This document shows, one piece after another, positions 1 through 64,000 of a stretch of 64,000 bases of DNA. The position numbers were made by a program, and so were the translations under genes. The DNA lies in the NCBI GenBank assembly GCA_973895155.1, contig OZ316891.1, forward strand, positions 1,479,324 through 1,543,323. Direction: 5' to 3'. Numbering within the stretch: the first letter of the stretch is position 1; every line of letters starts with the position of its first letter. This stretch comes from Marsupella aquatica (Eukaryota; Plantae; Marchantiophyta). A model generated the notes under the pieces. The model saw nothing but the letters and a program-made list of their open reading frames with translations, ran no database searches and was not told where the DNA came from.

Positions 1-1383
1 GCTGTAGTCGACAAAGACAACTTCTCTAAACAAGTGCTGGGGGTGAATTATATACAGTGCTTGGCACTTTACGAGGGCTTGGACAGTGCAGCTTGTTTTG
101 GGAAAAAGTTGATTAGCCTTCATCCAACTTCGCTGGAGCTCATTGTTGTCTGCGCTCGAATTGATGAACATCGTAAAGGTGTCACAACAGGCTTGCATGT
201 CTTTGAAGAAGCTGTCTTGCAGTGGCCGCTTGATCTTCCAGGTATGCAGCGTCTTTGGAATCAGTATGCCGGACACGCTTTGTTGTGGGGTGGAAAGGAT
301 TTGGCAAAAACTGTTTTATTAAATTTAGCCGCCACCAAAAAGTTGACTTCAATTACTGAGGTGGAGGTCTCACAGCGGATACCTACAAAAGCCCCTCTTT
401 CTGTGGTGAGTTCGGACAAGACAGATAGGGCCGATGGTGAGGGGAATGTTTTTGAAGGTTGGAGCCATCTTAAAGAGTATTTTAGGATGGTGACGTCTGC
501 ATGCAAGAGAAGTGTGGGCAGCAGTGATCAGTTGTCTCAAGTTGAAGACACAGTATTTGCCTTGATAAATTTGGCCGTTGTCGAAGCGCTTAGTGGAGAT
601 ATTGCTGCATCTCAATCCGCGACTAATTTAGCTATGAAAGCTGCCATCTCTCATGAGGACTTGAGGCATTGCTGGAGAGAACTTGCTGCTCAGCACGTTT
701 TATGCACAAAATCTGCAGGTTGGGGGTATCCAAAATTTCTAGAGCACGGTATGCTGAGTTTGCTTGATAGGTGCAAAACAGATTCTTATAATTTGTCACA
801 GTTGAGACCTTTATCTCAGAAAGCTTTCCAAAATTTCAAGAAACCACATGTGCGCAAGTTTCTTGAAGACCTCGTAGGCCCACCACCGTTGGACCATTCT
901 GATTTAAATTCAATTCTTCAGACGTTGTATGGACCACAAATGTTACCGTCAGGCTCTTATCCATTGAAGGAAGTGTTCTATTTTGCTGAAGGGATCTTGG
1001 AAGCTATACCGGGAAATGTACCGTTAGCATCATCTTTATGCAAGATTGTTGGCCAAAACTGGAGTTGTCTTAAGCGGATGTACATGCCAGCTGTGATGTG
1101 GGCCAGTGCTCTCCTTATAAGCTCACTTCACCAGTGTTGCCCAGTTGCTCCAGAAGTCTATTGGGTGGAGGCAGGGTCACTGCTGAGACAGCTAGACAAA
1201 GAAAGACCTCTTGAAGAGTTTTACAAGCTTGCACTTTTGCGGTACCCATTCTCGGCAGCATTGCGCCATTGTCTACACGAAGTGCAGGATCGGCTCCAAG
1301 TTACGGATACGCTTTCACCGGTTGTCTATAAGAAAAGTCTCGACTTGGTAGCTGAGCCCATGCAAGTTGCTGTTGAGTGTTAA
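1..1383 (+). CDS. 3' terminal exon of a ZFC3H1-like (zf-C3H1, HAT/TPR-repeat) nuclear exosome adaptor protein; 5' part lies outside the window
   Basis: Frame is open from base 1 to TAA at 1381-1383. Helical HAT-like segments (FEEAVLQWP..GMQRLWNQYAGHAL; APEVYWVEAG; YKLALLRYPFSAAL) resemble the C-terminus of plant zinc finger C3H1-domain proteins. Confidence 0.65.
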   Translation, partial: AVVDKDNFSKQVLGVNYIQCLALYEGLDSAACFGKKLISLHPTSLELIVVCARIDEHRKGVTTGLHVFEEAVLQWPLDLPGMQRLWNQYAGHALLWGGKDLAKTVLLNLAATKKLTSITEVEVSQRIPTKAPLSVVSSDKTDRADGEGNVFEGWSHLKEYFRMVTSACKRSVGSSDQLSQVEDTVFALINLAVVEALSGDIAASQSATNLAMKAAISHEDLRHCWRELAAQHVLCTKSAGWGYPKFLEHGMLSLLDRCKTDSYNLSQLRPLSQKAFQNFKKPHVRKFLEDLVGPPPLDHSDLNSILQTLYGPQMLPSGSYPLKEVFYFAEGILEAIPGNVPLASSLCKIVGQNWSCLKRMYMPAVMWASALLISSLHQCCPVAPEVYWVEAGSLLRQLDKERPLEEFYKLALLRYPFSAALRHCLHEVQDRLQVTDTLSPVVYKKSLDLVAEPMQVAVEC

Positions 1384-4300
1384 GAGTTGCTTGTCACCTG
1401 GGTAACACGCGGTGAAGAATGGACTCCTGAGGGAGAGTAGAAGATACTTGAGGCACGGCGGTCTTTTATCATCTCTGCAACCGAAGGAGTAGCAATTCAC
1501 TGGCCACAGGATGGTGCCGCCACCACTAAACATATGTGTGCTATCTCTCATGCACTCTCAACTTTTTTGTAGATGTGCGTTTTTGTAGGGAATTCATGTT
1601 CATGCTTTTGTAATGGAAATGTCTGGAAGACTGTCAACTTCTGCATGTTTTCTATCTTGCAACTTAGGGTCTTTTGATATTATCAATGCGTGTTTCTGTG
1701 CAGTCAATGGTCTCTCATGTGTCAAACTCGTCGTCAAAGGTGGGTTGATGCAAGTACTCTTGCTCCTCCACCGTTACGGTCAGAATTTATGGATAATTTC
1801 TTTCGTACTTCCCTGGACTAAGAAAATTTTCGTTTTGTATTACAAGTGATGGTGATGGTGATGATCTTATTTCTTGTGTTGCAGGTGAGTCTCAAGAACA
1901 TCCGTTTCAGGATTCCGGAGCTGCTTTTCCAATAGTTTAAAATATCACAAATCTGATTTATTTTTCGAATTTGAGTCGTCGAAGCAGATTCTGTTAATTA
2001 AGTATCAGAAATATAAATGAACTTATTACTAAAGCAGGTCCGCAATTTCTGGAAACTTGTCATGCATTCCCAACTTTTATTTCAAAGAGGTTAACACTTG
2101 TTTGAAAGTAAGGCACTGAGCAGTCTAAACCTAGCCTGAGAGCTACTCTGATGTATCTGATTTCTTTCCTGAAAGAACACTGGAGCTGGTCACAGATACC
2201 CCGTGCCATGATAGTCAAATGTTGGACCCCTGATTAGAGGGCCGCACTCAAAGGAGTATTGAAGTTTTTTTCTCAAGCTGGACCAAGAATCAGTGGAGTT
2301 GAGGTAATTCTCTAGTCCTTACATCCCTTCTCTTTCAGCTCCAGCTTGTAAATTCTCCACTCTTGTCCCTCGTCAGGTATAATGCCACTTACTATCCCCT
2401 CCAAGCCCTTAGACGTGACCCGGCCAGTCAAATACGATGTTGTTGTATAGCATGATTGATTTCGTGAATAGGGATGAGCAGTACGCCTTTGTCCCTTCCT
2501 AGCAGGACGACCCTGTGTACTGTTCGTTAGAACCTTCATCCTTACAGTCCGTGTTCTGAAGAGTCCCGGTGCAGTTCTCGAGATGGCTAAACTGAAATGA
2601 TTATATCTGAAACACGGTGAGCTCATAGTAGACAACAGTAGGTCGTTCACTTGATGGATTCCAGCTCTAGCATGGTCATAGTTTGGTGAGATTCCTGCAG
2701 CACCAAGGATACTTTTCGGGTTACCATCTTAGTTACGAACACGCAAGCTAACTTCTTGGAGAGGCAACTTTTCTTGGGCGTACTACCTAGCCTGGTTTGC
2801 CAAAGTACGTATGTGGTGAAGATGGTTGTGGGTTGAAAGGTGACTGGGAGGCCAAGATTTATTGCAGACCTTCATCGGCAGCTGCTCTCAGAGTGGCATA
2901 TGCCAGTTCAGCGGGTTTATTATGTAATGTGGCTTCTATGGTCTTCTTTCAATATCCCAAACACTTGAGCGCGTAGGCGTTGATGACCTTCAGATGAACA
3001 GCAAGGAGCGGATGGATGATGTGGACCTGCAGCAGCTGTATATAACAAAACCAGTAGGCTTACATGGCGCTTCCTCTTAAACCAACCGACCGCACAGAGC
3101 CTGCAAAAGAAATGGGAGCAGTTTAGGATTGTAAATCACAAGGATAAATTTTATTTCGCTCAGATCCTCCAACACACGGAAGATTAGTGAGGGACATTAT
3201 TTTCCATTTTGTTTCTTCAATTGTCAATATTGTAAACAAATTGTAACCTTAATTTTTGGAGTAAAGTTGATTTTTTGCAACGTTCGTCTCATGTATTGAC
3301 AATATCTGCTTTTATTGCATTTTATTGATATATCCGTAGTATCCATTTTCCAGAATCTAAGTATACTATGTGATCCATAATAATAGCCATATCACATTAT
3401 AGTAGAGAGAGGTACTGTGCTTCCACGAGAAGCGCATTTGACAAACACATAGAAATGGGTCCTCGCCGAATCACAATTCACTGAGGGAGGAGGTTTGTGG
3501 CCATCAACGCTAACACATTCGAATTGTGAACCTAGCCAAGGTGTGAAACTCAATCATATCAGGGCAGACGCTTCGAAACGTTTTTACGCGGACGGCCACA
3601 TTTGGAATGCTTCAGCTTAGGAACTAGCGAGAGTTTGAATCAATCTTAATTGTGGCTGCTGACGTGGATAAGGTATTAGGTAATAGATGGCCTCATTGAA
3701 TCGCTCCAGCCTTCTCAGTTATTCGTGAGTTTTACATCAAACCTAGTTAGGGCTCCTGGATTGGACAAGTTTTGAGTTTTTATCGAAGTTAAGATTTTGA
3801 TTAAAGAGTGTTCATCACTGGTCTCATCCTGGCGAAATCCAAAAGGGTTAGATTTGGTACTGTAGTAGGTTTTAAACATCATGATGATTGAGCTGTCGTT
3901 TAACACTGGGCTCACGATGATTGAGCAGTCGTTTCACTGGGCTCACCCACATGTATGAGAACTAAGCTTAGAGCTCAACGTTGGGCGTTTGGGAAAGCGA
4001 GGATTTGGAAAGTTTGCCCTGCCACAATGGCGACCAAAGCTGTTGGTGTCTGGGCAGTGGGCGATAGAGCTTGGGCTGATAATACTGAGAGAATAATTGC
4101 CACACAGTCGAAGAGATGAATTAACAGAAGTAAGGAGATGGATATACACCTGAAAATTTTCACGAATGTACCGAGAAACGCTGGATGCTACTTCCGATAA
4201 GTCAATCACATAGGAAACGATGAGAACACTCGGTATCTGCCTAAGCTTGTAATTTCGTATTATGTTTACAAAAGTTGACAGTACCGTGTGGTAGCTCGAA

Positions 4301-4881
4301 CCCCTTTCCATGAGAACAATTGGTGGCTTCCTAAGTTACTAATTCCGTTTCAATTTCACAAAGATTACGAATGTCCTAAGGTGGCTCGAACTCCGCAAAC
4401 ACTATCGCCATTGGAGATTGCCAGACCCACGCCGCATTTACCTTGAACTGAAACGTTCAAGTTCAATTTAACTGATGTATCGTCATTTGTGGGATCCGTA
4501 GATAGTCCACATCGATATATCCGCTGTCAGGGGTCCGGTTGACTCTCCACGGTTACAATCCAGGGCGCACGTATGACCCTACGGGTTTGCAGACTGAGAA
4601 CCTGTGATGAAGATGAAGGTCACCAGAGCCATGAAGCGTTCTATGATCTAAATTCTGCGTTACCTAATCCGTGGAATCTGCAGACAATGGCCATCACTCT
4701 CGGACGCTAGAGGACGGGAAGCTCTTGCAAGATTCCAGACTAACATCCTATGGGAGATATCGGAGCTACAACGCACGTCCTGTCTATGATCCACAATTAG
4801 TATGCAACAGGGGTTATGAATACTTGCTTCAACTACGTTTCTAAACACAGAGCAACTCTGAGTACGGGTATGGTCACTTCT

Positions 4882-6315
4882 CTACATCTCATTTTGACCA
4901 CCCCCTTTCTTCGTATGTCCCGCAGTCTTCAACAACTGTAACCAACAGCAAAGTCATACCAATGTCAGAGACAACTACCACATTGTCACAAACAAATGTT
5001 CCATTATCAGGCTACCTCAGATGATGAAGTCGACAATTTTACAACCCATGTGAGAACGTTCGTCACAACAACCCATACACTACACGAAAGGGAGCAAAAG
5101 CAACTCAAGATTTCCAAGGTTACCTGCCGGAGCATGGAATTCTCATGAGAAAGAGTATTGACTTTCTCCTCCAATTCTTCGATTCGACGAGTTTGCTCCG
5201 TCGACTTCACTTCAAGGTCACCGAGGTAAGCTTTCTTTCTCTCCCTGGCCTGCTGAGCTGAAACTCGATTCCTCAACAACCTGGTACACAGTGGAACAAG
5301 GCTAGCAATTAGACCCTAAAAGTTTAGAAAGATACTGGACGGAGACCCAGACATCCTCTGGGCCTGACACTTCGGCAAGACATTTTCCAGTAGGAGCGTC
5401 CAGGAGTGCCATTTACTTACCTTTTCAGTCGCTTGTGCTCTTTGTCTGCCGACCCTCCGCCCCTCTTTCTCTTCATCGGAGGTTGGCCCTGACTTTGTGC
5501 TGCTGCACTAGTTGAAGGACCTCCCTTCGCAACTGGCATCTCTGGTACCCTCCGGACGTCTGAATCACTTTCATTTCCTGTAAGGAGTAAGCGGAGTAAG
5601 CGTGTAGTTTAGATAGATATCCCCACCTCCTGAGACAATCCTCGACCCTGCTGCATGAGATAGGCTAGAAACCACCCGCCAAGAACCATCATGTGGACAT
5701 CCACGAAAGAACGTAGATTTACTGGAAGCGAGTGATCTTTCTGGCAGCCTAGCACCTACCATCCTTCTTGGGATCCAACACGGCGGTCGTGGCAGGGGAT
5801 GCAGACGCATTCTCCTGACTAGAGCTCATTTGGGATGAAGTTGTTCCATTAGAGGAAGGCATCGATGAACTGCGGACTCTGGGAGCTTCGACTTCACCAC
5901 CGACCTGGATCTTCCCGTCTATGACAAGCTTCCAGCCCCTGTTGAAGGACCTCTCTTTCAGAAACGGGGTCGCAATGGTGGAGGGTTTGGTATTAGGCCA
6001 AACCGGTACTTTGGGGTTCGCCCTTATTGCTCCTGCACCTGCAACCAGATGTTCGTACACAAGTTCAACACACTAAGCCTAGCCAAGTGCCATTTCCCTA
6101 CAGTCAGCACTAGACACTTTGAACGAATACCTCAAAAGAGGAAGGGCACCACAAGCTTCACCTAGGACAGGTTTTTTGGCAGAATCGGTCGCCTTGCCAT
6201 CGGGAACTTCTCCTTCGCTTTCATCACTGTCCGAAAGGGACGCATCAGAATCGTACTCTAGATCACTCCCATCCACCCACCGCATACCCTCGCCCTGGTC
6301 CTCCACTTCGTTCAT
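4882..6315 (-). CDS. HY5: bZIP transcription factor HY5; exons 6315-6162, 6038-5760, 5577-5421, 5280-5124, 4935-4882
   Basis: COP1-binding VP motif [12 protein letters not shown], basic region DKEHKRLKR|[19 protein letters not shown] and a leucine zipper. All introns are GT-AG with consistent phases; stop TAG at 4882-4884. Confidence 0.93.
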
Positions 6316-7565
6316 TTAAATTGCCGCTCCTCCTTCGCCTAATTCTCTCACCACCCTGGTAAACTACTGGATCAATCGATCAGTACTTCGCACTCACAGT
6401 AGCTTCAACACGTTCGGCTTCGTCCGCGAATAGAGCAGCAGCCACAACATTTCGTCTCAAGCATATCGTCACTCTCCTCTTGGGAAGCTTCTCCCTTCCT
6501 GTAATTTATGGATCCCAGTACAGCTCCTCCTCCAGTACGTGTCTATCGATCCAGAGAGATATATCGTCGCAGAACCACCTACAAATAGCTTCAGTTTCCT
6601 CCAAGTGCTCCGGGCAATACAACCACAGATGCCTCCAGTCTCTTCCAAGTGCTCCGGGAACAGAGAGCGAGAGAGAGACGAGTGAACCCTAATTCACCAA
6701 TTGAAGGGAGAACGGAGAGAGAGAATTCACGGATTCAGAACTCGGGAGAGTTTCACTCAATCGAGCTCCGAGGGCGAGCCGGGGGGCGAGCACAAAATCC
6801 AGTAGACAGGTCCTCAACACAGGAACGCTATGCAGACATGAATTGTGTTGGCAACGACAAGCCAATGCTGAATTTGATCACTACTATTGCAGAGCATGCC
6901 AGTTCGGGGACGAAATAATGGGCAAATTAGCAAGCAACTATCAACACTCTACACCTCGCAAACCCACTCCACGATTCCGAGACCCAAACTTACTCCACCC
7001 AAGTCGATCGCAACAGACGACTATTGAGCTGACCGAAGACGACACGGGAAAAACCACGAGGAGTCGCAACCCACAGCCACCGCCTCGCCGGCCCACCACT
7101 ACCACACCACAGATTTTGTGTGCTCGGGGGCAGAAACGCACGCCATTCCAATCCTGCATCTGCAGCAATTCGGCAGCACCATAGCTAAATTCTATGGAGG
7201 AGCTCTGGGAAGCGAGAATTCTGCGACAGTGGAGGTCTCACTTGCTGGGGGCACTCGCGTCGATCATTCGATCGGGTTCTCTTCGGACGCTAGTCTAAGG
7301 GACTTGAATCGTACGCCGTTCGATTCTAGAAGGGGCGGCTAGGATTGAGCAGGACCAGGGGACTAGCGGCCAAGTGGACCGGCACCGAGCCCGGGCGGTC
7401 GCCGTGTTCCTCCGTGGGTGCTGGGGCGGGAGGGTTTAACGGTACACCGAGAACTTTCTCCGTCCGCAGATCTGCGACCTTTAGTCGGAAGGAGCGCCGG
7501 AGCTTGTCCGTGCTTTTGATTTTCCCGAGGCGTATCCGATTTCGCCTGGCGGTGCACAGCTCGCT

Positions 7566-7651
7566 CCACGTCATCGGAGGGGCCGCTCGTGCGACGGGAT
7601 TCTCTCCACCGTTACCTCCCGTGGGTCTGTCGAATAAAACATTGCCACGTA
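7566..7651. promoter_or_regulatory. Two ACGT-core elements (CCACGTCA, GCCACGTA) upstream of HY5; possible bZIP/HY5 binding sites
   Basis: Motifs at about 7566 and 7644 at the edge of the GC-rich region 5' of HY5. Function is inferred from known HY5 binding to ACGT elements. Confidence 0.3.
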
Positions 7652-9155
7652 GCAGCCATATTTTTTCTGTGTTTGTTCTTTGTGCGTGGAAGTGTGCGTT
7701 TCCTTTAGGGCACAGATCCCATCAATCTAATAAAAGAATCCGCTACTTTCGGAAAAAAATCACAAGATTTTCTCTGGTCCAGTGGGCATTTCACACCTGG
7801 CCACATATTTTACTACCCAAAATCTAACGGTATCCTTAGATCTACTAAAAGGAGAGCAGGATTGTTCGTTGCATCGAAAGAGGTGGGTGCTCTGGGTATT
7901 ACAATGCAAACCTAGGTTTAGATCAGACCAAATTGGCCAAGCTAGGATTTGGACCTATACCCCTAGAGGATTTGTTGAGGCAACATTTGACCTGTGATGA
8001 GGCTACTCTCACCGACATGATCTTTTGGCTGGCAGCATGGGGAAGGGGCAGATCAGTGTGTTCAGCCAAAAGTGCATTGCAATGTGGTATAGGGGAGGTC
8101 CTTCACCAATGAGAGTATAGAGGTTGAGTTATGTCTGCGGAGTCAATAACTAATTCTCGTATGAATAAATTAGTTTGAGGGATGGGTTAGTAAATTTAGA
8201 TACTTTGGGGGACAGGTTAGTTAAAAACTGTAAAAAGCCAACATTAGATTGTGTGATGAGGTGATGGTCAACATGTAGTGTTGTAACTAAGTCTTCACGT
8301 GGACATGGATGGTACTTGCAAGACGTTGTGAGTTGAGGTGCACTGGTACCAGTTGCTAAAGATGTGCAATAAATGACTCAAGTTTGAGCACCTTGTAGTG
8401 TCACCAAAATCCGCAGATGGAAGTGTGTTGTGAAATCAATTTGGATAGTGATGGTCTTATGGAACCCACTTGTGCATGAATATCTCGAGCTGTTGGTTGA
8501 ATGAGCCCATTGAGATGATAGTGGAATTCTCAGAAGTAAGGGGGACCAAGCTATTAGGTATTGCTCATGTGAAGGAAATTTCTGGTTTGTATGCACAAAC
8601 GATGCACATTAATGTTGTCAAATTCAAATGATGAGAACACAAATATTTACAATTGGTGCCTCAATTCAAGACATCATTTTTTTGGTCTCATCTGCTTATT
8701 GTAGACGAGCCTTTGACATCATTCACACAACATTAAACTTTGTGCACATAAATTTAAAGTAACAAACATACAACACTCCTTGGAATGCAATTTGACAATC
8801 TTAACTGTCTAGCCCAATTGCAACGCACCTTTGAATGAGCTTTGGCAATGTGATTTGGAAAGAATTTAGCTGGACACACATACTGGTTGCTAATATGAAA
8901 GAAAACATCAATAATGCACACTTGGGAGGCAATAGACCCCTTTAAAATGGGGCAGCAAGTTGTGGTATAATTACAAATGCAAAGAAGGTACATTGTTCAC
9001 CGTAATTAGTGTCACTAACACTAATTGGAGAGTGCCCATTTTTGGGATTTACTCACAAATTAGTGTTAGTCACACTATTTTGTGCTAGCACTATTTTCGT
9101 GCACATGAAATAGTGTTACTATGGTTTTAAGAGACAGTGAGAAAATAGTCGGGAA

Positions 9156-9970
9156 GTGAAGATGCTTGGACAGCTTCACAACAACAATGGGGAGTGGGTC
9201 AATAAGAATCAGCTCAGCAACCAAATTCGCAGCAGTTGGCAGATTGGAGTGGGCGAATTCACAGCCTTCTATGAGGAACTGACCATCAACGACACTCCAG
9301 AATCTATGATGCATGCTTCATCAGTGCGTTGGCTGGAAGTGGGACTGGCCAGCCAGGAACATGGGGTGGTCCTTCCCGAATAGGATGTGGGCACTTAATT
9401 CGCTGAGCATGGAGGGAGACACAGCCCAATTGAACAGGAGATGGGGACAAAACGGAACCCCCGCAGAGTGGAGACAGACATGTATGGCAGAAAGTCTGGG
9501 GCGGCTGGGTGGTATCAAAGGTAAGGATATTCATATGGAGACTCGTACAGCACGGTTTTTTTACAAACGGACAGGCTCACAGATGGGGAGTGTGTGAGGG
9601 CACTTGCGAGCGATGCAATCTTGAAACTGAAACCACTGACCACCTATTATGTCAATGTAACAAAGTGATTACCCAGTGGATGGAACTGAAGTCACTCCTT
9701 CGCCACACCATTACCCTGAATTTCCTGGGTGACACCTTATATGGATCGATTCAAACTGCACTCAGACTGCATAAGCGAAACCCGGGTCCGATTGTGCTGT
9801 TGATGGAATTATGCAACACCACTTGGAAGGAGCGCAATGCTATGTGTATTCGAGGTTCCTAGGGCGTATGCCTAGCTGGGTGATTCTGAAGACTACTGCT
9901 GATCACATTCCCGATCACATCAAGACTATGCTGAGCCCTAGCTGCACGCAACGGAGAACAAGACAACTAC
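9156..9970 (+). pseudogene. Frameshifted LINE ORF2 C-terminus (zf-RVT zinc-binding domain)
   Basis: KVRIFIWRLVQHG...CERC..ETETTDHLLCQC and WKERN motifs typical of plant L1 ORF2; broken across several frames. Confidence 0.85.
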
Positions 9971-11277
9971 CACTAGAAGAAAACGTCCCCTTTTGAGACC
10001 CTATGCTTTGTGACTTTAGGGAGACTTTCAAAAATACATGACTCCAAGTTTAGGGGAGTCATTGTTGTTACATTTTATCAACTGATTTTTGGGGGATATT
10101 TGTGAAAGTCATTCCTACAACTTCTGATAAAGTAGCAATTGTAACACTAGTAGGGCAGTCATATGTAAGTTGAATAAGCTACTCTCCATTACGGCATTCT
10201 GAAATAGAGTGCAAGAAGGATTACATGCACTCTAGACATCACGGAATGTTCCATTTACAACCCTTGACTTGCAACTTGCGGAGTCGGGAGCACTAGGTGC
10301 ACATAGAAGGAATGGGGGTTTAGGGTTGCAGAACTAGTTAAATGTCTTCATGTCAAGAGCATTGTAGCTAGTTATCCTAGCTAGCCTAATTAAACGTGCA
10401 TGGGAGTACTTGCCTCTATAATAGTAAGTCTTATGCTGCTCAATGGATTCCTTAGAGTTCATGGGCAACTTTGACAAGAATATTGGGGTGATATCATTTT
10501 CAATTCAGGGCTAAAGTAGTGTCTGGCCCCCATTCTTTGTCCACCCTCCCTAAGTGGCATGTGTAAGGGTTAATTTACAGTTGCGTTCTAAGAGGTTACA
10601 GTTGCGTTCATTTAATCTTTGCTCACAAAGTGTCGTGTCCAATTTGCTTTAGGGTACTAACATGTGTATCAATGGCTCATGTCAACGCAAAGTGGTCGAG
10701 GCTCATTGGGTTTGGTTCACTAAGTGTCACTAAGTGTTAAGGTATGCTTTGTGCGTGAGTGTGCCTTTGGACACGAGTTTAGGGTGCGCGGGTTTTGTTT
10801 AGGGTTTAAACACGCCAGCAGAGTGCAAAGTTCAGTTCAATGTGCGTGGGAACTCGGAGGTTTTTGTTTCAGAAAAACTCACTTGTCCATTACGGGGACA
10901 TTCGTCGTGCCTGAAGGTCGTCACATTGTGCGCGGTCTCACAAAGTGGGGAGTGTGCTTCGCGATCGGGGCAGTTCCTTTGCGTAGGGGAGTTTTGCGCT
11001 TGGAGCTTGAAGGTTTACCTTCAAAGCTCTAGAGCATTCAAGCTGAGAGGGCGACCGGCTTGCGGAGTGGAGAGGTGAGCTGCAGTGGACGACGAGCTCT
11101 AGGACTGGGAGGAGCTGTGGGCGGGCAGGAGCTGCAATTTGGGAGCTGCTCTGGCCGCCGGTCTGGCCGAGGAGCTACGAGCGGAGAGCAGCTGGAGTGG
11201 AGCTCGAGCGGAGTGGAGCTGGAGTGGAGTGCTTCTGTCACACTGCTGAGGATTGCTATGTAGCTTCAGTTTGGGCG

Positions 11278-11680
11278 GGGGTGCGAGCAGAGGTGCTGAG
11301 AGCGGCTCAGGTGCCAAAGGAGGTGGTGCGAGCGGAGGTGCGAGCGGAGGTGCTGAGAGCGGCTCAGGTGCCAAAGGAGGTGGTGCGAGCGGAGGTGTGA
11401 GCGGAGGTGCTGAGAGCGGCTCAGGTGCCAAAGGAGGTGCTGAGAGCGGAGGTGCGAGCAGAGGTGCTGAGAGCGGCTCAGGTGCCAAAGGAGGTGGTGC
11501 GAGCGGAGGTGCGAGCGGAGGTGCTGAGAGCGGCTCAGGTGCCAAAGGAGGTGGTGCGAGCAGAGGTGCTGAGAGCGGCTCAGGTGCCAAAGGAGGTGCT
11601 AAGAGCGGAGGTGCGAGCAGAGGTGCGAGCGGATGTGCGAGCGGATGTGCTAAGAGCGGAGGTGGTAAGAGAGGTGCTAT
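11278..11680. repeat. G-rich composite minisatellite (modules GGTGCGAGCGGA, GGTGCTGAGAGC, GGCTCAGGTGCCAAAGGAGGT) inside the CACTA element
   Basis: Directly visible tandem modules, about six higher-order units with lengths in multiples of 3. Explains the Gly-rich and Pro-rich ORFs on both strands. Confidence 0.9.
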
Positions 11681-13382
11681 TGGATCACTGAGAAGGCTGC
11701 AACCTCTCTATCTTATTCCTACTATCTGGCGGTTGCAGTTGGAAGGAGGGTCGAGTGGCGAACATTTTGTCAGTTGAGGACTCAGCTGCGGGTTTGTCAT
11801 TTCCTGGAGCTCAATCGCTTGCTACTAAGACTACTGTTGCTGCAATTGCAAGTTGCTTGATCATGAGCTACCTAGCTCCATTGTGAGTTGCCTCCCTATT
11901 CTCCTTGTTCTCCCTGTCTCCCCCTTGCTTGCAGTTACTATCGCCAGGAAGAATGTGTTTGGCCAAGATGCTAGATTGCAACTTGTCTTCTTGCTTCTAG
12001 CTCGTGTATATGCTGGCATCCGTGGGGGTTCCTCGAGTTTGAGTCTGCAGAGGAAGAGTCTATCATAGTCTAATTAAATGTGGGCCATATTACTCTGGTC
12101 AATGAATGAGTTCCCTGGAAATAGAACCTCTCTGATTATAGAGGTGCGATTTGGTCAGAATGTTTTCCCCTCTCATTGTATCCACTGATGCCAACTCACT
12201 TTCATCACCTCAATTCTGAACAATGAGCGTAGTCTCAGGCTCCATACTGCCTATACTGAATGGTCTAGCTGCGATGTCCACCTCGGCTGAAGTGAGCTCT
12301 GACTTGGAGCCTTAACATTTGTGTTCTGTGGGGCTGATTAGAGTTGGTTCCGTCCAGAAGCTGCTCTACTAAAGTGATAGAGCTCCGGCTTGGAGGTGGA
12401 TCTTCACTTTTTTGTGGGTCTGAGTGACTTCTGTCTAGCTGGGCTTAGCTGAGTCAGTAATACATTCAAAAGAGGTGAGTATCCCTGACCAACATTTATT
12501 TACTCTTGACCACGCCAAACTAATGGCGCTTCAATTTGAACTTTCTAAGTCTGACTGCTGACTCCGCTCCTTAAAACCCACCTTAATTATATTCATGTCT
12601 TTCTTTTGTGCATGCGCATAATGTCTTTCATTCAGTTTAACATTAAATGTGAGACAGGGCTCCATCCAGCTCTTCTAGATGACAAGAAGGCATTGATCAG
12701 TTGCTTTTTGATCTTTCCTCACCAAACAAGAAATCTTTCTTACAAGAAACCTGTCTTACAAGAAATCCAGCCTGGCCGAGAAGCTGCAAGTGGGGAGGAT
12801 GTCTGTAGAAATTTGTAAGGAGTGGTTTGTCTCACAATGCCATTGTTGATGAAACCTTGCTTCTGCTGATGAAACCTTGCTTCTTCTTAATCCAATGCTT
12901 GCTGCCTTGTTACAACGTTTGTCTAGTTGACCACTTCAGTGCCTATTCTTCATTTCCTGTTGTTCCATTTTTGGAAATTTATGCTTAAGGAACCTGCATT
13001 TCCTTCCCTGTCCCCATGCTATCTCCACTGCACCTTCCACTGCTAGCTATGTTGATTCCTTCCACTGCTAGCTCTAGACAATGATGCAGTCCAAATGCTG
13101 ATCAGTCTCACTGGGGGTGCCGGTGCAGACACAAATCGCACTGTGTGATTGTAGTTTTGCTTTGTCGGGACGAATGTGTTTGGCTAAGATGCTAGATTGT
13201 GGCTTATCTTCTTGCTTCCATTCGTGTATATTCAATTAGTAGAAGCTGGGAACGAAGTGAAAATTGAATTTCCTTATATTAAGCATCCTAACCTAGAAAC
13301 TCAATACATAAACTCCTGGAGTCCCTCGGGACATAAAAATGAGCCAAATTGTTTCAAAATTGGGAACCTGCACCCGCACTAC

Positions 13383-13724
13383 TCAAACAAATGTGTTGGG
13401 CTTGGTGGCCTTGTAAGTCGTCTTTAGCTTTCGTGATGGAGGTTGAATCTTGCGGTACGTCAAGGGGAACTTGATCTTTGAATCATGGAATTGCTTGGTA
13501 CTTTCTCGCTTGCACAGAGAGACAGGGACTGTCGTAGTCTTGATGATCTGGATGCAAGGGAACCGAACTCTATGACAAGAAGCCATCTCATCGTACATCT
13601 GCTCTACAACGATGTTCAATGTGGTATCACGATATTTCTTGTACATGTTGGGATAACCTGTACGACTCTGATACCTCACCCAGATATCGAAGTTCTTAAT
13701 TGTGGTGGGCTTCTTTTCGAAGAT
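13383..13724 (-). pseudogene. RPL18A: Captured last exon of 60S ribosomal protein L18a (eL20), with upstream splice acceptor, inside the CACTA element
   Basis: cag|[37 protein letters not shown]...[15 protein letters not shown]. No 5' exons are recognisable nearby, and several normally conserved residues are substituted. Confidence 0.9.
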
Positions 13725-14732
13725 CTGGTAGACACATTATTCAGCATTTGCTAACTTCAAAACTAGAAGGGTAACACATTAAACAACAGATAAACTCACA
13801 ACATCCTCCTTTGGTCCTTCAGAGTCTGTACTTTGATTATGAAGTTTGACTGAGTTTATGTTTACTAAAAGAATGTGACTGTGTAAGAGTTCCGTTTGGC
13901 AGTGGATTGGTTGAAGCACTTCATGCTAGTGTGTTGTCTACAGCTCTTCAACCAGCTTTCGTCTTCCTTGTCTTTCACCACTTACGATGACATCAATTCA
14001 GCTAAGACCATAGAAGGTTCCAAAGCATCTAACTTGTAAAATCGCATTCTGTTACATCAAGGACTAAGGTGTTGGGTGCCAAAGGAGACAGCACAACAAA
14101 CACGCTGAAAAGACTTCAGGACTGGGTTCAACAAGGTAGTGAAGGTGCTTAGAGCCTAGTAAGTATGCATTCTGTATCTTTCTCTGTTGATGTGAGCTTG
14201 TGCATAATGGGAGTTGTAGTTGGCAAGAGTTCCAAATATGAATAGATCCAGAAGTATGTGATCATGTACTTGCTCTATAAAGTTATGAAGATATAAGCAT
14301 TTTCTGTTAGACCAGGCAACTTGGGAGTTGGTAAGTGTCACCTGCATCTGAGGGGCTACACCGGGGGCATCAGTGGAGGTTCACTTGCACAACACGACAA
14401 CCAGTGAATTTTCTCTCTGCTGCAACCTGCAAGGTGAGACTTTCGGTCTTTCTGGATGAAAAAACAGGATTTTAATACGATTGATATACATGTCCGTCGA
14501 GAATATGGGTTTATCACCAAGCTCTTTGTCTTAGGAAACTCATAAACTTAGAATCAAATATGTACTATGCACGTTTCATGCTATGTGTATACTATGACCT
14601 GTAGTTGGAACCAAGACAATGAGTGGGAACTGATTAGTTTAGGTGGTTGCTGTTGGCGAGGCAAGTCAACCTCCTGCTCACCTTGCTCATCAAAGGACGT
14701 GAACAGAGGACATCACAACGAAAGCAACACTT

Positions 14733-15182
14733 ATGGTGAGGACCCGCAACGCTGAACATGTGCGACTTGCACGCAAGGCAGAGATGTTGCGCCTTGAGTA
14801 TGTCAGACTTGGGATCCTTCCAGCCCAGTCTGCATGGTACTTTGAGTACCCTGTTGTTTCCAGGAACAACTACAGCCGGCCTCTACCTGCTTCAGTACCC
14901 TTCCTGACATCCTTGGTATTTGTGTCTCTTGTACATGCCCCGCCACAAATTAGGTGCCAAGGGTGTGTACACAGTTGCCAATATGACTGTCCTGCCTGTA
15001 GGGCTTCTGGCCCAGAATTGGATGACCGTTCTCTTGGATGCCGATTTTTGCACAGAGCACAATGTATCATCTGGAACCACTCGCCATCTTGCAGTGTGCC
15101 TGGTGATGTCACTTGTCTAGCCCTCCCAGACCCCACCACCGGTGACTTTGGTGTCTACACATGTTTGGATCACATGCTCTAG
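14733..15182 (+). CDS. CACTA accessory gene 1: 149-aa Cys/His-rich putative zinc-finger protein of unknown family
   Basis: ATG-initiated intact ORF with CxxC-x3-C-x3-CxxC ... C..HxxxC ... YxCxxH spacing; co-oriented with the other element genes. Confidence 0.55.
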   Translation: MVRTRNAEHVRLARKAEMLRLEYVRLGILPAQSAWYFEYPVVSRNNYSRPLPASVPFLTSLVFVSLVHAPPQIRCQGCVHSCQYDCPACRASGPELDDRSLGCRFLHRAQCIIWNHSPSCSVPGDVTCLALPDPTTGDFGVYTCLDHML

Positions 15183-15799
15183 AGGACCACTTGTCACACC
15201 GCATGCACAGACCAGATACCATTGACCTATAGCTTAACACTCTGACTTCAACACAGAGGATATTTACTTAAAATTTTGATGTATGAGCAATTTTGGGTCC
15301 AGGGTTTAGGGTCAACAGTACATAACTTATATCCTATTATGCCTGCACTAAGCAAAATATCCTAATTTAAGAGGCTAGCAAACTCGCATAAAAGTCTCTA
15401 TTGAAAGACTGCTTTCATGACTGCTTTAACCTGGTGAACATTGCAACGTTCAATGAATTAATGGGCCATGTGATAACCTGTAAAATGTGATTTATGCATC
15501 ACTTATTTGTCTCAGCCACTATCATAGCCTATTTAGGATGTATAAATTTCAACCCTTATGACACTGCTTCATACCAATCCTCTTCGAAGAATGCGCGTTT
15601 TACATGTCACGACTATTGTATGTGATTCAAATGCATGAAATGTTGTTGCAGATCTCCTTTGGTGAATCATAGCCACAATTAAAATTGAGGTGTTGGTGGA
15701 GCAATTGTATTAGGGGATCAGGTTTGTGTGTGGGCTCAACATACCAAAAGTATGTCTGCTCTGCATCCTTGTGTGGCCATTCCAATTCATTGCAGTAGC

Positions 15800-15943
15800 A
15801 AATGCCTTTGTACCTTAAATGCTAAATATATTTTACTTTCTGTGCAGTCTGCTAAATTGTAGAGTCTATCTAAATGCCTTTGTACCTTAAATGCTAAATA
15901 TATATTACTTTCTGTGCAGTCTGCTAAACTGTAGAGTCTATCT
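15800..15943. repeat. 72-bp tandem duplication (2 near-identical copies)
   Basis: AAATGCCTTTGTACC...GTAGAGTCTATCT at 15800-15871 and 15872-15943. Confidence 0.9.
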
Positions 15944-15954
15944 CATGCGCAGGC

Positions 15955-16639
15955 ATGGCATGACCTAAAATTCAAGCCAAAAAGCGTGTGACAGAGGTGA
16001 GAAACACAGGTGTACTTGGGGCAGATGTTACTAATTAACTTCTCTGCAAGTCAGATTTTCCAGAAGGCAGCTCATTGTTGTGCCATTTGTGACGATGGTG
16101 GGGGCCTGGTCATTTGTGAGGGCCCTTGCATGAGACATTTCCACCTCAACCTGGAGTCTGACCTTGCTGCAGAAAACAACTGTCCAGGGGTGGGCCTCCC
16201 GTCAACACACCAGGGAGACTGGATGTGCACTGATTGTTTGGAGAAGCAGGCTAAGTGTGCACAGTGTGGGAAGTTGGGGTCCTATGAGGGCTCTGTTGAT
16301 GCTGCAGCAAATGTTAGGAAATGTCCAGACCGTTTTTGTGTGAGATTTTTCTGTTTTGAGTGTTTGCCTGCTCATGCCACAGCTTGCCCACTTCATAGGT
16401 GCAAGGCATGTGGTGAGCATGATCATGAGTACTGGACTGACATAGTCCACTGTGCTAGGTGTCCCACCATGTGGCACTATCATTGCCTGAAAGATCGTCA
16501 AGCAGAGGGTTATGCTTGTGATAGAGAAATCTATGATCACTCTGCACATGGTGTTGATCGATGGATATTTTATTGTCATCGCCATGCCATTGATCCTACC
16601 TTGCGCACTCCTGTGAGAGATCACATATCTTGGCTGTGA
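15955..16639 (+). CDS. CACTA accessory gene 2: stand-alone EDM2-like atypical PHD-finger cluster (predicted exons 15955-15996, 16055-16639; codon 3 is TGA in this copy)
   Basis: CAICDDGG-LVICEGPCMRHFH, CxxCGKLGS, CPLHRCKAC, CARCPTMWHYHCL and IFYCHRHAIDPTLRTPVRDHI align in order with the PHD region of Arabidopsis EDM2 as recalled (CAICDNGG..CEGSCLRSFH; CPLHKC; CRRCPKSYHRKCL; IYCQEHEIDEELLTPVRDHV). Confidence 0.85.
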
Positions 16640-17230
16640 AGCTGAACATTGTACATGCACAGTGCACCTGATGTGGATGTACTATTTTTTGAGATTGCAG
16701 AGATTCCAATTTTGAAAAGGAGTTGGGTAGGCGAGTTTATATAGGCAGCACTTATCTTGTGCTCTGGCGTCAGTGGCTGGTACATGCCTATAAAAACTTA
16801 TCCTTACAAGCCTTCTTGGAAGTATTTAGGCTGAGTGGTCATTTTCATAAACACTTTCATCAGACTGCTAAATTAAAACAGGACTTCTAAGTTGTAAGCG
16901 TATAAATTATCAGGCATGCGATTAATCAAATTGCCCTATAAGTTTGTCATTGAACGTATCCTCCTTTACAACAAAATATGTATGTGCCATGACAAGTTGG
17001 TTGCACTTCATTTCACCTTCGATATGGATTTTGTAGTATATATTCAAACAATGTCCTGCATCCGTGCAGGTGCCTAGTACGTATTGTTCACATATCCCTT
17101 GTACCTATCAAAATTGGACCTGAGCACCAGTGGGCCAGATCAACTCAAAAAGCAGGAATTTTGTTGTCCTTGTATTGTCAGGTGAACCTATTCTTCCAAA
17201 ATTCACTGTCATCACGTAGGGTGTGTGTAC

Positions 17231-18103
17231 ATGGAGCCTGGGAAACGTAGAAAGTGTGACCACCCAGCAGTGTTTACAGGGGTCAGAGCCATTTTGGTCC
17301 ATGGCCAGCATGGGTTGACCAAAGTGCATTGGCCAACTGTACAGAAACAATTCTCTGAGCTCCATGGCACTGTAGTTCAGGACATCACTCCAGAGACTAC
17401 ACATGTTGTTGCAGGGACATGGCTATCAGTGATAAAGAAGTGGTCATGGTCCTACATGAATTCTGCAATTACTAAGCAAGGCCTAAAAGTAGTTGAGGCC
17501 TCTTGGATCACAGATTCCATAGCACATCAGATTGTACAGGATACTGAGCAATATGAGCTGTGGGAGGATGAAGAAGCTACTGCATCAGCTTGGGCTGAAC
17601 AAGAAGTCTGGGAAGCAAAGGCACGGCTTGCTGATGTCCAATATGGACCTGTACTCAACAAAGGACAGAGCTCTAGAAGGCTGAAGAGTATGTTGGTTGA
17701 GGAGACGAAGCAACCAACCCCCATTCTGAAAGGGCTGAGCATGGTATTTGTGGAGGCGGGAATTGGAGAGGTTAAGTGCAAAGTGTACAAGTCCACGGTG
17801 CTTGACCTAGGTGGGACAGTGGAGGAGAATATAACAGAGGACACCACTCATGTCATTACTAAGTCATATCCCAAAGCCTGCCGCAAGTTTGGGAAAGGAG
17901 ACATTCGCTTTTATGTCATGTCCCATAATATGTTTGTGGTTTCATATGCTTGGCTTGTGGAATCAGTAGCAGCTGGGAAGTGTCAAAACCCAATGGACTA
18001 TGATCTTTTTGAGGCCTGGCCACGGAAGGGTCAGGATCCTTACAGAGAGGACTATGAGACAACAAGTGAGGAATGGGTCATTAGCGATTCTGAATCAGAG
18101 TGA
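17231..18103 (+). CDS. CACTA accessory gene 3: intronless protein with two BRCT domains (DNA polymerase lambda-type BRCT), basic NLS-like N-terminus and acidic tail
   Basis: Two repeats with BRCT hallmarks: FTGV...LHGTVV..ITPETTHVVA...VVEASWITDS and LKGL...LGGTVEENITEDTTHVIT...VVSYAWLVESVAAGK. N-terminal KRRK. Confidence 0.82.
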   Translation: MEPGKRRKCDHPAVFTGVRAILVHGQHGLTKVHWPTVQKQFSELHGTVVQDITPETTHVVAGTWLSVIKKWSWSYMNSAITKQGLKVVEASWITDSIAHQIVQDTEQYELWEDEEATASAWAEQEVWEAKARLADVQYGPVLNKGQSSRRLKSMLVEETKQPTPILKGLSMVFVEAGIGEVKCKVYKSTVLDLGGTVEENITEDTTHVITKSYPKACRKFGKGDIRFYVMSHNMFVVSYAWLVESVAAGKCQNPMDYDLFEAWPRKGQDPYREDYETTSEEWVISDSESE

Positions 18104-18635
18104 GGAGTAGTAGCATCAGTTTGGACACAAGTTTTTTTGTATAAATCAGATCATTGAAATAAATGTGATCTTTGAACTAATGTACCTTGTTATGGTTGGT
18201 GGCAGTTGGGCTTATTTTACTGTTGGCGGATTGTTGTTTCTTGCTGCCTGGGGGTGTCACTGTAAACGTACTGGGTGGGCTCAAATCTCGGCGGTGAGAT
18301 ATCTGATACCGCTCTCACACCTATGCCTATGACTATACATGATTGGACTCTGATATGGTCATGGGTGTACATGTAGAGGCGGTACATTTGAGGACAGCTG
18401 TGGAGGTGGTGACACCCTCAAACATTGAGGAATTTTGTGTCATTCACTTGACAATAGGTACACTACTCGCAAACCTGTTTTTTTCTTTTGGGGTGGTTTA
18501 GGGTTTGTGAGAATTTATTACACGTTATGTTAACTCTTTTGGCACATACAGTCAGGGATGTATGGAACACAAATACCACCATTAGGCATCCCTGTTCACT
18601 GCTGTCCATGACTGCAGAGCTTCCAGCCTGTTACA

Positions 18636-21600
18636 ATGCACCCTGGTCACCACCCTCCCCAAACCCAGCCCAGGGCACAGGCACTGCCTTTGCATCATCC
18701 CACAAGGATATCACGCCATGATAATAAGCTTTGGCAGCGTGAAAGGTTACGAACCAGACTTTCAGGAGCCAGTAGGATGAGATGTCCTTGTGCAATCTGC
18801 CAAGGATCCCGTACCAGGGGTCTGAATGAGGTTTGGCGGCATATCGCGGTTCATGGAAGAGATCCACGACATCGAGTTTGGAATGATCCTGCAGAGGAAG
18901 ATTCTTCCGACGAGGAGTGGAGGTTAGAATTTGATGCTGCCAATGCTGCAAGACGGGCAAGTGAGGTTCTGCCTCGTGCATTTGAAAATGTTGTAGCTGG
19001 TCTCTGTGGGTTGTCAGCTCTCCAACGGGATGGTGCTCAGGCAGCACCACGTGACGAAGGAATTCATGTGGAAGAGATGGTGAGAGACATCTTCCAAGAC
19101 TTGGATGCATTTCATGATGGGCTGGACAATGAAGAGGATACGGCTGCAGATGCAAGTGTGCCCCCTGTCGAAGTGCCTCTTGATGAGTTTGAGATAGGGC
19201 AGGAAACCCCTGGGCATGATGGGATGTTTGGCTCTCCACTACAAATACAGGAAGGCAGGAAGTCTTTGTACCCCGGTAGCAAATGTTCTAAACTGGGATT
19301 TTTCATCATGTTCCTGAACATTTGCGGCAACCACAATGTCCCCAACGTTTTGGTTTCTGAGTTGTTGGCATTCTTGCGAACAACTGTGCTACTAGATGGT
19401 AATATTTTGCCCAAGAACATGTACGAGGCAAAAAGATGCATATCTAATCTTGGATTGAACTATGATTCGATCCATGCCTGTCCTGATGGGCATGTTCTTT
19501 TCAGAAAGGAGTATAAAGAATCGTTGACATGCCCTAAGTGTGGGAAGCACAGGTATCGGAACTCAGGAGTATAAAGAATCGTTGACATGCCCTAAGTGTG
19601 GGAAGCACAGGTATCGGAACTCAGGAAAGTCTATGGTTCCCGCCAAGGTACTTCGTCATTTTCCACTCATTCCCAGACTTCAGCGGATGTTCAGAAGCCG
19701 TGCCATCTCGGAGATGATGACTTGGGCAACTGACAAGAAAAGTGATGATGGGCTACAACGACATGCTGCAGATTCAAGGCAATGGAAACTCATAGATGAG
19801 ATGTATCCCGAATTTGCTGCTGAGCCAAGGAATGTCAGACTTGGGCTGTCATTGGATGGGGTAAACCCATTTGGAGACAAGAACAACAAATTTTCGTGCT
19901 GGCCTGTAACTATTTTGAATTATAACCTTCCTCCTTGGATGACTACAAAGCGATTTTTTGTTTTGATGGTCCTACTGATACCAGGGCCAGACAGTGCTGT
20001 ATCTGCCAACATAGATGTGTTTCTGGCTCCCCTAGTGGAGGAATTGAGAAAGCTTTGGGAGGAAGGAGTTCTCACATATGATGTCCTACAGAGGCTTGGG
20101 AGGTTAAACCCATTCATCCTTAGAGCCATTGTCATTCTGACTATAGCTGACTACCCAGCCCATGGGATGATATCAGACCAAACAACAAAAGGATATTGTG
20201 CTTGTACTATCTGTGGGCGCAATGTCACGAGTGAGTACTGCAGAGCCCTGCAGAAAGTGATATACATGGGCCATCGTCATTTTCTGAAGGCAGATCACCC
20301 TTACAGAGAAAGACAGGCACTGATTGCACACTTTGGCAATGAGATTGAGCAACGTGGACCCCCGGCACGAGTGACCAAAGAGGAGATCAGGCAGTGGGGA
20401 GCACTGAGGGATGACTATATCAAACGAGGGGGCAGGGAAGATGGAGTGAGTGATCCAATAAAGCGATATGGTGTAAAAAGACTGAGCATATTGGACTTGG
20501 AGCTCAAGTACTGGAGGGTAAGCCTCTTGGAGTTGATGCTAATTGGGATACATGTTTTGGTTCAGAGCATGCATTCATTTCGAAGAGAGAGACTAAACTT
20601 GAGGCATTTCCTGACGCTTTTGCATTGCAACGATGCAGGAGTTTGAGCCAAGCAAACATAACATTGATGTTATGCACATTGAAAAGAATATTTGTGAGAG
20701 TCTACTCAGATTCTTGTGTGGAGAGAAAGACACTGGTTCAGTGAAATTGGATCTTGAACAGAGGGGAATGAAACCCCATCTTTGGTTGAGGCCACATGCC
20801 CACAGAGCTGATGTGCTCTTGAAGTACCAAGCACCCTATGTTCTGACAGACACAGAGTGGGAACTATTTGTGCAGAGGTTGAGTTCTTTGAAGGTTCCTT
20901 CAAACTATGGCAGTGCTTTCAAGAAACATATCATGACTAGAAAGCTTGGTAGTATGAAAAGCCATGACTACCATATGTTGATGCAACAGGTGTTGCCTTT
21001 ATGCCTGAGGGGCCTGTTGCAGAAGCCTGTTCGTACTGTGATCATGCGACTCAGTGATGTGTTTCGTCGTATTTGTGTGAAGGTTTGGGATGAAACACAC
21101 TTCCCACAACTGACAGAAGATGTCGCTCAGGTGCTGTGTGACCTGGAGATTTATTTTCCTCCCGCATTTTTTGATGTCATGACCCACCTACTTGTCCATG
21201 TTGTGGAAGAGCTACACCAATTTGGGCCTGTGAGTGCTCGTTGGTTGTACCCTTTGGAACGGTACATGAAGCTACTCAAAGGTCACGTGAGAACATATTA
21301 CAAACCTAAAGCAAGCATGGCTAAAGGTTACATCAAGGATGAGACTCTGGGATTTCTGACCGAATACATAGCACAATATGAGCATGTGAAGACCAGGGTG
21401 TGGAATTCTGATGAGGAGGAAGGGGTGATAGGTGAAGTACTGGAAGGGGCTGCAACCACAAAGAACCTGACCATATCTATGAGAGACTTGGCACATGACT
21501 TTGTATTGCACAACACTGTGGTGATGGAACCCTGGATACAGTGAGTGCATACATGTGCTATAATCCAGTTCATGAGCTTAAATGTTGTGTTCGTGTGGTT

Positions 21601-22312
21601 TTCTCCTTTAGCCTGTTCATGTTTACCCAAGCTAATGCTGTGTGGTTGTTCGTTCAGGGAGTATGAGTCATTGAAGGCAGCCCATCCCACTGCAGGAACA
21701 ACTTTTCCAGGTTTCATGGAGTGGATCAGAGTGGCAATTAGAGAGCATCACGAGACCCACCCAGACATGGATGCAGATGTTTACCTACTGTCTAATGCCC
21801 CTAGCCTGAAAGTGAAGACTTACAAACGGATGAGAGCATATGGGAATCACTTTCGAGTGAAGGATGGTGACAGTGCCTACAGGGTGACGAATGACTGCGG
21901 GCTCATCACTGTATTTGAGCAACAGAGCCACAATCACGACAGGGCCTGGATGGAGATGGGATATGTGGGAGAATTAGTTGACATATGGGCTCTGGACTAT
22001 GGGGCGGTGTCCAGTCCTGTGATTCTTATGAAAGGTTCATGGGTGCGGCAGGATTGGCTTGGTAACAGGGCTACCATGAAGAGAGACAACGACGGTTTCT
22101 TGCTGGCCAATTTCAGAGGGAAATTGCCCGAATGGTCTGAGCCATTTGTGTTTCGTAGTCAGGTGGAGCAAGCTTTCTTCCTGGATGTGGAAGACTCCCC
22201 AGGTTGGCGTGTAGTGTGTCATAAACAGGCCAGGCAACGTCGGATGGAAGGATCAAACCTTGAGTTTCATTTACACTCTCATAGTGCCTTTGATCATCGG
22301 CGTTCAGACTAA
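18636..22312 (+). pseudogene. CACTA TnpD transposase (Transpos_assoc, Transposase_21, DUF4218, DUF4216), frameshifted by a 58-bp duplication; introns about 20518-20638 and 21542-21657
   Basis: CPCAIC..H, IHACPDGH, LRHFPLIPRLQRMF, RNVRLGLSLDGVNPF, DVMHIEKN, MKSHDYH, FFDVMTHLLVH, YPLERYM and EPFV..SQVEQAFF motifs. Confidence 0.95.
19508..19623. repeat. 58-bp perfect tandem duplication inside TnpD
   Basis: GGAGTATAAAGAATC...TATCGGAACTCA at 19508-19565 and 19566-19623; shifts the reading frame. Confidence 0.95.
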
Positions 22313-22579
22313 GTGCCTGTAGTTCATGATAGCGGGGACTTCATTCCTGTGACAAGGGTAGATGCATTTGCTAAAGGAGGCGAATTCAAAGATGCAGATG
22401 CCAACAGTGTGCCTGTGCCATGAGTAATGTGAATTGTTTGCATGGACATTAGTGAGGGGAAGGATGTGTAATAAAGTAATTCTAATGCAACACAGATGTA
22501 TGGATGGATGCCTGGTGATTGTGGTTGCATTGTGTTATACGGGGTGATCATAGATGACATGTTTTTGTGGTCCAGTAGG

Positions 22580-25500
22580 ATGGAACAGAGTGACACAGAG
22601 ATGTGTGAGTATGAAAGGAAAGCTATGGAACACCGAGCATACGTGAAAGCCAAAATCGCAGAACTGGATCTGGAAAAGGATGTGGCTGAATTGTAAGGGA
22701 ACGATTCTCAACTACACCCCTCCGCTGAGTTTGTGTGACATGAATAGTTCAATGTGGCACTGAAATTGTGACTATATTCTCATATTGGAATGTCGTAGAG
22801 CCACAGCATTTTCAAAGAAACAAAAGGAGTACCCAAGAAGGGTGACCAGCACTATCTCTGGGCCTGTGCGTCGGAGTGACAGGTTGAGCAAGAAGGTCGT
22901 ACCTACAATGGCAGAATGTGGAGATGACATTGATGCTGCACAGGTGGGTGCAGACACTAGACAAGAAGATGCAGATGATGAGTATTTTCCAGAGGAAATG
23001 GATGAGGATGGGGGTTATGAAGATGAATACATTGCAGAGCAGCCCCAAAAGAAACAGGTAAGTAGTTTTCCCAACAAGGTTTTGAGTTAAAAACTCTTGT
23101 TTAGAGGTTTCATATGTTCAGTACTACACATATGTACCTTGCTTAGTTCCTGACATTGTAATTGGTGATGTGATGCAGCGTCCTGCCAGTTCTGTTTTGC
23201 CTTCGAAGCCTGTGCATGCACCATACCAGCAGGGGGGGCTGACCTCTGATCAAGGTTGGCAAGGTGGTAGTAGTGGTAGATCCCAGGCTGGTGCCCAATA
23301 CTATGGCAGGGGGCAAGCTCTAGGTTATGCCCGTGGTAGAGGCTGAGCAGGTCCAAACCCACAATCTCGTGGGTATGGACGTCCACCTCAACCATGGGGA
23401 TGTGAGTATATATCTATATGCTAGTTCTTTGTGAAGGCATGGCACTCCTGAATTTCAGACTGCATATCAATTTTTGACATTGTTTGGTATGTATTGGATT
23501 CAGACAACATGAAATTCTGTCCACCTGCCATTGCATGCAGATTCTGCCCAACCTGATTGGGCAAATGCTAGTAATGATCAGTTCCAATGTCCACAAGGAC
23601 AGACATGGGTTGAACCAGGTTGGGAGGATGGTGGTGGGTCGTGGAATGAACAAGGTTGGGAAGGTGGTGAAGGTAATTGGCAGGGATATCAAAATACAAT
23701 ACCTACAAACGCTGGAAGAGGGGCAGGTAATGTCTGATCTTGTCAGCAATGGAAGAACTCATTATATCTGGAGTCCATTCACGTGGGGGGGGACTCTGCA
23801 CATGTATAATGATAGAAAATGTATGTGTGCAGGTTGGACAATCGAACCATCGACTCAAGTATTCACTAATGCCCCTATGCAGATGCAGCACGGAAGGGGG
23901 ACAGGTATGTTGGTGAATGTTCAGTTGTTTTCCTACAGTTTGTACTTAGTTTTCAGTACATATGTTTGCACACACATACCTAGAAAGTGACATCATCCGG
24001 CCCCTGTACTAGGCTGGACAGGTGGTCCAAGGTCGCAACAATTTCAGAGTGCAGTCCTTGCACATGCATCTACAGGCAGAGCTACAGGTATGTATGTTTG
24101 AAGAATTTTTCTTGAAGTGAAGCATTGAATGTTGCCGTCATCCATTCTGCTATATGTAGTTCTCAAGCATGAATGGCATTGTATTTTCCCAGGTGGCTTC
24201 AGAACCCCAGGTAGGGTGAATGAAGGGGTGGCCAATACAACGCCCAGTACTACCGAGAGAAGTGCACGAGGGGAGGTGACAAAGAAAGGGAACGTAAAGT
24301 TGAATGAGAGACAATGGGTGGATGCTGAGTGTCCTCGCAAGAACCGATGGCATGCTGATTTGAAAGCTGAAGTATTGCGTTGGTTAGATGTGAGTGTTAT
24401 TAATTTTAAAAAACAGCATCCAAAAGATTGGAAGATTGTATGTGAAAATGTTGCTGCCAAATGGAATTATGTGGGCAGTGATGATGGCGTGGACATAGGT
24501 TGCCTAGAGAGTACAGCAGGTAAAATCATCAAGCAAGAGAGGTGGAGAATGCATAAGGCTTGGAAGGAAGGTGGGGAGAAGCCAGATATGCCTCCACCAG
24601 CCAGTTGTGATGATAAAGTGTGGGCAAGGTTAGTAGCTTATTTTGTAACAGATGCTTCAAAAAAGAAGAGTTCACAGATGACCGAGGCCAGGTTGAGTGT
24701 TCAGAACCCTAATCTGACAGGAAGGACCGGCACTGCACCGACAGCTAAACGTTTGGTAAGAATGAATGGCCTAGCTAAGTAATTTATGCTACACTATGTA
24801 CTGTTTTTTAGTGTAAACCCATACATGTAAACTTTGTTTTTAAGTGTACGTTCCTTGAATATTGATCGATAACTTGTGTTTGCCATGCATGTGCAGAAAG
24901 CCCAATTGGGGCAAAGCCCTTCAAAAGAAGAGTTGAGGGCTGAAATTGTGAACACCCAGGCTCAAGAGGGTGCATCTGAATCCTCCAAGCATGTAAGTTA
25001 TATGAGTTCTGATTGGTAATTGAATGACCTACGTTGAATTTCAGGTGTACACTGTATATAACATTGATTGTGCATATATTGCCCAACATTTCATATGGAG
25101 TGATTGAACCTATACCCCTGTGTCATGTAGGGAGGTGGATCTTCACTTACAGAGATAAGTGGTCGTTTGAAGGCTGTCGAAACATGTCTTCCAGAGATCA
25201 ATGAACGTTTGAATTCATTGACTGACTTGTTCCATGTGAACTTCAAGACATTAATGGAAGCTGTTGTGTCGGTGAGAGATAAAATTGATTCCAATTCTGC
25301 AGGAGTTCCACCATCACCACTTGAGGTGGCAAAGTCGATGCACTCTTCTGGCATGGCAACGACATGTAGGCTTGAAGGTAAGGCCTTTACAACTGTGTGG
25401 GATATGATTATTAAATGTATAGTTTGAATTGACATTGTTTGTTGAATGTGTTATTTTTAGTAACATATATTGTGGTTGTTGTGTCCATAGAGAATAAGAC

Positions 25501-26287
25501 AGGTGCTACAGAGAAGAAGTATGAGAACCTGGCAAATACTCGCTATAATTTAGAGGCAACAAAGTTGCAGTCTGTACAAGCAACTTGTTTGACAGAGGGC
25601 AGTCAACCATGTTTGGATGAGGATGACATTGGCAAGGGAGTGGATGATATCAATGTTGGGGCAAATGAGGATATCAGCAAGCATGACAATGATACCATTG
25701 AGCCAGATTCATGCTATGTAGATCTTGACTCCATTGCAGAGATAAATGATTTGCAGAATGTATCATTCTCAATGACAGGTGTGCCTCTTGTTGAGATAAA
25801 TCCAACCAAAGAGTTAGTTGGTATGACACTCCCAGGTGATGAACCTGCTACTGTGACAGTCCTAACAGAGGAACCTACTGAGCCTAGCTTCACTACTGTG
25901 AAGAGAGGAAGCATGCGCACACGAAGCAAGTCTGCTGGTGGGAGCAGAGCCATGTCAAAGGTTTCATACAAACCTCCAAGAACGGTGCTGGCAGAAAGAT
26001 CTAAGGTGGAAGTGGGGAAAGCACCTAATGCTGAGGGACAAAGTGGCTTGTTAGCTCTTGATGAGAGTGGAACACGAGTAGGATTTGGCAGAGTGCAGGT
26101 TGGTTCCACAACGTTCCATGGCAAGAGGATTCCCCCAGGTTATTCAGTAGTGTTAGTCACATTACTAGTGAAACCTAAAGCTGTCCTTCCCATTCCAAAC
26201 ACAAATGATGATCCTCCTCAAAAGACACTTGGAGATGCTGCAGGTTCTTTGGTATTATGGCCAAGCAAGTTCATAGAGGATCCATAA
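22580..26287 (+). pseudogene. Multi-exon CACTA TnpA-like gene (GW-rich low-complexity region, Transposase_24-like core, C-terminal Transposase_23/DUF8039-like domain); in-frame TGA at 23344
   Basis: Phase-consistent GT-AG exons include 23179-23401, 23541-23726, 23833-23904, 24013-24087, 24193-24755 and 24898-24992. Motifs WARLVAYF..KKKSSQMTEAR..NLTGRTG, LGQSPS and C-terminal FHGKRIPPGYSVV...LPIP..TLGDAAGSLVLWP. Confidence 0.75.
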
Positions 26288-26784
26288 CAATGTCATGCCA
26301 TTATTTGTTTGTAGTGTGAGTCATGTTATGTAGATTTTAGATGTCAAGAAGCAATACAAGAATCATGTCCTCTTGGAGATTCATAGTATCATGCATGTGC
26401 TTTCAGTTATCTCATCCTGCAGTCATCAATTATGAGTTCCTGTTTTGTCTGAATTACATTGATCACATTGTAAACTATTCCATTGGAATTCAAATGATCT
26501 TCATTTTTTAGCAAGATTGTGATTGTGTTTAATTCTTATGAATGTTTTATGTAGGATCTGCTTATATGATGCTTTGTTTCATGTGGATGTCATTCATGCT
26601 ATGTTCATTTCTTGTATTCAATGTGTTATATTTCTAAAGTTAGAACATCAGGTTTCTATGTATTGTAATGTCGAGTGCTCTCTCTCCTTATGAACTGTCC
26701 CTCTGTGTTCATTAGTCATGGTTATAACTTGCATGTGAACCTTATTAGTTATAAACATGAGTATATAGAGTCCCAAATGGTTCT

Positions 26785-27110
26785 GTTGTGTGACGCGGGC
26801 CAGGGTCTCCATTGGTCTCTCCTGTGACACTAAATGGTCACACGCTAGTCGTTGTTGAATGCGGGTAAGTCATGCATGTGACTTACGATGTGACTCGCTG
26901 AAGTCATATTGCAGTCACGTCGAAACAAGGCTAGACTCCACAATAAAGTCACAGATCAGTCACAAATGGGTATCAAGCAAGTTGCAAAGCCCAGTATCAA
27001 TAGTGACTACCATTTTTTGGTCTCAACTTTTGCAACTCCAAGGGTCACAGCGTGGGTCAAGTCACGTTGAGTCACAATGAAGTCACATGAGCCAAAATGA
27101 GTCACATATT
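26785..27110. repeat. CACTA 3' subterminal repeats (GTCAC/GTGAC core in both orientations), putative TnpA binding sites
   Basis: More than a dozen GTCAC/GTGAC cores within about 330 bp of the 3' TIR; a few related motifs occur just inside the 5' TIR. Confidence 0.75.
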
Positions 27111-29157
27111 GCGGTCTCAGTTCACCTCGGATTCTTCTAGTGTACAAAGGGTGGTTGACGAGCTCCATTTTGTCCTTCGCCCATATATGGGCCAACAGCA
27201 AGATTCCCAACCCTATGATGGGTAATGAAAATAACTAACTGCAAAGGCTTGATGTTGGGGCAGGAAGTCAGAAGGCTCATTCTTCAGAATGGTTGGGACT
27301 CACAGTCCTTCGACTTGCCATGCACAAGTCATGTTTGACACAGAAATTCTAACACAACAGGTATCACAGAGACAGGTTAGTTAGCAATTGGAGCAAGCTA
27401 GGCAGACCACAATTGGTGGGACTATTCTTTGCCCAATTCCGAAAGGTTGAAGCATAGAGTTTTGGTTGGGAAGGCTAGGATGATCTTGTTATGAGGTAAC
27501 TAGTCCTAGACCAGACTAGGAGGTTACCTTTACCATGGTTACCTCAAGACACTATATATACACCCGGTTGATCCCCAACCGAGTGATTCATTCATTCATA
27601 CATTCATTCAATCTCTCTCCCTCTCCAACTATGTATGAATCCTATATCACAACACGTTATCAGCACGACTCTCGGAGGCTGAGCACTTGAATTTTTTTTA
27701 GGGATTCGACAAGTGACAAAAATTAGACACTTGAGGGAATCCCAAGACAAAATCCCTTCAAGGAAACCTTCATTTGAGAGTCCATGTCAACCTGGCGTTG
27801 GAAATTGATGGAGTATCCTCTAAGAGAAACTGACTCCCAAGAAATTAGAAGAAACAAAATCAGAAGGAGAGGCTGATCAGACAAAGAGTTGAACCAATGG
27901 ATTGACCCTTATGGGATCATTAATAAAAGCTTTAGAGGAATTGAGTCTGAAATGCAAGATTGAAAGTACGAAGCATGATTTATGGAAGGAGGAGAAGAAA
28001 CACTGTAGCGCAAAGTCCATAGAGAAACCAGGATAAAGCTTGGGCTGGAGTCAATCAATCCAATCAAAGAGACCTGATTGAATAGAGGCAGAGCACAATC
28101 TACAAAATTTCAATCAAGGTGAGATCTGAAAAGGCACCACACCCTATAGAGAACGAATGTTGCATTAGGGCTCAACAACCGGAGGGTGAAAAGGACTAAA
28201 GGAAATTTGAGGGATGGAAACCTCATGAGAAGACAACATAGTGATCACGGACGCAACCGCGAAGCCATGCAAAAGGGGGAGAATCGATGCACAAGCCCAA
28301 AACGGCAAAATTTGGACCAGGCTTTTCGAGAAACCATCGACAAAACTTGATAAGTGCAAAACCCCCATACTTGCAACTCATTATAAAGAGTATTTTTACT
28401 TACAAAAGAATGAGATCACTTAAAGCATCTTTTTCAAAGCTTTTAAATCACTTTAAGATACATGTGTCATCCTTAACATAAACCTAAATCACAAGCTTAC
28501 ACTCTCATTTTACAAATGTGAATACTGTGCCTTTACACAACACATTGAATACATATAACATGGTTATTACACCATTAAAATCACTTTCCACCATAGGGGG
28601 AGGAAAGCACATTGTACCCACAACTATCTCCCACCTCCAAATGTCATTTTGGTTCATTCACCTTCTAGTACCATTTGAACTTATACACCTTCTGGTATCA
28701 TTTGATCTCATAAGATCCAAACGGACTCAGATAAGGGACTTTCTATGACTAACAAAGGTATGTAGAGGTTAACTCAGTCTTGGGTTGAACTATGGTTAGT
28801 ATGTTAACTAGGGTTAGAGTAAACCCTAGTTGAAGAGTTGGTCCTTATCTCTTTAACTTCTATGTGGTGTGAGAACACACAAGAGAGTTCTCAAGAGAGA
28901 ACACAGTGATATATATAGCATGAGATGAGAGCTTGAAGAGATGGGAGCTATGGTGATGCTTGAGTAGACACATAACTGTTAATAAAGCTTGGTCTTCCCG
29001 TGGACATAGCCAACCTTGAGGCAAACCACGTAACTATTGAACACGTGTATGTTTGGAGTGTATTTCCTGATCTGATTTCTCCCCACAAGGTAAAGGTAGA
29101 GATGATTTGATAATGGGCAAAGCCCCTAATCTCATCTATACATGAGTTAATGAGGAG

Positions 29158-31370
29158 CTGAGCGACTCAACCGCACATTGTTGGAGCGAGCAAAGAGCAT
29201 GTTGAGCCACTCTAAATTGCCACAAATCTTTTGGGCGGAAGCTGTCAACATAGCTGCTTATCTCGTAAATCTCTCTCCTACTCGAGCAATTACTTACAAA
29301 ACCCCCTTTGAGCTATGGCACAATCGACCTGCTGATTATTCAAAGCTTAAGGTTTTTGGCTGTGAAGCATATGCACATGTTCCTAGCAACAATAGGACTA
29401 AGCTAGATCCTAGAGCCCAGAAATGCATTTTTCTTGGTTATCAGCGTGACGTTAAAGGATATCGATTGTGGGATCCAGTTGATTGCAAGTTACTTGTTAG
29501 TCGGGATGTATCCTTCAATGAAGACAAATCATTGAAGGAGGGGGAGATAGATCAATTCCCTACTACTAACAAAGTGCAATCTCCTCCTCTAGAGGATTTA
29601 AGAAGAGAGGATGTGTCAAAGGAAGAATATGTTGACACTACTATAAGGCAAAACACACTACAATCAGATCAGCCAGAGTCTTCAGTGCGAAGAGGAACTT
29701 GTAAACGTCAAGCCCGGGAAAGGTATGGAACTTGGCTTCCTTCTGATCAAGTGGATTTGGATGAAGAATCTATTGATGTATTGGTGACAGAAGATGGAGA
29801 TCCATCCTCATTTCGAGAGGTCCTAGCTTCTATGGAGAAGCAACAATAGCAGGCGGTGATGCGCATGGAAATGAAATCACTTCATGATAACAAGACTTGG
29901 GAACTCACAAGTCTACCTAGTGACAAGCAGACTGTTGACAGCAAGTGGGTGTATAGGAAGAAAGATGGACCCACGGAGGATGCTGAGAAGATATTTAAGG
30001 TTCGGTTGGTAGCCAAGGGTTTTACTCAACAGAAAGGTATAGACTACAATGAGGTTTTTTCACTCGTAGCAAAGTATTCAACAATACGTTTGCTATGTGC
30101 TCTTGTAGTTTTATTTGATCTGGTTTTAGATCAAATGGATGTTGTCACGACATTCTTATATGGATCGTTGGATGAGGTGATTTACATGAGGCAACCAGAG
30201 GGTTTTGTGCAAAAGGGCAAGGAAAATTTGGTATGCAGGTTGCTAAAATCCTTGTATGGATTAAAGCAGAGTCCAAGGCAGTGGAACAAGCGTTTTGATG
30301 AATTTTTGAAATCGCTTGGATTTGTGCGAAGCGTGTACGATCCATGTGTTTACATCAGGCGTGTGAACAACACAGGTTTTAAGCTTGTCATCCTTGTACT
30401 TTATGTGGATGACATGCTCATTGCAGCACAGGATAGGGGCGAAGTTGATAAGCTTAAGTCCCAACTCAGTTTTGAGTTTAAGATGAAGGATTTGGGCACA
30501 GCCAAGAGGATCCTAGGCATGGAGATTGTCAGGGATATTAACAAAGCCAAACTTTGGCTGACGCAAAAAAGATATGCAGAGAAGGTACTCTCAAAATTCA
30601 ACATGGCAGATGCTAAGGCTGTGAGTGTTCCTTTGGCAAGGCATTTCAATATTTCTGCAGCATTTTGTCCATCGGATGCTACAGAAAAAAGTTTGATGTC
30701 CAAAGTTCCTTATGAAAGTGCTGTGGGTAGTTTAATGTATCTCATGGTATGCACCCGACCAAACATAGCTTATGCTATTAGCAAGGTAAGCAGATACATG
30801 GCAAATCTAGGAAAAGTTCATTGGGAAGCAGTGAAATGGATTTTGCGCTACATCAGAGGTTCTACTAAGAAGGGTTTATTGTTTGATGCAAGTTCAAACA
30901 ATATGAAAGGTCTTCAAGGTTATGTGGATGCAGACTACGCAGGTGATCTGGATAAGAGGAGATCGACAACTGGATATGTATTTACACTTGCTGGTGGATG
31001 CATTAGTTGGAAGTCTACTCTCCAAAAGTGTGTTGCAAAGTCTACTATGGATGCCGAGTATGTAGCAGCAGCAGAAGCAGCGTCAGAGACCATTTGGTTG
31101 AAAAAGCTTGTCACGGAGATGGGTTTATCACAAGAGTGTGTATATCTTCATTGTGACAGTCAAAGTGCAATTTACACTGCCAAGAATCAGGTGATGGATG
31201 GCAGGGTAAAGCACATTGATGTCCGCTATCATTTCATCCGACAAGCATTATCGGATGATGAATTTGAGCTTGTCAAGATTGATGGAAAGCTTAATCCAGC
31301 GGATGCTTTTACCAAAGTATTAGACTCCAATAGTTTTTCAAGGCATTGTAATTATTTACAAATATTGTAA
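29158..31370 (+). pseudogene. Copia pol fragment: integrase C-terminal part, reverse transcriptase and RNase H, with in-frame TAG at 29847-29849
   Basis: AERLNRTLLERAKSML, KLDPRAQKCIFLGY, RLVAKGFTQ, LLKSLYGLKQSPRQW, LYVDDML, GYVDADYAGD, KHIDVRYHFIR, NPADAFTK. Confidence 0.96.
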
Positions 31371-31650
31371 ATATAGAGTTAACCAAGAAAATGTCTCTAT
31401 ATGAGTATTCCATCCGATGGCTTATCGGCTACGGCTTAGTTCTAGTTAACCCTTGCATTAGGGGGAGGGTCTTTTGGCCCTACTGTCTTGAACTTCCCGC
31501 GGAGGAACGTGTAAGGAAAAGACAATGTTATGAACTCTCCCAAGACGTGAGTCAAGGGGGAGTTTGTAGAGGTTAACTCAGTCTTGGGTTGAACTATGGT
31601 TAGTATGTTAACTAGGGTTAGAGTAAACCCTAGTTGAAGAGTTGGTCCTT

Positions 31651-32288
31651 GGCCTCATTCACAATTGGGTGTACCTCATAGGAATCACTTTCAGGACTCA
31701 AAAACATGCTTTTTTAGTGAAAAATGACTTTCGTAACATGAAAAAAGCTTCATCATGATTTTATCTCAAGACATTTAAGTCTAATTTTTTCACAAGACTA
31801 TTTTACATGGTGTAACCTACCTCACCATGTAGATACATCAAGTTTTTAACTTTTTTAAGGGATCCTATTATTGATGGCCCTAAATAAGCCAAAATTATTG
31901 ATTATTTTTGTCCTGTACATAAAGGTTTAGTGTGTGTCAATATTTGAGTTTTAAAATATAAGATTATTCTATTAGTATGCATGCCTTGGTAAAATTTCAT
32001 TGTCTAAAATGCAAGTTTTAGAGTCCTTTCGAGTCCTGAAATGATGTGACTTATTGCGTGACAAGTCCTTTTATCGATCTTTGAAGGACATATAAGGAAA
32101 GCTTCAAAGTCTCAAATGCTAGATAGTTTAATTAATGTTACCAACCTACAGGATGTTTATTAAGTATAGTACATCAAATTTTGCATATCATCTCATTACA
32201 CCTTACAAATGATGTCCTAAAGCATAATAAACTATGGTCACTTCTGAGTGTGACGTTCCTTTTGGGTCCTCCAATTGTGAATGAGGCC
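31651..32288. mobile_element. 638-bp AT-rich non-autonomous TIR element (MITE) inserted in the second Copia LTR
   Basis: Perfect 18-bp TIR GGCCTCATTCACAATTGG / CCAATTGTGAATGAGGCC. Comparison with the uninterrupted LTR gives a 4-bp TSD CCTT. Confidence 0.93.
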
Positions 32289-35200
32289 CCTTATCTCTTT
32301 AACTTCTATGTGGTGTGAGAACACATAAGAGAGTTCTCAAGAGAGAACACAATGATATATATAGCATGAGATGAGAGCTTGAAGAGATGGGAGCTATGGT
32401 GATGCTTGAGTAGACACATAACTGTTAATAAAGCTTGGTCTTCCCGTGGACGTAGCCAACCTTGAGGCGAACCACGTAACTATTGAGCACGTGTATGTTT
32501 GGAGTGTATTTCCTGATCTAATTTCTCCCCACAAGGTAAAGGTAGAGATGATTTGATAATGGGCAAAGCCCCTAATCTCATCTATACATGAGTTAATGAG
32601 GAGTTAATATGGGCAAAGCCCGTAATCTAACCTACATTCTCTTGATCAGTGGGCATTCCTATCGGACCTTACCTATAGATGAGTTCCAAATTTCAGAGAT
32701 ATTCTTCACACTCACAATTTCAAGAGAAAATAACATGCATTTTATGCAGATCAATGGGAAGAAACTTCATTGTCTCTAACTTATCTACTCAAAAACTTAA
32801 ACCAAACTCATACACTACAATGGAAAGTACCTCTGTACTTGGCCATACACACAGTGATTAAGACCCAAAACCAGAATCTTATACTTTGATTAAAGTTTTA
32901 TACACTTTTAGCATGCATGCCTTTACAACTTGTACAGAAGTAAGACCACAAACCTCATCCCTTCGGACCTAGGATCATGTTCATCAGACAAAATGAAAAC
33001 ACTTACTCTAAGACACTGGACTAGGATAAGGGAATTAGAAAACTAACAATGTTAAAGGTATGGTACAGATATTTAGATTATGGGCAAAACCCCTAACCTC
33101 ATCTAGTCAAGACCCAATGCGGGGTTAATATGGGCAAAACCCGTAATCTACCTTGATACACTCTTCATTTTAGGGAACGAAATAACATCGCAGACCAATG
33201 ACACATTCACCTTTGTATATTACTATTAAACAAATCTCTTAGATTGAAACTAAAATTAAGACAATTTTCATCCCCACACCCAACATAGAATTAACGGGAA
33301 AACAAAATGAATTAGATGCAGACCAAGGGAAAGAAACTCAATTCTCTCAAAACTTATTTATTGAAGAACTTGAGCCCACCTACACCACAATTGTACGTAC
33401 AACTAGTACTTGGAAACTAAATAGAGACTATCCTCATATATCTCTATACGAGGAGCCAAATAGTTTAGGGGGAACATCTTATCTCCACAAGTTACTCTAA
33501 CTTCAAATCTCCCTACATGGCTATCCCATGTCTCAATAATATTTTGAATCTACTTACATGACCTGCTACCCCATGTCTTGACACACTTGTCAAACTACCC
33601 CGTGATATTTGCAGACGTGCAGGCAGACGTGCCACTCACGAGAGACCTAACTTAACCGACACCCTCTGGTGTGATTCTGGTTCATACACCCTCTGGTGTA
33701 GCTTGAGACCTAACACCCTCTAGTGTCAACAACCCTCTGTCCACTAGCACCTCTATGCCTCCTGACACCTTTGTGTCCATCAACACCACTATACTCTCCA
33801 ATGAGCTTATTGCCATAGATTCTCCCATGATAACATTGCCCCATCCTACCCACATATGGGTTTTTTATCTTGACTTCGGGCATTTCTAAATATGGTACTT
33901 ACACCATACCAAACTAGGATTTTTATATCATTTTTATAATAATACATGATTAGCATCCGTTGATGCAACATGTCTACTCCACACTTTGGAAAACTCCCAT
34001 TTAGCAAAATTTGGGCTAATTAGCACCTTTGGTATCAATCCAGTGATCTAAAACATATAGGATAATGCCACTGCATCCCCACACAACCCACATTAATTAT
34101 CTTAATACCCCCTGGTATTAGATAGCATAAGCCATACTAAAACATGACATGGTTCCTTCGGCTACTAACCAAACTACTAATTATTTGGAACTTAGATTGT
34201 TTATTTGATGCAAGGCCATACAAGTGACCCAAATTTCAAATGCGAAGAACTAGACAAAGTTTTTCATGAAGGCATTGACCCCTCCTGTCCATAGACACCA
34301 CTGCCATGCATTTGAACTTCGAAGCTTACACCGCCTGATTACTACTGATTGACACATGATTGACACACACCACCACCGTGGTTCAACTCTCACATCTCAC
34401 CAAGAGGACCAACCGACTGTACTCTTTTTCCTTTAGGGTCATATATTTTATTTTTTCTCTACTACCCTGGTAGAGTTGTTTTTACCTCAATCTAGCATCG
34501 CTAAAGGTTTTAACGAGGCAGTCCACCTCTTTGGTCAATCAAACATACATGTCTATAAGCATACAAACACTTTTTACTATCACTGAAACTCATCTCATGC
34601 AAGTCTATAAGCATGGTGATAGATTTTTCTTACCTAGTTCTAGGACTAGTCTAGATTGTCTCCATAACTCCCATTATGTAGCCAAGGGGGAGTGTTATGA
34701 GGTAACTAGTCCTAGACCAGACTAGGAGGTTACCTTTACCACGGTTACCTCAAGACACTATATATACACCCGATTGATCCCCAACCGAGTGATTCATTCA
34801 TTCATACATTCATTCAATCTCTCTCCCTCTCCAACTATGTATGAATCCTATATCACAACAGATCCGTATTTCTGCCAAGGTTAAACATAGAAGGTGCTTT
34901 GAAGCGAGGGAGACGGGTGGACCAGTAGGATGTTGAGTACGGTTTTCGTTGGTTTCCTGAGGCTTGAATTGGTTCCTCGGTGGTAGTGTGGGGTGTGAAG
35001 TTCCCTGCTCCCTCCTGGTCAGGGGGGAGGGGCCTTTGTTCGTGTGTCGTCGGGTGGTTCTGCCCTTGATTGCTATAAAGTTGCACGGTTATTGTTAAAA
35101 ATTTAAAAAAAAGAGTGAGAAAATAGAGAGAAAAAATCTATTTTGAAAAATCCACTACAATTAGTGTTACTTTGGACTTAAGATCATCCATTTTTTACAA

Positions 35201-36172
35201 GCAATTTAAACTAAAGTGAAAAAAAACTGTTTGGAAACTGACAAAATTAAATTAGTGTTACTTGGACTCAAAATCATTTTTACCAAAATTCCTCAACACT
35301 AATAACACTAATTCTTGCATAAACAGTAATTATTGTTAACAATAAGTATGGAGGATACACTATTGCAATAATACATTTCATTACTGTACTTACTATCATA
35401 ATTTATTTAGTCTCCTTGCTTAAATAATCTCACACACTGTAAGAAAGGTGTGACTACCAATCTCAAAAGACTATAACAATTAGATTCCTTATAGTCTCAT
35501 TAATAAAAAATGACACTAAGAAAATAACCCCCAAGCATGGATTCTGATTCTGAAAATGACAATTTCAGATCATAAGATGATGAATTCTGACATGACAATT
35601 CACTCTAGATCAAATGGAATTGGATTTAGAGTAGACTCAGTACAAGCAATGAGTTTAGTCTATTGTAAGTAATTCATTCTAGTTTGATTTTGGATGTGCT
35701 GTTCAATTCATCATCAGTTAATAAAGTTTGAATTTCAATTGACCTTCATTTTTGATTATTTTTTTATGCAAGTAAGTCTCACTACTGGAAAAAATCTTAT
35801 TGTTTTATAAGTTACACGTATCAATTCACAGTTCATCACACACTATCACCAAAAATAATTATCTCACTTATTTTAATTTAGAATGACATGTATTTACTCT
35901 CAGTTCTTATATAATTCTCACACACATTAATATGATAATATTCTTTGTTCCTAAATATTGTGTATGAGACTAATTACGCTAATCATGTAGAGTAACAAAA
36001 GGGGAGCTCCGTCAAGGGTCATGAATTCGAGCCGTATGCTGACTATTTATTGTCACTATATATATAGTGTGGCTGCGTTTCAAGTTTAAGATTCCTCAGA
36101 AACTCCTCGACTCTCTCCTTCGAACAGATCGATAGAAAATTCATATATAGTATTTGCTGGAGAGGTCAGACT

Positions 36173-39100
36173 TCACTCCAATTGCCGAGTCTGAAGATTG
36201 ACAAGGCGGGCATAGCCACCACCTCGGGCAGTGAGCTCTGCATGGGAGCCCTTCTCAAGGATGCTGCCATCGTGGACCACAGCGATGGTGTCGGCTCCTC
36301 GGATAGTTGTGAGTCGGTGAGCTACGATGATTGTTGTTCGACCCTTCATCAACCTGTCAAGCGCCTCTTGCACAATTTTCTCAGATTCGGCATCCAAGGC
36401 CGAAGTCGCCTCGTCCAGAAGAAGGATGGCAGGGTTTTTGAGCACCGCACGAGCGATGGCAACCCGTTGTTTCTGCCCACCGGATAGTTGCACACCTCTT
36501 TCCCCAACTTCTGTGTTGTACCCGTTAGGAAGAGAGCTGATGAAGGTATGAGCGTTGGCAGCTGCGGCGGCTTGAACTACCTCTGCCTCACTCGCCCCAT
36601 CTCTGCCATAGAGAATATTTTCGTAGATGGTTGTAGCGAACAGTGCCGGTTCCTGTTGCACTAGGGCCACATGTTGACGCAGTGATTTCAGATTATACTT
36701 CTTTATATCCTTGCCGTCGATAAGAACCTGCCCTGAGATAGGATCGTAGAACCTTTCAATCAGAGCTATCACTGAGCTCTTACCCGACCCGCTGGCCCCT
36801 ACTAGTGCAAGGCTGCGACCAGAACGAACCTTCAAGTTCAGGTCTTTGAAGATCATCGCGTTCGGTCTTGAAGGGTAAGCAAACGTAACGTTCTTAAGCT
36901 CAATGTCTCCCAACAAACGTTTTACCTGCTCGCCCTTGGGATCGTCCGGTTCGATGGCTGTGGTTCTATCCAGCACCTTGAACACGGAGGCTACCGCTTC
37001 TCCTCCTTTAATCAAATCAGGAGCGACGGCTAACGTTTCCGACGTGGCATGAGCAGATAGGACCAGTATGAGGAAGACTTTCATGCAATCCCCAAAGTTC
37101 GCGTTCTCATCCAGGATAAGAATACCAGTGTACCATATTCCCATTGCCTGAGAACTGAAGAAACAAAATTGGGCAAATCCCAATGTAACTCCTGCTACCT
37201 GCCCTTTCAGGAAACTCTGGCCTGCAGGACCCTCCAGCTCTTTTGCAAACAATACTTGCACTTTGCTCTCTGCGTTGAATGCTGCCACTGTCCGGATATT
37301 AGTCACTGCTTCTCCAGCCAATTGAGTTGCGCGTGCATACGCCTTGCTCAGGTCTCCAGAGAAGCCCTTGAGATAGAATTTCTGGAGAATGGGCTGGATC
37401 AGTCAGTCCTCGCCTACTTGCAGCTCAGCTTCATTTTCGGAGGTCACAAATAGTGTCTAGCAACTAGTTTTGAACAGGACTGTTGGGGTAGACACCCTCC
37501 TAAGTTCCGCATCCTCACCAATCAAGGCAATTAGGAAACACTTGAATGTAGACAATAGCAGAACGGTTTCTCTCATTACGATGTTTTCTTAGATGGCATG
37601 ATCGACAGAAAGATGAGATCCGCAGCTTTCTAGGAAGAGATTGTTGCCCCCTGGAGATGCATGCAAATAAGTATCTCTGTGGTTGAGCACAAGACAAGAT
37701 CAATTCTTATTTATTGTTAACTCAGAGGCGGGAAGAGTAAACTAGGAACAACGTCCGATCAGTACCTGGCTGGCAGCTGCAAACACAAGTAACGGAGAAA
37801 CGGAGATAATGACGAGCGCTAGCTTCCATTGGAGGAAAATAGCGATTGTCCAGGCAAGCAGTACAAGCGTGACATTTTGCAAGATCAAGGCAACCCTGTC
37901 ACCGATAGCTCCTCTCACGTTGGTTGCATCGGAATTGAGACGGGCAAGTATCTGGCTGCTGTTGTTCTCCTCCTTGTCGTACCATCCTATTTCGTTCCTT
38001 AAAATTGCTGCCAGGCCCACCACCAATACACCGTTTCAGTATCCACTGCTCAATCGCAGAGGAAAGCATAACTAGAATTATAATGAACCTATTTGGTTAG
38101 GGGACAACTTAGGTGACGCATCGTTGTCAGGAATGTACGTAAACTCTCTCGAATCCTATGATCGAAGCAGACACCAATGTTCACGAACATATGGTGACAT
38201 CAGTGACCATCATGTCGAATTCGTAAGCTTGGTTGACCAGATATTCACCTTCAGCTTGCAAGTTGTTCTTGAGATTCTTACAAGACGGGTCGAAATTACG
38301 ATGGGACAAATCGTTTGAGAACTTACTTTCTTAAGATTAGGTTAGGGTCACTGAAACAAACGCAACAGTGCTCAAGGACTTGCTAGCTACTCCGGAAACA
38401 GCAGTACTTTTGGATTACTCGGCTTTTGGACATGTGGCCGTCATTTGAAGTGAGTCCCATACACTTGCAATTTTCACGAAATCCTTAATTCGTTTCGTTC
38501 AACGAAAAGTTAAACGAGTAGACCTGGCTACCGAAATAAAATTTAGACCTACCGTGTAAGGCCGTTGTCTTCATGGCGTTTTGACATCGTCGAATTTATG
38601 GTCAAATCCATTAGTTAGAGTTGTCTAAGTGTACGTGGGGTTGGATATCGCTTCTAGAAACTAAAACAACAAAACATTTATCGTATTTCCTGTGCGTTTC
38701 TAAAATGTGCGATCAAAAGTGAGTTTGTTCATTACCAGTTCCATTGAAGTCTTTATCGTCATGTTCGTCCTGTGTTTATCTTGGGCTTTGAATAGCAGTT
38801 GTTCGCGTGCTTCATGAAAGCTTGGCCTTATTCCAAACTCGAGTAACCAAAAGACCCTGTCTACAACAAACGATAAGAAATGGACACTTACAGGAGAACA
38901 ATTTTTCTCGTACGCGCTTGATGAGGTGTTCGCCCACGACTCCAATACTGTAATGCTGCAGGAGGTATATGAACACCGCTCCTACACCCATACCGACGAG
39001 AGCTTCTGCGTACGTGGCAACATCCTTCTTCATTTTCTCGGGGGGCATGTAATAACTTGTGAGCGTTTCACCTACGATCAGACCAAATGTAGGGAACAAA

Positions 39101-42100
39101 CAGCCAGCTAAGATTGACCCAACTACACCTCCTATGCAATATTTCCACTCAGGCCAGCACATTGCTAAGAGCCGTAGGAACGATCCTTTCGAACGTTGCT
39201 CCGGATTCTTCACGTCGTCGTCGTTGTCACGTGCTTCATCATTCGGCATAGATTTTCCGGAAAATTCACTGCGGCAAGACAGGCCTCCTCTTAGCAGACT
39301 GCAGAGAGAAGGTATATAATTTTCAGGGCACTAGCTAGCAAGCACAGACGGTACCCTTTCCTCAATCTTTGTTCTGCTGCGAAATTTTGTCATCCTTTCC
39401 ACACCCCCTTATCATTCTTGCGCGCTGCCAAGACCTCCGAGTTTGCTTGTGTTGAGAACAAGCTTCAAAGGGACCTCTATATATGTATCGATTTTGCCCA
39501 GAACACATATGGGTATATTGAATTGAAGGACAGAACTTGTAACTTAATTTACACCTGTACTTCAAAATATAATATAATAATGGTACCTCTTGGTTGCATG
39601 TACTTCAGACATATTTAAAGATCTGGTTTACAATACTTATCATATCATACAAGGGTTTTCAATATATAAAGTTGATCCATGATTTTGAGCCAACAAGTCA
39701 ACGCTTAATGGCAGTGGTCAAGCAGGAGAGGACTTCATTTCTGCAGGACACATTCAGGATCGAGAATTCACCTGTTCGCAAGGAGACTTCTGGCAGGGCT
39801 TGGCTCGAGGCTTCTGCGTTTGTGTATGTCATCCTCTGCCAACTCCTGCAGTCGCACGAGAGCAGAATACACCCCATCGTGATTGGATAGCAGTCCCCGG
39901 TGAGTACCCTTCTCAACTACTTGACCGTGGTGCACCACTGCAATGCTGTGGGCATTTCGGATAGTTGAAAGGCGATGTGCGACAACAACTGTCGTCCTTC
40001 CTACCATCAGACGATCCAGAGCATCTTGCACGATTTGCTCCGACCCCGCATCCAAGGCACTGGTGGCCTCGTCCAGCAGTAAAACTGTCGGATTCTTGAG
40101 CATTGCCCGAGCTATGGCTACTCGTTGTTTTTGTCCTCCTGAGAGTTGGACGCCCCTCTCCCCAACCTATCATACACACGTCAAGACATGAACAATACAA
40201 CAGTGGCAGGCTCAATATATATTCACATCTTGAAGAAAGCTCTTAGTTCAAAATGGCTCTTGAATTTCTTGAGAGACTTTCCTTTGGTGGATCGAGGCAG
40301 TCTTCTAACTTCTACGAGATATCTCATCTACACTTTCTATCAGCTTTGACTACGTCCAGCTCAGTCCAACATTCAGAAGTCTGCTTTGTTTCTTGAAGTG
40401 TTCTAGCTGTTTCAAACCATGTGTGTGCTTGGATGTACGTGTTAGACTCAGTAAGCGAATGAGGTCTTTACTTCGTACGAACCTGAGTTTGATAGCCAAG
40501 TGGAAGTTTCTCGATGAAAGAATGTGCATTGGCAGCTATTGCAGCCTCCTCAACCTCCTCCTGGGTGGCATCCTCCTTCCCATACAAAATGTTCCCAATA
40601 ATGGTGGTCGCGAACAGTGCAGGCTCCTGGTTTACAAGTCCAATTCGCCCTCGTAGCCACTTCAGGTTTAGCGTTTTAATGTCATGCCCATCTAGCAAAA
40701 CCTCGCCTGTAAGCAAAATTTCCCTATCACTGTTAGTCAGTCTTGGATGAGGCATCTTGGATGAGGCAACGAAACCTGAGCAGTAAACAACGTATTGAAA
40801 TGAAATCGTTATCGGGCTTGGCGAGTATCATCTTTCAAATGCGCCTGAATGAATGAAATAAAGATCATTCTACTGTTCAATTCAAGCAACTTTGCTGCGG
40901 GAAGACTCCTACTCATTATTACCTGCTATAGGATCGTAGAAACGTTCTAGTAGCGATACGACAGTACTCTTTCCGGAACCGCTAACTCCAACAACGGCCA
41001 TTGTACTCTCTGAGGGGATGGCCAAATTGAAATTTTTGAAGACCATCACATCTGGTCGTGCGGGATAGGCGAAGTCCACGTTGCGGAGCTCGATATGACC
41101 CGCAACCTTCTCGAGCGTTTGAGCATTTTTATCAAAAACATTGATTTTTGAATCATTGTGATCAATCATTTGAAAGATGGTATGAGCTGCTGCCTTTGCT
41201 CTGGCGAAGGCAGTGAGATAAGGCATCGCTTGCCCTAAAGAGCTGCATTCACATTTCAAGAGTATTAGCAAGGATAGGAGATCCCCTTTGCAGCCTATGC
41301 ATCAATTGGCGGACTGCAGTTAGGCCTAAATTTTAGCTCTTCTTCGACTCAAACTGGACATGTGCAACACTACCCGGTTTGAAGCTAGTGTGTTGAACTA
41401 GACAAATCCATAAAGTTCAGCTTAGCTAGAACGAGAGCTAGAATGTCCGCTTACCTTGCTCCAATGATGACTGCAAAAATACTAGTTATCGTGTCACCAC
41501 CATTAATCACTCCCCGGTGGACGAGAATACGCCCATACCAGATGAGGAGAGCATAGCTGGGGTACATAATTGCGTAAGTGATACCCATTCCCAACCCCAT
41601 GGCTAGACCGCCTCTTTTGCCATGCTTCATTGTCGTCTCTAAGGCAGCATTATATGCCTTGACAAATTTGGATTCGCTGACAAACGAATAGACTGTCCGC
41701 ACCTGCGCAATTGCCTGGACTGACAATAAAGCATGTTAATTTCGGAGGTCACGCTTTCTGTACAAGCACGACGTATCAAGATGAAAGCAGTGCACTACCG
41801 AAGGAGCCCATGATGCAAGGAAAGGTACGTGCTACAGACCTGTTCCGCAATCGTTCCAGCTTCTGCATACGCCTCTATGGAACGAGCAGTGGTATAGCTC
41901 CGAGCATATGCATAACAAAACCCTGCCGCGGAAATGAGAGGAATGACGGCTATCGTCACCAGAGCGATGCGCCATTGTTTGCTGAACCCGACAGCAAACC
42001 CAACCACGAAAGTGGCCATGAAGTGTATAAAATTGCCCATCTAGAAACAAGCCAAAACAGTACTGTCACTGAGTCACTTAAATAAAATGCTGCTCAAATC

Positions 42101-43552
42101 TCCATTAAATTCATGAGCACGCAGCACGGCACATTATACCTTTTCGCTAATGGCATCCTGTACCATAAGTGGGTCGGATGCTATACTGGACACAAAATTA
42201 CCAGTATGGGTATCAGTATCAAAAAATGCCACATCGCGTCGAAGTAAAGCTTCCAGGTACTTGGTCCTCAATCGCGCTGATTGTCTTTCTCCAGTGTGCA
42301 TCCAACATGACACCTCTGCACCCGAAATTGCCACACCCCAACATGCCGTAAGCGGCGGGGAATCGAAGGCGACAAATCTCAAAGTTTCAATGGAAAGAGA
42401 ACTACAGTAAGTAGAAGTCTTCACTATTTGAGAAGCCTTTCCGTAATCGAGTGCGAGATATCTTACCGATCCATGAACCAAAGAAGCATGCAAGCCCGAG
42501 GTATACCAAGTATGTTGAGTACTGCAGCACACGGTGAGTGCAACTTAGCGATTTTTTCTCAAATTCTGATTTCTGGTGGACTGAATGGAAATCAACATTT
42601 ATAGGTGCTGATTTTGCCTGCAGCACAAAATTTCAATGTTCTAGGACTTCTAGCACAAACGATGCTATGGTACGTGAAATCTAGATATTGGTGGTGTATA
42701 TATACAAGTACGGAACAGGTTAATGATTTCAGCCGGAAACATCGGTTGAATGTGAATGCAGGTAAAGATTTGTGGTCATCCACGTGTTTTGCAATATATT
42801 CAAATTAGAATGAGTAACTGCTTCTTGGGGAGTTCGTGGGGAATTTCAGTGTTTGGATTGACTCTCTTGAAATTCGTCACTTCACGATCTTCAACAATGA
42901 CCAAGAAGTGAACATTGACCGGAAACTTCATATCCGAAATTTCAAATCCCGAGAAAGCGGATGTGAAGTCATTTTAGGGGAAGATCGACAAGTCACGTAC
43001 CGTATGGAGAGGGTCGCGTGAGATCCCGTGTTTCGATGCCTTCGCCTCTCCCAATGTATTAACGAGTTTCCCGAAAAGCAGCAGGAAGGCTGGAATTCCT
43101 GCACCGTGAATTGCTGCGCCAATGAATCCAAATGACATCAGAACGCAATCGTGTGTGTCGGCAAACGAAAACAACCTGATGAACGGAACGGTTGGCTGCT
43201 TTTTCTCTCCTTTAGCTTCTTCCAGGCCAGCCGACATTGGAGGCCCATTGTCACGATTGTCAGACTCAGCTCTTACTGCAACTTGGTCCTCGCCTGCGCC
43301 GCCTTCCAAATCCACAATTCCAACGCAGTGTCCATTGTCGATGAGGCTCTCATTGACCAAGGTTTCAGAGCCGGTTCCATTTTCTGTGACGCTCCCACTG
43401 TTTTCTGAGCCCGTTCCATGTTCAGTGAATCTCCCGCTGTTCTCCGAGCCGCTTCCATTTTCTGTGAAGCTCCCGCTGTTCCCCGAGCCGCTTCCATTTT
43501 CTGTGAAGCTCCCACTGTTCTCCGAGCCATCGCCATGATCCAACGCCGCCAT
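36173..43552 (-). CDS. Full-size ABC transporter subfamily B (P-glycoprotein/MDR, ABCB1/ABCB19-like), about 11 exons
   Basis: TMD-NBD-TMD-NBD layout with [23 protein letters not shown], two Walker A motifs ([18 protein letters not shown]) and [14 protein letters not shown] / [11 protein letters not shown] twice. Approximate exons: 43552-43001, 42523-42466, 42315-42140, 42040-41840, 41716-41455, 41243-40923, 40706-40484, 40166-39772, 39299-38892, 38009-37766, 37381-36173. Confidence 0.95.
43369..43531 (-). repeat. 39-bp coding tandem repeat ([13 protein letters not shown], about 4 copies) in the ABCB N-terminus
   Basis: Visible both in the DNA and in the translation of ABCB exon 1. Confidence 0.9.
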
Positions 43553-46500
43553 CGATATTGAACGACGACAGTCGACTACATCAAACGAATTTACGGCGCA
43601 CCTGATGAATTTAGGTGAATCTCAGCTTCGATTGCATTGCATTTTCTATCATACCATGATACCACTCTGGACCTCGTACCGAAGATCTTTAGTTCGCCTC
43701 CACATTTTGTATGCATTTATATCACGGGCGATCAGGCCAAAGGTAAACTTTGTCCATTCTAGCATGACAAATCTTCGACAATCCAAGGGTGAACTTTGTC
43801 TTCTAGTTTAGCATAAGAAATATTGACAGATTAGGTGCTGGCAATTAAGATCTTAATATAATCAACTTTTTGAATACTGGTCTTGTCGAAATTGAAAGCT
43901 ACTGACAGTAAATGGACCTACACGTTTGCCAAAAGACACCAATAAATTTTTGCAAACCATGGATGGACTGCCTCTGACAATACGGCCATCTCTGAAAACT
44001 TGTTGTTATCTTCTCAAAGAAATTTAACAATATATACTAGGTTTCAGACATTGGAAAGATCGTTCCAGTAGTTTTTAAAATAAACCCAAGCAAAGAAAAT
44101 TCCATTGAATATTTAGGGACATACTAAACGTCTTTATGTGTGGCACCGGTCTCACTACCATGGCTGCACCAATGACATATAGATTCAAACATGTTGGAAT
44201 ATTAATTAAATAGTGGTCCCCTCATGGCCCCTCTTGTATATATGACTCTGAACCATGACTGCTACCTGGGCAGCCCAACTTTGCGCAAGTAGTTTGGTCT
44301 CCAACCCTTTGCCATTTCACTCAAAAAACACTCAATTTGTCAAAAAATGTTGATACCATGTGCAAACAAAGTAGGGCAGGGGAGTTTCAGTTATTTTACG
44401 GAAGTACTTAGAAGTGAAGTATTCTCGGAAGTACTAAAACTAAGTGGCAAGGAAGTAAGGAAGTGTGTAACTACTAACAATTCAAAAAAAGTCACTTGTC
44501 ATCACAAGATTCATGGTTTGTGGGGTTGCAATAAAAGATTGGTGGGATTTTTTAGCTTCAAGTTTAGAAAGAGTGCTTTACTTGGGGCTAGTGGTTTAAT
44601 AGGGGCTATAGCACAGGGTATACAACAATTTAATAAGGTGAACCCCCTTAGATGGAACACTTGAATACTTATATGGGTAGCATTGCATGGCACATCTGAG
44701 TACTATGGGGCCGAGACACTCTCAGGGGAATCTACTTGCAAGTACAATGGGGAGGATCCACTGGAGGTTGAGAAAGATTCTTCCCCGTCCATGTTATGTA
44801 AACTTTGGTGGAACTTTCTCTTTCACCATGGTTTTTTTTCTTCTTGATTTTATTTTCAGATTTTATTTTCCAATCTTTGTCTTTTATTATTTTTATTAAG
44901 AGTAAATTAATTTTATTAGAGTACCTTATGTTAAACTTTTTGATGTCCCCCTATAATTAATCCATATGTAAACAATTCTCTTACTCCCGACATATCACTT
45001 TTTATCATCAATTTTCATGAGAGTGTTTCTAACAAGTACCCAGGGTGTGAAGAAGTCTGGTGTCCTGCGGTAATATTGAAGAAGTTTGTCTGACTTGTTG
45101 ATGGCATCTCTTGGTGTGAATTTCTATGTTCAATTGAACATGTCATGGTGCCCAAGGGCAAAAAATGCTCAACCAGGTGATATGATACCAAAGGCAAAGC
45201 AACCCAATGAAGGGAGGGAAATGAGGGGAAAGGGCCCCAAGAAAAACAAGCCAAGGGGACCCCAATCAAAAGCCAACGAAGAAACAAGGGCCAAAAAAGG
45301 AACCTACAGTTCAAAGGGGCAGTGAAAGCTAACACCCTTGGCCTGATAGAGCTCTGGAATAAATCGCATAGGAGGGTCACGAAACAGAACCTGCCAAGAA
45401 GCCCTAAAACCAACTACCTTGAGCAGCCCTACGAAGGAGGGTGAAAGCTTGAGCCCACTGAAGAGCCATAGACACCTGCTGTCGAAAAAAGGCGGTGAGG
45501 ATAGAAATAGGAGGGAAGGCCTCCGCTCAATATAAAAAATTACACAGGCCCATAAGAACTGGTCGAAGGTAGGGTGAAGAGCAGCAAAAACTTCAAAGGC
45601 AAACGGGTAGCTAGAAAAGATCCCCCGGGTAGCGAACTGCATACTTAAAGGCATCCTCCTTGAATCGGGTTGCCTTAGCAGCAGCATGGCCCCAGGCATG
45701 GCCAGGCACATGGGCGGCAACCCCAACATGGTTCCCCCCTGTAGGATCAACAACAACCACATCCCCAAGAGCACGAACCCAGCGACTAGATCCACGCACC
45801 CCTGGTTAGGAAGACCATCCCGAGAGGGAAAAACATGTGTTGCTATTTCTGGAGCAGAAAAGTATATATGCGAGGTAAGGTCCCTGTCCTTGCATGGTTC
45901 CCCAGAATATGTGCGAGGTTGAGACATAAAATTCTCAGCCAATGTTTGAATGCCAGCTGCTAAGTTAATTAGGGGCCAGTGAGAATGAAGGTAACTAAGG
46001 GCTGGAGAATGAAGGTCTGCCCACATGAAATCTGAGTTGGCTCTGTAGTATTTTGTGAGTTGAATTTATGGATCTTTGCCGGGAGCTTCGTGTTGGGGCC
46101 GAGAAAGGGCATCCTTGTAGGCCCTTGTCAGTTCTCTAAGAAGTACTGATCGAACGTTTTGCATGTGGTTTCCTGAGGGAGTTTCGGGACAATATTCCTG
46201 AGGAATGTTGTCGGGACTGTAGAAACGACAAGGCTTTGGTTAGCTCTCAGGGATTAAGTCGGGAGCTCTCAGTTGTGTTGTGTGACGTGAGATTTTTTGC
46301 TGCGCATCTTGCTGAAAGCTACAGATATCGCTGGATTTATGGGTTGTTGGGAGCGCTGCGCTGTAGGTCCAATCCTCGGGAAGCACTAGTTTGATGGTTG
46401 TCACGCGCGGTCCAGACTGGGAGAGTGAATTTGGGATAATTCCTTGTGGGGTCGGCCTCAGCTGTGTGAGAGGACGTTGTCTACTCGCAATTAAACATGT

Positions 46501-47508
46501 ACAAGAGATAGGGGAGCTCTGACGGCGATATGTGGAATCTGGCTGGAAGCGACAATGGTAGCGATCTGGTGGCGATAAGTGTAATCTGGCTTGAAACGAA
46601 GATGGCAGCGATCTGGTGGCGATGTGTGGAATCTGGCTGGACACTAAGAAGGCAGCTAGTGGACGCAGATCTTGTTGAGCTACAGTGCAATTTGATCACC
46701 TTGGAAAATTTTAATGTTAGGTAGAAGTTTTGCAGATCTTGTTAAGTTGTGCTATTTGATCACCTTGGATGAGATTTTAAAATTTAGATAAAGTTCTATG
46801 GAGATCTGATAGTGAAAGATTTTATTCTTGTGGAGTTTGAAAATATGTGATGATTCAAGCTCTTCTAGAATGAATGGGCTCTAGACGAAAATTTCAAAAC
46901 TTTTTACTTGTGAAGGAGTTAAAATAATTCCTTTAAAACAACAACTGAAGTTTTAAAGGTAAAAACAGTATTGGGGTCATTACCTTTTAATGAGCAATAC
47001 TGGCATCACGCTCACCTCAGAGTGGCTACGTACAGTCACGTCAAACCTCAGACATTTCCAATTCACATACAGCCTAGTGCTCAGTGCTCAGAAGAAATAC
47101 AAATATTCACAGATACATACTGAGTCAGCTACTATCTGATCTATCACGATTGATCTGTAACTCTTCCTTCACTCTGTCATCTCCAGGACAGGTGAACTCC
47201 TTCCAACGAAATGATTTGGCGTCGATCAGGATCCTAGACACGTATGTCGATAGTTCCAGAGAATCGAAGGACATCAGAATCCTCAGACGTGCATGATAAT
47301 TTAGTGGAGTACTGGTAAAGATTTCCAACTCTTGCACGCCAAGAATCAAATAAAGTGTTCAATAACCTGATCAAAGTAGCTATGTCTAAGAGTGTGTTCG
47401 TCTATACATGACGCAAGTAAAGGACACTGGCAGAAGTTTCACTTCAATGCTTTCGAACTCTGCGAAACTATCTCTACACTAAGAGAATAAAGTCTTAAAC
47501 TTAACCCT

Positions 47509-47846
47509 TGGCATGTTCCTGAATTCAAACATAGTACTGTTTTCTTGTTCTCTTTTCACTCGTTTCACGCTTTCCGCAATACTTTATTAAGGTGTTCAGC
47601 ACACGTATGAATATTCACCGCAAGACTTCTATGAAAATATCTCTAAGGGGCTACAGTCTAAAATTACTAGTTGGCCCAGGTCACCAAGTCTGGTAGCTAG
47701 ATTCACATACCCGAAAATTACTAGTCGTTGGCATGTTCTAAATTCAAACTGTAGATATTTTCTTTCCCTTTTCCTAATTAAAGGATTTCTGCAATACTTT
47801 CTGAATTAAGGAGCAAGACAGTATGAATATCCATCGCGAGACTTCT
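47509..47846. repeat. Degenerate direct repeat pair (about 120 bp each, 47509-47631 and 47728-47846)
   Basis: Both copies begin TTGGCATGTTC..AATTCAAAC and end GTATGAATAT..A.CGC.AGACTTCT. Confidence 0.65.
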
Positions 47847-48177
47847 TGGGGAACAGAAGTCTGGATCCTCATGGACTCCATAAGTTAAAGATGCTTTAGT
47901 TAAGTTTTGAGGATGTCCTGAGTGGTTTTCCATGTGGCCCGACCAATTGTACGTAAACTGCTGGTTTTTGCCTTGTGCATTTCATTTGGACAACTGGTGT
48001 AAACCAAGATTGACAGGTACTGAATATCCTCCTTTTTCTTCAATCATTTCCAAGGATTGGGTCCTACTAGAAGACAAAAGACCCAATTGAAATGTTAGAT
48101 GGAATGAGTAGGATGACATGGATCCAGAAGTTGCTAAAATGCTTGGGATGCCATCCAAACATTCCATGTATCAGTTT

Positions 48178-48502
48178 GGGCAAAAATAAGTATCCATAAG
48201 TTGGTGGATGACAAGATTGAGGGGTACAAAAGAACAAAATATATAAGGATTAGCTCAAAAAAGAGAGGGAAAGGACTAAAATATCATTAAGATTACATTT
48301 ACTGAAACTAGGTTGTTTGGCATGTCATCCTAGTCATTCGAACTTGCCCAGGAATCCTTTCTGGAAGTGTTATCAACCAAATTCTGCCAGAAATTTTGGT
48401 GATATTTTAGTCATTCCCCTGTTCTTTTTGAGCTAGTCCTTATTTTGCCCTTTTGTACCCCTCAATCTTGCCATCCACCAACTTCTGGATATTTGTTTTC
48501 CC
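48178..48502. repeat. Foldback/MITE-like inverted repeat with about 100-bp imperfect arms
   Basis: 48191-48286 (..GTTGGTGGATGACAAGATTGAGGGGTACAAAAG..) is the reverse complement of 48400-48491 (..CTTTTGTACCCCTCAATCTTGCCATCCACCAAC..). Confidence 0.8.
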
Positions 48503-51448
48503 TATGAATCTAATGCCTAACAAAGTTTGATTTTTTTCTAAAAGATTATTTGTTCTTTTTTAGATGAACTCATACATGACCATCAATAGACGCAGCTTCA
48601 CTTTTGTGAAGAATGCCTTGAGTACGTAGTTTAGGCATGAGCAGGGAAATTACCACTTTTGGAAAGGACGGTTCACTTCTCTGAAGAACTCCCTGAGTAG
48701 TTTGAACATGAGTAGTGGCTTCCCACTGACGGGGTAGAGTAACTGAAACCAGCTGTGAAATGTTCAGGAGCCCAATCAACTCCATGTCCCATTCCCATCA
48801 AATTTGTAAAAGGTGTTACCCAAGTATTTCTAGATCATCTATGCCAGTGCATCTTAGCCTTAGAAATTCAACCGGCTTCAGAACAAAGCCCCTGGCCTGA
48901 TCCCTCCATACTTTGTTCTCAATTCTTCAAGATGCATGTGGAATTGTAATAATATCCAAACTAAGTGTCTAAACCGGGGTCTAAACTATACATTTTGGGC
49001 CACAAATAGGGCCACAAATCATGTGAGTGGCTGAAGACCTTCCTAGGTTGTTGATAGGGGGAAAGATCAGGTCCCATATTCAAGGGGAGATTCAGTGGGA
49101 ACAAATATCTGTTTGCAGATTCAGGAGACCTTCTGTTTGAGCTGACTATAATTGGAAAATCAAGACTAGAAGCCAAAAGATCTAAATTTGCAAGATAGAG
49201 TAGTAAGGTGGTGAGAAAAGCAGAACACACAGCACGCACAGCTTTGGTGATGACTAATTAATCAAACACTATAATAACATGTTGCTCCAAAAGTTACTGT
49301 AGCCCTCATTCAAATTTTCGGTGTCATTTTGAAAATTTCCCTCAAATTTTTTCCTCACAACAGACTCTGGATTATGTTATCATGGGTTCCTGTTTTTGAG
49401 GTCATGTGCAATGAAGGACATGTCAAGGTTGTGCAAAAAAGGATAAATTCGCCAAGTATTGGAAACAGCCTGTGCCATTTCCAATATTGGTGTGGGTTGT
49501 CCCTGCCCAAAGGGCCCCAAACCCATTGTTCCCTTGGACCTGCATGTATTTGATGAGGGATGGCTTGTTCAGGGTGCTTTGGAAGAGGCTTATTCAGGGT
49601 GCTTTGGAAGAAAGTGGGATTGAGCATCCTCCATTGGATTTAGGTGGAGTTAGCCACCAACACATGTTCAGCCAGAACCGTGCATTTATGATAAGGAGTG
49701 GCTCATCATCGGGGCATCGGAGGAAGTGGGGATTGATTGAATGTCCTCCACAACATCCAATGCACTCTCATACACAAGCTCCTATTTTTTTAATAGGAGT
49801 GGCTCATCAACGGAGCAAGGGATGATAGGTTTGATGAATATGTTGTGGAAGAATTATATGACGCTGAGGAAGATTCTCCCAATGATGGGGATGGATATTT
49901 GACACTTTTGTTGAGGGCACCGTGGAGTTGTCAGTGGAGAAAAGGAACAGGATGCATTTCCCGATGTTGCATCTGAAGTGGAGAGGTTGACAGTTGCACC
50001 AGTCACACCTGCACCGCAGGGTGAAGAAAAATTGTGTGGCAAAGACAAAGGGCACATTTAATTGACCGGCTTCCCAAGGCAGTTGGATTCTCACTTGGGT
50101 CTACATTGTTTGGGGCGTAGGGATCAGGGTATGGGTGTGCTTTTTGGCACATGTGAGGCTTTTCATTGGTTTGAAGAATGCCAAAAAGGCACCAAAAAAT
50201 AATCCCATTTTCAGCGCTTGTTGTGTCAAGGGCAAGGCTATATATATTGCCTTCTTTTGGTGTCCCACAGGAGCCTCTACAAAGCTTGCTTATAAGGCAA
50301 GACAGTGTCAGTAAGAATTTTTGCAACAATAGTAGAGGACTGGTTACAACAATGCATGTTGACACATGCTGGTGCAAAAGTTGATGAAAGGGGTAATAGT
50401 CAAGGACCATACTCCTTCTGTATCCAACAGCCGTTTGCCCCCTATAGGAGAAAGACCCAAAATTGCACAACTGTATCAGTGTCCTCCCTTCTTTTCTTCC
50501 AACCCATCACACCTGATAAAGTTAGGGGTATTTTAATTCAATTGGGCGGAAGACTTAAAAAAAATGTTGGAGAAAAATAGGTGTATTTTTAATCCAATTT
50601 TGAGAATTACAAGAACTACTGGAGTTTTTTAATTCCAAATTGGAGAATACATAAGTGCAACATATGAAACTTATCATACACATGCGCAGTAGACATATCT
50701 TGAGGATGAGAGACATCTTTGACAACAAAGTTGATCATACTGTCGGTTGAATCCAGAAGTGCTATACTGGAGGCAGGAAAGGTTGGTACATAGCACTTGA
50801 GATGTCCCAATGTAGTTCTTCTACTTAAATCAAGATCTCAGGTTTTCATTTTTGGGCAGGACTCAAAGTATTATAGATTGTACAAGATTTGGAGATATAG
50901 AACGTCTTGCACACACATACCTCAGAGCCACTGACATATTAGTAGAGTTCCAATGACTTGTGATCAACGGCCCTCAATTAATGCATTGTAGCCAGAACAG
51001 TGCCCATCTAGCCCTTTCCATAAGTCCCCACTTGGCACATAAGAAATTTAGATTAGAATCTAGCGAGCAAAATTGTCAAACATTTATTAAGACCCCCATA
51101 ATTCATAGGCCACAATTGTGAAAATTCCATCCGCCATTGTAGGGACTGCATTCCATTGAGGGACAGTAGACGTGGGAAACATAACTTCGTCACATTGACA
51201 GAGTCCCACAAGTACCAAATTGTACCAAAGACCATAGTGCCAAGCTCTTGAAGTCCAATCATAGATAGAAATTCTCCATTACTGAGTGAAAACCTCTAGT
51301 TTCCGAAAATCTCATCCGCCCAAGGAGCAGGATTTGACAGAGACTAATCATATGTACCAGACGCTCAGGACCTCATGGGGACAATCAAAATCGCTGAATG
51401 CTCTAAAATATCAGGAATTAGTGTTGACTTGTTATCTACAGCGAACCA

Positions 51449-54400
51449 TCAGGAGCTTGTGGGAACCTTGGTCTCCAGAAACGTCATCTGCTCTAAAAGC
51501 CGAGTCTTAGTGTTCACCATCTTTAACCATCTTCGCTTTACCCTTGTCTGTAAACCACAGAGGTCAGAAATCCCATTGTTCATCAGTTTTCCTTCAAGAG
51601 TCAGAAATACGAAGTCCTTTACTCTTATGCAGTGAGGCTTACTGAACCCTAAAGGTCCAATGCCACGACGACAACTATCAATTAGTCGTATTGAGTCTCA
51701 GTTTCACAAGAGAGCAGGAACGAATAAGTGCAATGCTTCAGGAAAATAACGGCGACCAGTATGAACTTCCCGATTCGTAATGAATCACAGGTCCACTACT
51801 TTCTTTAAATGAGAACTTACCGGGACATTTAGAACATGACCAATAGCAAATGAAGCCAGCCTGGGATCATGGGCAGACTTGACCAGCCCAGGAGCTGATT
51901 GTGCCTGCAAATAAAAGAAAGACAAGGGTCAAACAAAATTACGACCGGCGACTGTCTCTCCATGACATAAATTTATTTTAGTAGTCGTACCCATCTTCAG
52001 AAAAACTCTCTGATTTCAAGGATCATGAATGAATAATCAAGGATGTGATGTATTTCAAGAAGCTTGCACAGTTCCTAAAGCATATGCAACAGCTTTACCT
52101 CTGACACGACTTCACAGCACAAAGAAACAGCCCGTTTGGCAATATCAAGAAGCTCCTGCTTCTCCTCTGCTGTCTTGCATTCTTCATCGTCAAAAAATTG
52201 CACCTGACAATACAGAAGTGTACATAAAATGATAAGCAACTTCCTTCTCAAACATAGAACTTTTCATCCTTCCTCATCCTAATGCAGAAAGAGATACAAA
52301 AATCTCCTACGCCCATCCACACGTATTCAGAAAGAGCACTTATACCACAACAGATGTAGAACTAGCTATCTGGTACAACTCTAATGAACGGAACAAGACC
52401 GTATGGTCTTAACAAATGCTGGCAATCAAATCATTGCGAGAGGTTGACGTTGACCATTGTATGAATTATATTACCTGGCCTATGTTCAAACCAAATGAAC
52501 CCGGCTCTGACCAAATCCTGTCAGTTGTAGCCAGCACAACTGTCAGAGGTGGGTATGTTTATTGCATACCGTCGCAGGATGGGCATATGGAGACCAGGTG
52601 ATCAAATCATCCCGCATCAGTGCATTCCTCAGTACGATCAAGGCCCGTTAAGCTGAACCTCATCAATCTCCACAACCTTCACCTACCTAAACTGGAAAAA
52701 ATCTAAGAGGCCGCTATAGACGAGCAGCAAGTACTCGGTTCTGGATAGTTGAGGTTTGAAAGCAAAATGACTGCGCAAGCTTCCAATGTGGCAGACATGT
52801 CACTGTTTCAAAAACCACATATCCGTCGCTAGAAGAGAAAGCAATATTTGCAGAGTTGCGCACCTTTCATCAACTACTTTGAACCGGCGAACACCATGAG
52901 CGATGATGTATGACCTACAATCGCTTTCAAAAGTGTGGATCTTCAAGTTCTGGAAAACAAAAACACAACGGAATCAGGCTCCCAAAAGCAGACCCTGGAC
53001 TATGACAGAAGTTGCCTATCACCACTTGACACTAGCGGAATGAGAAGTGAACAGCGCCAAGGAGAGCAAGAAGAAGCAACAGTCAACTTTAGCGATAATT
53101 TTGAGTTCTGCTAATTTAGGGCTGAACCAAATCTGTCAGCTTAACCACCAAAGTTTTTCCCCTTGGGGCTTGAATTAGGGTCCACGGTACTAACCACAAG
53201 AGTACCAACCACCTCTCCAGATCCAACTCCGTCAGCAGCCCAGGAACCACTGTACATACTCGAGAGTCCAAAAGGCTTTCCTTGCTCCACACATTGCCGT
53301 ATCTGAATATCACATCAACTCATCTTAGTGGGCAAAATCATTTCCAGGAACAACTGCCGCCGCACAATGTTACGCAGGCCTTACATGATAAACATTGTAC
53401 TTGCAGCTTCTACCGCCATTGCATCTATCAGGTATTCCAAGTGGTACCGTACATTGGAGTACATGGAAACCAAAAAACAATCACGTCAGGTTCAATGTAG
53501 CAAATTCAAGGAGAAGTACCATAAGTCTGTAGCAAGGTTCGTAAATATAAAAAGGTGTGGACCATCCAGGGAAGAGCACTGAGTCGAGCAAAGCAAGCGG
53601 CAGCCTGTCAAATTCCCTCAAGTATTCTTCCGTTGGATTAGAAGAAAGTGATTGCGATCTTTGAGGATCGCCAATTGCATTAAACTCCAGTGCTGAATCT
53701 GCGGTTCTGTCGCCTGCTGATACCTGTGGAAGTGGAGGACCTGCACTTTCCTTGAGAAGCCGTTGGTTGAGTTGGTCGAGGAGTGAACTTGGGGCCAATT
53801 TGCTGCCTTTAGATGACCGGTAAAAATTTTGCACAGCAACATTACTAGGCAGGAACAAATTCTTACTGATGCATTCACTGCAACAACGCAAGGGCACTTA
53901 TCAGCATTGTCTCAGACAGACGATTAAGTGCCATGCACGAGATTAGTCCTCTTACTACTGTTGTATAAGAAAGTCCTTTTAAAATTGTTATGTTCCACAA
54001 CAAGAAGAAGACCAAAAATATTTATGTTTGTGTTCATGCCGCGTACGTAGCTAGATCTTGGTATAAACGTAGCTAAGCCGGAGGAATCTGAGCCAGACGT
54101 TGCCTTGGAAATAAAACCGAGAAGACTTACTCGAGAAAGATGTATCCCTGAATTCGAGGCATCCCTATAGACATTCGAGTGAACTCAGCAAAGGCTCCGA
54201 TGGGCAAGTCCAACCCTTTGACTGCCATACAGCAGTTACCATTACCCCATTAGACCAAAAACAAAACGCAATTGCCCCTAAGTGGTTAATTCAAATCAGT
54301 AATCCTCAGGTTCAGTTAAGACCAACGACCATTTCATGTCTGACTTCTACACACCTTTGCTGGAAATGGCTAAGCCAACCACACCAGATGTAAAACTCTG

Positions 54401-56235
54401 GTCACCCAAAAACAGAGGGCTCACCCCCTTTCCCGTTGTATCTCTTGTCCATTGATTCTTTTTCCTAGTGAACAATGGCGATAGGAAAGCTCCCGCTCTG
54501 CAATCTGAATGGCAGCACTGGTCAGTTACTCCCGGAGCCTTTCTCATCTCCATAGAATATTCAAAATGGAAGATTCACAACTACCTTAATTAAATTCGCA
54601 GTTCGAAATGCCCCTACAACATCCATCTCCTGATCACAACACTATTTTAGTGCCTGAGAACGCATCCCTCCATCCAACATACAGGAGTGGCAACACAGCT
54701 GATGAATAGAATGAGAGAATGCACCTGCAACTGGCTGGGAAAACTGAGGCAAGCCGTTGGATGAAGTCTGGAAACACAAAACCCGGAGCCCCTAGCAGAA
54801 GCATATGTGGGTTATTCTCCAAGACGGCATTCTCAAGATCGGGAAGGCGTGGAAGGCCTGTGGTTGAAGAATGAAATGCAACTGCTTTCACTCCAGGCAT
54901 ATGTGCAACACATAGAACCAGCTTGTAGTTTACATCTTCCTTTCCCAGATCTGAGCCGGATACCCCCGCTTGATCACCTCCATTCCTGGATTCCACAGTG
55001 ACAGTGCCTTCATAGTCCCCAAATAAGCCACTGCTTCCGAGCAACCTTTCCCTGATGCTCTGTCCTGGCGTTAACCCAAGCCTTGGGCTACTAGACCTCT
55101 GTTGTAATTCTGTCACTAATACATCGCCGAAGGTGACCCTGGCAGAGACCTCCCCATCGCTTTCCATGTTCCTCCCTGCCTCTGAAGTTGTTCTCTGCAG
55201 CCCAGAATTTTGTTCCCCTGTTTTCAGTGACCTAAGATCTCCTCCAACTCCGGACTCCTCGAAAGGATTTCTATACTTCACGAGAGCATTCAAAAGACTC
55301 ACCAACCCTTCTTTTGAGATCTGGCCTACTAAATCTTTGTCACAATCCTCTTCATCATCCTCACTGTCCGCTCTGGAGTCCATGAATTTGCTGGCTTCCT
55401 CACCAAATTCGGTAAATAAATTCTCCCAGTCTGAAACTGTGCCCTCTTCTTCGTCCTCATCCTCCTCCTGGACATGAAAATTATCCACCGCAAGCACCGC
55501 TGATCCCAACCTAAACTCTCCAACTCTTGGTCGTTGTTCATCTTGTTTTCCTTGTAGACCATTACCAATGTGAGAAATCTCCTCCTCTGATCGAAATTGC
55601 AAAGTCCGAACACTAGACCCACGTAGACTCCCCTGCAATGTCCTGCTTCCTGGATCGCCACTATTCTCAATTTCACCACCCGAATCATCCATAAGGCAGC
55701 CGATTATAGGCACGTGCTCTCGGGCAAGCTCTGCTCCATAGAGAGCTTCTGACGACGTTCTGGAAGCCTGGCCGCCGGAGTCCGAATCCAAGGAGCCACC
55801 AGACGGAGAAGGCTGACGAAAAACCGCAGAGTTACTCGACAACGAAGCGGAAAGCTGGTTTGTAAGAACTTGGACGGTGCGTAGGGCCGACTCGGTGGGC
55901 TTCGAAATGAATGCCACAGCCAAAGTGGGAGAATTGCCCCCGATTAGAGTGCAAGCTTGGTCCCAGATTCGCAACGGCGACTCTCCCTTCTTCATGCTCT
56001 TCGCCACCACTGTGGAGAACTGAAACTTTCTGCCATCAGGAACGTAGTGCGTCGACGTGAAGCTCTGGTCTACAGATCTCTCTCGCCCAGTCTCTTGGTC
56101 AGAGTCTCCTCGCTCGACCCCTACCTTTGAAATGTCCCTGACAAGAAGAGTACATACAATCAAAGGAGGGGCCGCAATCCGGTGCTTGCTGGCATGTCTG
56201 CTCCCACGCAAGCACCTAGACATTCCCCGAATCAT
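51449..56235 (-). CDS. Multi-exon gene encoding a FIST-N-like domain (split by an acidic insert) fused to a C-terminal Lon N-terminal substrate-binding domain; possible organellar presequence
   Basis: Exon 1 has PTLAVAF, VPIIGC, LCVAHMPGVKAVAFH and MLLLGAPGF..DFIQRLASVFP (FIST-like). Later exons give LPLALLDSVLFPGWSTPFYIYEPCYRLM|IRQCVEQGKPFG, RSYIIAHGVRRFKVV, DPRLASFAIG and KRRWLKMVNTKTRL (Lon-N). Stop TGA at 51449-51451. Confidence 0.78.
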
Positions 56236-58961
56236 TCTGCTCCGTATTTCCACACCATCAAATCATCGAAACAGCTGAGGGTTTCGAAACTGAACTTTCC
56301 CCTAAGCCGATTTAGAAACCGAAGACATCTCTGTCGTGCAATCCACAACAAAAACCGAGCTGTCCGGTGCCCTTGTTCCCGTCCCAAATCATATTTTTCA
56401 AAAAACCGGACCACATCGCCATGAATTACCTCAGCGCCGGGCTAAAACCCTGACCTCAATGATAAACCACACCATCCCTGTTTGATTTTCACTTGATTGC
56501 AGTGAGGAACACTTGAACGGACACGCCCCACTGCTCGATCAGAACCTCAGCAGGTTCACAATCCGACTGAAATCCATTCACAACTTCAATTGAATCGGAG
56601 CTTGTTTCTCTAATGGTGCTCAGATTGAAACTGTGGCATGTCAGCCGCTAATCAACCGATCTCGACTCAAACAGCAAATTCCCACCTCCTCCTGCGAAAA
56701 ACTAGTAGGATAATTGTGAACCAGACTCCCGTTTGCAAATCCAGAAGAGCGTAAAATAGACGGTATTGGATCGTACACGAACTCGAAGCAAAATCAACTG
56801 ACAAGACTGATGGAGGCGAAAATGTTGGAGGAAAAGTGTAGATGTCACCCCTGTCTCCGCTATCCTCTACTTCAGAAAGGCAGGTCTACTCTCCCATTTT
56901 CGTGTGAGAACAGAATTTTGGTTCGGGCCCTTTACATCGGTAAACAGGGGATTTCTATATAAGCCAAACCACTTTAATTAGTGTGACTTACCTAGCAACT
57001 CACCAATTGTGTAGGGTAAGTAACCTATAAGAGGGGGTAATGGTGTGTAGGGTAACCTATCCCCAAGAGGGGCTAATGGGCTGTAATCCCCAGGAGCTGA
57101 GCCCTAGGGGTTGCAGTCATTATCTCCAAGTGGGAATGAGTTATTGAGCATTAGACCTGAATGTATTTTGACTTTTACTCAATATTGAGTTCAGTTTTAC
57201 ACAAGGAAAAGTCTGATCCATCATTGCTTGCCATTTGCACTTTACTCTATCCCTCAGACAAATTTCATAATCCCCAGGCTGGCCCAGGGGTTCAGTGGCT
57301 TCACCCAGGGTAATACCTCATAACCTTGTACACACATACAAAGGAAAAAATTCAGGAAGGGTTTACAGAGTTCGAAACCGAACTGGCTTAGGTTAGTTGG
57401 CTAGGGGAGTAGCCTAGAACTAGGTTCAATCCCCCCCTCCACACAGGGGTGTGGGTGGGATGGATTTTGTGGGTAGTGGATGAGAGTTTTTTGTGGGTAG
57501 TGAATGTGAGTTCTGATTATCTACTCTGACCCTGGTTGTCCATTCATATTTCAATACTAGAGAAAATTATCGCTCAGTTGTACCCTGTTGCAGTGCTCCC
57601 GAGTGCCTCACAAGGCAGCCCGTGAGGTGCCACTTCTTTTATATATGAGACGCCGTAGTGATGCGTGGGCGACACTCAGGGAGTGCCAGTGCACACAGTT
57701 TTGAGTTGTGTCCGTCCAAACCTAATGCAGTAGTCTATAAACTAAAGCACCCCTGCCCAGGATTTGACACCCCCCTAGTGCATGTTAAGGCATGTTTTTT
57801 GGAAAGGTTAGATCTGACTAAGGATGGGACAAATACCAAGCTTCCTGGCAAAGAATTTAAGATTATACGCCTGCACACAATATCTGGGAGGTGCACTGAA
57901 TTGAACATGCCATTAATTTGGGTTACTTCAATTGTTACTTTGCTACAATTGAATTTAAAATAGACAAGAACCATCTTCAATAGTAAGGTCTTTTCCCCAG
58001 TTTATTTTTGTCGGGTCTTATCCTCAGTTTCTCTCCTTGATGCCTTGTTTAGATAGCGGGTGTCTATTGCACTACAAAGGGCTTGGACATACCCTGCAGA
58101 GGGCAAAGGATATTATATTGGTTAAGTACTTGCCCTTGTTTTCTCCCATATATTGGGTCTCCTGCCTGTGGGATCTTGTATCTTTATTTGGTGTTTCTTA
58201 TTATTTGGCAGCCTGATATAAATCTAGAGAGTCCTTACGGTAGATAGATGGATACATTAGCGGATACATTAGGGGTAACGTGGCTCCCTAAATAGGTAAA
58301 AATTTGAAAACATTTCCCCTTTTCCCCCACCTGCTCCAATCCTTTCTCATATATTTTTCCTCTGCTTTTTCTTTCCCCAGCCTCCCTTAGCGAGGGAAAT
58401 CCCCCGGGAAATCCTAGTATAGAAGCCAAAAATACTCATCATGGGGGCCCCTTGACAATCATTGAGTACCCACCATTGGCTGTAGCTAGAGTGTCACGAC
58501 CTTGCCCTCTAACTTGGCCCTTGAAGGTTTTGTTAAGTCAGGATCCTCTTGTCAAATCAGTATGAAGTGAATCCAACTCCAACTTTGAATCTCCTTTGCA
58601 GTCACAAACAGATTATTAGTCTGTTTGCCATTGCCGGGAGTGCTCACGACCAGATCTACTCGTGCAAAGTCATGTCAGCTAGGGCTTCTCTACTACATCT
58701 GAGGCCTACCTTCCTGCCTAAGGTCACAAATCTAAACAAAACTAAGTTCAAAGCCATTTGTGTGTGCACTAGTAACAAAGTGCAAACCAGGGATATATCA
58801 TTGCTGGGCCTCGACCCTGAGGCCTTGCACTTAATTAATACAGTTAACTATCTTTCCAAGCAGGCCAGTGCTAAGTCGAGGTTCGGTAGCAATGGCTGGA
58901 ATGGAGGTTACATGAAGGATAAACCATGGCCTGGGAGGCTGGGCTATGGGTGGAGGGGGTT

Positions 58962-59659
58962 TGTTGGAAATGACGTGCCCACATGAAGGGCCTGAAGCTC
59001 AGTGGTAGAGCACAACAATGTACCCAATAGGTCTTAGGGTGGCTTTACAAGAAGTTGGGGGCAGTTTCCACATTTTTTTTGTGTCCAAGATCTGATCAAG
59101 GCCATCCATTTGAGAGAAATTGCTGCTGTTCACTTTACAAAACCTTGGGGGCACTTTCAACCGAACCTTTTACCAATCCTACATGGAATACAGTGGGGCC
59201 CAATTTTTGCTTATGTGGAGCACTCTTTTGTCCTAGATTTTAGACCACCTCTTTTGGTGGTATCTTCTTCTGGCGGCTTGGTCCATTTCTATTTTAAGTC
59301 ATTTGTAATAAAAAGGGACCCACAAGTCCTTCATAAGATATTCTCTTCTCACATTTACAAAGACTTTAGCCAAAGATTACGTGACATTCAGGTGGAGTGG
59401 GTCCTCAATCTGTCTTTTAGTCAATTAATCTGGCACCATTGGCTGCACTTGGCTTTACAAGACCTTGGGGGCAATAAAAGGATTCAAAAAATGCTTTTAG
59501 CCCCGGGACACTATATTTAGTGTGTGCAATGGCCCTCCAGTTTGCTTTGGTAAAAGAAACTCCCAAGTGCCCCCAACGTCTTGTAAATACTCCTTAGTTT
59601 CAATTGATTTTGTAGCTGGTCCATGTTGTTAAAAATTACAACATATATGGTATCAGAGC
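58962..59659 (+). mobile_element. Short LTR (about 122 bp after removing the MITE) with PPT upstream and tRNA-Met PBS downstream; TRIM-like remnant containing a tRNA-like segment
   Basis: GGGTGGAGGGGG purine tract, TGTTG start at 58962, CAACA end at 59643 and TGGTATCAGAGC at 59648-59659. Internal GGGCCTGAAGCTCAGTGGTAGAGCAC. Confidence 0.6.
59037..59593. mobile_element. Tourist/PIF-Harbinger-like MITE
   Basis: TTA TSD at 59034-59036 and 59594-59596. Imperfect TIRs (TTTACAAGA.GTTGGGGGCA / TGCCCCCAAC.TCTTGTAAA), with two internal copies of the TIR motif near 59133 and 59451. Confidence 0.75.
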
Positions 59660-61012
59660 TTAAAGTGACTGTGGCGCAAGGGAGAGAATCAGTTGGAAAT
59701 GAAACAGAGACGGTACAGGGATGAAGGTTTAATTTTCACCAAACTCCACCCTGAGGCCTCTCAACTCTGTGTCATAGATTTGGCTTTAGTCACGGTCACA
59801 CACGTTTCCCCCGAAGAGAAGTGGCGGACTAGCAAACCACTTGTCCTCCCACTTGTGACCGAGGTTCGTAACTCACACTTGCGTACTGCGGGTCTTTCTG
59901 GGGCACTTCAGATATGGGACCCCCTACTGACTGTACGTGGCCAGAGCCACAGCGGCTGTTCTTTCCAAGAGTTCGACAGACTGAGATTGGGATGGTACTG
60001 AGTGACGGCACATTCCATATAGCAGCTGCGCTTCCCTCGATAGCTATCCTGTTTTTCAGGTAACGCGCAAACCTTTCACCTTCTTCGAGGAAAGAATCAG
60101 ACTTGGGCAAACGACAGTCATCATAGTTTGACTTCAAAGTATTTTGCAGACATTAACTCTACTTTGATGCCTACTCCAGATTGGTTCATCGAACCTCAAG
60201 TGTTTAATTCTCATTCTTACAAGTCCATCAATCCCACTTTTCGAAGATACCTCACTTCCAGATTTGGTCATGAAACAGTAGGCAATAGTACGTTTGGTCG
60301 GTGTCGTTTTTGATAGGAACGGATCCATTGATGTCTTTTCTGAAGAAAATGTACAGGTGGAACATGGCTTTGGAAAAGTGTTCCATGTACAGGGTACCAA
60401 CAACAGGAAACCGCAGAATTCCGTTTGAATAGTTCTAGGAAAGTCCAGTACTAAGGTTCTGAACGACAACACCTTGAAGAAAATGGCAATATTAAGCTTT
60501 GAAATATATTACAAACCAAACGAACTTGCGGAGTTATATTTTACAGTACAGAGAAAAGTGCGGTACGTGTAACGTATCAAAACTATAACGAAGCAAACTA
60601 CTTCCCAGTACTAACAATATCTAAGTTTTTGATCTACACAACAGTTTTTGAAGTTAGGAATACAAAAGTTGGAAAGATGTTCCTACCCTCCTTTTGTCCT
60701 TCATGTCCATTTTGCCACAGATATCTGCGCGCTACAATTTTCTGGTCGTCGCCTCAACGGGCGACTCAAAAGACAGTTCTTATCACAGAAGGCATAACAA
60801 TTTCGAAAGGCTGCAATCCGTCTGCTCGCCAGACATGTTGAATTAACATCTGCATCCAGACGGTCGCCTCGACCAACTTGTGCTGTGAGTGTGCGTGGTA
60901 TACGTAATGAGTCAGGGCTGATGGATCAAATCCACTGCAAACTTCTCAGCATCCGCCACCGACACCAACACCGCCACCACCACCATCACCGCCACATCGA
61001 TCCACCGCCACA

Positions 61013-61174
61013 TCAACATGTTCCACCACCTCCACCAGAGGTTGCAGGTGCAGGTGCAGGCGCAGGTGCAGATGCAGGTGCAGCTGCTGCTGCGGCCATC
61101 ATGACCGTTGCGGATCCTGAGGTGCGTTGCGGCCTGCGTTGCGGATCCTCTGGTGTGCCAAAACAGGTCCCCAT
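61013..61174 (-). CDS. Putative 53-aa small protein with N-terminal MGTCFG acylation-type motif, Ala/Pro linker and Gly-Cys end
   Basis: Hand translation MGTCFGTPEDPQRRPQRTSGSATVMMAAAAAAPASAPAPAPAPATSGGGGGTC*. It is below the ORF-track cutoff and lies in a GC-rich patch within AT-rich spacer. Confidence 0.4.
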   Translation of the reverse strand: MGTCFGTPEDPQRRPQRTSGSATVMMAAAAAAPASAPAPAPAPATSGGGGGTC

Positions 61175-63500
61175 CCTATCAATTCCCTTGCACGAGAAAA
61201 GTTGTAGACGGGGTTGTCGACCGTCCTATCTAGAACTTGCAGTTCTTAGGGACGTCGATCTTCCCAAGTCGGACCGAAGCCGAGCTCTGGGATGTTGCTA
61301 GTCCCAGGCTTGGACGTTGCCAGTCTTTCAAATTAAGGTGGCTTCGATGTGAAGGCCCTGAAAGTTGATCTAAATCTTGTCACTTGATACCTCTGTCAGT
61401 TGAATGCCTGGTTCTTCGATGGAATGGTTTCCTTATACGATAACTAAATCCAACCCAATACTTGAAACCTAGGACCTTTGAGTACGTCGATCTGTAGCAC
61501 TATAAATAGCTCTTCAAACCAGCTGCAATAAGAATTGGTCATTCAAATACAGTAAGTGCATGTGGCTAAGATTCTAAGTTGAAGTAATTTCTCATGAGTT
61601 TTACCGGCATCCGGGAAAAAGTGTTGGTTACTTATGTCCAACTTAATTATGAGCACTTTGCAAAAAGGTTTGCTGTAGAGTAAAATGTCATAAATGATGT
61701 GGAATGGAAGAAGTCAATAAAGAGCTTTGTCGTTCAAGCGGGCGTTCAAGTGGAGAGTAGTGTGTTATTTTCTGAGTCGCCAGAGACTCGGAGAGTCTGG
61801 TGAATGACACATGATAGAGTCACTCAACTTTAGCTGCACGGGACTGAACTGGCCCCGACATTTGTCGTCGAAATGCTTCAACAGTACGTGAGCAGCCGCA
61901 GCTTGACGTGAGGATAAGCTTCAAAGAAACGCTTAAAATATGCTGAAGTTTGAAAAGACAAAAACGGTCAATAAAGTTTGTTCAGGGACATTCCAATTTT
62001 TTTTTTCGCTACACATTACTCAAGTAAAGGCCATGGAAACAGCAAACAGAAACGACGAGGCTTTAACCGCCACCGTCCATCTCTAAAGCCTGGATCCAGC
62101 AGGTTTCTAACCATGGGATAGTAAACAAAGTATAGTCGATTCTACTAATGGATGTCCTGGGGACAGGGGCCTGTGATGCGTTTGGGCTTTGACACTTAGC
62201 GCTTTTGTACGGGCGGTTTTTAGCGGACTGTAATGCACCCGGTTGACACAAAGGTTTTCACAACGTGCCTCACATTCAACCAACTATGGACGTCTCAATC
62301 TAAATTCAAACATTTTATCTTCATGATGGGTGGTAACATCAACATAACTTTTGCAAATGTATATCATCTATGCCCACCAGCTCTGTAGTGGGCCTGAATT
62401 TGCGCATGGTTGTATCTCGTCGTAGTGTAGGAGAGATTTACCATCATGATGGAAAGTTACTTTCATCATTTGGAAACTCCGTAGTGATTTGGAAGGGCTT
62501 GTAGAGCAATTTTGGTGAATTCTCAAAAGAAATTGATAAATCACAGACCCATAGCATAGCTCAATGACCAGGGATTGAGAAACTAAATGCCTATCGGTGC
62601 GGCATGCTGACAGGGAAATACCCTGTCCTGGCCTTGAATAGATTCATTGCCTTGCTAGGGGATACAACTCCTTACAGTCGTCCATAAAGTGGCATTCCGT
62701 CTTAAAAATTAGGCGAAACCAACTTTCCCTCGAGTTATCACCATTACAAGACTGCCTATGAACTTTCAAAAAGACATGAATGCGGCTTCCAATCCATCCC
62801 GACTCTGATTTGAGGAAGTTCAGGTAGAGAAACGGCGAAAAAAGTACCCTGAGGGAAATGTTTGGGTGGCCTATCTGATCTATATCTGAGAAATTCAAGC
62901 AATTTCTCAATCAAGTGGTTGAGGACAGTCAGATTTGCCATCACAATCACATGAATAACGATCACATTTGTTCACATAACATCTGCTGGTGAAGCCTGGC
63001 AGGTTTTCATAGAACGGAGAAGTTTGTCAAGTCATTCTTAAGCCAGCAAATCCCCGACACATCCACCAATAGACCCATGAAGTGCAAACTCCTACTGAGA
63101 GAACACCACCTGAAGTCATTTTGAGACACCACCGGGTTCAGAAAGAGAAATATAAGCCTCCATGAATGAGAGGGAACTCTCTACAGCAACCTGATAAATA
63201 GAAGTACAATTCTGGAATTCCGAATCAGTCGACCATCTGGACAATAATAATATTAAACACCTTAGGTCCGGCGACGAGGGGATCTCAAATACATGAACCT
63301 ACTCTTAAACTATCCTCTCTGGCAGTTACTAACCAGTGGGAGAGATCGTCAATGAACAATTTTCTCCAAAAATAAAGATAGTTTCCTCATGGATTGGCTA
63401 CCAGTCTCCCGCTCCACGGTCGGGCTACAACTTGAGCACACGGCCGAGCACACTTCAATGCAAGGAAAGGAATTCCAATTTCCAATTCGGTGACGAAGGT

Positions 63501-64000
63501 CTATGTTGACACTAACCCTGCTGTGAGATTAACAACACGGTAGCATTGTAAACTACAAAGAGGCAAACTGGACTTGGCGTCCCGGTACTTGCGAGGATTG
63601 GTGCAGGATGGAGCTGCACACTGCTGTGGAGGGGGTGGGTACACAGGAGTAGAGAATATCTCTGGAAGTTTGGCATCTTCAGACCAAGAAACTATTGTGC
63701 CTTGAGGTCCCAAGGTCCACCGAACGCTATTTGAGGGAGCCTCCAATGCTGCAGCTTTTTTCTCTTGCTTAATCTCTTCTCTTTGCTTTTGCAAACGTTC
63801 CTCTTTCTTCCTCCTGGTTGAGTCTTGGCCCAATATCTTCTGAATTGCAGTAGCCTGCTGCTCTTTGGCAGCTTTTTCAACCACTTGTTTCCGCCGACTA
63901 GCCGCTTCAGCTTTCTTCGCCTGACGGTCCTCCAGACTCAGCTTTGTAGTACCCCGGCGACTAAAATGGGACAACCCATCCGGAAATTCAATCAGATTCA
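63501..64000 (-). CDS. INO80B: 3' end of INO80 complex subunit B (IES2; PAPA-1 domain plus HIT zinc finger); 5' part lies outside the window
   Basis: KKAEAASRRK..EKAAKEQQATAIQKILGQDS, VRWTLGPQGTIVS and CAAPSCTNPRKYRDAKSSLPLCSLQCY. Confidence 0.9.
   Translation of the reverse strand, partial: NLIEFPDGLSHFSRRGTTKLSLEDRQAKKAEAASRRKQVVEKAAKEQQATAIQKILGQDSTRRKKEERLQKQREEIKQEKKAAALEAPSNSVRWTLGPQGTIVSWSEDAKLPEIFSTPVYPPPPQQCAAPSCTNPRKYRDAKSSLPLCSLQCYRVVNLTAGLVST

Follow-up and report, generated by a model that had tools for sequence, protein, structure and literature searches.

Does a CACTA transposon maintain a set of accessory genes that help it to act in silenced chromatin, or has it collected pieces of host genes in passing? 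The question is raised by a locus in the 64-kb window (the whole stretch of DNA analysed), in which we recognized the following features.

9968..9970, no strand: left target-site duplication TAC, matching the right TAC
9971..9981, plus strand: 5' terminal inverted repeat CACTAGAAGAA, exact
9982..14572, no strand: variable 5' arm with subterminal RGTCWY motifs, a 57-base tandem array (11275-11680) and captured pieces
13383..13736, minus strand: captured fragment of ribosomal protein L18a/eL20, residues 63-177, uninterrupted and antisense
14573..27142, plus strand: family core common to copies (gene 1, gene 2, gene 3, TnpD, TnpA and the 3' end)
14733..15182, plus strand: gene 1, a 149-aa Cys-rich orphan with a basic N-terminus and an open frame
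15955..16639, plus strand: gene 2, a stand-alone EDM2/NSD-type PHD cluster, broken in the window copy
17231..18103, plus strand: gene 3, 290 aa with two BRCT domains, a basic N-terminus, an acidic tail and an open frame
18636..22312, plus strand: TnpD transposase with two predicted introns (about 20518-20638 and 21541-21657)
22580..26290, plus strand: TnpA-like multi-exon gene (Transposase_24), exon limits approximate
26750..27131, no strand: 3' subterminal cluster of AGTCAC/GTCACA motifs
27132..27142, minus strand: 3' terminal inverted repeat, exact
27143..27145, no strand: right target-site duplication TAC, matching the left TAC

The 11-bp repeat CACTAGAAGAA, which starts with CACTA, occurred exactly at 9971-9981 (+) and 27132-27142 (-), facing inward and with TAC on both outer sides, as the original prediction had proposed for the element boundaries. 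At up to one mismatch, CACTAGAAGAA had only two matches in the window, both of them the element ends; since 1.72 such matches are expected by chance in 64 kb, the match count is no proof by itself. The element is real because the exact repeats, their inward orientation and the TAC duplication are combined with a second 7-mer common to both ends and an enclosed transposase. At the 5' boundary, a contig from public sequencing run X1 spanned 7921-9995, from the flank into the repeat, without differences to the window, and one from run X2 tracked the flank and departed exactly at 9970, which likely corresponds to an empty insertion site. The locus combines the characters of CACTA/EnSpm elements (CACTA repeats, a 3-base duplication, TnpD domains, a TnpA-like gene with subterminal motifs and past mobility) and represents a degraded member of a repetitive CACTA family. 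This copy is inserted among host genes. A search of Rfam gave no match.

The TnpD gene matched Transposase_21 (E 2e-69), DUF4218, DUF4216 and Transpos_assoc in Pfam, and the TnpA-like gene matched Transposase_24 at E 2e-4, under the curated cut-off. In the 3' subterminal cluster one 6-mer occurred 11 times, whereas the maximum in shuffled sequences averaged 3.4 (0 of 500 reached 11), and these motifs are likely TnpA sites. The element is a CACTA transposon with a new layout, in which three extra conserved genes stand ahead of TnpD and TnpA. As predicted, the three compact genes lie head-to-tail on the transposase strand, all co-oriented with TnpD, with spacers of 772, 591 and 532 bases between gene 1, gene 2, gene 3 and TnpD. 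The accompanying claim that their main frames are open was true of genes 1 and 3 but not of gene 2, which carries a TGA at codon 3 (15961-15963) and four extra bases near 16032, together with private missense changes. The four extra bases were absent from many other contigs, and in the family gene 2 probably consists of one exon encoding about 226 aa. The transposase genes of the window copy are likewise broken: a 58-base tandem duplication (19507-19626) shifts the TnpD frame, and TnpA is interrupted at 23344 by a stop codon in place of the AGA read in contigs of three of the four runs.

The 17.2-kb element is bounded by its repeats and duplication but is not the unit of the family, whose shared core begins near 14573. 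All 30 bins of 14573-27142 were covered in each of the four public sequencing runs, and contigs from X2 and X7 entered the window sequence at 14573 preceded by other sequence. In X1 the median summed contig depth was 56k for the cassette, 59k for TnpD and 58k for TnpA (flank 38), and in X2 146k, 119k and 120k (flank 100). Cassette depth was thus close to that of the transposase genes and about 1,000 times that of the flank, a rough measure in two runs that carry the window's flank sequence and are not independent lineages; contig depth is not copy number. This excess, together with thousands of contigs, indicates past mobility of the family, and the deep coverage in other contigs shows that the cargo is not confined to one copy. 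No listed contig spanned more than 775 bases, so that no second full-length copy was seen, and the gene order in other copies is deduced from depth and short overlaps.

In runs X5 and X7, whose host-gene pieces differ from the window at ~13-18 letters per 100, diverged contigs stacked over the part of gene 2 that encodes its first PHD (position 16135; depth 5,864 in X5 and 4,715 in X7) and at the TnpD cores (position 22155; depth 4,035 and 7,033, respectively), as would be expected if both genes were carried by a sister family. Near-identical low-depth pieces of the same two runs, considered as a sign of cross-species presence, were discounted: exact read-length flank pieces at depth 4 in X5 suggest carry-over.

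Upstream of the core, the 5' arm showed a contig depth far below that of the core (measured over 10099-11200). It contains the piece that had been described as an antisense RPL18a scrap, and correctly so: 13383-13736 aligned with eL20 residues 63-177, at ~80% identity to the best plant match (counted by eye) and with non-conservative changes. Capture of this kind is documented for Pack-CACTA elements (PMC6379663), and the three genes could be hitch-hiking host fragments of the same sort, now decaying, a reading favored by the breaks and private missense changes of gene 2 and by the plain scrap in the same element. However, TnpD and TnpA are equally broken in this copy, the cassette genes have starts and stops of their own that are common to their relatives, the zinc ligands are kept, and identity to host proteins is low; we consider passive capture very unlikely. 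Pack-CACTA elements, as characterized in the available text of PMC6379663, are non-autonomous and carry fragments. The likeness lies in the variable 5' arm, whereas the core holds transposase genes and whole, constrained genes; when the locus was compared with the pattern of non-autonomous elements carrying near-host fragments, only the RPL18a piece fitted.

The Pfam matches of gene 2 to NSD-type PHDs were weak (best E 4e-5, under the curated cut-off), and its sequence is colinear with the NSD/EDM2 arrays of PHDs, zinc ligands included. Profile search, colinear zinc ligands and trees agreed on the EDM2 ancestry that had been proposed for it. The cluster is colinear with those of EDM2 and of a short liverwort paralog (Calypogeia fissa CAM6087769.1, Riccia sorocarpa KAL3685775.1) as far as the TPxRDH motif at the C-terminus; in the Calypogeia protein, which stops shortly after the cluster, the F-S-x-x-E-V motif ahead of PHD1 is present as well. 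In contrast to EDM2 and this paralog (700-1600 aa), the gene 2 family measures about 220 aa, lacks an RFD or C-terminal domain, bears a deletion in PHD2 and is only 33-36% identical to EDM2-like host proteins. When the full EDM2 architecture was looked for (RFD, PHD cluster and long C-terminal part), gene 2 contained the stand-alone cluster only. It also lacks the acidic stretch that precedes PHD1 in the long host proteins, and its binding may therefore differ. A model of gene 2 with a 67-base intron at 15997-16063 was dropped because an F-S/T-x-x-E/Q-V motif is conserved within that segment (13 of 135 scanned proteins, namely 11 short-type and two Calypogeia proteins); splicing may still occur.

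In quick trees, the short PHD proteins formed a distinct clade: 11 of 66 rows with an SH-aLRT of 99 in a tree drawn from 132 eligible sequences (all 21 short and 45 long), and seven of 24 rows with a support of 100 in a second one. In the 24-row tree the clade joined beside the group of short liverwort EDM2 paralogs with a support of 88, not starred. The short proteins have all lost about 22 residues, and in PHD2 one of their ligands is changed from H to C. Of 132 Cys they retain 123, compared with 503 of 933 for the other residues, and their zinc ligands are conserved over branches of more than one change per site; one relative, P0005, differed from gene 2 in a neutral-like manner by BLOSUM. 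A locus scan with gene 2 returned four loci, one of them a true but distant member (L002, 1.9 kb, 42% identity); neither gene 1 nor gene 3 nor a transposase was present in its short flanks.

Many of the short relatives are truncated or frameshifted, which is what dead transposon copies would look like. Alternatively, the divergent relatives of the cassette genes might be regular host genes from a plant lineage that has not been sampled, taken up recently by this family only. The host lineage is thinly covered by annotated genomes and no relative was found next to a transposase, as this would predict, but none of the 16 short-type clusters looked up included a species-named protein, many members are broken, and in X5 and X7 the diverged contigs lay about a hundred times deeper than the host-gene pieces. 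We regard an origin of this kind as highly improbable.

Gene 3 matched BRCT in Pfam (E 9e-13). The best matches of its BRCT domains were repair scaffolds (Rtt107, BRCA1, ligase IV), all weak, and the Atlas returned generic BRCT clusters only, under 0.9. A Pol lambda origin, which had been suggested for this gene, was unsupported: the BRCT of human Pol lambda, the sequence used, reached E=1.2 and was missing from BRCT2-only searches. BRCA1-type BRCT repeats have a Ser/Thr-Gly phosphate pocket, and this was not seen in the three aligned sequences. Gene 1 had no match in Pfam, NCBIfam, PDB or the Atlas; its one returned relative, P0009, is 54% identical, with the same MVRTRN start and a similar end. 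The AlphaFold models of gene 1 (pLDDT 38.5) and gene 3 (pLDDT 34) were unusable. Linked-locus scans gave no match for gene 3 in metagenome and viral contigs, nor for gene 2 and TnpD in prokaryote genomes, and a scan of viral contigs with the terminal repeat returned no linked locus.

Selective constraint was judged at the protein level, from BLOSUM scores, stop-free simulations and Cys retention. The changes in gene 3 relative to its two returned relatives (60% and 54% identity) were milder than neutral (mean BLOSUM -0.06 and -0.22 vs -0.58+-0.15 and -0.61+-0.14), and at each divergence level all 300 neutral runs acquired stops, a comparison in which the stop-free relatives are pre-selected by gene calling. 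For gene 1, with its single relative, constraint was weak (mean BLOSUM -0.99 vs a neutral -0.84+-0.18), with seven of 10 Cys kept. None of the three genes was near-identical to a host gene, genes 1 and 3 having returned no close host relative in the searches. The expectation of a maintained accessory module rather than a passive capture was supported by cargo extending beyond one copy, by divergence from the host and by protein-level constraint.

Gene 2 had relatives at 87, 82 and 60% identity, and each of the three genes has full-length relatives within 54-60%. The three could nevertheless be separate captures of different age, each selected on its own, that form no single system. Under this scenario, one would expect the deep clade of gene 2, with its 16 short-type clusters, against two relatives of gene 3 and one of gene 1, as well as the greater depth of genes 1 and 2 than gene 3 in X2 and the contig joints that skip parts of the cassette (14875-15699 and 15171-25728). 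The search effort was unequal, though, with a deep profile search for gene 2 only, and the relatives of all three genes fall into the same identity band with the same compact layout, so that we find independent captures rather improbable.

The three genes may well form an accessory module that aids expression and mobility of the element in silenced chromatin, an even chance being slightly more than we would grant it. According to the available sections of PMC7529245 and PMC3632883, chromatin carrying H3K9me2 is bound by EDM2, which promotes transcripts of full length, and in edm2 mutants those of COPIA4 disappear. An EDM2-like host gene would have been captured long ago and cut down to its reader module plus a basic, NLS-like start. 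The gene 2 protein could then attach to the histone H3 tails of copies marked with H3K9me2, where it would either act like EDM2, yielding full-length transcripts from silenced chromatin, or displace host readers. Gene 3 might be an adaptor that binds host proteins of chromatin or repair, and gene 1 a small zinc-binding partner. Family specificity would be supplied by TnpA at the subterminal motifs, an assignment made because target arrays like those of VANC were not found. We infer both counter-silencing and break-repair recruitment from domain type. Some transposons (Mu1) are repressed by EDM2 as well, according to the excerpts available, which counts against this reading; moreover, TnpA itself demethylates Spm ends (bioRxiv 10.64898/2026.08.24.746577, available portion), so that a second system is not required. 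More specifically, it is possible, if tentative, that a land-plant CACTA lineage captured EDM2, a host heterochromatin reader, trimmed it to a free PHD module and, alongside a BRCT adaptor and an orphan zinc protein, maintains it in a counter-silencing cassette of three genes.

The same constraint and linkage data would also suit selected transposition cofactors, the PHD protein steering insertion by chromatin state and the BRCT protein bringing repair factors to the gap left by excision or insertion. Reader domains guide integration in other systems (chromovirus chromodomains, the RAG2 PHD), which speaks for such cofactors, as do the weak similarity of gene 3 to repair scaffolds and the position of the window copy among host genes. 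Yet the absence of the Ser/Thr-Gly pocket from the three aligned sequences tells against them, and the cassette genes are separate from the transposase, any physical link being putative; we hold this role to be unlikely, if worth retaining.

Returning to counter-silencing by the cassette, a close precedent is the VANDAL elements, for which transposon-encoded counter-silencing is proven (PMC10398659); in Spm, part of this task falls to TnpA. Going by the accessible parts of PMC10398659 and PMC13547354, VANDALs are also DNA transposons with separate accessory genes, and a likely origin from a host chromatin regulator is common to both (MAIN in the case of VANC, an EDM2-like gene in that of gene 2). 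VANDALs belong to a different superfamily, however, and the DNA sites of VANC are tandem repeats located in non-coding regions; its anti-silencing activity is proven, that of the cassette putative. No VANC/MAIN homology of the three genes was found in Pfam, NCBIfam, PDB or the Atlas. Six spacers showed no convincing 6- to 8-mer enrichment of the kind expected for VANC-like tandem target arrays; one AT-rich 7-mer was enriched at P=0.03. If the counter-silencing reading is true, the cassette would represent a second dedicated-gene anti-silencing system of DNA transposons, independent of VANC and reading histone marks instead of DNA repeats, and a CACTA family with a host-derived heterochromatin-reader module of its own would add a new route to the silencing arms race. 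Gene 2 would offer a small natural tool to probe the EDM2 PHD cluster alone. Even without such a function, an apparently unannotated short PHD clade and an unusual five-gene CACTA layout are defined here.

Among CACTA elements, Arabidopsis En/Spm (EN/SPM2, 5, 6 and 9) resembles the present one in its CACTA ends, 3-base duplication and subterminal motif clusters, and in the head-to-tail tandem of TnpD followed by a separate TnpA-like gene; the available text of PMC13547354 describes it with TnpD- and TnpA-type genes only, whereas three co-oriented core genes are added here. The grapevine Cactavine families (CACTA-ULP1; PMC2528002, in the portion available) are an example of a host-derived protein domain present in several CACTA families, with one protease domain where the element described here has three separate genes, including a histone-reader cluster and a BRCT pair.

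The 17.2-kb element of the original prediction, bounded by TIRs and a TAC TSD, was recovered with precise ends, and its parts are as follows.

9971-27142: CACTA element, with exact CACTAGAAGAA repeats at both ends and TAC on each side
14733-15182: gene 1, Cys-rich orphan
15955-16639: gene 2, EDM2-type PHD cluster
17231-18103: gene 3, two-BRCT protein
18636-22312: TnpD
22580-26290: TnpA

A second 7-mer was common to both element ends, further inside than the terminal repeats, and the 3' end held a cluster of AGTCAC/GTCACA motifs whose count was reached by none of 500 shuffles. Pfam identified TnpD (E 2e-69), the TnpA domain being weak; on the cassette (genes 1-3) it recovered BRCT in gene 3 and weak NSD-type PHDs in gene 2, with no match for gene 1. 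Every feature tested places the element among the CACTAs; it is a real element, with a family-wide, constrained three-gene cassette whose function is putative.

Contig coverage was obtained from four public sequencing runs (X1, X2, X5 and X7), parts of the cassette being present in 9 of the 11 runs listed. Between 14500 and 27250, all 30 bins were covered in each of the four runs, the contigs numbering 5,537 in X1, of which 57% was read, and 11,731 in X2. Median summed depths for cassette, TnpD and TnpA were 56k, 59k and 58k in X1, with 38 for the flank (window DNA 5' of 9971, one MITE bin excluded), and 146k, 119k and 120k in X2, with 100 for the flank. Because these sums are inflated by overlapping short contigs, they give no copy number, and we took from them only repetitiveness and the parity of cassette and transposase. 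By this measure the element is strongly repetitive, with a cassette at least as common as the transposase genes. X1 and X2 contain the exact flank sequence and may include the window's own source. The cassette belongs to a family: the cargo is not limited to a single copy, a possibility raised with the original prediction, being covered in all four runs and as deep as TnpD and TnpA in X1 and X2. No second whole copy was seen, since no contig piece listed exceeds 775 bases. Contig joints bypassing 15171-25728, 14875-15699 and 18858-23856 correspond to deletion derivatives, one of which retains gene 1 without genes 2, 3 and TnpD.

Host-gene pieces in X5 and X7 showed about 13-18 mismatches to the window per 100 letters, and their depths were mostly 10-41. 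Diverged contigs from these runs were thousands deep over the TnpD cores and the first PHD of gene 2 and nowhere else; their TnpA peak was far weaker. This fits a related repeated family with both gene 2 and TnpD, the linkage being deduced from depth. Near-identical low-depth pieces in X5 and X7 were not taken as evidence of cross-species presence, being likely carry-over.

The copy in the window is damaged. The claim that the main frames of all three genes are open fails for gene 2, because its codon 3 is TGA (the closest relatives read M-A-R there) and four extra bases lie near 16032, which are absent from contigs in three of the four runs. The TnpD frame is shifted by a 58-base duplication, and TnpA is interrupted at 23344 by a stop codon that is AGA in contigs of three of the four runs. 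CpG observed/expected was 0.20 in gene 2 and 0.19 in gene 3, versus 0.67 in the left flank, a depletion that suggests long methylation of both genes.

Judged by comparison with database relatives, the cassette genes appear constrained. Gene 3 had two equal-length relatives (60% and 54%), gene 2 three (87, 82 and 60%) and gene 1 a single one (54%, start identical). In neutral simulations gene 3 was stop-free in 0 of 300 runs at each level, and about 2% of runs remained stop-free for genes 1 and 2, although open frames are pre-selected in protein databases, which bears on stop-free relatives. The actual changes in gene 3 were more conservative than neutral, and gene 2 kept 123 of 132 Cys across six relatives (503 of 933 for other residues); gene 1, and gene 2 when compared with the database protein P0005, were neutral-like by BLOSUM score. 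That the module is maintained, as originally proposed, is very probable.

The EDM2-type assignment of gene 2 was borne out when 1.84 billion proteins were searched with a profile: among the best 150 of 341 matches, short stand-alone proteins ranked top and long EDM2-like proteins next, the species-named long ones among the matches listed being from Calypogeia, Marchantia, Riccia, Ceratopteris, Platanthera and Artemisia. The short PHD proteins (about 220 aa) were set apart by a long branch (support 99 and 100 in two trees) and had in common the loss of about 22 residues and an H-to-C replacement in PHD2. Their clade attached beside a short liverwort paralog group (support 88), a placement neither shown nor rejected. 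None of the 16 short-type clusters looked up had a species-named member, and many short-type proteins were truncated or frameshifted. A 1.9-kb metagenome contig carries a distant single-exon member (L002:529-1200, 42% to gene 2, one in-frame stop), the short flanking DNA holding no further cassette gene. An EDM2-like paralog of about 700 aa, whose PHD cluster lies close to the end, occurs in Calypogeia and Riccia (P0017 and P0021; CAM6087769.1 and KAL3685775.1), and this lineage is a candidate donor of gene 2. A Pol lambda origin of gene 3, which the original prediction put up for testing, found no support in BRCT comparisons that included human Pol lambda, and gene 1 is still an orphan.

EDM2 binds chromatin that carries H3K9me2 and favours full-length transcripts; in edm2 mutants COPIA4 transcripts vanish and Mu1 is de-repressed (PMC7529245, PMC3632883). 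For a reader-only version borne by a transposon, the most plausible targets would be the silenced copies of that same element, with the gene 2 product acting as a mimic or a competitor. Going by domain type and composition, the gene 3 product could be an adaptor and that of gene 1 a zinc-binding partner. The main rival, support of targeting or repair by the cassette, seems unlikely to us; the anti-silencing role as a whole is a tentative proposal, with chances a little short of even. The cassette may work like VANC (abstract of PMC10398659), which likely derived from host MAIN (PMC13547354), but it does not belong to the VANC type: the cassette showed no VANC homology, and no target arrays were found in the spacers. 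Some Arabidopsis EN/SPM families have TnpD and TnpA as separate genes (PMC13547354), and demethylation of Spm ends is driven by TnpA itself (bioRxiv 10.64898/2026.08.24.746577). That preprint, which surveys 962 Spm proteins, speaks of "various accessory proteins", its sections 4 and 6 naming neither PHD nor BRCT. CACTAs bearing ULP1 (PMC2528002) and Pack-CACTA capture (PMC6379663, PMC13317346) are known. We found no literature pairing CACTA, EnSpm or DNA transposons with PHD, BRCT or non-seed plants; Repbase, subscription journals and the supplements of the Spm preprint may hold such elements.

Depth over the 5' arm at 10099-11200 was only about 2.4k in X1 and 3.6k in X2, and some contigs in X2 and X7 match the window from 14573 onward, with other sequence before that point; the family unit therefore consists of about 14573-27142 and a 5' arm that varies. 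Within 11200-14500, the RPL18a scrap is indeed antisense and captured, an uninterrupted piece nearest to plant eL20. The arm also holds a 57-base tandem array (11250-11777), with an open Gly/Ser/Ala-rich frame on the plus strand, which had no Pfam match, and a Pro/Leu-rich one on the minus strand, and a 65-base segment duplicated at 86% (11947-12011 and 13168-13231). An X2 contig tracking a diverged flank version departs exactly at 9970 and is likely an empty site. The flank (1-9970) exists in exact and about 10%-diverged versions in both X1 and X2, a sign that the host may be a hybrid or a polyploid. It contains a MITE-like small hairpin element (8989-9081; depth about 4,000 in X1 and X2), whose edge at 8989 adjoins many different sequences in each of the four runs.

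Beyond the element, 27487-34860 holds what we take to be Copia-type retrotransposon remains, with presumed integrase and reverse-transcriptase-like frames at 29154-31367. A 168-base repeat occurs there at 27487 and 34693, and about 350 bases separate this insertion from the end of the CACTA element. The minus strand of 36176-43621 presumably carries a host ABCB-type transporter gene, judging from motifs, and an imperfect palindrome of about 320 bases (48183-48499) is possibly another MITE.

Follow-up and report, generated by a model that had tools for sequence, protein, structure and literature searches.

Chromatin readers are linked to transposition in RAG2, through its PHD finger, and in chromoviruses, through their chromodomains. 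Another mobile element that encodes a histone-reader fold is Rehavkus, in which the PHD finger is fused to the transposase (PMC6446971). Among plant DNA transposons, extra genes with a captured host domain under selection are represented by VANC and KAONASHI (KIU, which carries Ulp1) of the VANDAL Mutator elements (PMC13317346); accessory genes of the KIU/VANC type are also treated in PMC5735166 and PMC10398659. VANC targets DNA motifs with demonstrated anti-silencing (PMC13317346), and the transposon anti-silencing factors that we found tested in print (VANC/KIU) recognise DNA motifs. PMC13317346 also covers Pack-CACTA elements, in which host-derived sequence lies between CACTA termini.

H3K9me2 is among the marks bound by the PHD fingers of EDM2, which is connected to ASI1 via AIPP1 and thereby favours distal poly(A) sites, according to PMC7529245, PMC7472560, PMC9910501, PMC4980392, PMC5364540, PMC3632883 and PMC10241880. 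Its architecture consists of an RFD, acidic regions, a PGR, a methyltransferase-like ELP domain and a tail rich in proline (PMC7529245).

We describe here a stand-alone EDM2-type PHD gene carried by a CACTA element in the window (the whole 64,000-nucleotide stretch of Marsupella aquatica DNA that was analysed). Like VANC and KIU, it is an extra gene that a plant DNA transposon carries and that encodes a domain captured from the host; it differs in superfamily and domain, and no DNA-motif domain was found in it. Unlike the Rehavkus finger, which is a model for the adaptor proposed below, it is a separate EDM2-type gene on a plant CACTA element. Unlike Pack-CACTA elements, the element in the window has its own TnpD and TnpA, and what it carries is an ORF, old, diverged and domain-precise, rather than a recent genomic fragment. 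In the literature searched, which left most subscription papers and Repbase outside its scope, no title or opening of an abstract described an EDM2-type PHD gene on a transposon, and we found no such element-encoded factors for the plant lineage concerned. If the function proposed below is true, an element protein derived from the host's own heterochromatin reader would represent a second route, by way of histone marks or transposase tethering. Under the broadest and more doubtful of the proposals below, its anti-silencing would depend on histone marks instead of the DNA motifs that VANC recognises.

The CACTA element and its other genes

The PHD gene had been assigned to a transposon in the preliminary description. 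The ranges searched contained 45 left and 29 right CACT[AG] sites, which make 1,305 pairs; the pair 9971/27142 was the only one having both a terminal inverted repeat (TIR) of at least 8 nt and a target site duplication, with approximately 0.004 such pairs expected by chance. The TIR, CACTAGAAGAA, is a perfect 11-nt repeat present at both element ends and flanked by a TAC duplication. The element was classed as CACTA on its CACT[AG] inverted termini and 3-bp duplication and on its TnpD (Transposase_21) and TnpA-like (Transposase_24) genes. The PHD gene lies within it, and the window copy is thus carried by a transposon, as had been proposed. The features of the element are as follows.

9971..27142, plus strand: CACTA/EnSpm element of 17,172 bp, holding the PHD gene, other cargo and TnpD/TnpA
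9968..9981, plus strand: 5' target duplication (TAC) and 5' TIR, from the terminal repeat search
13383-13736, minus strand: RPL18A (60S L18a) piece, intronless and without a start, antisense in the element (Pfam E = 7e-15)
14733..15182, plus strand: Cys/His-rich ORF of 149 aa, an open frame whose C-terminal half is zinc-finger-like by eye
17231..18103, plus strand: twin-BRCT ORF of 290 aa, open, single exon (Pfam BRCT E = 9e-13, in two stretches)
18612..22312, plus strand: TnpD-like transposase in four overlapping frames (Transpos_assoc; Transposase_21, E = 2e-69; DUF4218; DUF4216)
22764..26287, plus strand: TnpA-like multi-exon gene (Transposase_24 at 24129-24779, E = 1.6e-4, below the cut-off)
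27132..27145, plus strand: 3' TIR and target duplication (TAC), with GTCAC/GTGAC repeats clustered in the last 500 bp

The gene order inside the element is a glycine-rich repeat, the antisense RPL18A piece, the Cys-rich ORF, the PHD gene, the twin-BRCT ORF, TnpD and TnpA. GTCAC and GTGAC occur 9 and 5 times, respectively, in the last 500 bp of the element, compared to about 0.5 per 500 bp window-wide, and CpG is depleted along the element (observed/expected 0.21-0.63 per kb). Because an exact 58-nt tandem duplication at 19507-19622 shifts the TnpD frame, this copy of the element is probably non-autonomous; the duplication itself could be a recent mutation or an assembly slip. Near the 5' end of the element lies a tandem array of 57-nt units (11170-11680) with a Gly/Ser/Ala-rich frame and, on the opposite strand, a Pro/Leu/Ala-rich one. 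The insertion site seems to be the 3' end of a LINE-like sequence (9434-9970 / 27143-27230); a zf-RVT match lies upstream of the element, and short open frames flank the target site on both sides.

The twin-BRCT ORF has full-length relatives of 294-295 aa with 54-60% identity. It is a second long-conserved cargo gene, and its product might bring repair factors to the breaks made in transposition. For the 149-aa Cys/His-rich ORF we obtained no meaningful Pfam match and no usable Atlas match (recognition 1368). This ORF sits at the heaviest contig coverage in three of the four runs, a measure that is not a copy number, and the RPL18A piece was covered by contigs in all four.

Run contigs were also used to follow other copies of the region. 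Part of the PHD gene, at a likeness of at least 80%, is present in runs under four organism labels, and in run X2 alone 1,281 contigs fell on 731 bp. In four runs contig depth, which is not a copy number, was much greater over 13-19 kb than over 10-13 kb. Over 9900-19000, 0-6% of contigs ran on into unlike sequence, and none of the run contigs was found to span the interval from PHD to TnpD.

Structure and lesions of the PHD gene

The features of the PHD gene are listed below.

15955..16639, plus strand: stand-alone EDM2-type PHD gene, a single exon of 226 codons if unbroken; a pseudogene in the window copy
15955..16078, plus strand: basic leader, about 40 codons long and containing the stretch that had been taken for an intron, with a conserved aromatic residue and a predicted short helix near its end
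15961..15963, plus strand: lesion 1, an in-frame stop at codon 3 in the window sequence, where relatives have Arg
16032..16035, plus strand: lesion 2, a 4-nt insertion causing a frameshift, missing from contigs of other copies
16079..16636, plus strand: three-finger zinc module of the EDM2/NSD type, from Pfam, pairwise alignment and ligand count

The preliminary description had given the gene a 42-nt first exon, an intron at 15997-16054 and a short basic leader interrupted by a stop. The leader read from the ATG at 15955 is indeed basic and has its stop at codon 3; it is, however, about 40 residues long and does not form a 42-nt exon. The sequence at 15997-16054 has the GT and AG of an intron, and the frame that is open in the window extends from 16001 to 16639. 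Nevertheless, the intron was rejected, because this stretch is coding in relatives, which read through it. The proteins P0001 (226 aa, 87% identity) and P0002 (220 aa, 81%) are single ORFs across it, and in tblastn residues 1-25 of P0001 matched 15955-16029 in frame 1 (56%), while residues 25-226 matched 16031-16636 in frame 2. When the window leader was read through, with an X at the break, it scored 111 against P0001, compared to 57 when spliced; the corresponding scores against P0002 were 61 and 52.

The four letters at 16032 were left out in contigs of other copies at 96.5 of 96.5 depth in run X5, 19,657 of 50,354 in X2, 8,037 of 11,037 in X4 and 144 of 362 in X1. A Phe or Trp is found 13 residues before the first zinc Cys in all 17 relatives with sufficient leader (two more were too short), and by our own count the codon for this residue in the window is 16040-16042, within the proposed intron. 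A metagenome locus search, which yielded two short loci (L001 and L002) from 198 pattern matches, gave the same picture: in both, the start codon, leader and module lie in one DNA stretch, and both are intronless. Among the run contigs no joint across the proposed intron was listed, nor was any RNA run listed for this region; since the runs are not recorded as RNA, neither result has a bearing on splicing or expression. From the ORFs of the relatives, the leader scores, the 4-nt indel and the conserved aromatic residue, we conclude that this is a single-exon gene with a leader of about 40 aa. A 4-nt insertion may therefore mimic a tidy GT-AG intron, a point to be borne in mind in annotation.

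As read from its sequence, the window copy is a pseudogene: the unbroken ORF would be a single exon of 226 codons, and two lesions interrupt it. The relatives P0001, P0002, P0009, P0137 and L002 start with MAR and so have Arg at the position of the stop. The insertion reads TAA-T-TAA, a form suggestive of an excision footprint. With the stop at codon 3 and the 4-nt insertion, this copy cannot make the protein. The variant table of the run contigs has no entry for the stop at codon 3; every variant in that table, however, lies at least 31 nt from some contig's end, and the contigs over codon 3 end within approximately 26 nt of it. Just upstream of the PHD start, at 15800-15943, is a 72-nt duplication with 97% identity between its copies, which may also be a recent mutation or an assembly slip.

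The zinc module and the stand-alone family

The portion from 16055 aligns pairwise to residues 225-432 of Arabidopsis EDM2 (P0167) with 30% identity (E = 3e-28), and three NSD-like PHD Pfam models (PF23011, PF22908 and PF23004) match in order, each below its curated cut-off. The protein had been described as consisting of the EDM2-type PHD cluster only and as ending exactly at the TPVRDH motif. The first statement was borne out: homology to the EDM2 module is full-length, and neither Pfam nor pairwise alignment revealed an RFD, acidic region, PGR, methyltransferase-like ELP domain or proline-rich tail on the ORF. So was the second: the stop falls four residues past TPVRDH, at the boundary where EDM2's module ends.

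The three-finger layout is common to EDM2 and the transposon protein, as are an insertion within finger 1 and, at the C-terminus, the TP-x-RDH boundary. EDM2 has 1,297 aa with RFD, acidic and methyltransferase-like parts; the transposon protein has 226 aa without them, a basic flank, a His-to-Cys change and a loop deletion in finger 2, and its gene is intronless and multi-copy on a transposon. It was not classed as an EDM2 orthologue, because the ORF stops after the module and the rest of the architecture is absent. Like the PHD1-PHD2-PHDvar fingers of NSD1/2/3, the module matches the Pfam models in order, and the family profile matches NSD3 (E = 2e-11) and NSD2 (E = 5e-10). These matches, however, cover positions 33-170 of 222 for NSD3 and 19-203 for NSD2, neither reaching the C-terminal motif, and the Pfam matches are mostly below cut-off. 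An NSD methyltransferase was rejected, because the transposon protein lacks the SET and PWWP domains that accompany an NSD PHD cassette; a VANC-like identity was rejected as well, since only PHD-type Pfam models matched at E < 0.01. Four host-type proteins, P0011 (from the liverwort Calypogeia), P0029, P0037 and P0043, also end a few residues from TP-x-RDH; truncation at this boundary is thus not confined to the stand-alone family.

At each of the 24 aligned positions read as zinc ligands the window copy has Cys or His. Over nine family rows the exceptions were a Tyr, a His-to-Cys change and gaps where one member is truncated. Loss of the ligands, which the preliminary description had named as evidence against a reader, was therefore not found. 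PHD1 aligns with AIRE PHD1 and keeps the acidic DGG motif and G-x-W-x-C. In H3K4me0 readers, acidic residues before the PHD finger contact the H3 tail. An acidic residue within eight positions before PHD1 was found in none of the nine family rows, compared to 42 of 42 host rows (a criterion taken from the host rows examined rather than from a published source), and in 1 of 19 members of the wider family. In place of the acidic flank is a basic leader of approximately 35-55 aa, with a net charge of 0 to +9 in seven members. In finger 2, the His-to-Cys ligand swap is present in 9 of 9 family rows (38 of 42 host rows have His), and a loop of about 20-25 aa present in EDM2 is deleted; a second conserved host His/Gln is Ala in all nine. 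Because the acidic patch is gone in all nine family rows, the H3K9me2 reading of EDM2 cannot be assumed for these proteins. The preferred mark is likely to differ from EDM2's, and, given the missing acidic residues, histone binding may have been lost rather than changed.

A search of 1.84 billion representatives gave 238 proteins at E ≤ 0.001. The best seven of the 238 are 166-245 aa long with 44-62% identity and rank above all long EDM2-type proteins. Among the 150 matches listed, 95 have at least 600 aa, and these are 32-47% identical. Of 11 longer or host-type matches looked up, the named ones were PHD proteins of plants or algae, with the Arabidopsis EDM2 cluster among them. The stand-alone proteins have a common size of about 190-245 aa; P0001, P0002, P0004, P0007 and P0186 end within three residues of the C-terminal motif, and P0003 within eight. 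The gene therefore belongs to a conserved family of same-size proteins, in agreement with its description as stand-alone and EDM2-like, and is not a one-off fragment. No longer fused forms were found among 190 candidates in a weak search, which missed EDM2 proteins found by another; 20 pattern matches in viral contigs and 59 in prokaryote genomes yielded no family locus.

For the tree, 57 sequences were chosen from about 180 proteins and six were dropped because their first-finger pattern was unmatched, leaving 51 modules. A branch supported at 100/100, whose stem measures 1.51 changes per column, split the nine stand-alone rows from the 42 others, among which are sequences from liverworts, lycophytes, ferns, algae and angiosperms. 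The tree was midpoint-rooted, without an outgroup, a named moss or hornwort EDM2 or the host's own EDM2, and the statement that the family descended from EDM2 thus rests on similarity. By these comparisons the family is old, distinct and previously unannotated. It is likely to have descended long ago from EDM2's PHD module, since the two share the finger-1 insertion and the C-terminal motif, which NSD matches do not reach. High identity to the host EDM2 gene had been given beforehand as grounds for doubting a separate reader gene; a recent copy of that gene is unlikely in view of the 32-47% identity of the full-length matches, which do not include the host's own EDM2, and of the length of the stem. 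A recent Pack-CACTA fragment was rejected on the same range of identities, with the same limit on the comparison, and on the lack of an intron.

The window protein has 43-44% identity to L001 and L002, which are both disabled. In the three pairwise comparisons among them, pS was 0.75-0.76 and pN 0.32-0.41; synonymous sites are saturated. Among close copies, 11 of the 27 listed module variants are synonymous, which is more than the 21% expected when all changes are considered (P = 0.014) but not significantly above the 33% expected for transitions (P = 0.25). None of the 27 falls on a zinc ligand. Seven of 20 aligned database relatives switch mid-domain into unrelated sequence, and no other element genes were found on L001 (1.9 kb) or L002 (1.5 kb). 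A selected transposon gene would be expected to show prolonged constraint alongside a large number of dead copies, and it is likely that the gene was under selection while transposons carried it.

The fold was predicted for P0001 with a 51-row alignment, 40 rows of which are host-type. This model had a mean pLDDT of 86 and a pTM of 0.81, was ordered from about residue 30 and placed the short leader helix at residues 30-33; a model made with a family-only alignment had a pLDDT of 61. With the better model, the rows listed by Foldseek were nearly all PHD cassettes (PZP, NSD PHD-C5HCH and double-PHD), many of them solved with H3 peptides, although all matches were partial, with a query TM-score ≤ 0.31 and rmsd mostly above 4. 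The family-only model gave no Foldseek match at E ≤ 0.001; in VIA-align its best matches were middling: NSD2 PHDvC5HCH (Z 5.5, rmsd 3.4, 75 residues aligned), followed by the Ehd3 tandem PHD (Z 5.4, rmsd 5.4, 98 aligned). A PHD-cassette fold is thus credible for the modelled protein, and its ligand is not predictable from the fold.

Possible roles of the protein

We tentatively favour a role in which intact relatives of the window copy encode the element's own chromatin adaptor, which would hold the TnpA/TnpD machinery on nucleosomes; we prefer this to a decoy or mimic of EDM2, to passive cargo and to an adaptor that does not bind histones. The module probably binds nucleosomes or histone tails, and the basic leader would be a nuclear signal or DNA contact. 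The protein has neither a catalytic nor an RNA-binding domain, nor one known to bind specific DNA sequences, and such a reader would therefore need a partner for specificity. TnpA binds subterminal repeats, and TnpA/TnpD would be the simplest choice; the complex might then guide excision, insertion-site choice or local reactivation, a sequence of steps that we offer, taken as a whole, with some reserve. More doubtful is the broader proposal that a CACTA lineage domesticated EDM2's histone-reading module as a counter-silencing or targeting protein, with the BRCT and zinc-rich ORFs as an accessory cassette.

An adaptor would be consistent with the element ends and TnpD/TnpA, the same-size family with its 100/100 clade, the kept ligands and the low pN relative to pS. 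It also agrees with the repeat-like behaviour of the gene (the 1,281 contigs on 731 bp) and the low share of contigs (0-6%) running on into unlike sequence, which are indirect evidence of linkage for close copies, and with the intronless and disabled state of the distant loci, the credible PHD fold and the tail-binding motifs (DGG and G-x-W-x-C) kept in PHD1. Precedents are the selected captured domains of DNA transposons, KIU Ulp1 and VANC (PMC13317346), and the PHD finger of the Rehavkus transposase (PMC6446971). Several results tell against it. Linkage to an element was seen only for the window copy, and L001 and L002 show no other element gene; the synonymous signal among close copies is modest (11 of 27); the Foldseek matches are partial, and the good model leaned on host-type rows (40 of 51). 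Finally, the absence of acidic residues before PHD1 (0/9 compared to 42/42) means that histone binding may be lost.

A mimic or decoy of EDM2 would read H3K9me2 and either shield that mark from silencing factors, compete with ASI1-AIPP1-EDM2 or promote full-length element transcripts. Masking of H3K9me by a transposon PHD protein is possible, though unsupported; the homology to the EDM2 module along the whole length of the protein fits such a role, as do the reader-only form, which would be the usual dominant-negative shape, and the CpG depletion along the element, expected after long methylation. The same holds for the reported binding of H3K9me2 by EDM2 PHD fingers and the promotion of distal polyadenylation over intronic heterochromatin by the EDM2 complex (PMC7472560, PMC9910501 and PMC7529245). 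The changes fixed in the family, which touch the N-terminal flank of PHD1 and also PHD2 (loss of the acidic patch, His-to-Cys in finger 2, His/Gln to Ala and deletion of the finger-2 loop), and the absence of the RFD, acidic and methyltransferase-like domains nevertheless weaken the case for an EDM2-like function. Moreover, a masker without sequence specificity must act genome-wide, unlike the motif-targeted VANC (PMC13317346). We consider this role unlikely.

Passive cargo, that is, a lineage-specific short host EDM2 paralog conserved as a host gene, later captured by this CACTA family and now decaying, is improbable. It would account for the two lesions of the window copy, for the startless RPL18A piece on the same element and for the weak skew of close-copy variants to synonymous changes; the short L001 and L002 gave no link between the distant relatives and transposons, and captured genes commonly end as pseudogenes (PMC13317346). 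Against this, the distant relatives at 43-44% identity are intronless and disabled, unlike host genes, and among 17 members looked up there is not one that an annotated plant proteome lists as a named gene. The adjacent BRCT ORF likewise has diverged relatives of the same length, and no listed variant (0/27) strikes a ligand.

Plant BRCA1/BARD1 have a layout of PHD plus twin BRCT, which the pairing of these domains in the element recalls. An adaptor that has lost histone reading and, together with the twin-BRCT protein, brings DNA-repair factors to transposition breaks would suit the adjacent, co-oriented PHD and BRCT genes, each with conserved stand-alone relatives, the BRCA1 BRCT structures that are the best PDB matches of the BRCT ORF (E about 0.002) and the lost acidic patch before PHD1, but it rests on adjacency, PHD1 retains its tail-binding motifs, and we regard it as the least probable of the four.

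Whichever role applies, the family is a natural, minimal and well-folding EDM2 module with defined substitutions, which helps to ask which residues set EDM2's mark preference.

The content of the window is plant-like by Pfam, with an ABCB transporter gene and a Copia element in addition to the large DNA transposon:

27487-34860: Copia-type LTR element, its terminal repeats 168 nt long and 99% alike
36173-43621, minus strand: ABCB-type transporter gene; the part coding for its N-terminus contains a 39-nt tandem repeat

In the Copia element, a nested 300-nt direct repeat (28843-29142 / 32289-32588) surrounds the RT region. Nested inverted repeats at 48066-48501, with arms of 59 and 52 nt, form a long MITE-like hairpin of approximately 320 bp.

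Follow-up and report, generated by a model that had tools for sequence, protein, structure and literature searches.

The window, that is, the whole 64,000-nucleotide stretch of the Marsupella aquatica contig that was analyzed, contains a complete CACTA element of 17.2 kb at 9971–27142. A scan of all CACT[AG] end pairs placed perfect 11-bp terminal inverted repeats (TIRs) at 9971–9981 (+ strand, CACTAGAAGAA) and 27132–27142 (− strand), the latter after a GTCAC-rich subterminal region, and the two copies of a 3-bp target site duplication (TSD), TAC, lie directly outside them at 9968–9970 and 27143–27145. Of the 20 top-ranked CACT[AG] end pairings, no other has a matching TSD, and the left end at 9971 is also the exact alignment start of a diverged contig with another flank in run X2. 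The motif GTCAC/GTGAC occurs 15 times in the last kilobase of the element and three times at its left end, compared with 2.0 per kb window-wide. CACTA membership is indicated by TIRs starting with CACTA, the TAC duplication, and a TnpD gene with a TnpA-like second gene, all of which are present. The element sits in a decayed LINE-like region (9434–9970, with a zf-RVT match upstream). Over 9971–13100, the contig depth is about tenfold below that of the rest of the element, which points to a subfamily-specific 5′ region.

On the + strand, the element carries, in this order, a GC-rich array, a Cys-rich ORF, a triple-PHD gene, the BRCT gene, TnpD, and a TnpA-like gene. The array, which consists of GC-rich 57-bp tandem units in the 5′ region (11250–11777, + strand), may include a first exon or leader, and a GTGAGT donor is found after it near 11884. 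A YAG acceptor is found no more than about 11 bases from each of the start codons of the PHD, BRCT, and TnpD genes (15955, 17231, and 18636); one leader exon may splice to alternative acceptors ahead of the element ORFs, a pattern that stands out only weakly from chance. A degenerate captured fragment of ribosomal protein L18a (RPL18a; 13383–13736, − strand; Pfam Ribosomal_L18A, E = 7e-15) is carried as passive cargo. The Cys/His-rich ORF of 149 aa (14733–15182, + strand) has no meaningful Pfam match, is covered by contigs of all four runs examined, and is a possible new zinc-binding accessory protein. Next to a 72-bp tandem duplication at 15800–15943 lies the NSD-like triple-PHD gene (15955–16639, + strand), with exons 15955–15996 and 16064–16639 predicted from sequence only. 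It matches three NSD-type PHD Pfam models at E values of 4e-5 to 3e-3, every one below the cut-off, has a stop at codon 3 in the window copy, and is a candidate chromatin reader. The summed contig depth over 14.3–16.7 kb exceeds that of TnpD in X1 and X2, so the PHD gene may be common to more copies.

The TnpD transposase gene (18636–22312, + strand; predicted exons 18636–20517, 20639–21540, and 21658–22312; 1126 aa) matches Transposase_21 (E = 2e-69) and DUF4218 (E = 9e-28), both above the cut-off, as well as DUF4216 and Transpos_assoc. Its sole break is a frameshift from a perfect 58-bp tandem duplication at 19507–19622, which is either a recent mutation or an assembly artefact, and the rest of the gene is open. 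The TnpA-like multi-exon gene (22908–26287, + strand), whose start was taken from the position of an ATG, matches Transposase_24 at E = 1.6e-4, below the cut-off. Given the duplication that breaks TnpD and the early stop in the PHD gene, this young copy is probably not autonomous. The element ORFs between 17231 and 26287 are CpG-depleted (0.19–0.39) but not CHG-depleted (1.1–1.3). The element resembles maize En/Spm and Arabidopsis EN/SPM in its CACTA TIRs, its 3-bp TSD, and the domain string of TnpD, and the TnpA-like gene follows in tandem as in the split-gene Arabidopsis EN/SPM families (PMC13547354). Unlike En/Spm, it has three extra ORFs (Cys-rich, triple PHD, and double BRCT) upstream of TnpD on the same strand.

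Beyond the right end of the element, the window contains a Copia-type retrotransposon at 28758–32588, with a partial pol and LTRs, whose 3′ LTR is interrupted by an element of about 640 bp with 18-bp terminal inverted repeats (31651–32288). Two 168-bp direct repeats with 99% identity (27487–27654 and 34693–34860), 7.2 kb apart, enclose the Copia element and are possibly the LTRs of an outer element. The host genes in the window are an ABC transporter at 36173–43621 (− strand), which we take to be ABCB-like, and a bZIP factor at 5007–6072 (− strand), presumably HY5-like. Both these surrounding genes and the Pfam families of the element point to a plant host. An open frame of 542 codons at 54634–56262 (− strand) has no Pfam match.

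The double-BRCT accessory gene occupies 17231–18103 (+ strand), runs from Met to stop without a break, and encodes 290 aa. As the preliminary description had claimed, the ORF is intact, in the sense of an open frame, intronless (which refers to the coding region and is based on collinearity with homologues), borne by a transposon, and directly upstream of TnpD. The TIRs and TSD that enclose it were not mentioned in that description. The TnpD ATG at 18636 lies 532 bp 3′ of the BRCT ORF end, with an AATAAA at 18158 between them. A YAG acceptor is located 11 nt ahead of the BRCT ATG, and the 5′ UTR may therefore be spliced. A fusion of the ORF with either neighbor, the PHD gene or TnpD, was set aside, as each has its own stop and the relatives P0002, P0003, P0004, and P0008 start at the same Met. 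Three missense changes, at residues 40, 234, and 251, set the window ORF apart from nearly all sister contigs.

The protein begins with an NLS-like KRRK motif (residues 5–8; 17243–17254, + strand) that is present in P0002 and absent from P0003. It is followed by BRCT repeat 1 (residues 12–112; 17264–17566, + strand), in which a Trp-rich alpha2 region is conserved across the family, and BRCT repeat 2 (residues 163–261; 17717–18013, + strand), the more Pol-lambda-like of the two. An acidic, Ser/Thr-rich tail, disordered in the model, closes the protein (18011–18100, + strand), with 10 Asp or Glu among the last 30 residues. Pfam BRCT (48.7 bits, with the cut-off at 21.3; E = 9e-13) and BRCT_2 (46.6 bits, above cut-off) each match two stretches of the ORF; BRCT families are the only Pfam matches, and the 8-kDa and PolX catalytic domains are absent. 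The two repeats align nearly gap-free, with 24 of 99 positions identical. An AlphaFold2 model based on a 22-sequence alignment has a mean pLDDT of 77.6 and contains two BRCT domains at pLDDT of about 70–95, a helix at residues 114–138, and disordered stretches at residues 139–160 and in the tail; an earlier model from three sequences was discarded at pLDDT 34. With a pTM of 0.46, the relative position of the two domains is not fixed, and the two-domain rmsd against solved structures is 8–24 Å, although 22 aligned sequences may be too few to show how the domains pack. In superpositions on solved BRCT domains, repeat 2 reaches a Z of up to 15.7 with an rmsd of 1.5 Å over 93 residues. The fold of repeat 1, which appeared solely in two-domain fold alignments, is based on its pLDDT and its near gap-free alignment to repeat 2. 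The conserved alpha3 Trp of the BRCT fold is retained at W92 in 15 of 16 sequences and at W241 in 12 of 12.

An exhaustive search of 1.84 billion representatives returned 24 clusters, comprising 16 family-like clusters, one ambiguous cluster (P0026), and seven other BRCT proteins. The closest relatives, P0002 and P0003, are 60% and 54% identical to the window protein over the full length, with 125 invariant columns. Nine clusters have two repeats (P0002, P0003, P0006, P0007, P0009, P0013, P0023, P0032, and P0033), are 264–321 aa long, and keep their aligned repeats at 18–60% identity to the window protein; many further family matches are single-repeat fragments. No host protein with the same double-BRCT layout was found among the 24 clusters matched. 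Other searches added little: viral contigs held no relatives of the double-BRCT protein, the ESM Atlas gave generic BRCT clusters only, below 0.9, a word-indexed search with a 20-sequence alignment gave no new family member, and a metagenome scan with A1 gave no locus. The same scan with P0033 found one short locus, L001 (1404 bp, ending 464 bases after the gene and too short to reveal a transposase), with a CpG ratio of 0.28 and an in-frame stop where the 98%-identical P0033 is open, which fits a decaying transposon copy.

Sister copies were assessed in contigs from four of 11 runs, and the run with the best coverage may come from the sample of the window itself. For X1 and X2, the depth summed across the BRCT gene is comparable in order of magnitude to that across TnpD. 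A 96-nt contig identical to the BRCT ORF has a depth of 11,924, compared with 56.8 for the left-junction contig of the same run, a ratio that suggests copies on the order of hundreds, roughly, as depth is not copy number. Synonymous variants account for 15 of 40, whereas 9.8 would be expected from changes of the same types (P = 0.044), and 20 of the 40 fall at third positions; the test used 40 of 73 rows, and the excess is weak because 28 rows belong to a single haplotype and some lie in the same codon. The BRCT gene shows no indel at a share of at least 10% in 931 bases, compared with 75 such rows over 18.1 kb (P of about 0.02 if uniform, with likeness thresholds that differed between the regions, 80 and 85), and two low-depth internal deletions occur in its sister contigs. 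Conservation of the protein at 60% and 54% identity is stronger evidence of constraint than the variant counts. The preliminary description had named two possible failings, that the repeats might not model as BRCT folds and that the gene might not be kept in sister elements; the fold is modelled and the gene is kept. In this multi-copy CACTA family of plants, the double-BRCT gene is a genuine accessory gene and no chance passenger.

With regard to the origin of the repeats, four of the seven non-family BRCT clusters are of the Pol lambda type. Pol lambda is the best PDB match of P0021 (E = 2e-8) and P0018 (E = 0.006), P0024 clusters with a named Pol lambda, and the sole PDB match of P0022, a protein of the alga Mesotaenium, is Pol lambda at a weak E of 0.2. 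Since the P0022 gene model lacks a polymerase domain, its Pol lambda label is itself a deduction. A profile of 28 family repeats gives P0022 64.6 bits, animal Pol lambda types 45–46.5 bits, BRCA1-type first repeats 39.7–44.3 bits, and the others 15–36 bits. Among non-family proteins, P0022 tops every family profile by 11–18 bits, and its own strongest matches outside the family are of the Pol lambda type. Moreover, its score falls within the range of the scores between the repeat 1 and repeat 2 classes, in agreement with a duplication of one such domain. The family alignment matches full Pol lambda with 95.8% probability over residues 22–118, the BRCT only. A search with the P0022 BRCT for full-length Pol lambda found none among 180 candidates, which is weak evidence. 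Plant Pol lambda starts with an NLS and a BRCT domain (PMC4444747), and the NLS-then-BRCT start of the window protein matches this layout and is counted for a Pol lambda origin. The repeat 1 sequences group together (2 changes versus 12.6 when shuffled), and the duplication is therefore old. On these sequence comparisons, the NLS and BRCT start of a host Pol lambda was probably captured, with loss of its introns and of the catalytic portion, and a single duplication probably preceded the radiation of the family.

In human Pol lambda, Arg57 and Leu60 of helix alpha1 provide the docking contact with Ku70/80 (PMC12056208). In our alignment, R57, L60, and F61 of human Pol lambda correspond to K182, V185, and Y186 in repeat 2, whereas the equivalents of Arg57 and Leu60 in repeat 1 are His and Thr. 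Repeat 2 of the window protein and of P0002 thus keeps conservative K/V/Y or K/M/Y residues at the Pol lambda docking positions. Across the family, the R57 equivalent is Lys or Arg in 5 of 11 repeat 2 and 4 of 16 repeat 1 sequences (9 of the 27 repeats with a letter there), and the L60 equivalent varies widely. As both positions are poorly kept, conservation in the family does not center on the Ku-docking face. The conserved residues are the Trp residues of repeat 1 (W64 in 16 of 16 and W73 in 15 of 16) and T117 and E123 of the linker, and an acidic Ser/Thr-rich end is found in 6 of the 11 tails examined. BRCA1, MDC1, and TOPBP1 bind phosphopeptides through a pocket formed by S/T-G after beta1 and a Lys in alpha2. 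This pocket is absent from the family, with S/T-G in 3 of 28 repeats and the Lys in 0 of 28, on columns taken from the BRCA1-like P0017 and a gappy alpha2 alignment.

The functional reading that we favor, tentatively and with less confidence than the origin, is that the accessory gene, derived from a duplicated host Pol lambda BRCT, encodes a noncatalytic adaptor that would dock on end-joining factors at the element's breaks. Arabidopsis Pol lambda BRCT binds LIG4 and XRCC4, and Pol lambda has been implicated in the repair of transposon excision sites; both statements are made in PMC4444747 citing Roy 2013/Huefner 2011. After the probable capture of the NLS and BRCT, loss of introns and the catalytic part, and the single duplication, repeat 2 would contact XRCC4–LIG4 or Ku at breaks of the element itself, and a second partner, perhaps an element protein, would be held by repeat 1 and the acidic tail. 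It is possible, with similar reserve, that repeat 2 still binds the XRCC4–LIG4/Ku surface used by Pol lambda and that repeat 1 and the tail bind this second partner. End processing at excision or insertion would change as a result, either because Pol lambda gap filling is displaced or because ligation is tethered. In human cells, gap filling suffers in Pol lambda BRCT mutants, whereas the direct joining of blunt breaks does not (PMC12056208). Catalytically dead Pol lambda anchored by its BRCT brings gap filling below the knockout level (PMC12056208). Because BRCT mutants spare direct end-joining, one would expect a competitor consisting of BRCT domains alone to change the processing of ends and not to stop nonhomologous end-joining (NHEJ).

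Nearly as likely as the end-joining adaptor, although likewise short of an even chance, is a selected accessory factor whose BRCT domains were repurposed as protein-binding modules with no repair link left, acting either alongside the PHD and Cys-rich proteins in a chromatin or anti-silencing toolkit or with TnpD/TnpA in the transpososome as their cofactor. The presence of PHD-finger and Cys-rich genes in the same element, on which the preliminary description was silent, makes a chromatin role a real rival, the triple-PHD gene lying directly upstream; however, gene adjacency is no proof of a shared pathway. What the family keeps, the repeat 1 Trp cluster and the linker T117/E123 rather than the Ku-docking residues, favors such a role, against which stand the K/V/Y or K/M/Y residues in repeat 2 of the window protein and P0002. 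The CpG observed/expected ratio of the BRCT ORF is 0.19, compared with 0.63–0.84 in four host-gene stretches, and the family is therefore exposed to methylation. A precedent exists in VANC/KIU, anti-silencing genes with captured Ulp1 domains (PMC13317346), whereas our literature search turned up no BRCT-based anti-silencing mechanism.

Returning to the Pol lambda origin, we think it unlikely that the repeats came from another host BRCT of the REV1, PARP, XRCC1, TOPBP1, or BRCA1 type and engage another repair or checkpoint pathway, a reading that overlaps with the others and is not exclusive of them. The rankings by structure speak for it. In the PDB profile search, single BRCT domains of REV1 (36.7 bits), BRCA1 (up to 34 bits), and PARP4 (31.6 bits) outscore human Pol lambda (29.8 bits), and by fold, PARP4 (Z = 15.7, rmsd 1.5, 93 aligned) and XRCC1 (Z = 14.3) precede Pol lambda (Z = 11.4, rmsd 2.1, 94 aligned), which ranks 49th among the 50 fold matches listed. 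In addition, the repeat 2 profile gives the BRCA1-type P0017 49.4 bits, level with the animal Pol lambda types at 47–49 bits. However, multi-BRCT targets win by virtue of two domains, with an rmsd of 8–24 Å when both are aligned, the phosphopeptide residues of BRCA1/TOPBP1 are absent, and P0022 leads in every family profile. The tree of 39 domains, which omitted the near-duplicates P0012, P0014, P0024, P0027–P0031, P0034, and P0035, has 4 well-supported branches of 36. It places P0022 with repeat 1 at 90/66, and a clade of the family plus P0022 is neither supported nor rejected (p-AU 0.094). The outgroup panel was chosen by similarity to the query and is without land-plant Pol lambda, REV1, LIG4, XRCC1, and TOPBP1. 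Thus, the resemblance to Pol lambda asserted in the preliminary description holds in the sequence profiles, above all in the score of P0022, whereas the PDB ranking, the fold ranking, and the tree are not decisive.

It is improbable that the gene is passive cargo in the style of Pack-CACTA elements, a captured host fragment amplified with its element and open because the family is young. The decayed RPL18a fragment in the same element, the many single-repeat family matches, and the in-frame stop of L001 would agree with such cargo, but any gene of a transposon is expected to leave some decayed single copies. Rather than a fragmentary, unconstrained host piece, we found full-length open homologues, a weak synonymous excess, and no common indels; the nine two-repeat clusters, the old duplication, and the lack of a host protein with such a layout argue in the same direction. 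Least supported, and likewise improbable, is a full block of NHEJ at the donor site, by which sister-chromatid repair would restore the element and raise its copy number, as the preliminary description had envisaged. A noncatalytic BRCT pair could compete dominantly, by analogy with dead Pol lambda (PMC12056208), and the family is multi-copy by the rough depth ratio above. Against such a block speaks that blunt breaks are still joined directly in Pol lambda BRCT mutants (PMC12056208), and CACTA elements without such a gene are usually high-copy too (PMC4158355).

Compared with known systems, the protein shares with the N-terminal BRCT of Pol lambda (human 2jw5/9g9l; Arabidopsis) a basic NLS-like start followed by a BRCT without phosphopeptide pocket, the best non-family sequence matches, and K/V/Y at the R57/L60/F61 positions in repeat 2. 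It differs in having two BRCT domains, a helical linker, and an acidic tail but neither an 8-kDa nor a PolX catalytic domain, in its intronless coding region and transposon-borne location, and in docking residues that vary across the family. Like the tandem BRCT scaffolds BRCA1, MDC1, TOPBP1/Rad4, and LIG4, which are the top Foldseek matches, it has two BRCT folds per chain; unlike them, it has no phosphopeptide pocket, its linker is 50 residues long, no solved two-domain geometry fits the model, and its repeats look like a duplication of a single domain. KIU/VANC-Ulp1 of the Vandal MULEs, MURB, and the PMD fusions likewise place a captured host domain beside the transposase in an autonomous element family (PMC13317346 and PMC12973397), although they belong to another superfamily, use another domain, and act as anti-silencing or integration factors. 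Table S6 of PMC12973397 gives a BRCT-type Pfam match for accessory proteins of 1 of 775 active CACTA and 1 of 337 hAT clusters, with no species and no comment in that table, and for transposases of 1 of 1846 MULE clusters. The term "BRCT" is absent from the main text of PMC12973397, PMC13317346, and PMC13547354, and a search of article listings in the open literature returned no description of a BRCT gene in CACTA or other DNA transposons.

The repair of breaks after cut-and-paste excision sets the footprints, the survival of the host, and the copy gain of the element, and the known accessory genes of plant transposons have roles in silencing or integration. In its broadest form, which on the present sequence evidence we hold to be doubtful, our proposal would be that a plant CACTA lineage keeps a duplicated Pol lambda docking module as a gene whose product occupies or bridges Ku and XRCC4–LIG4 at transposition breaks, a transposon-encoded controller of repair choice within one cassette with PHD readers. 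If true, a module of a repair factor would have become a transposon gene, the question would be testable with one small protein, and this protein could be a natural end-joining modulator for plant genome editing. Even without the repair link, the double-BRCT genes are a real, old, and apparently undescribed family of transposon-borne accessory genes.
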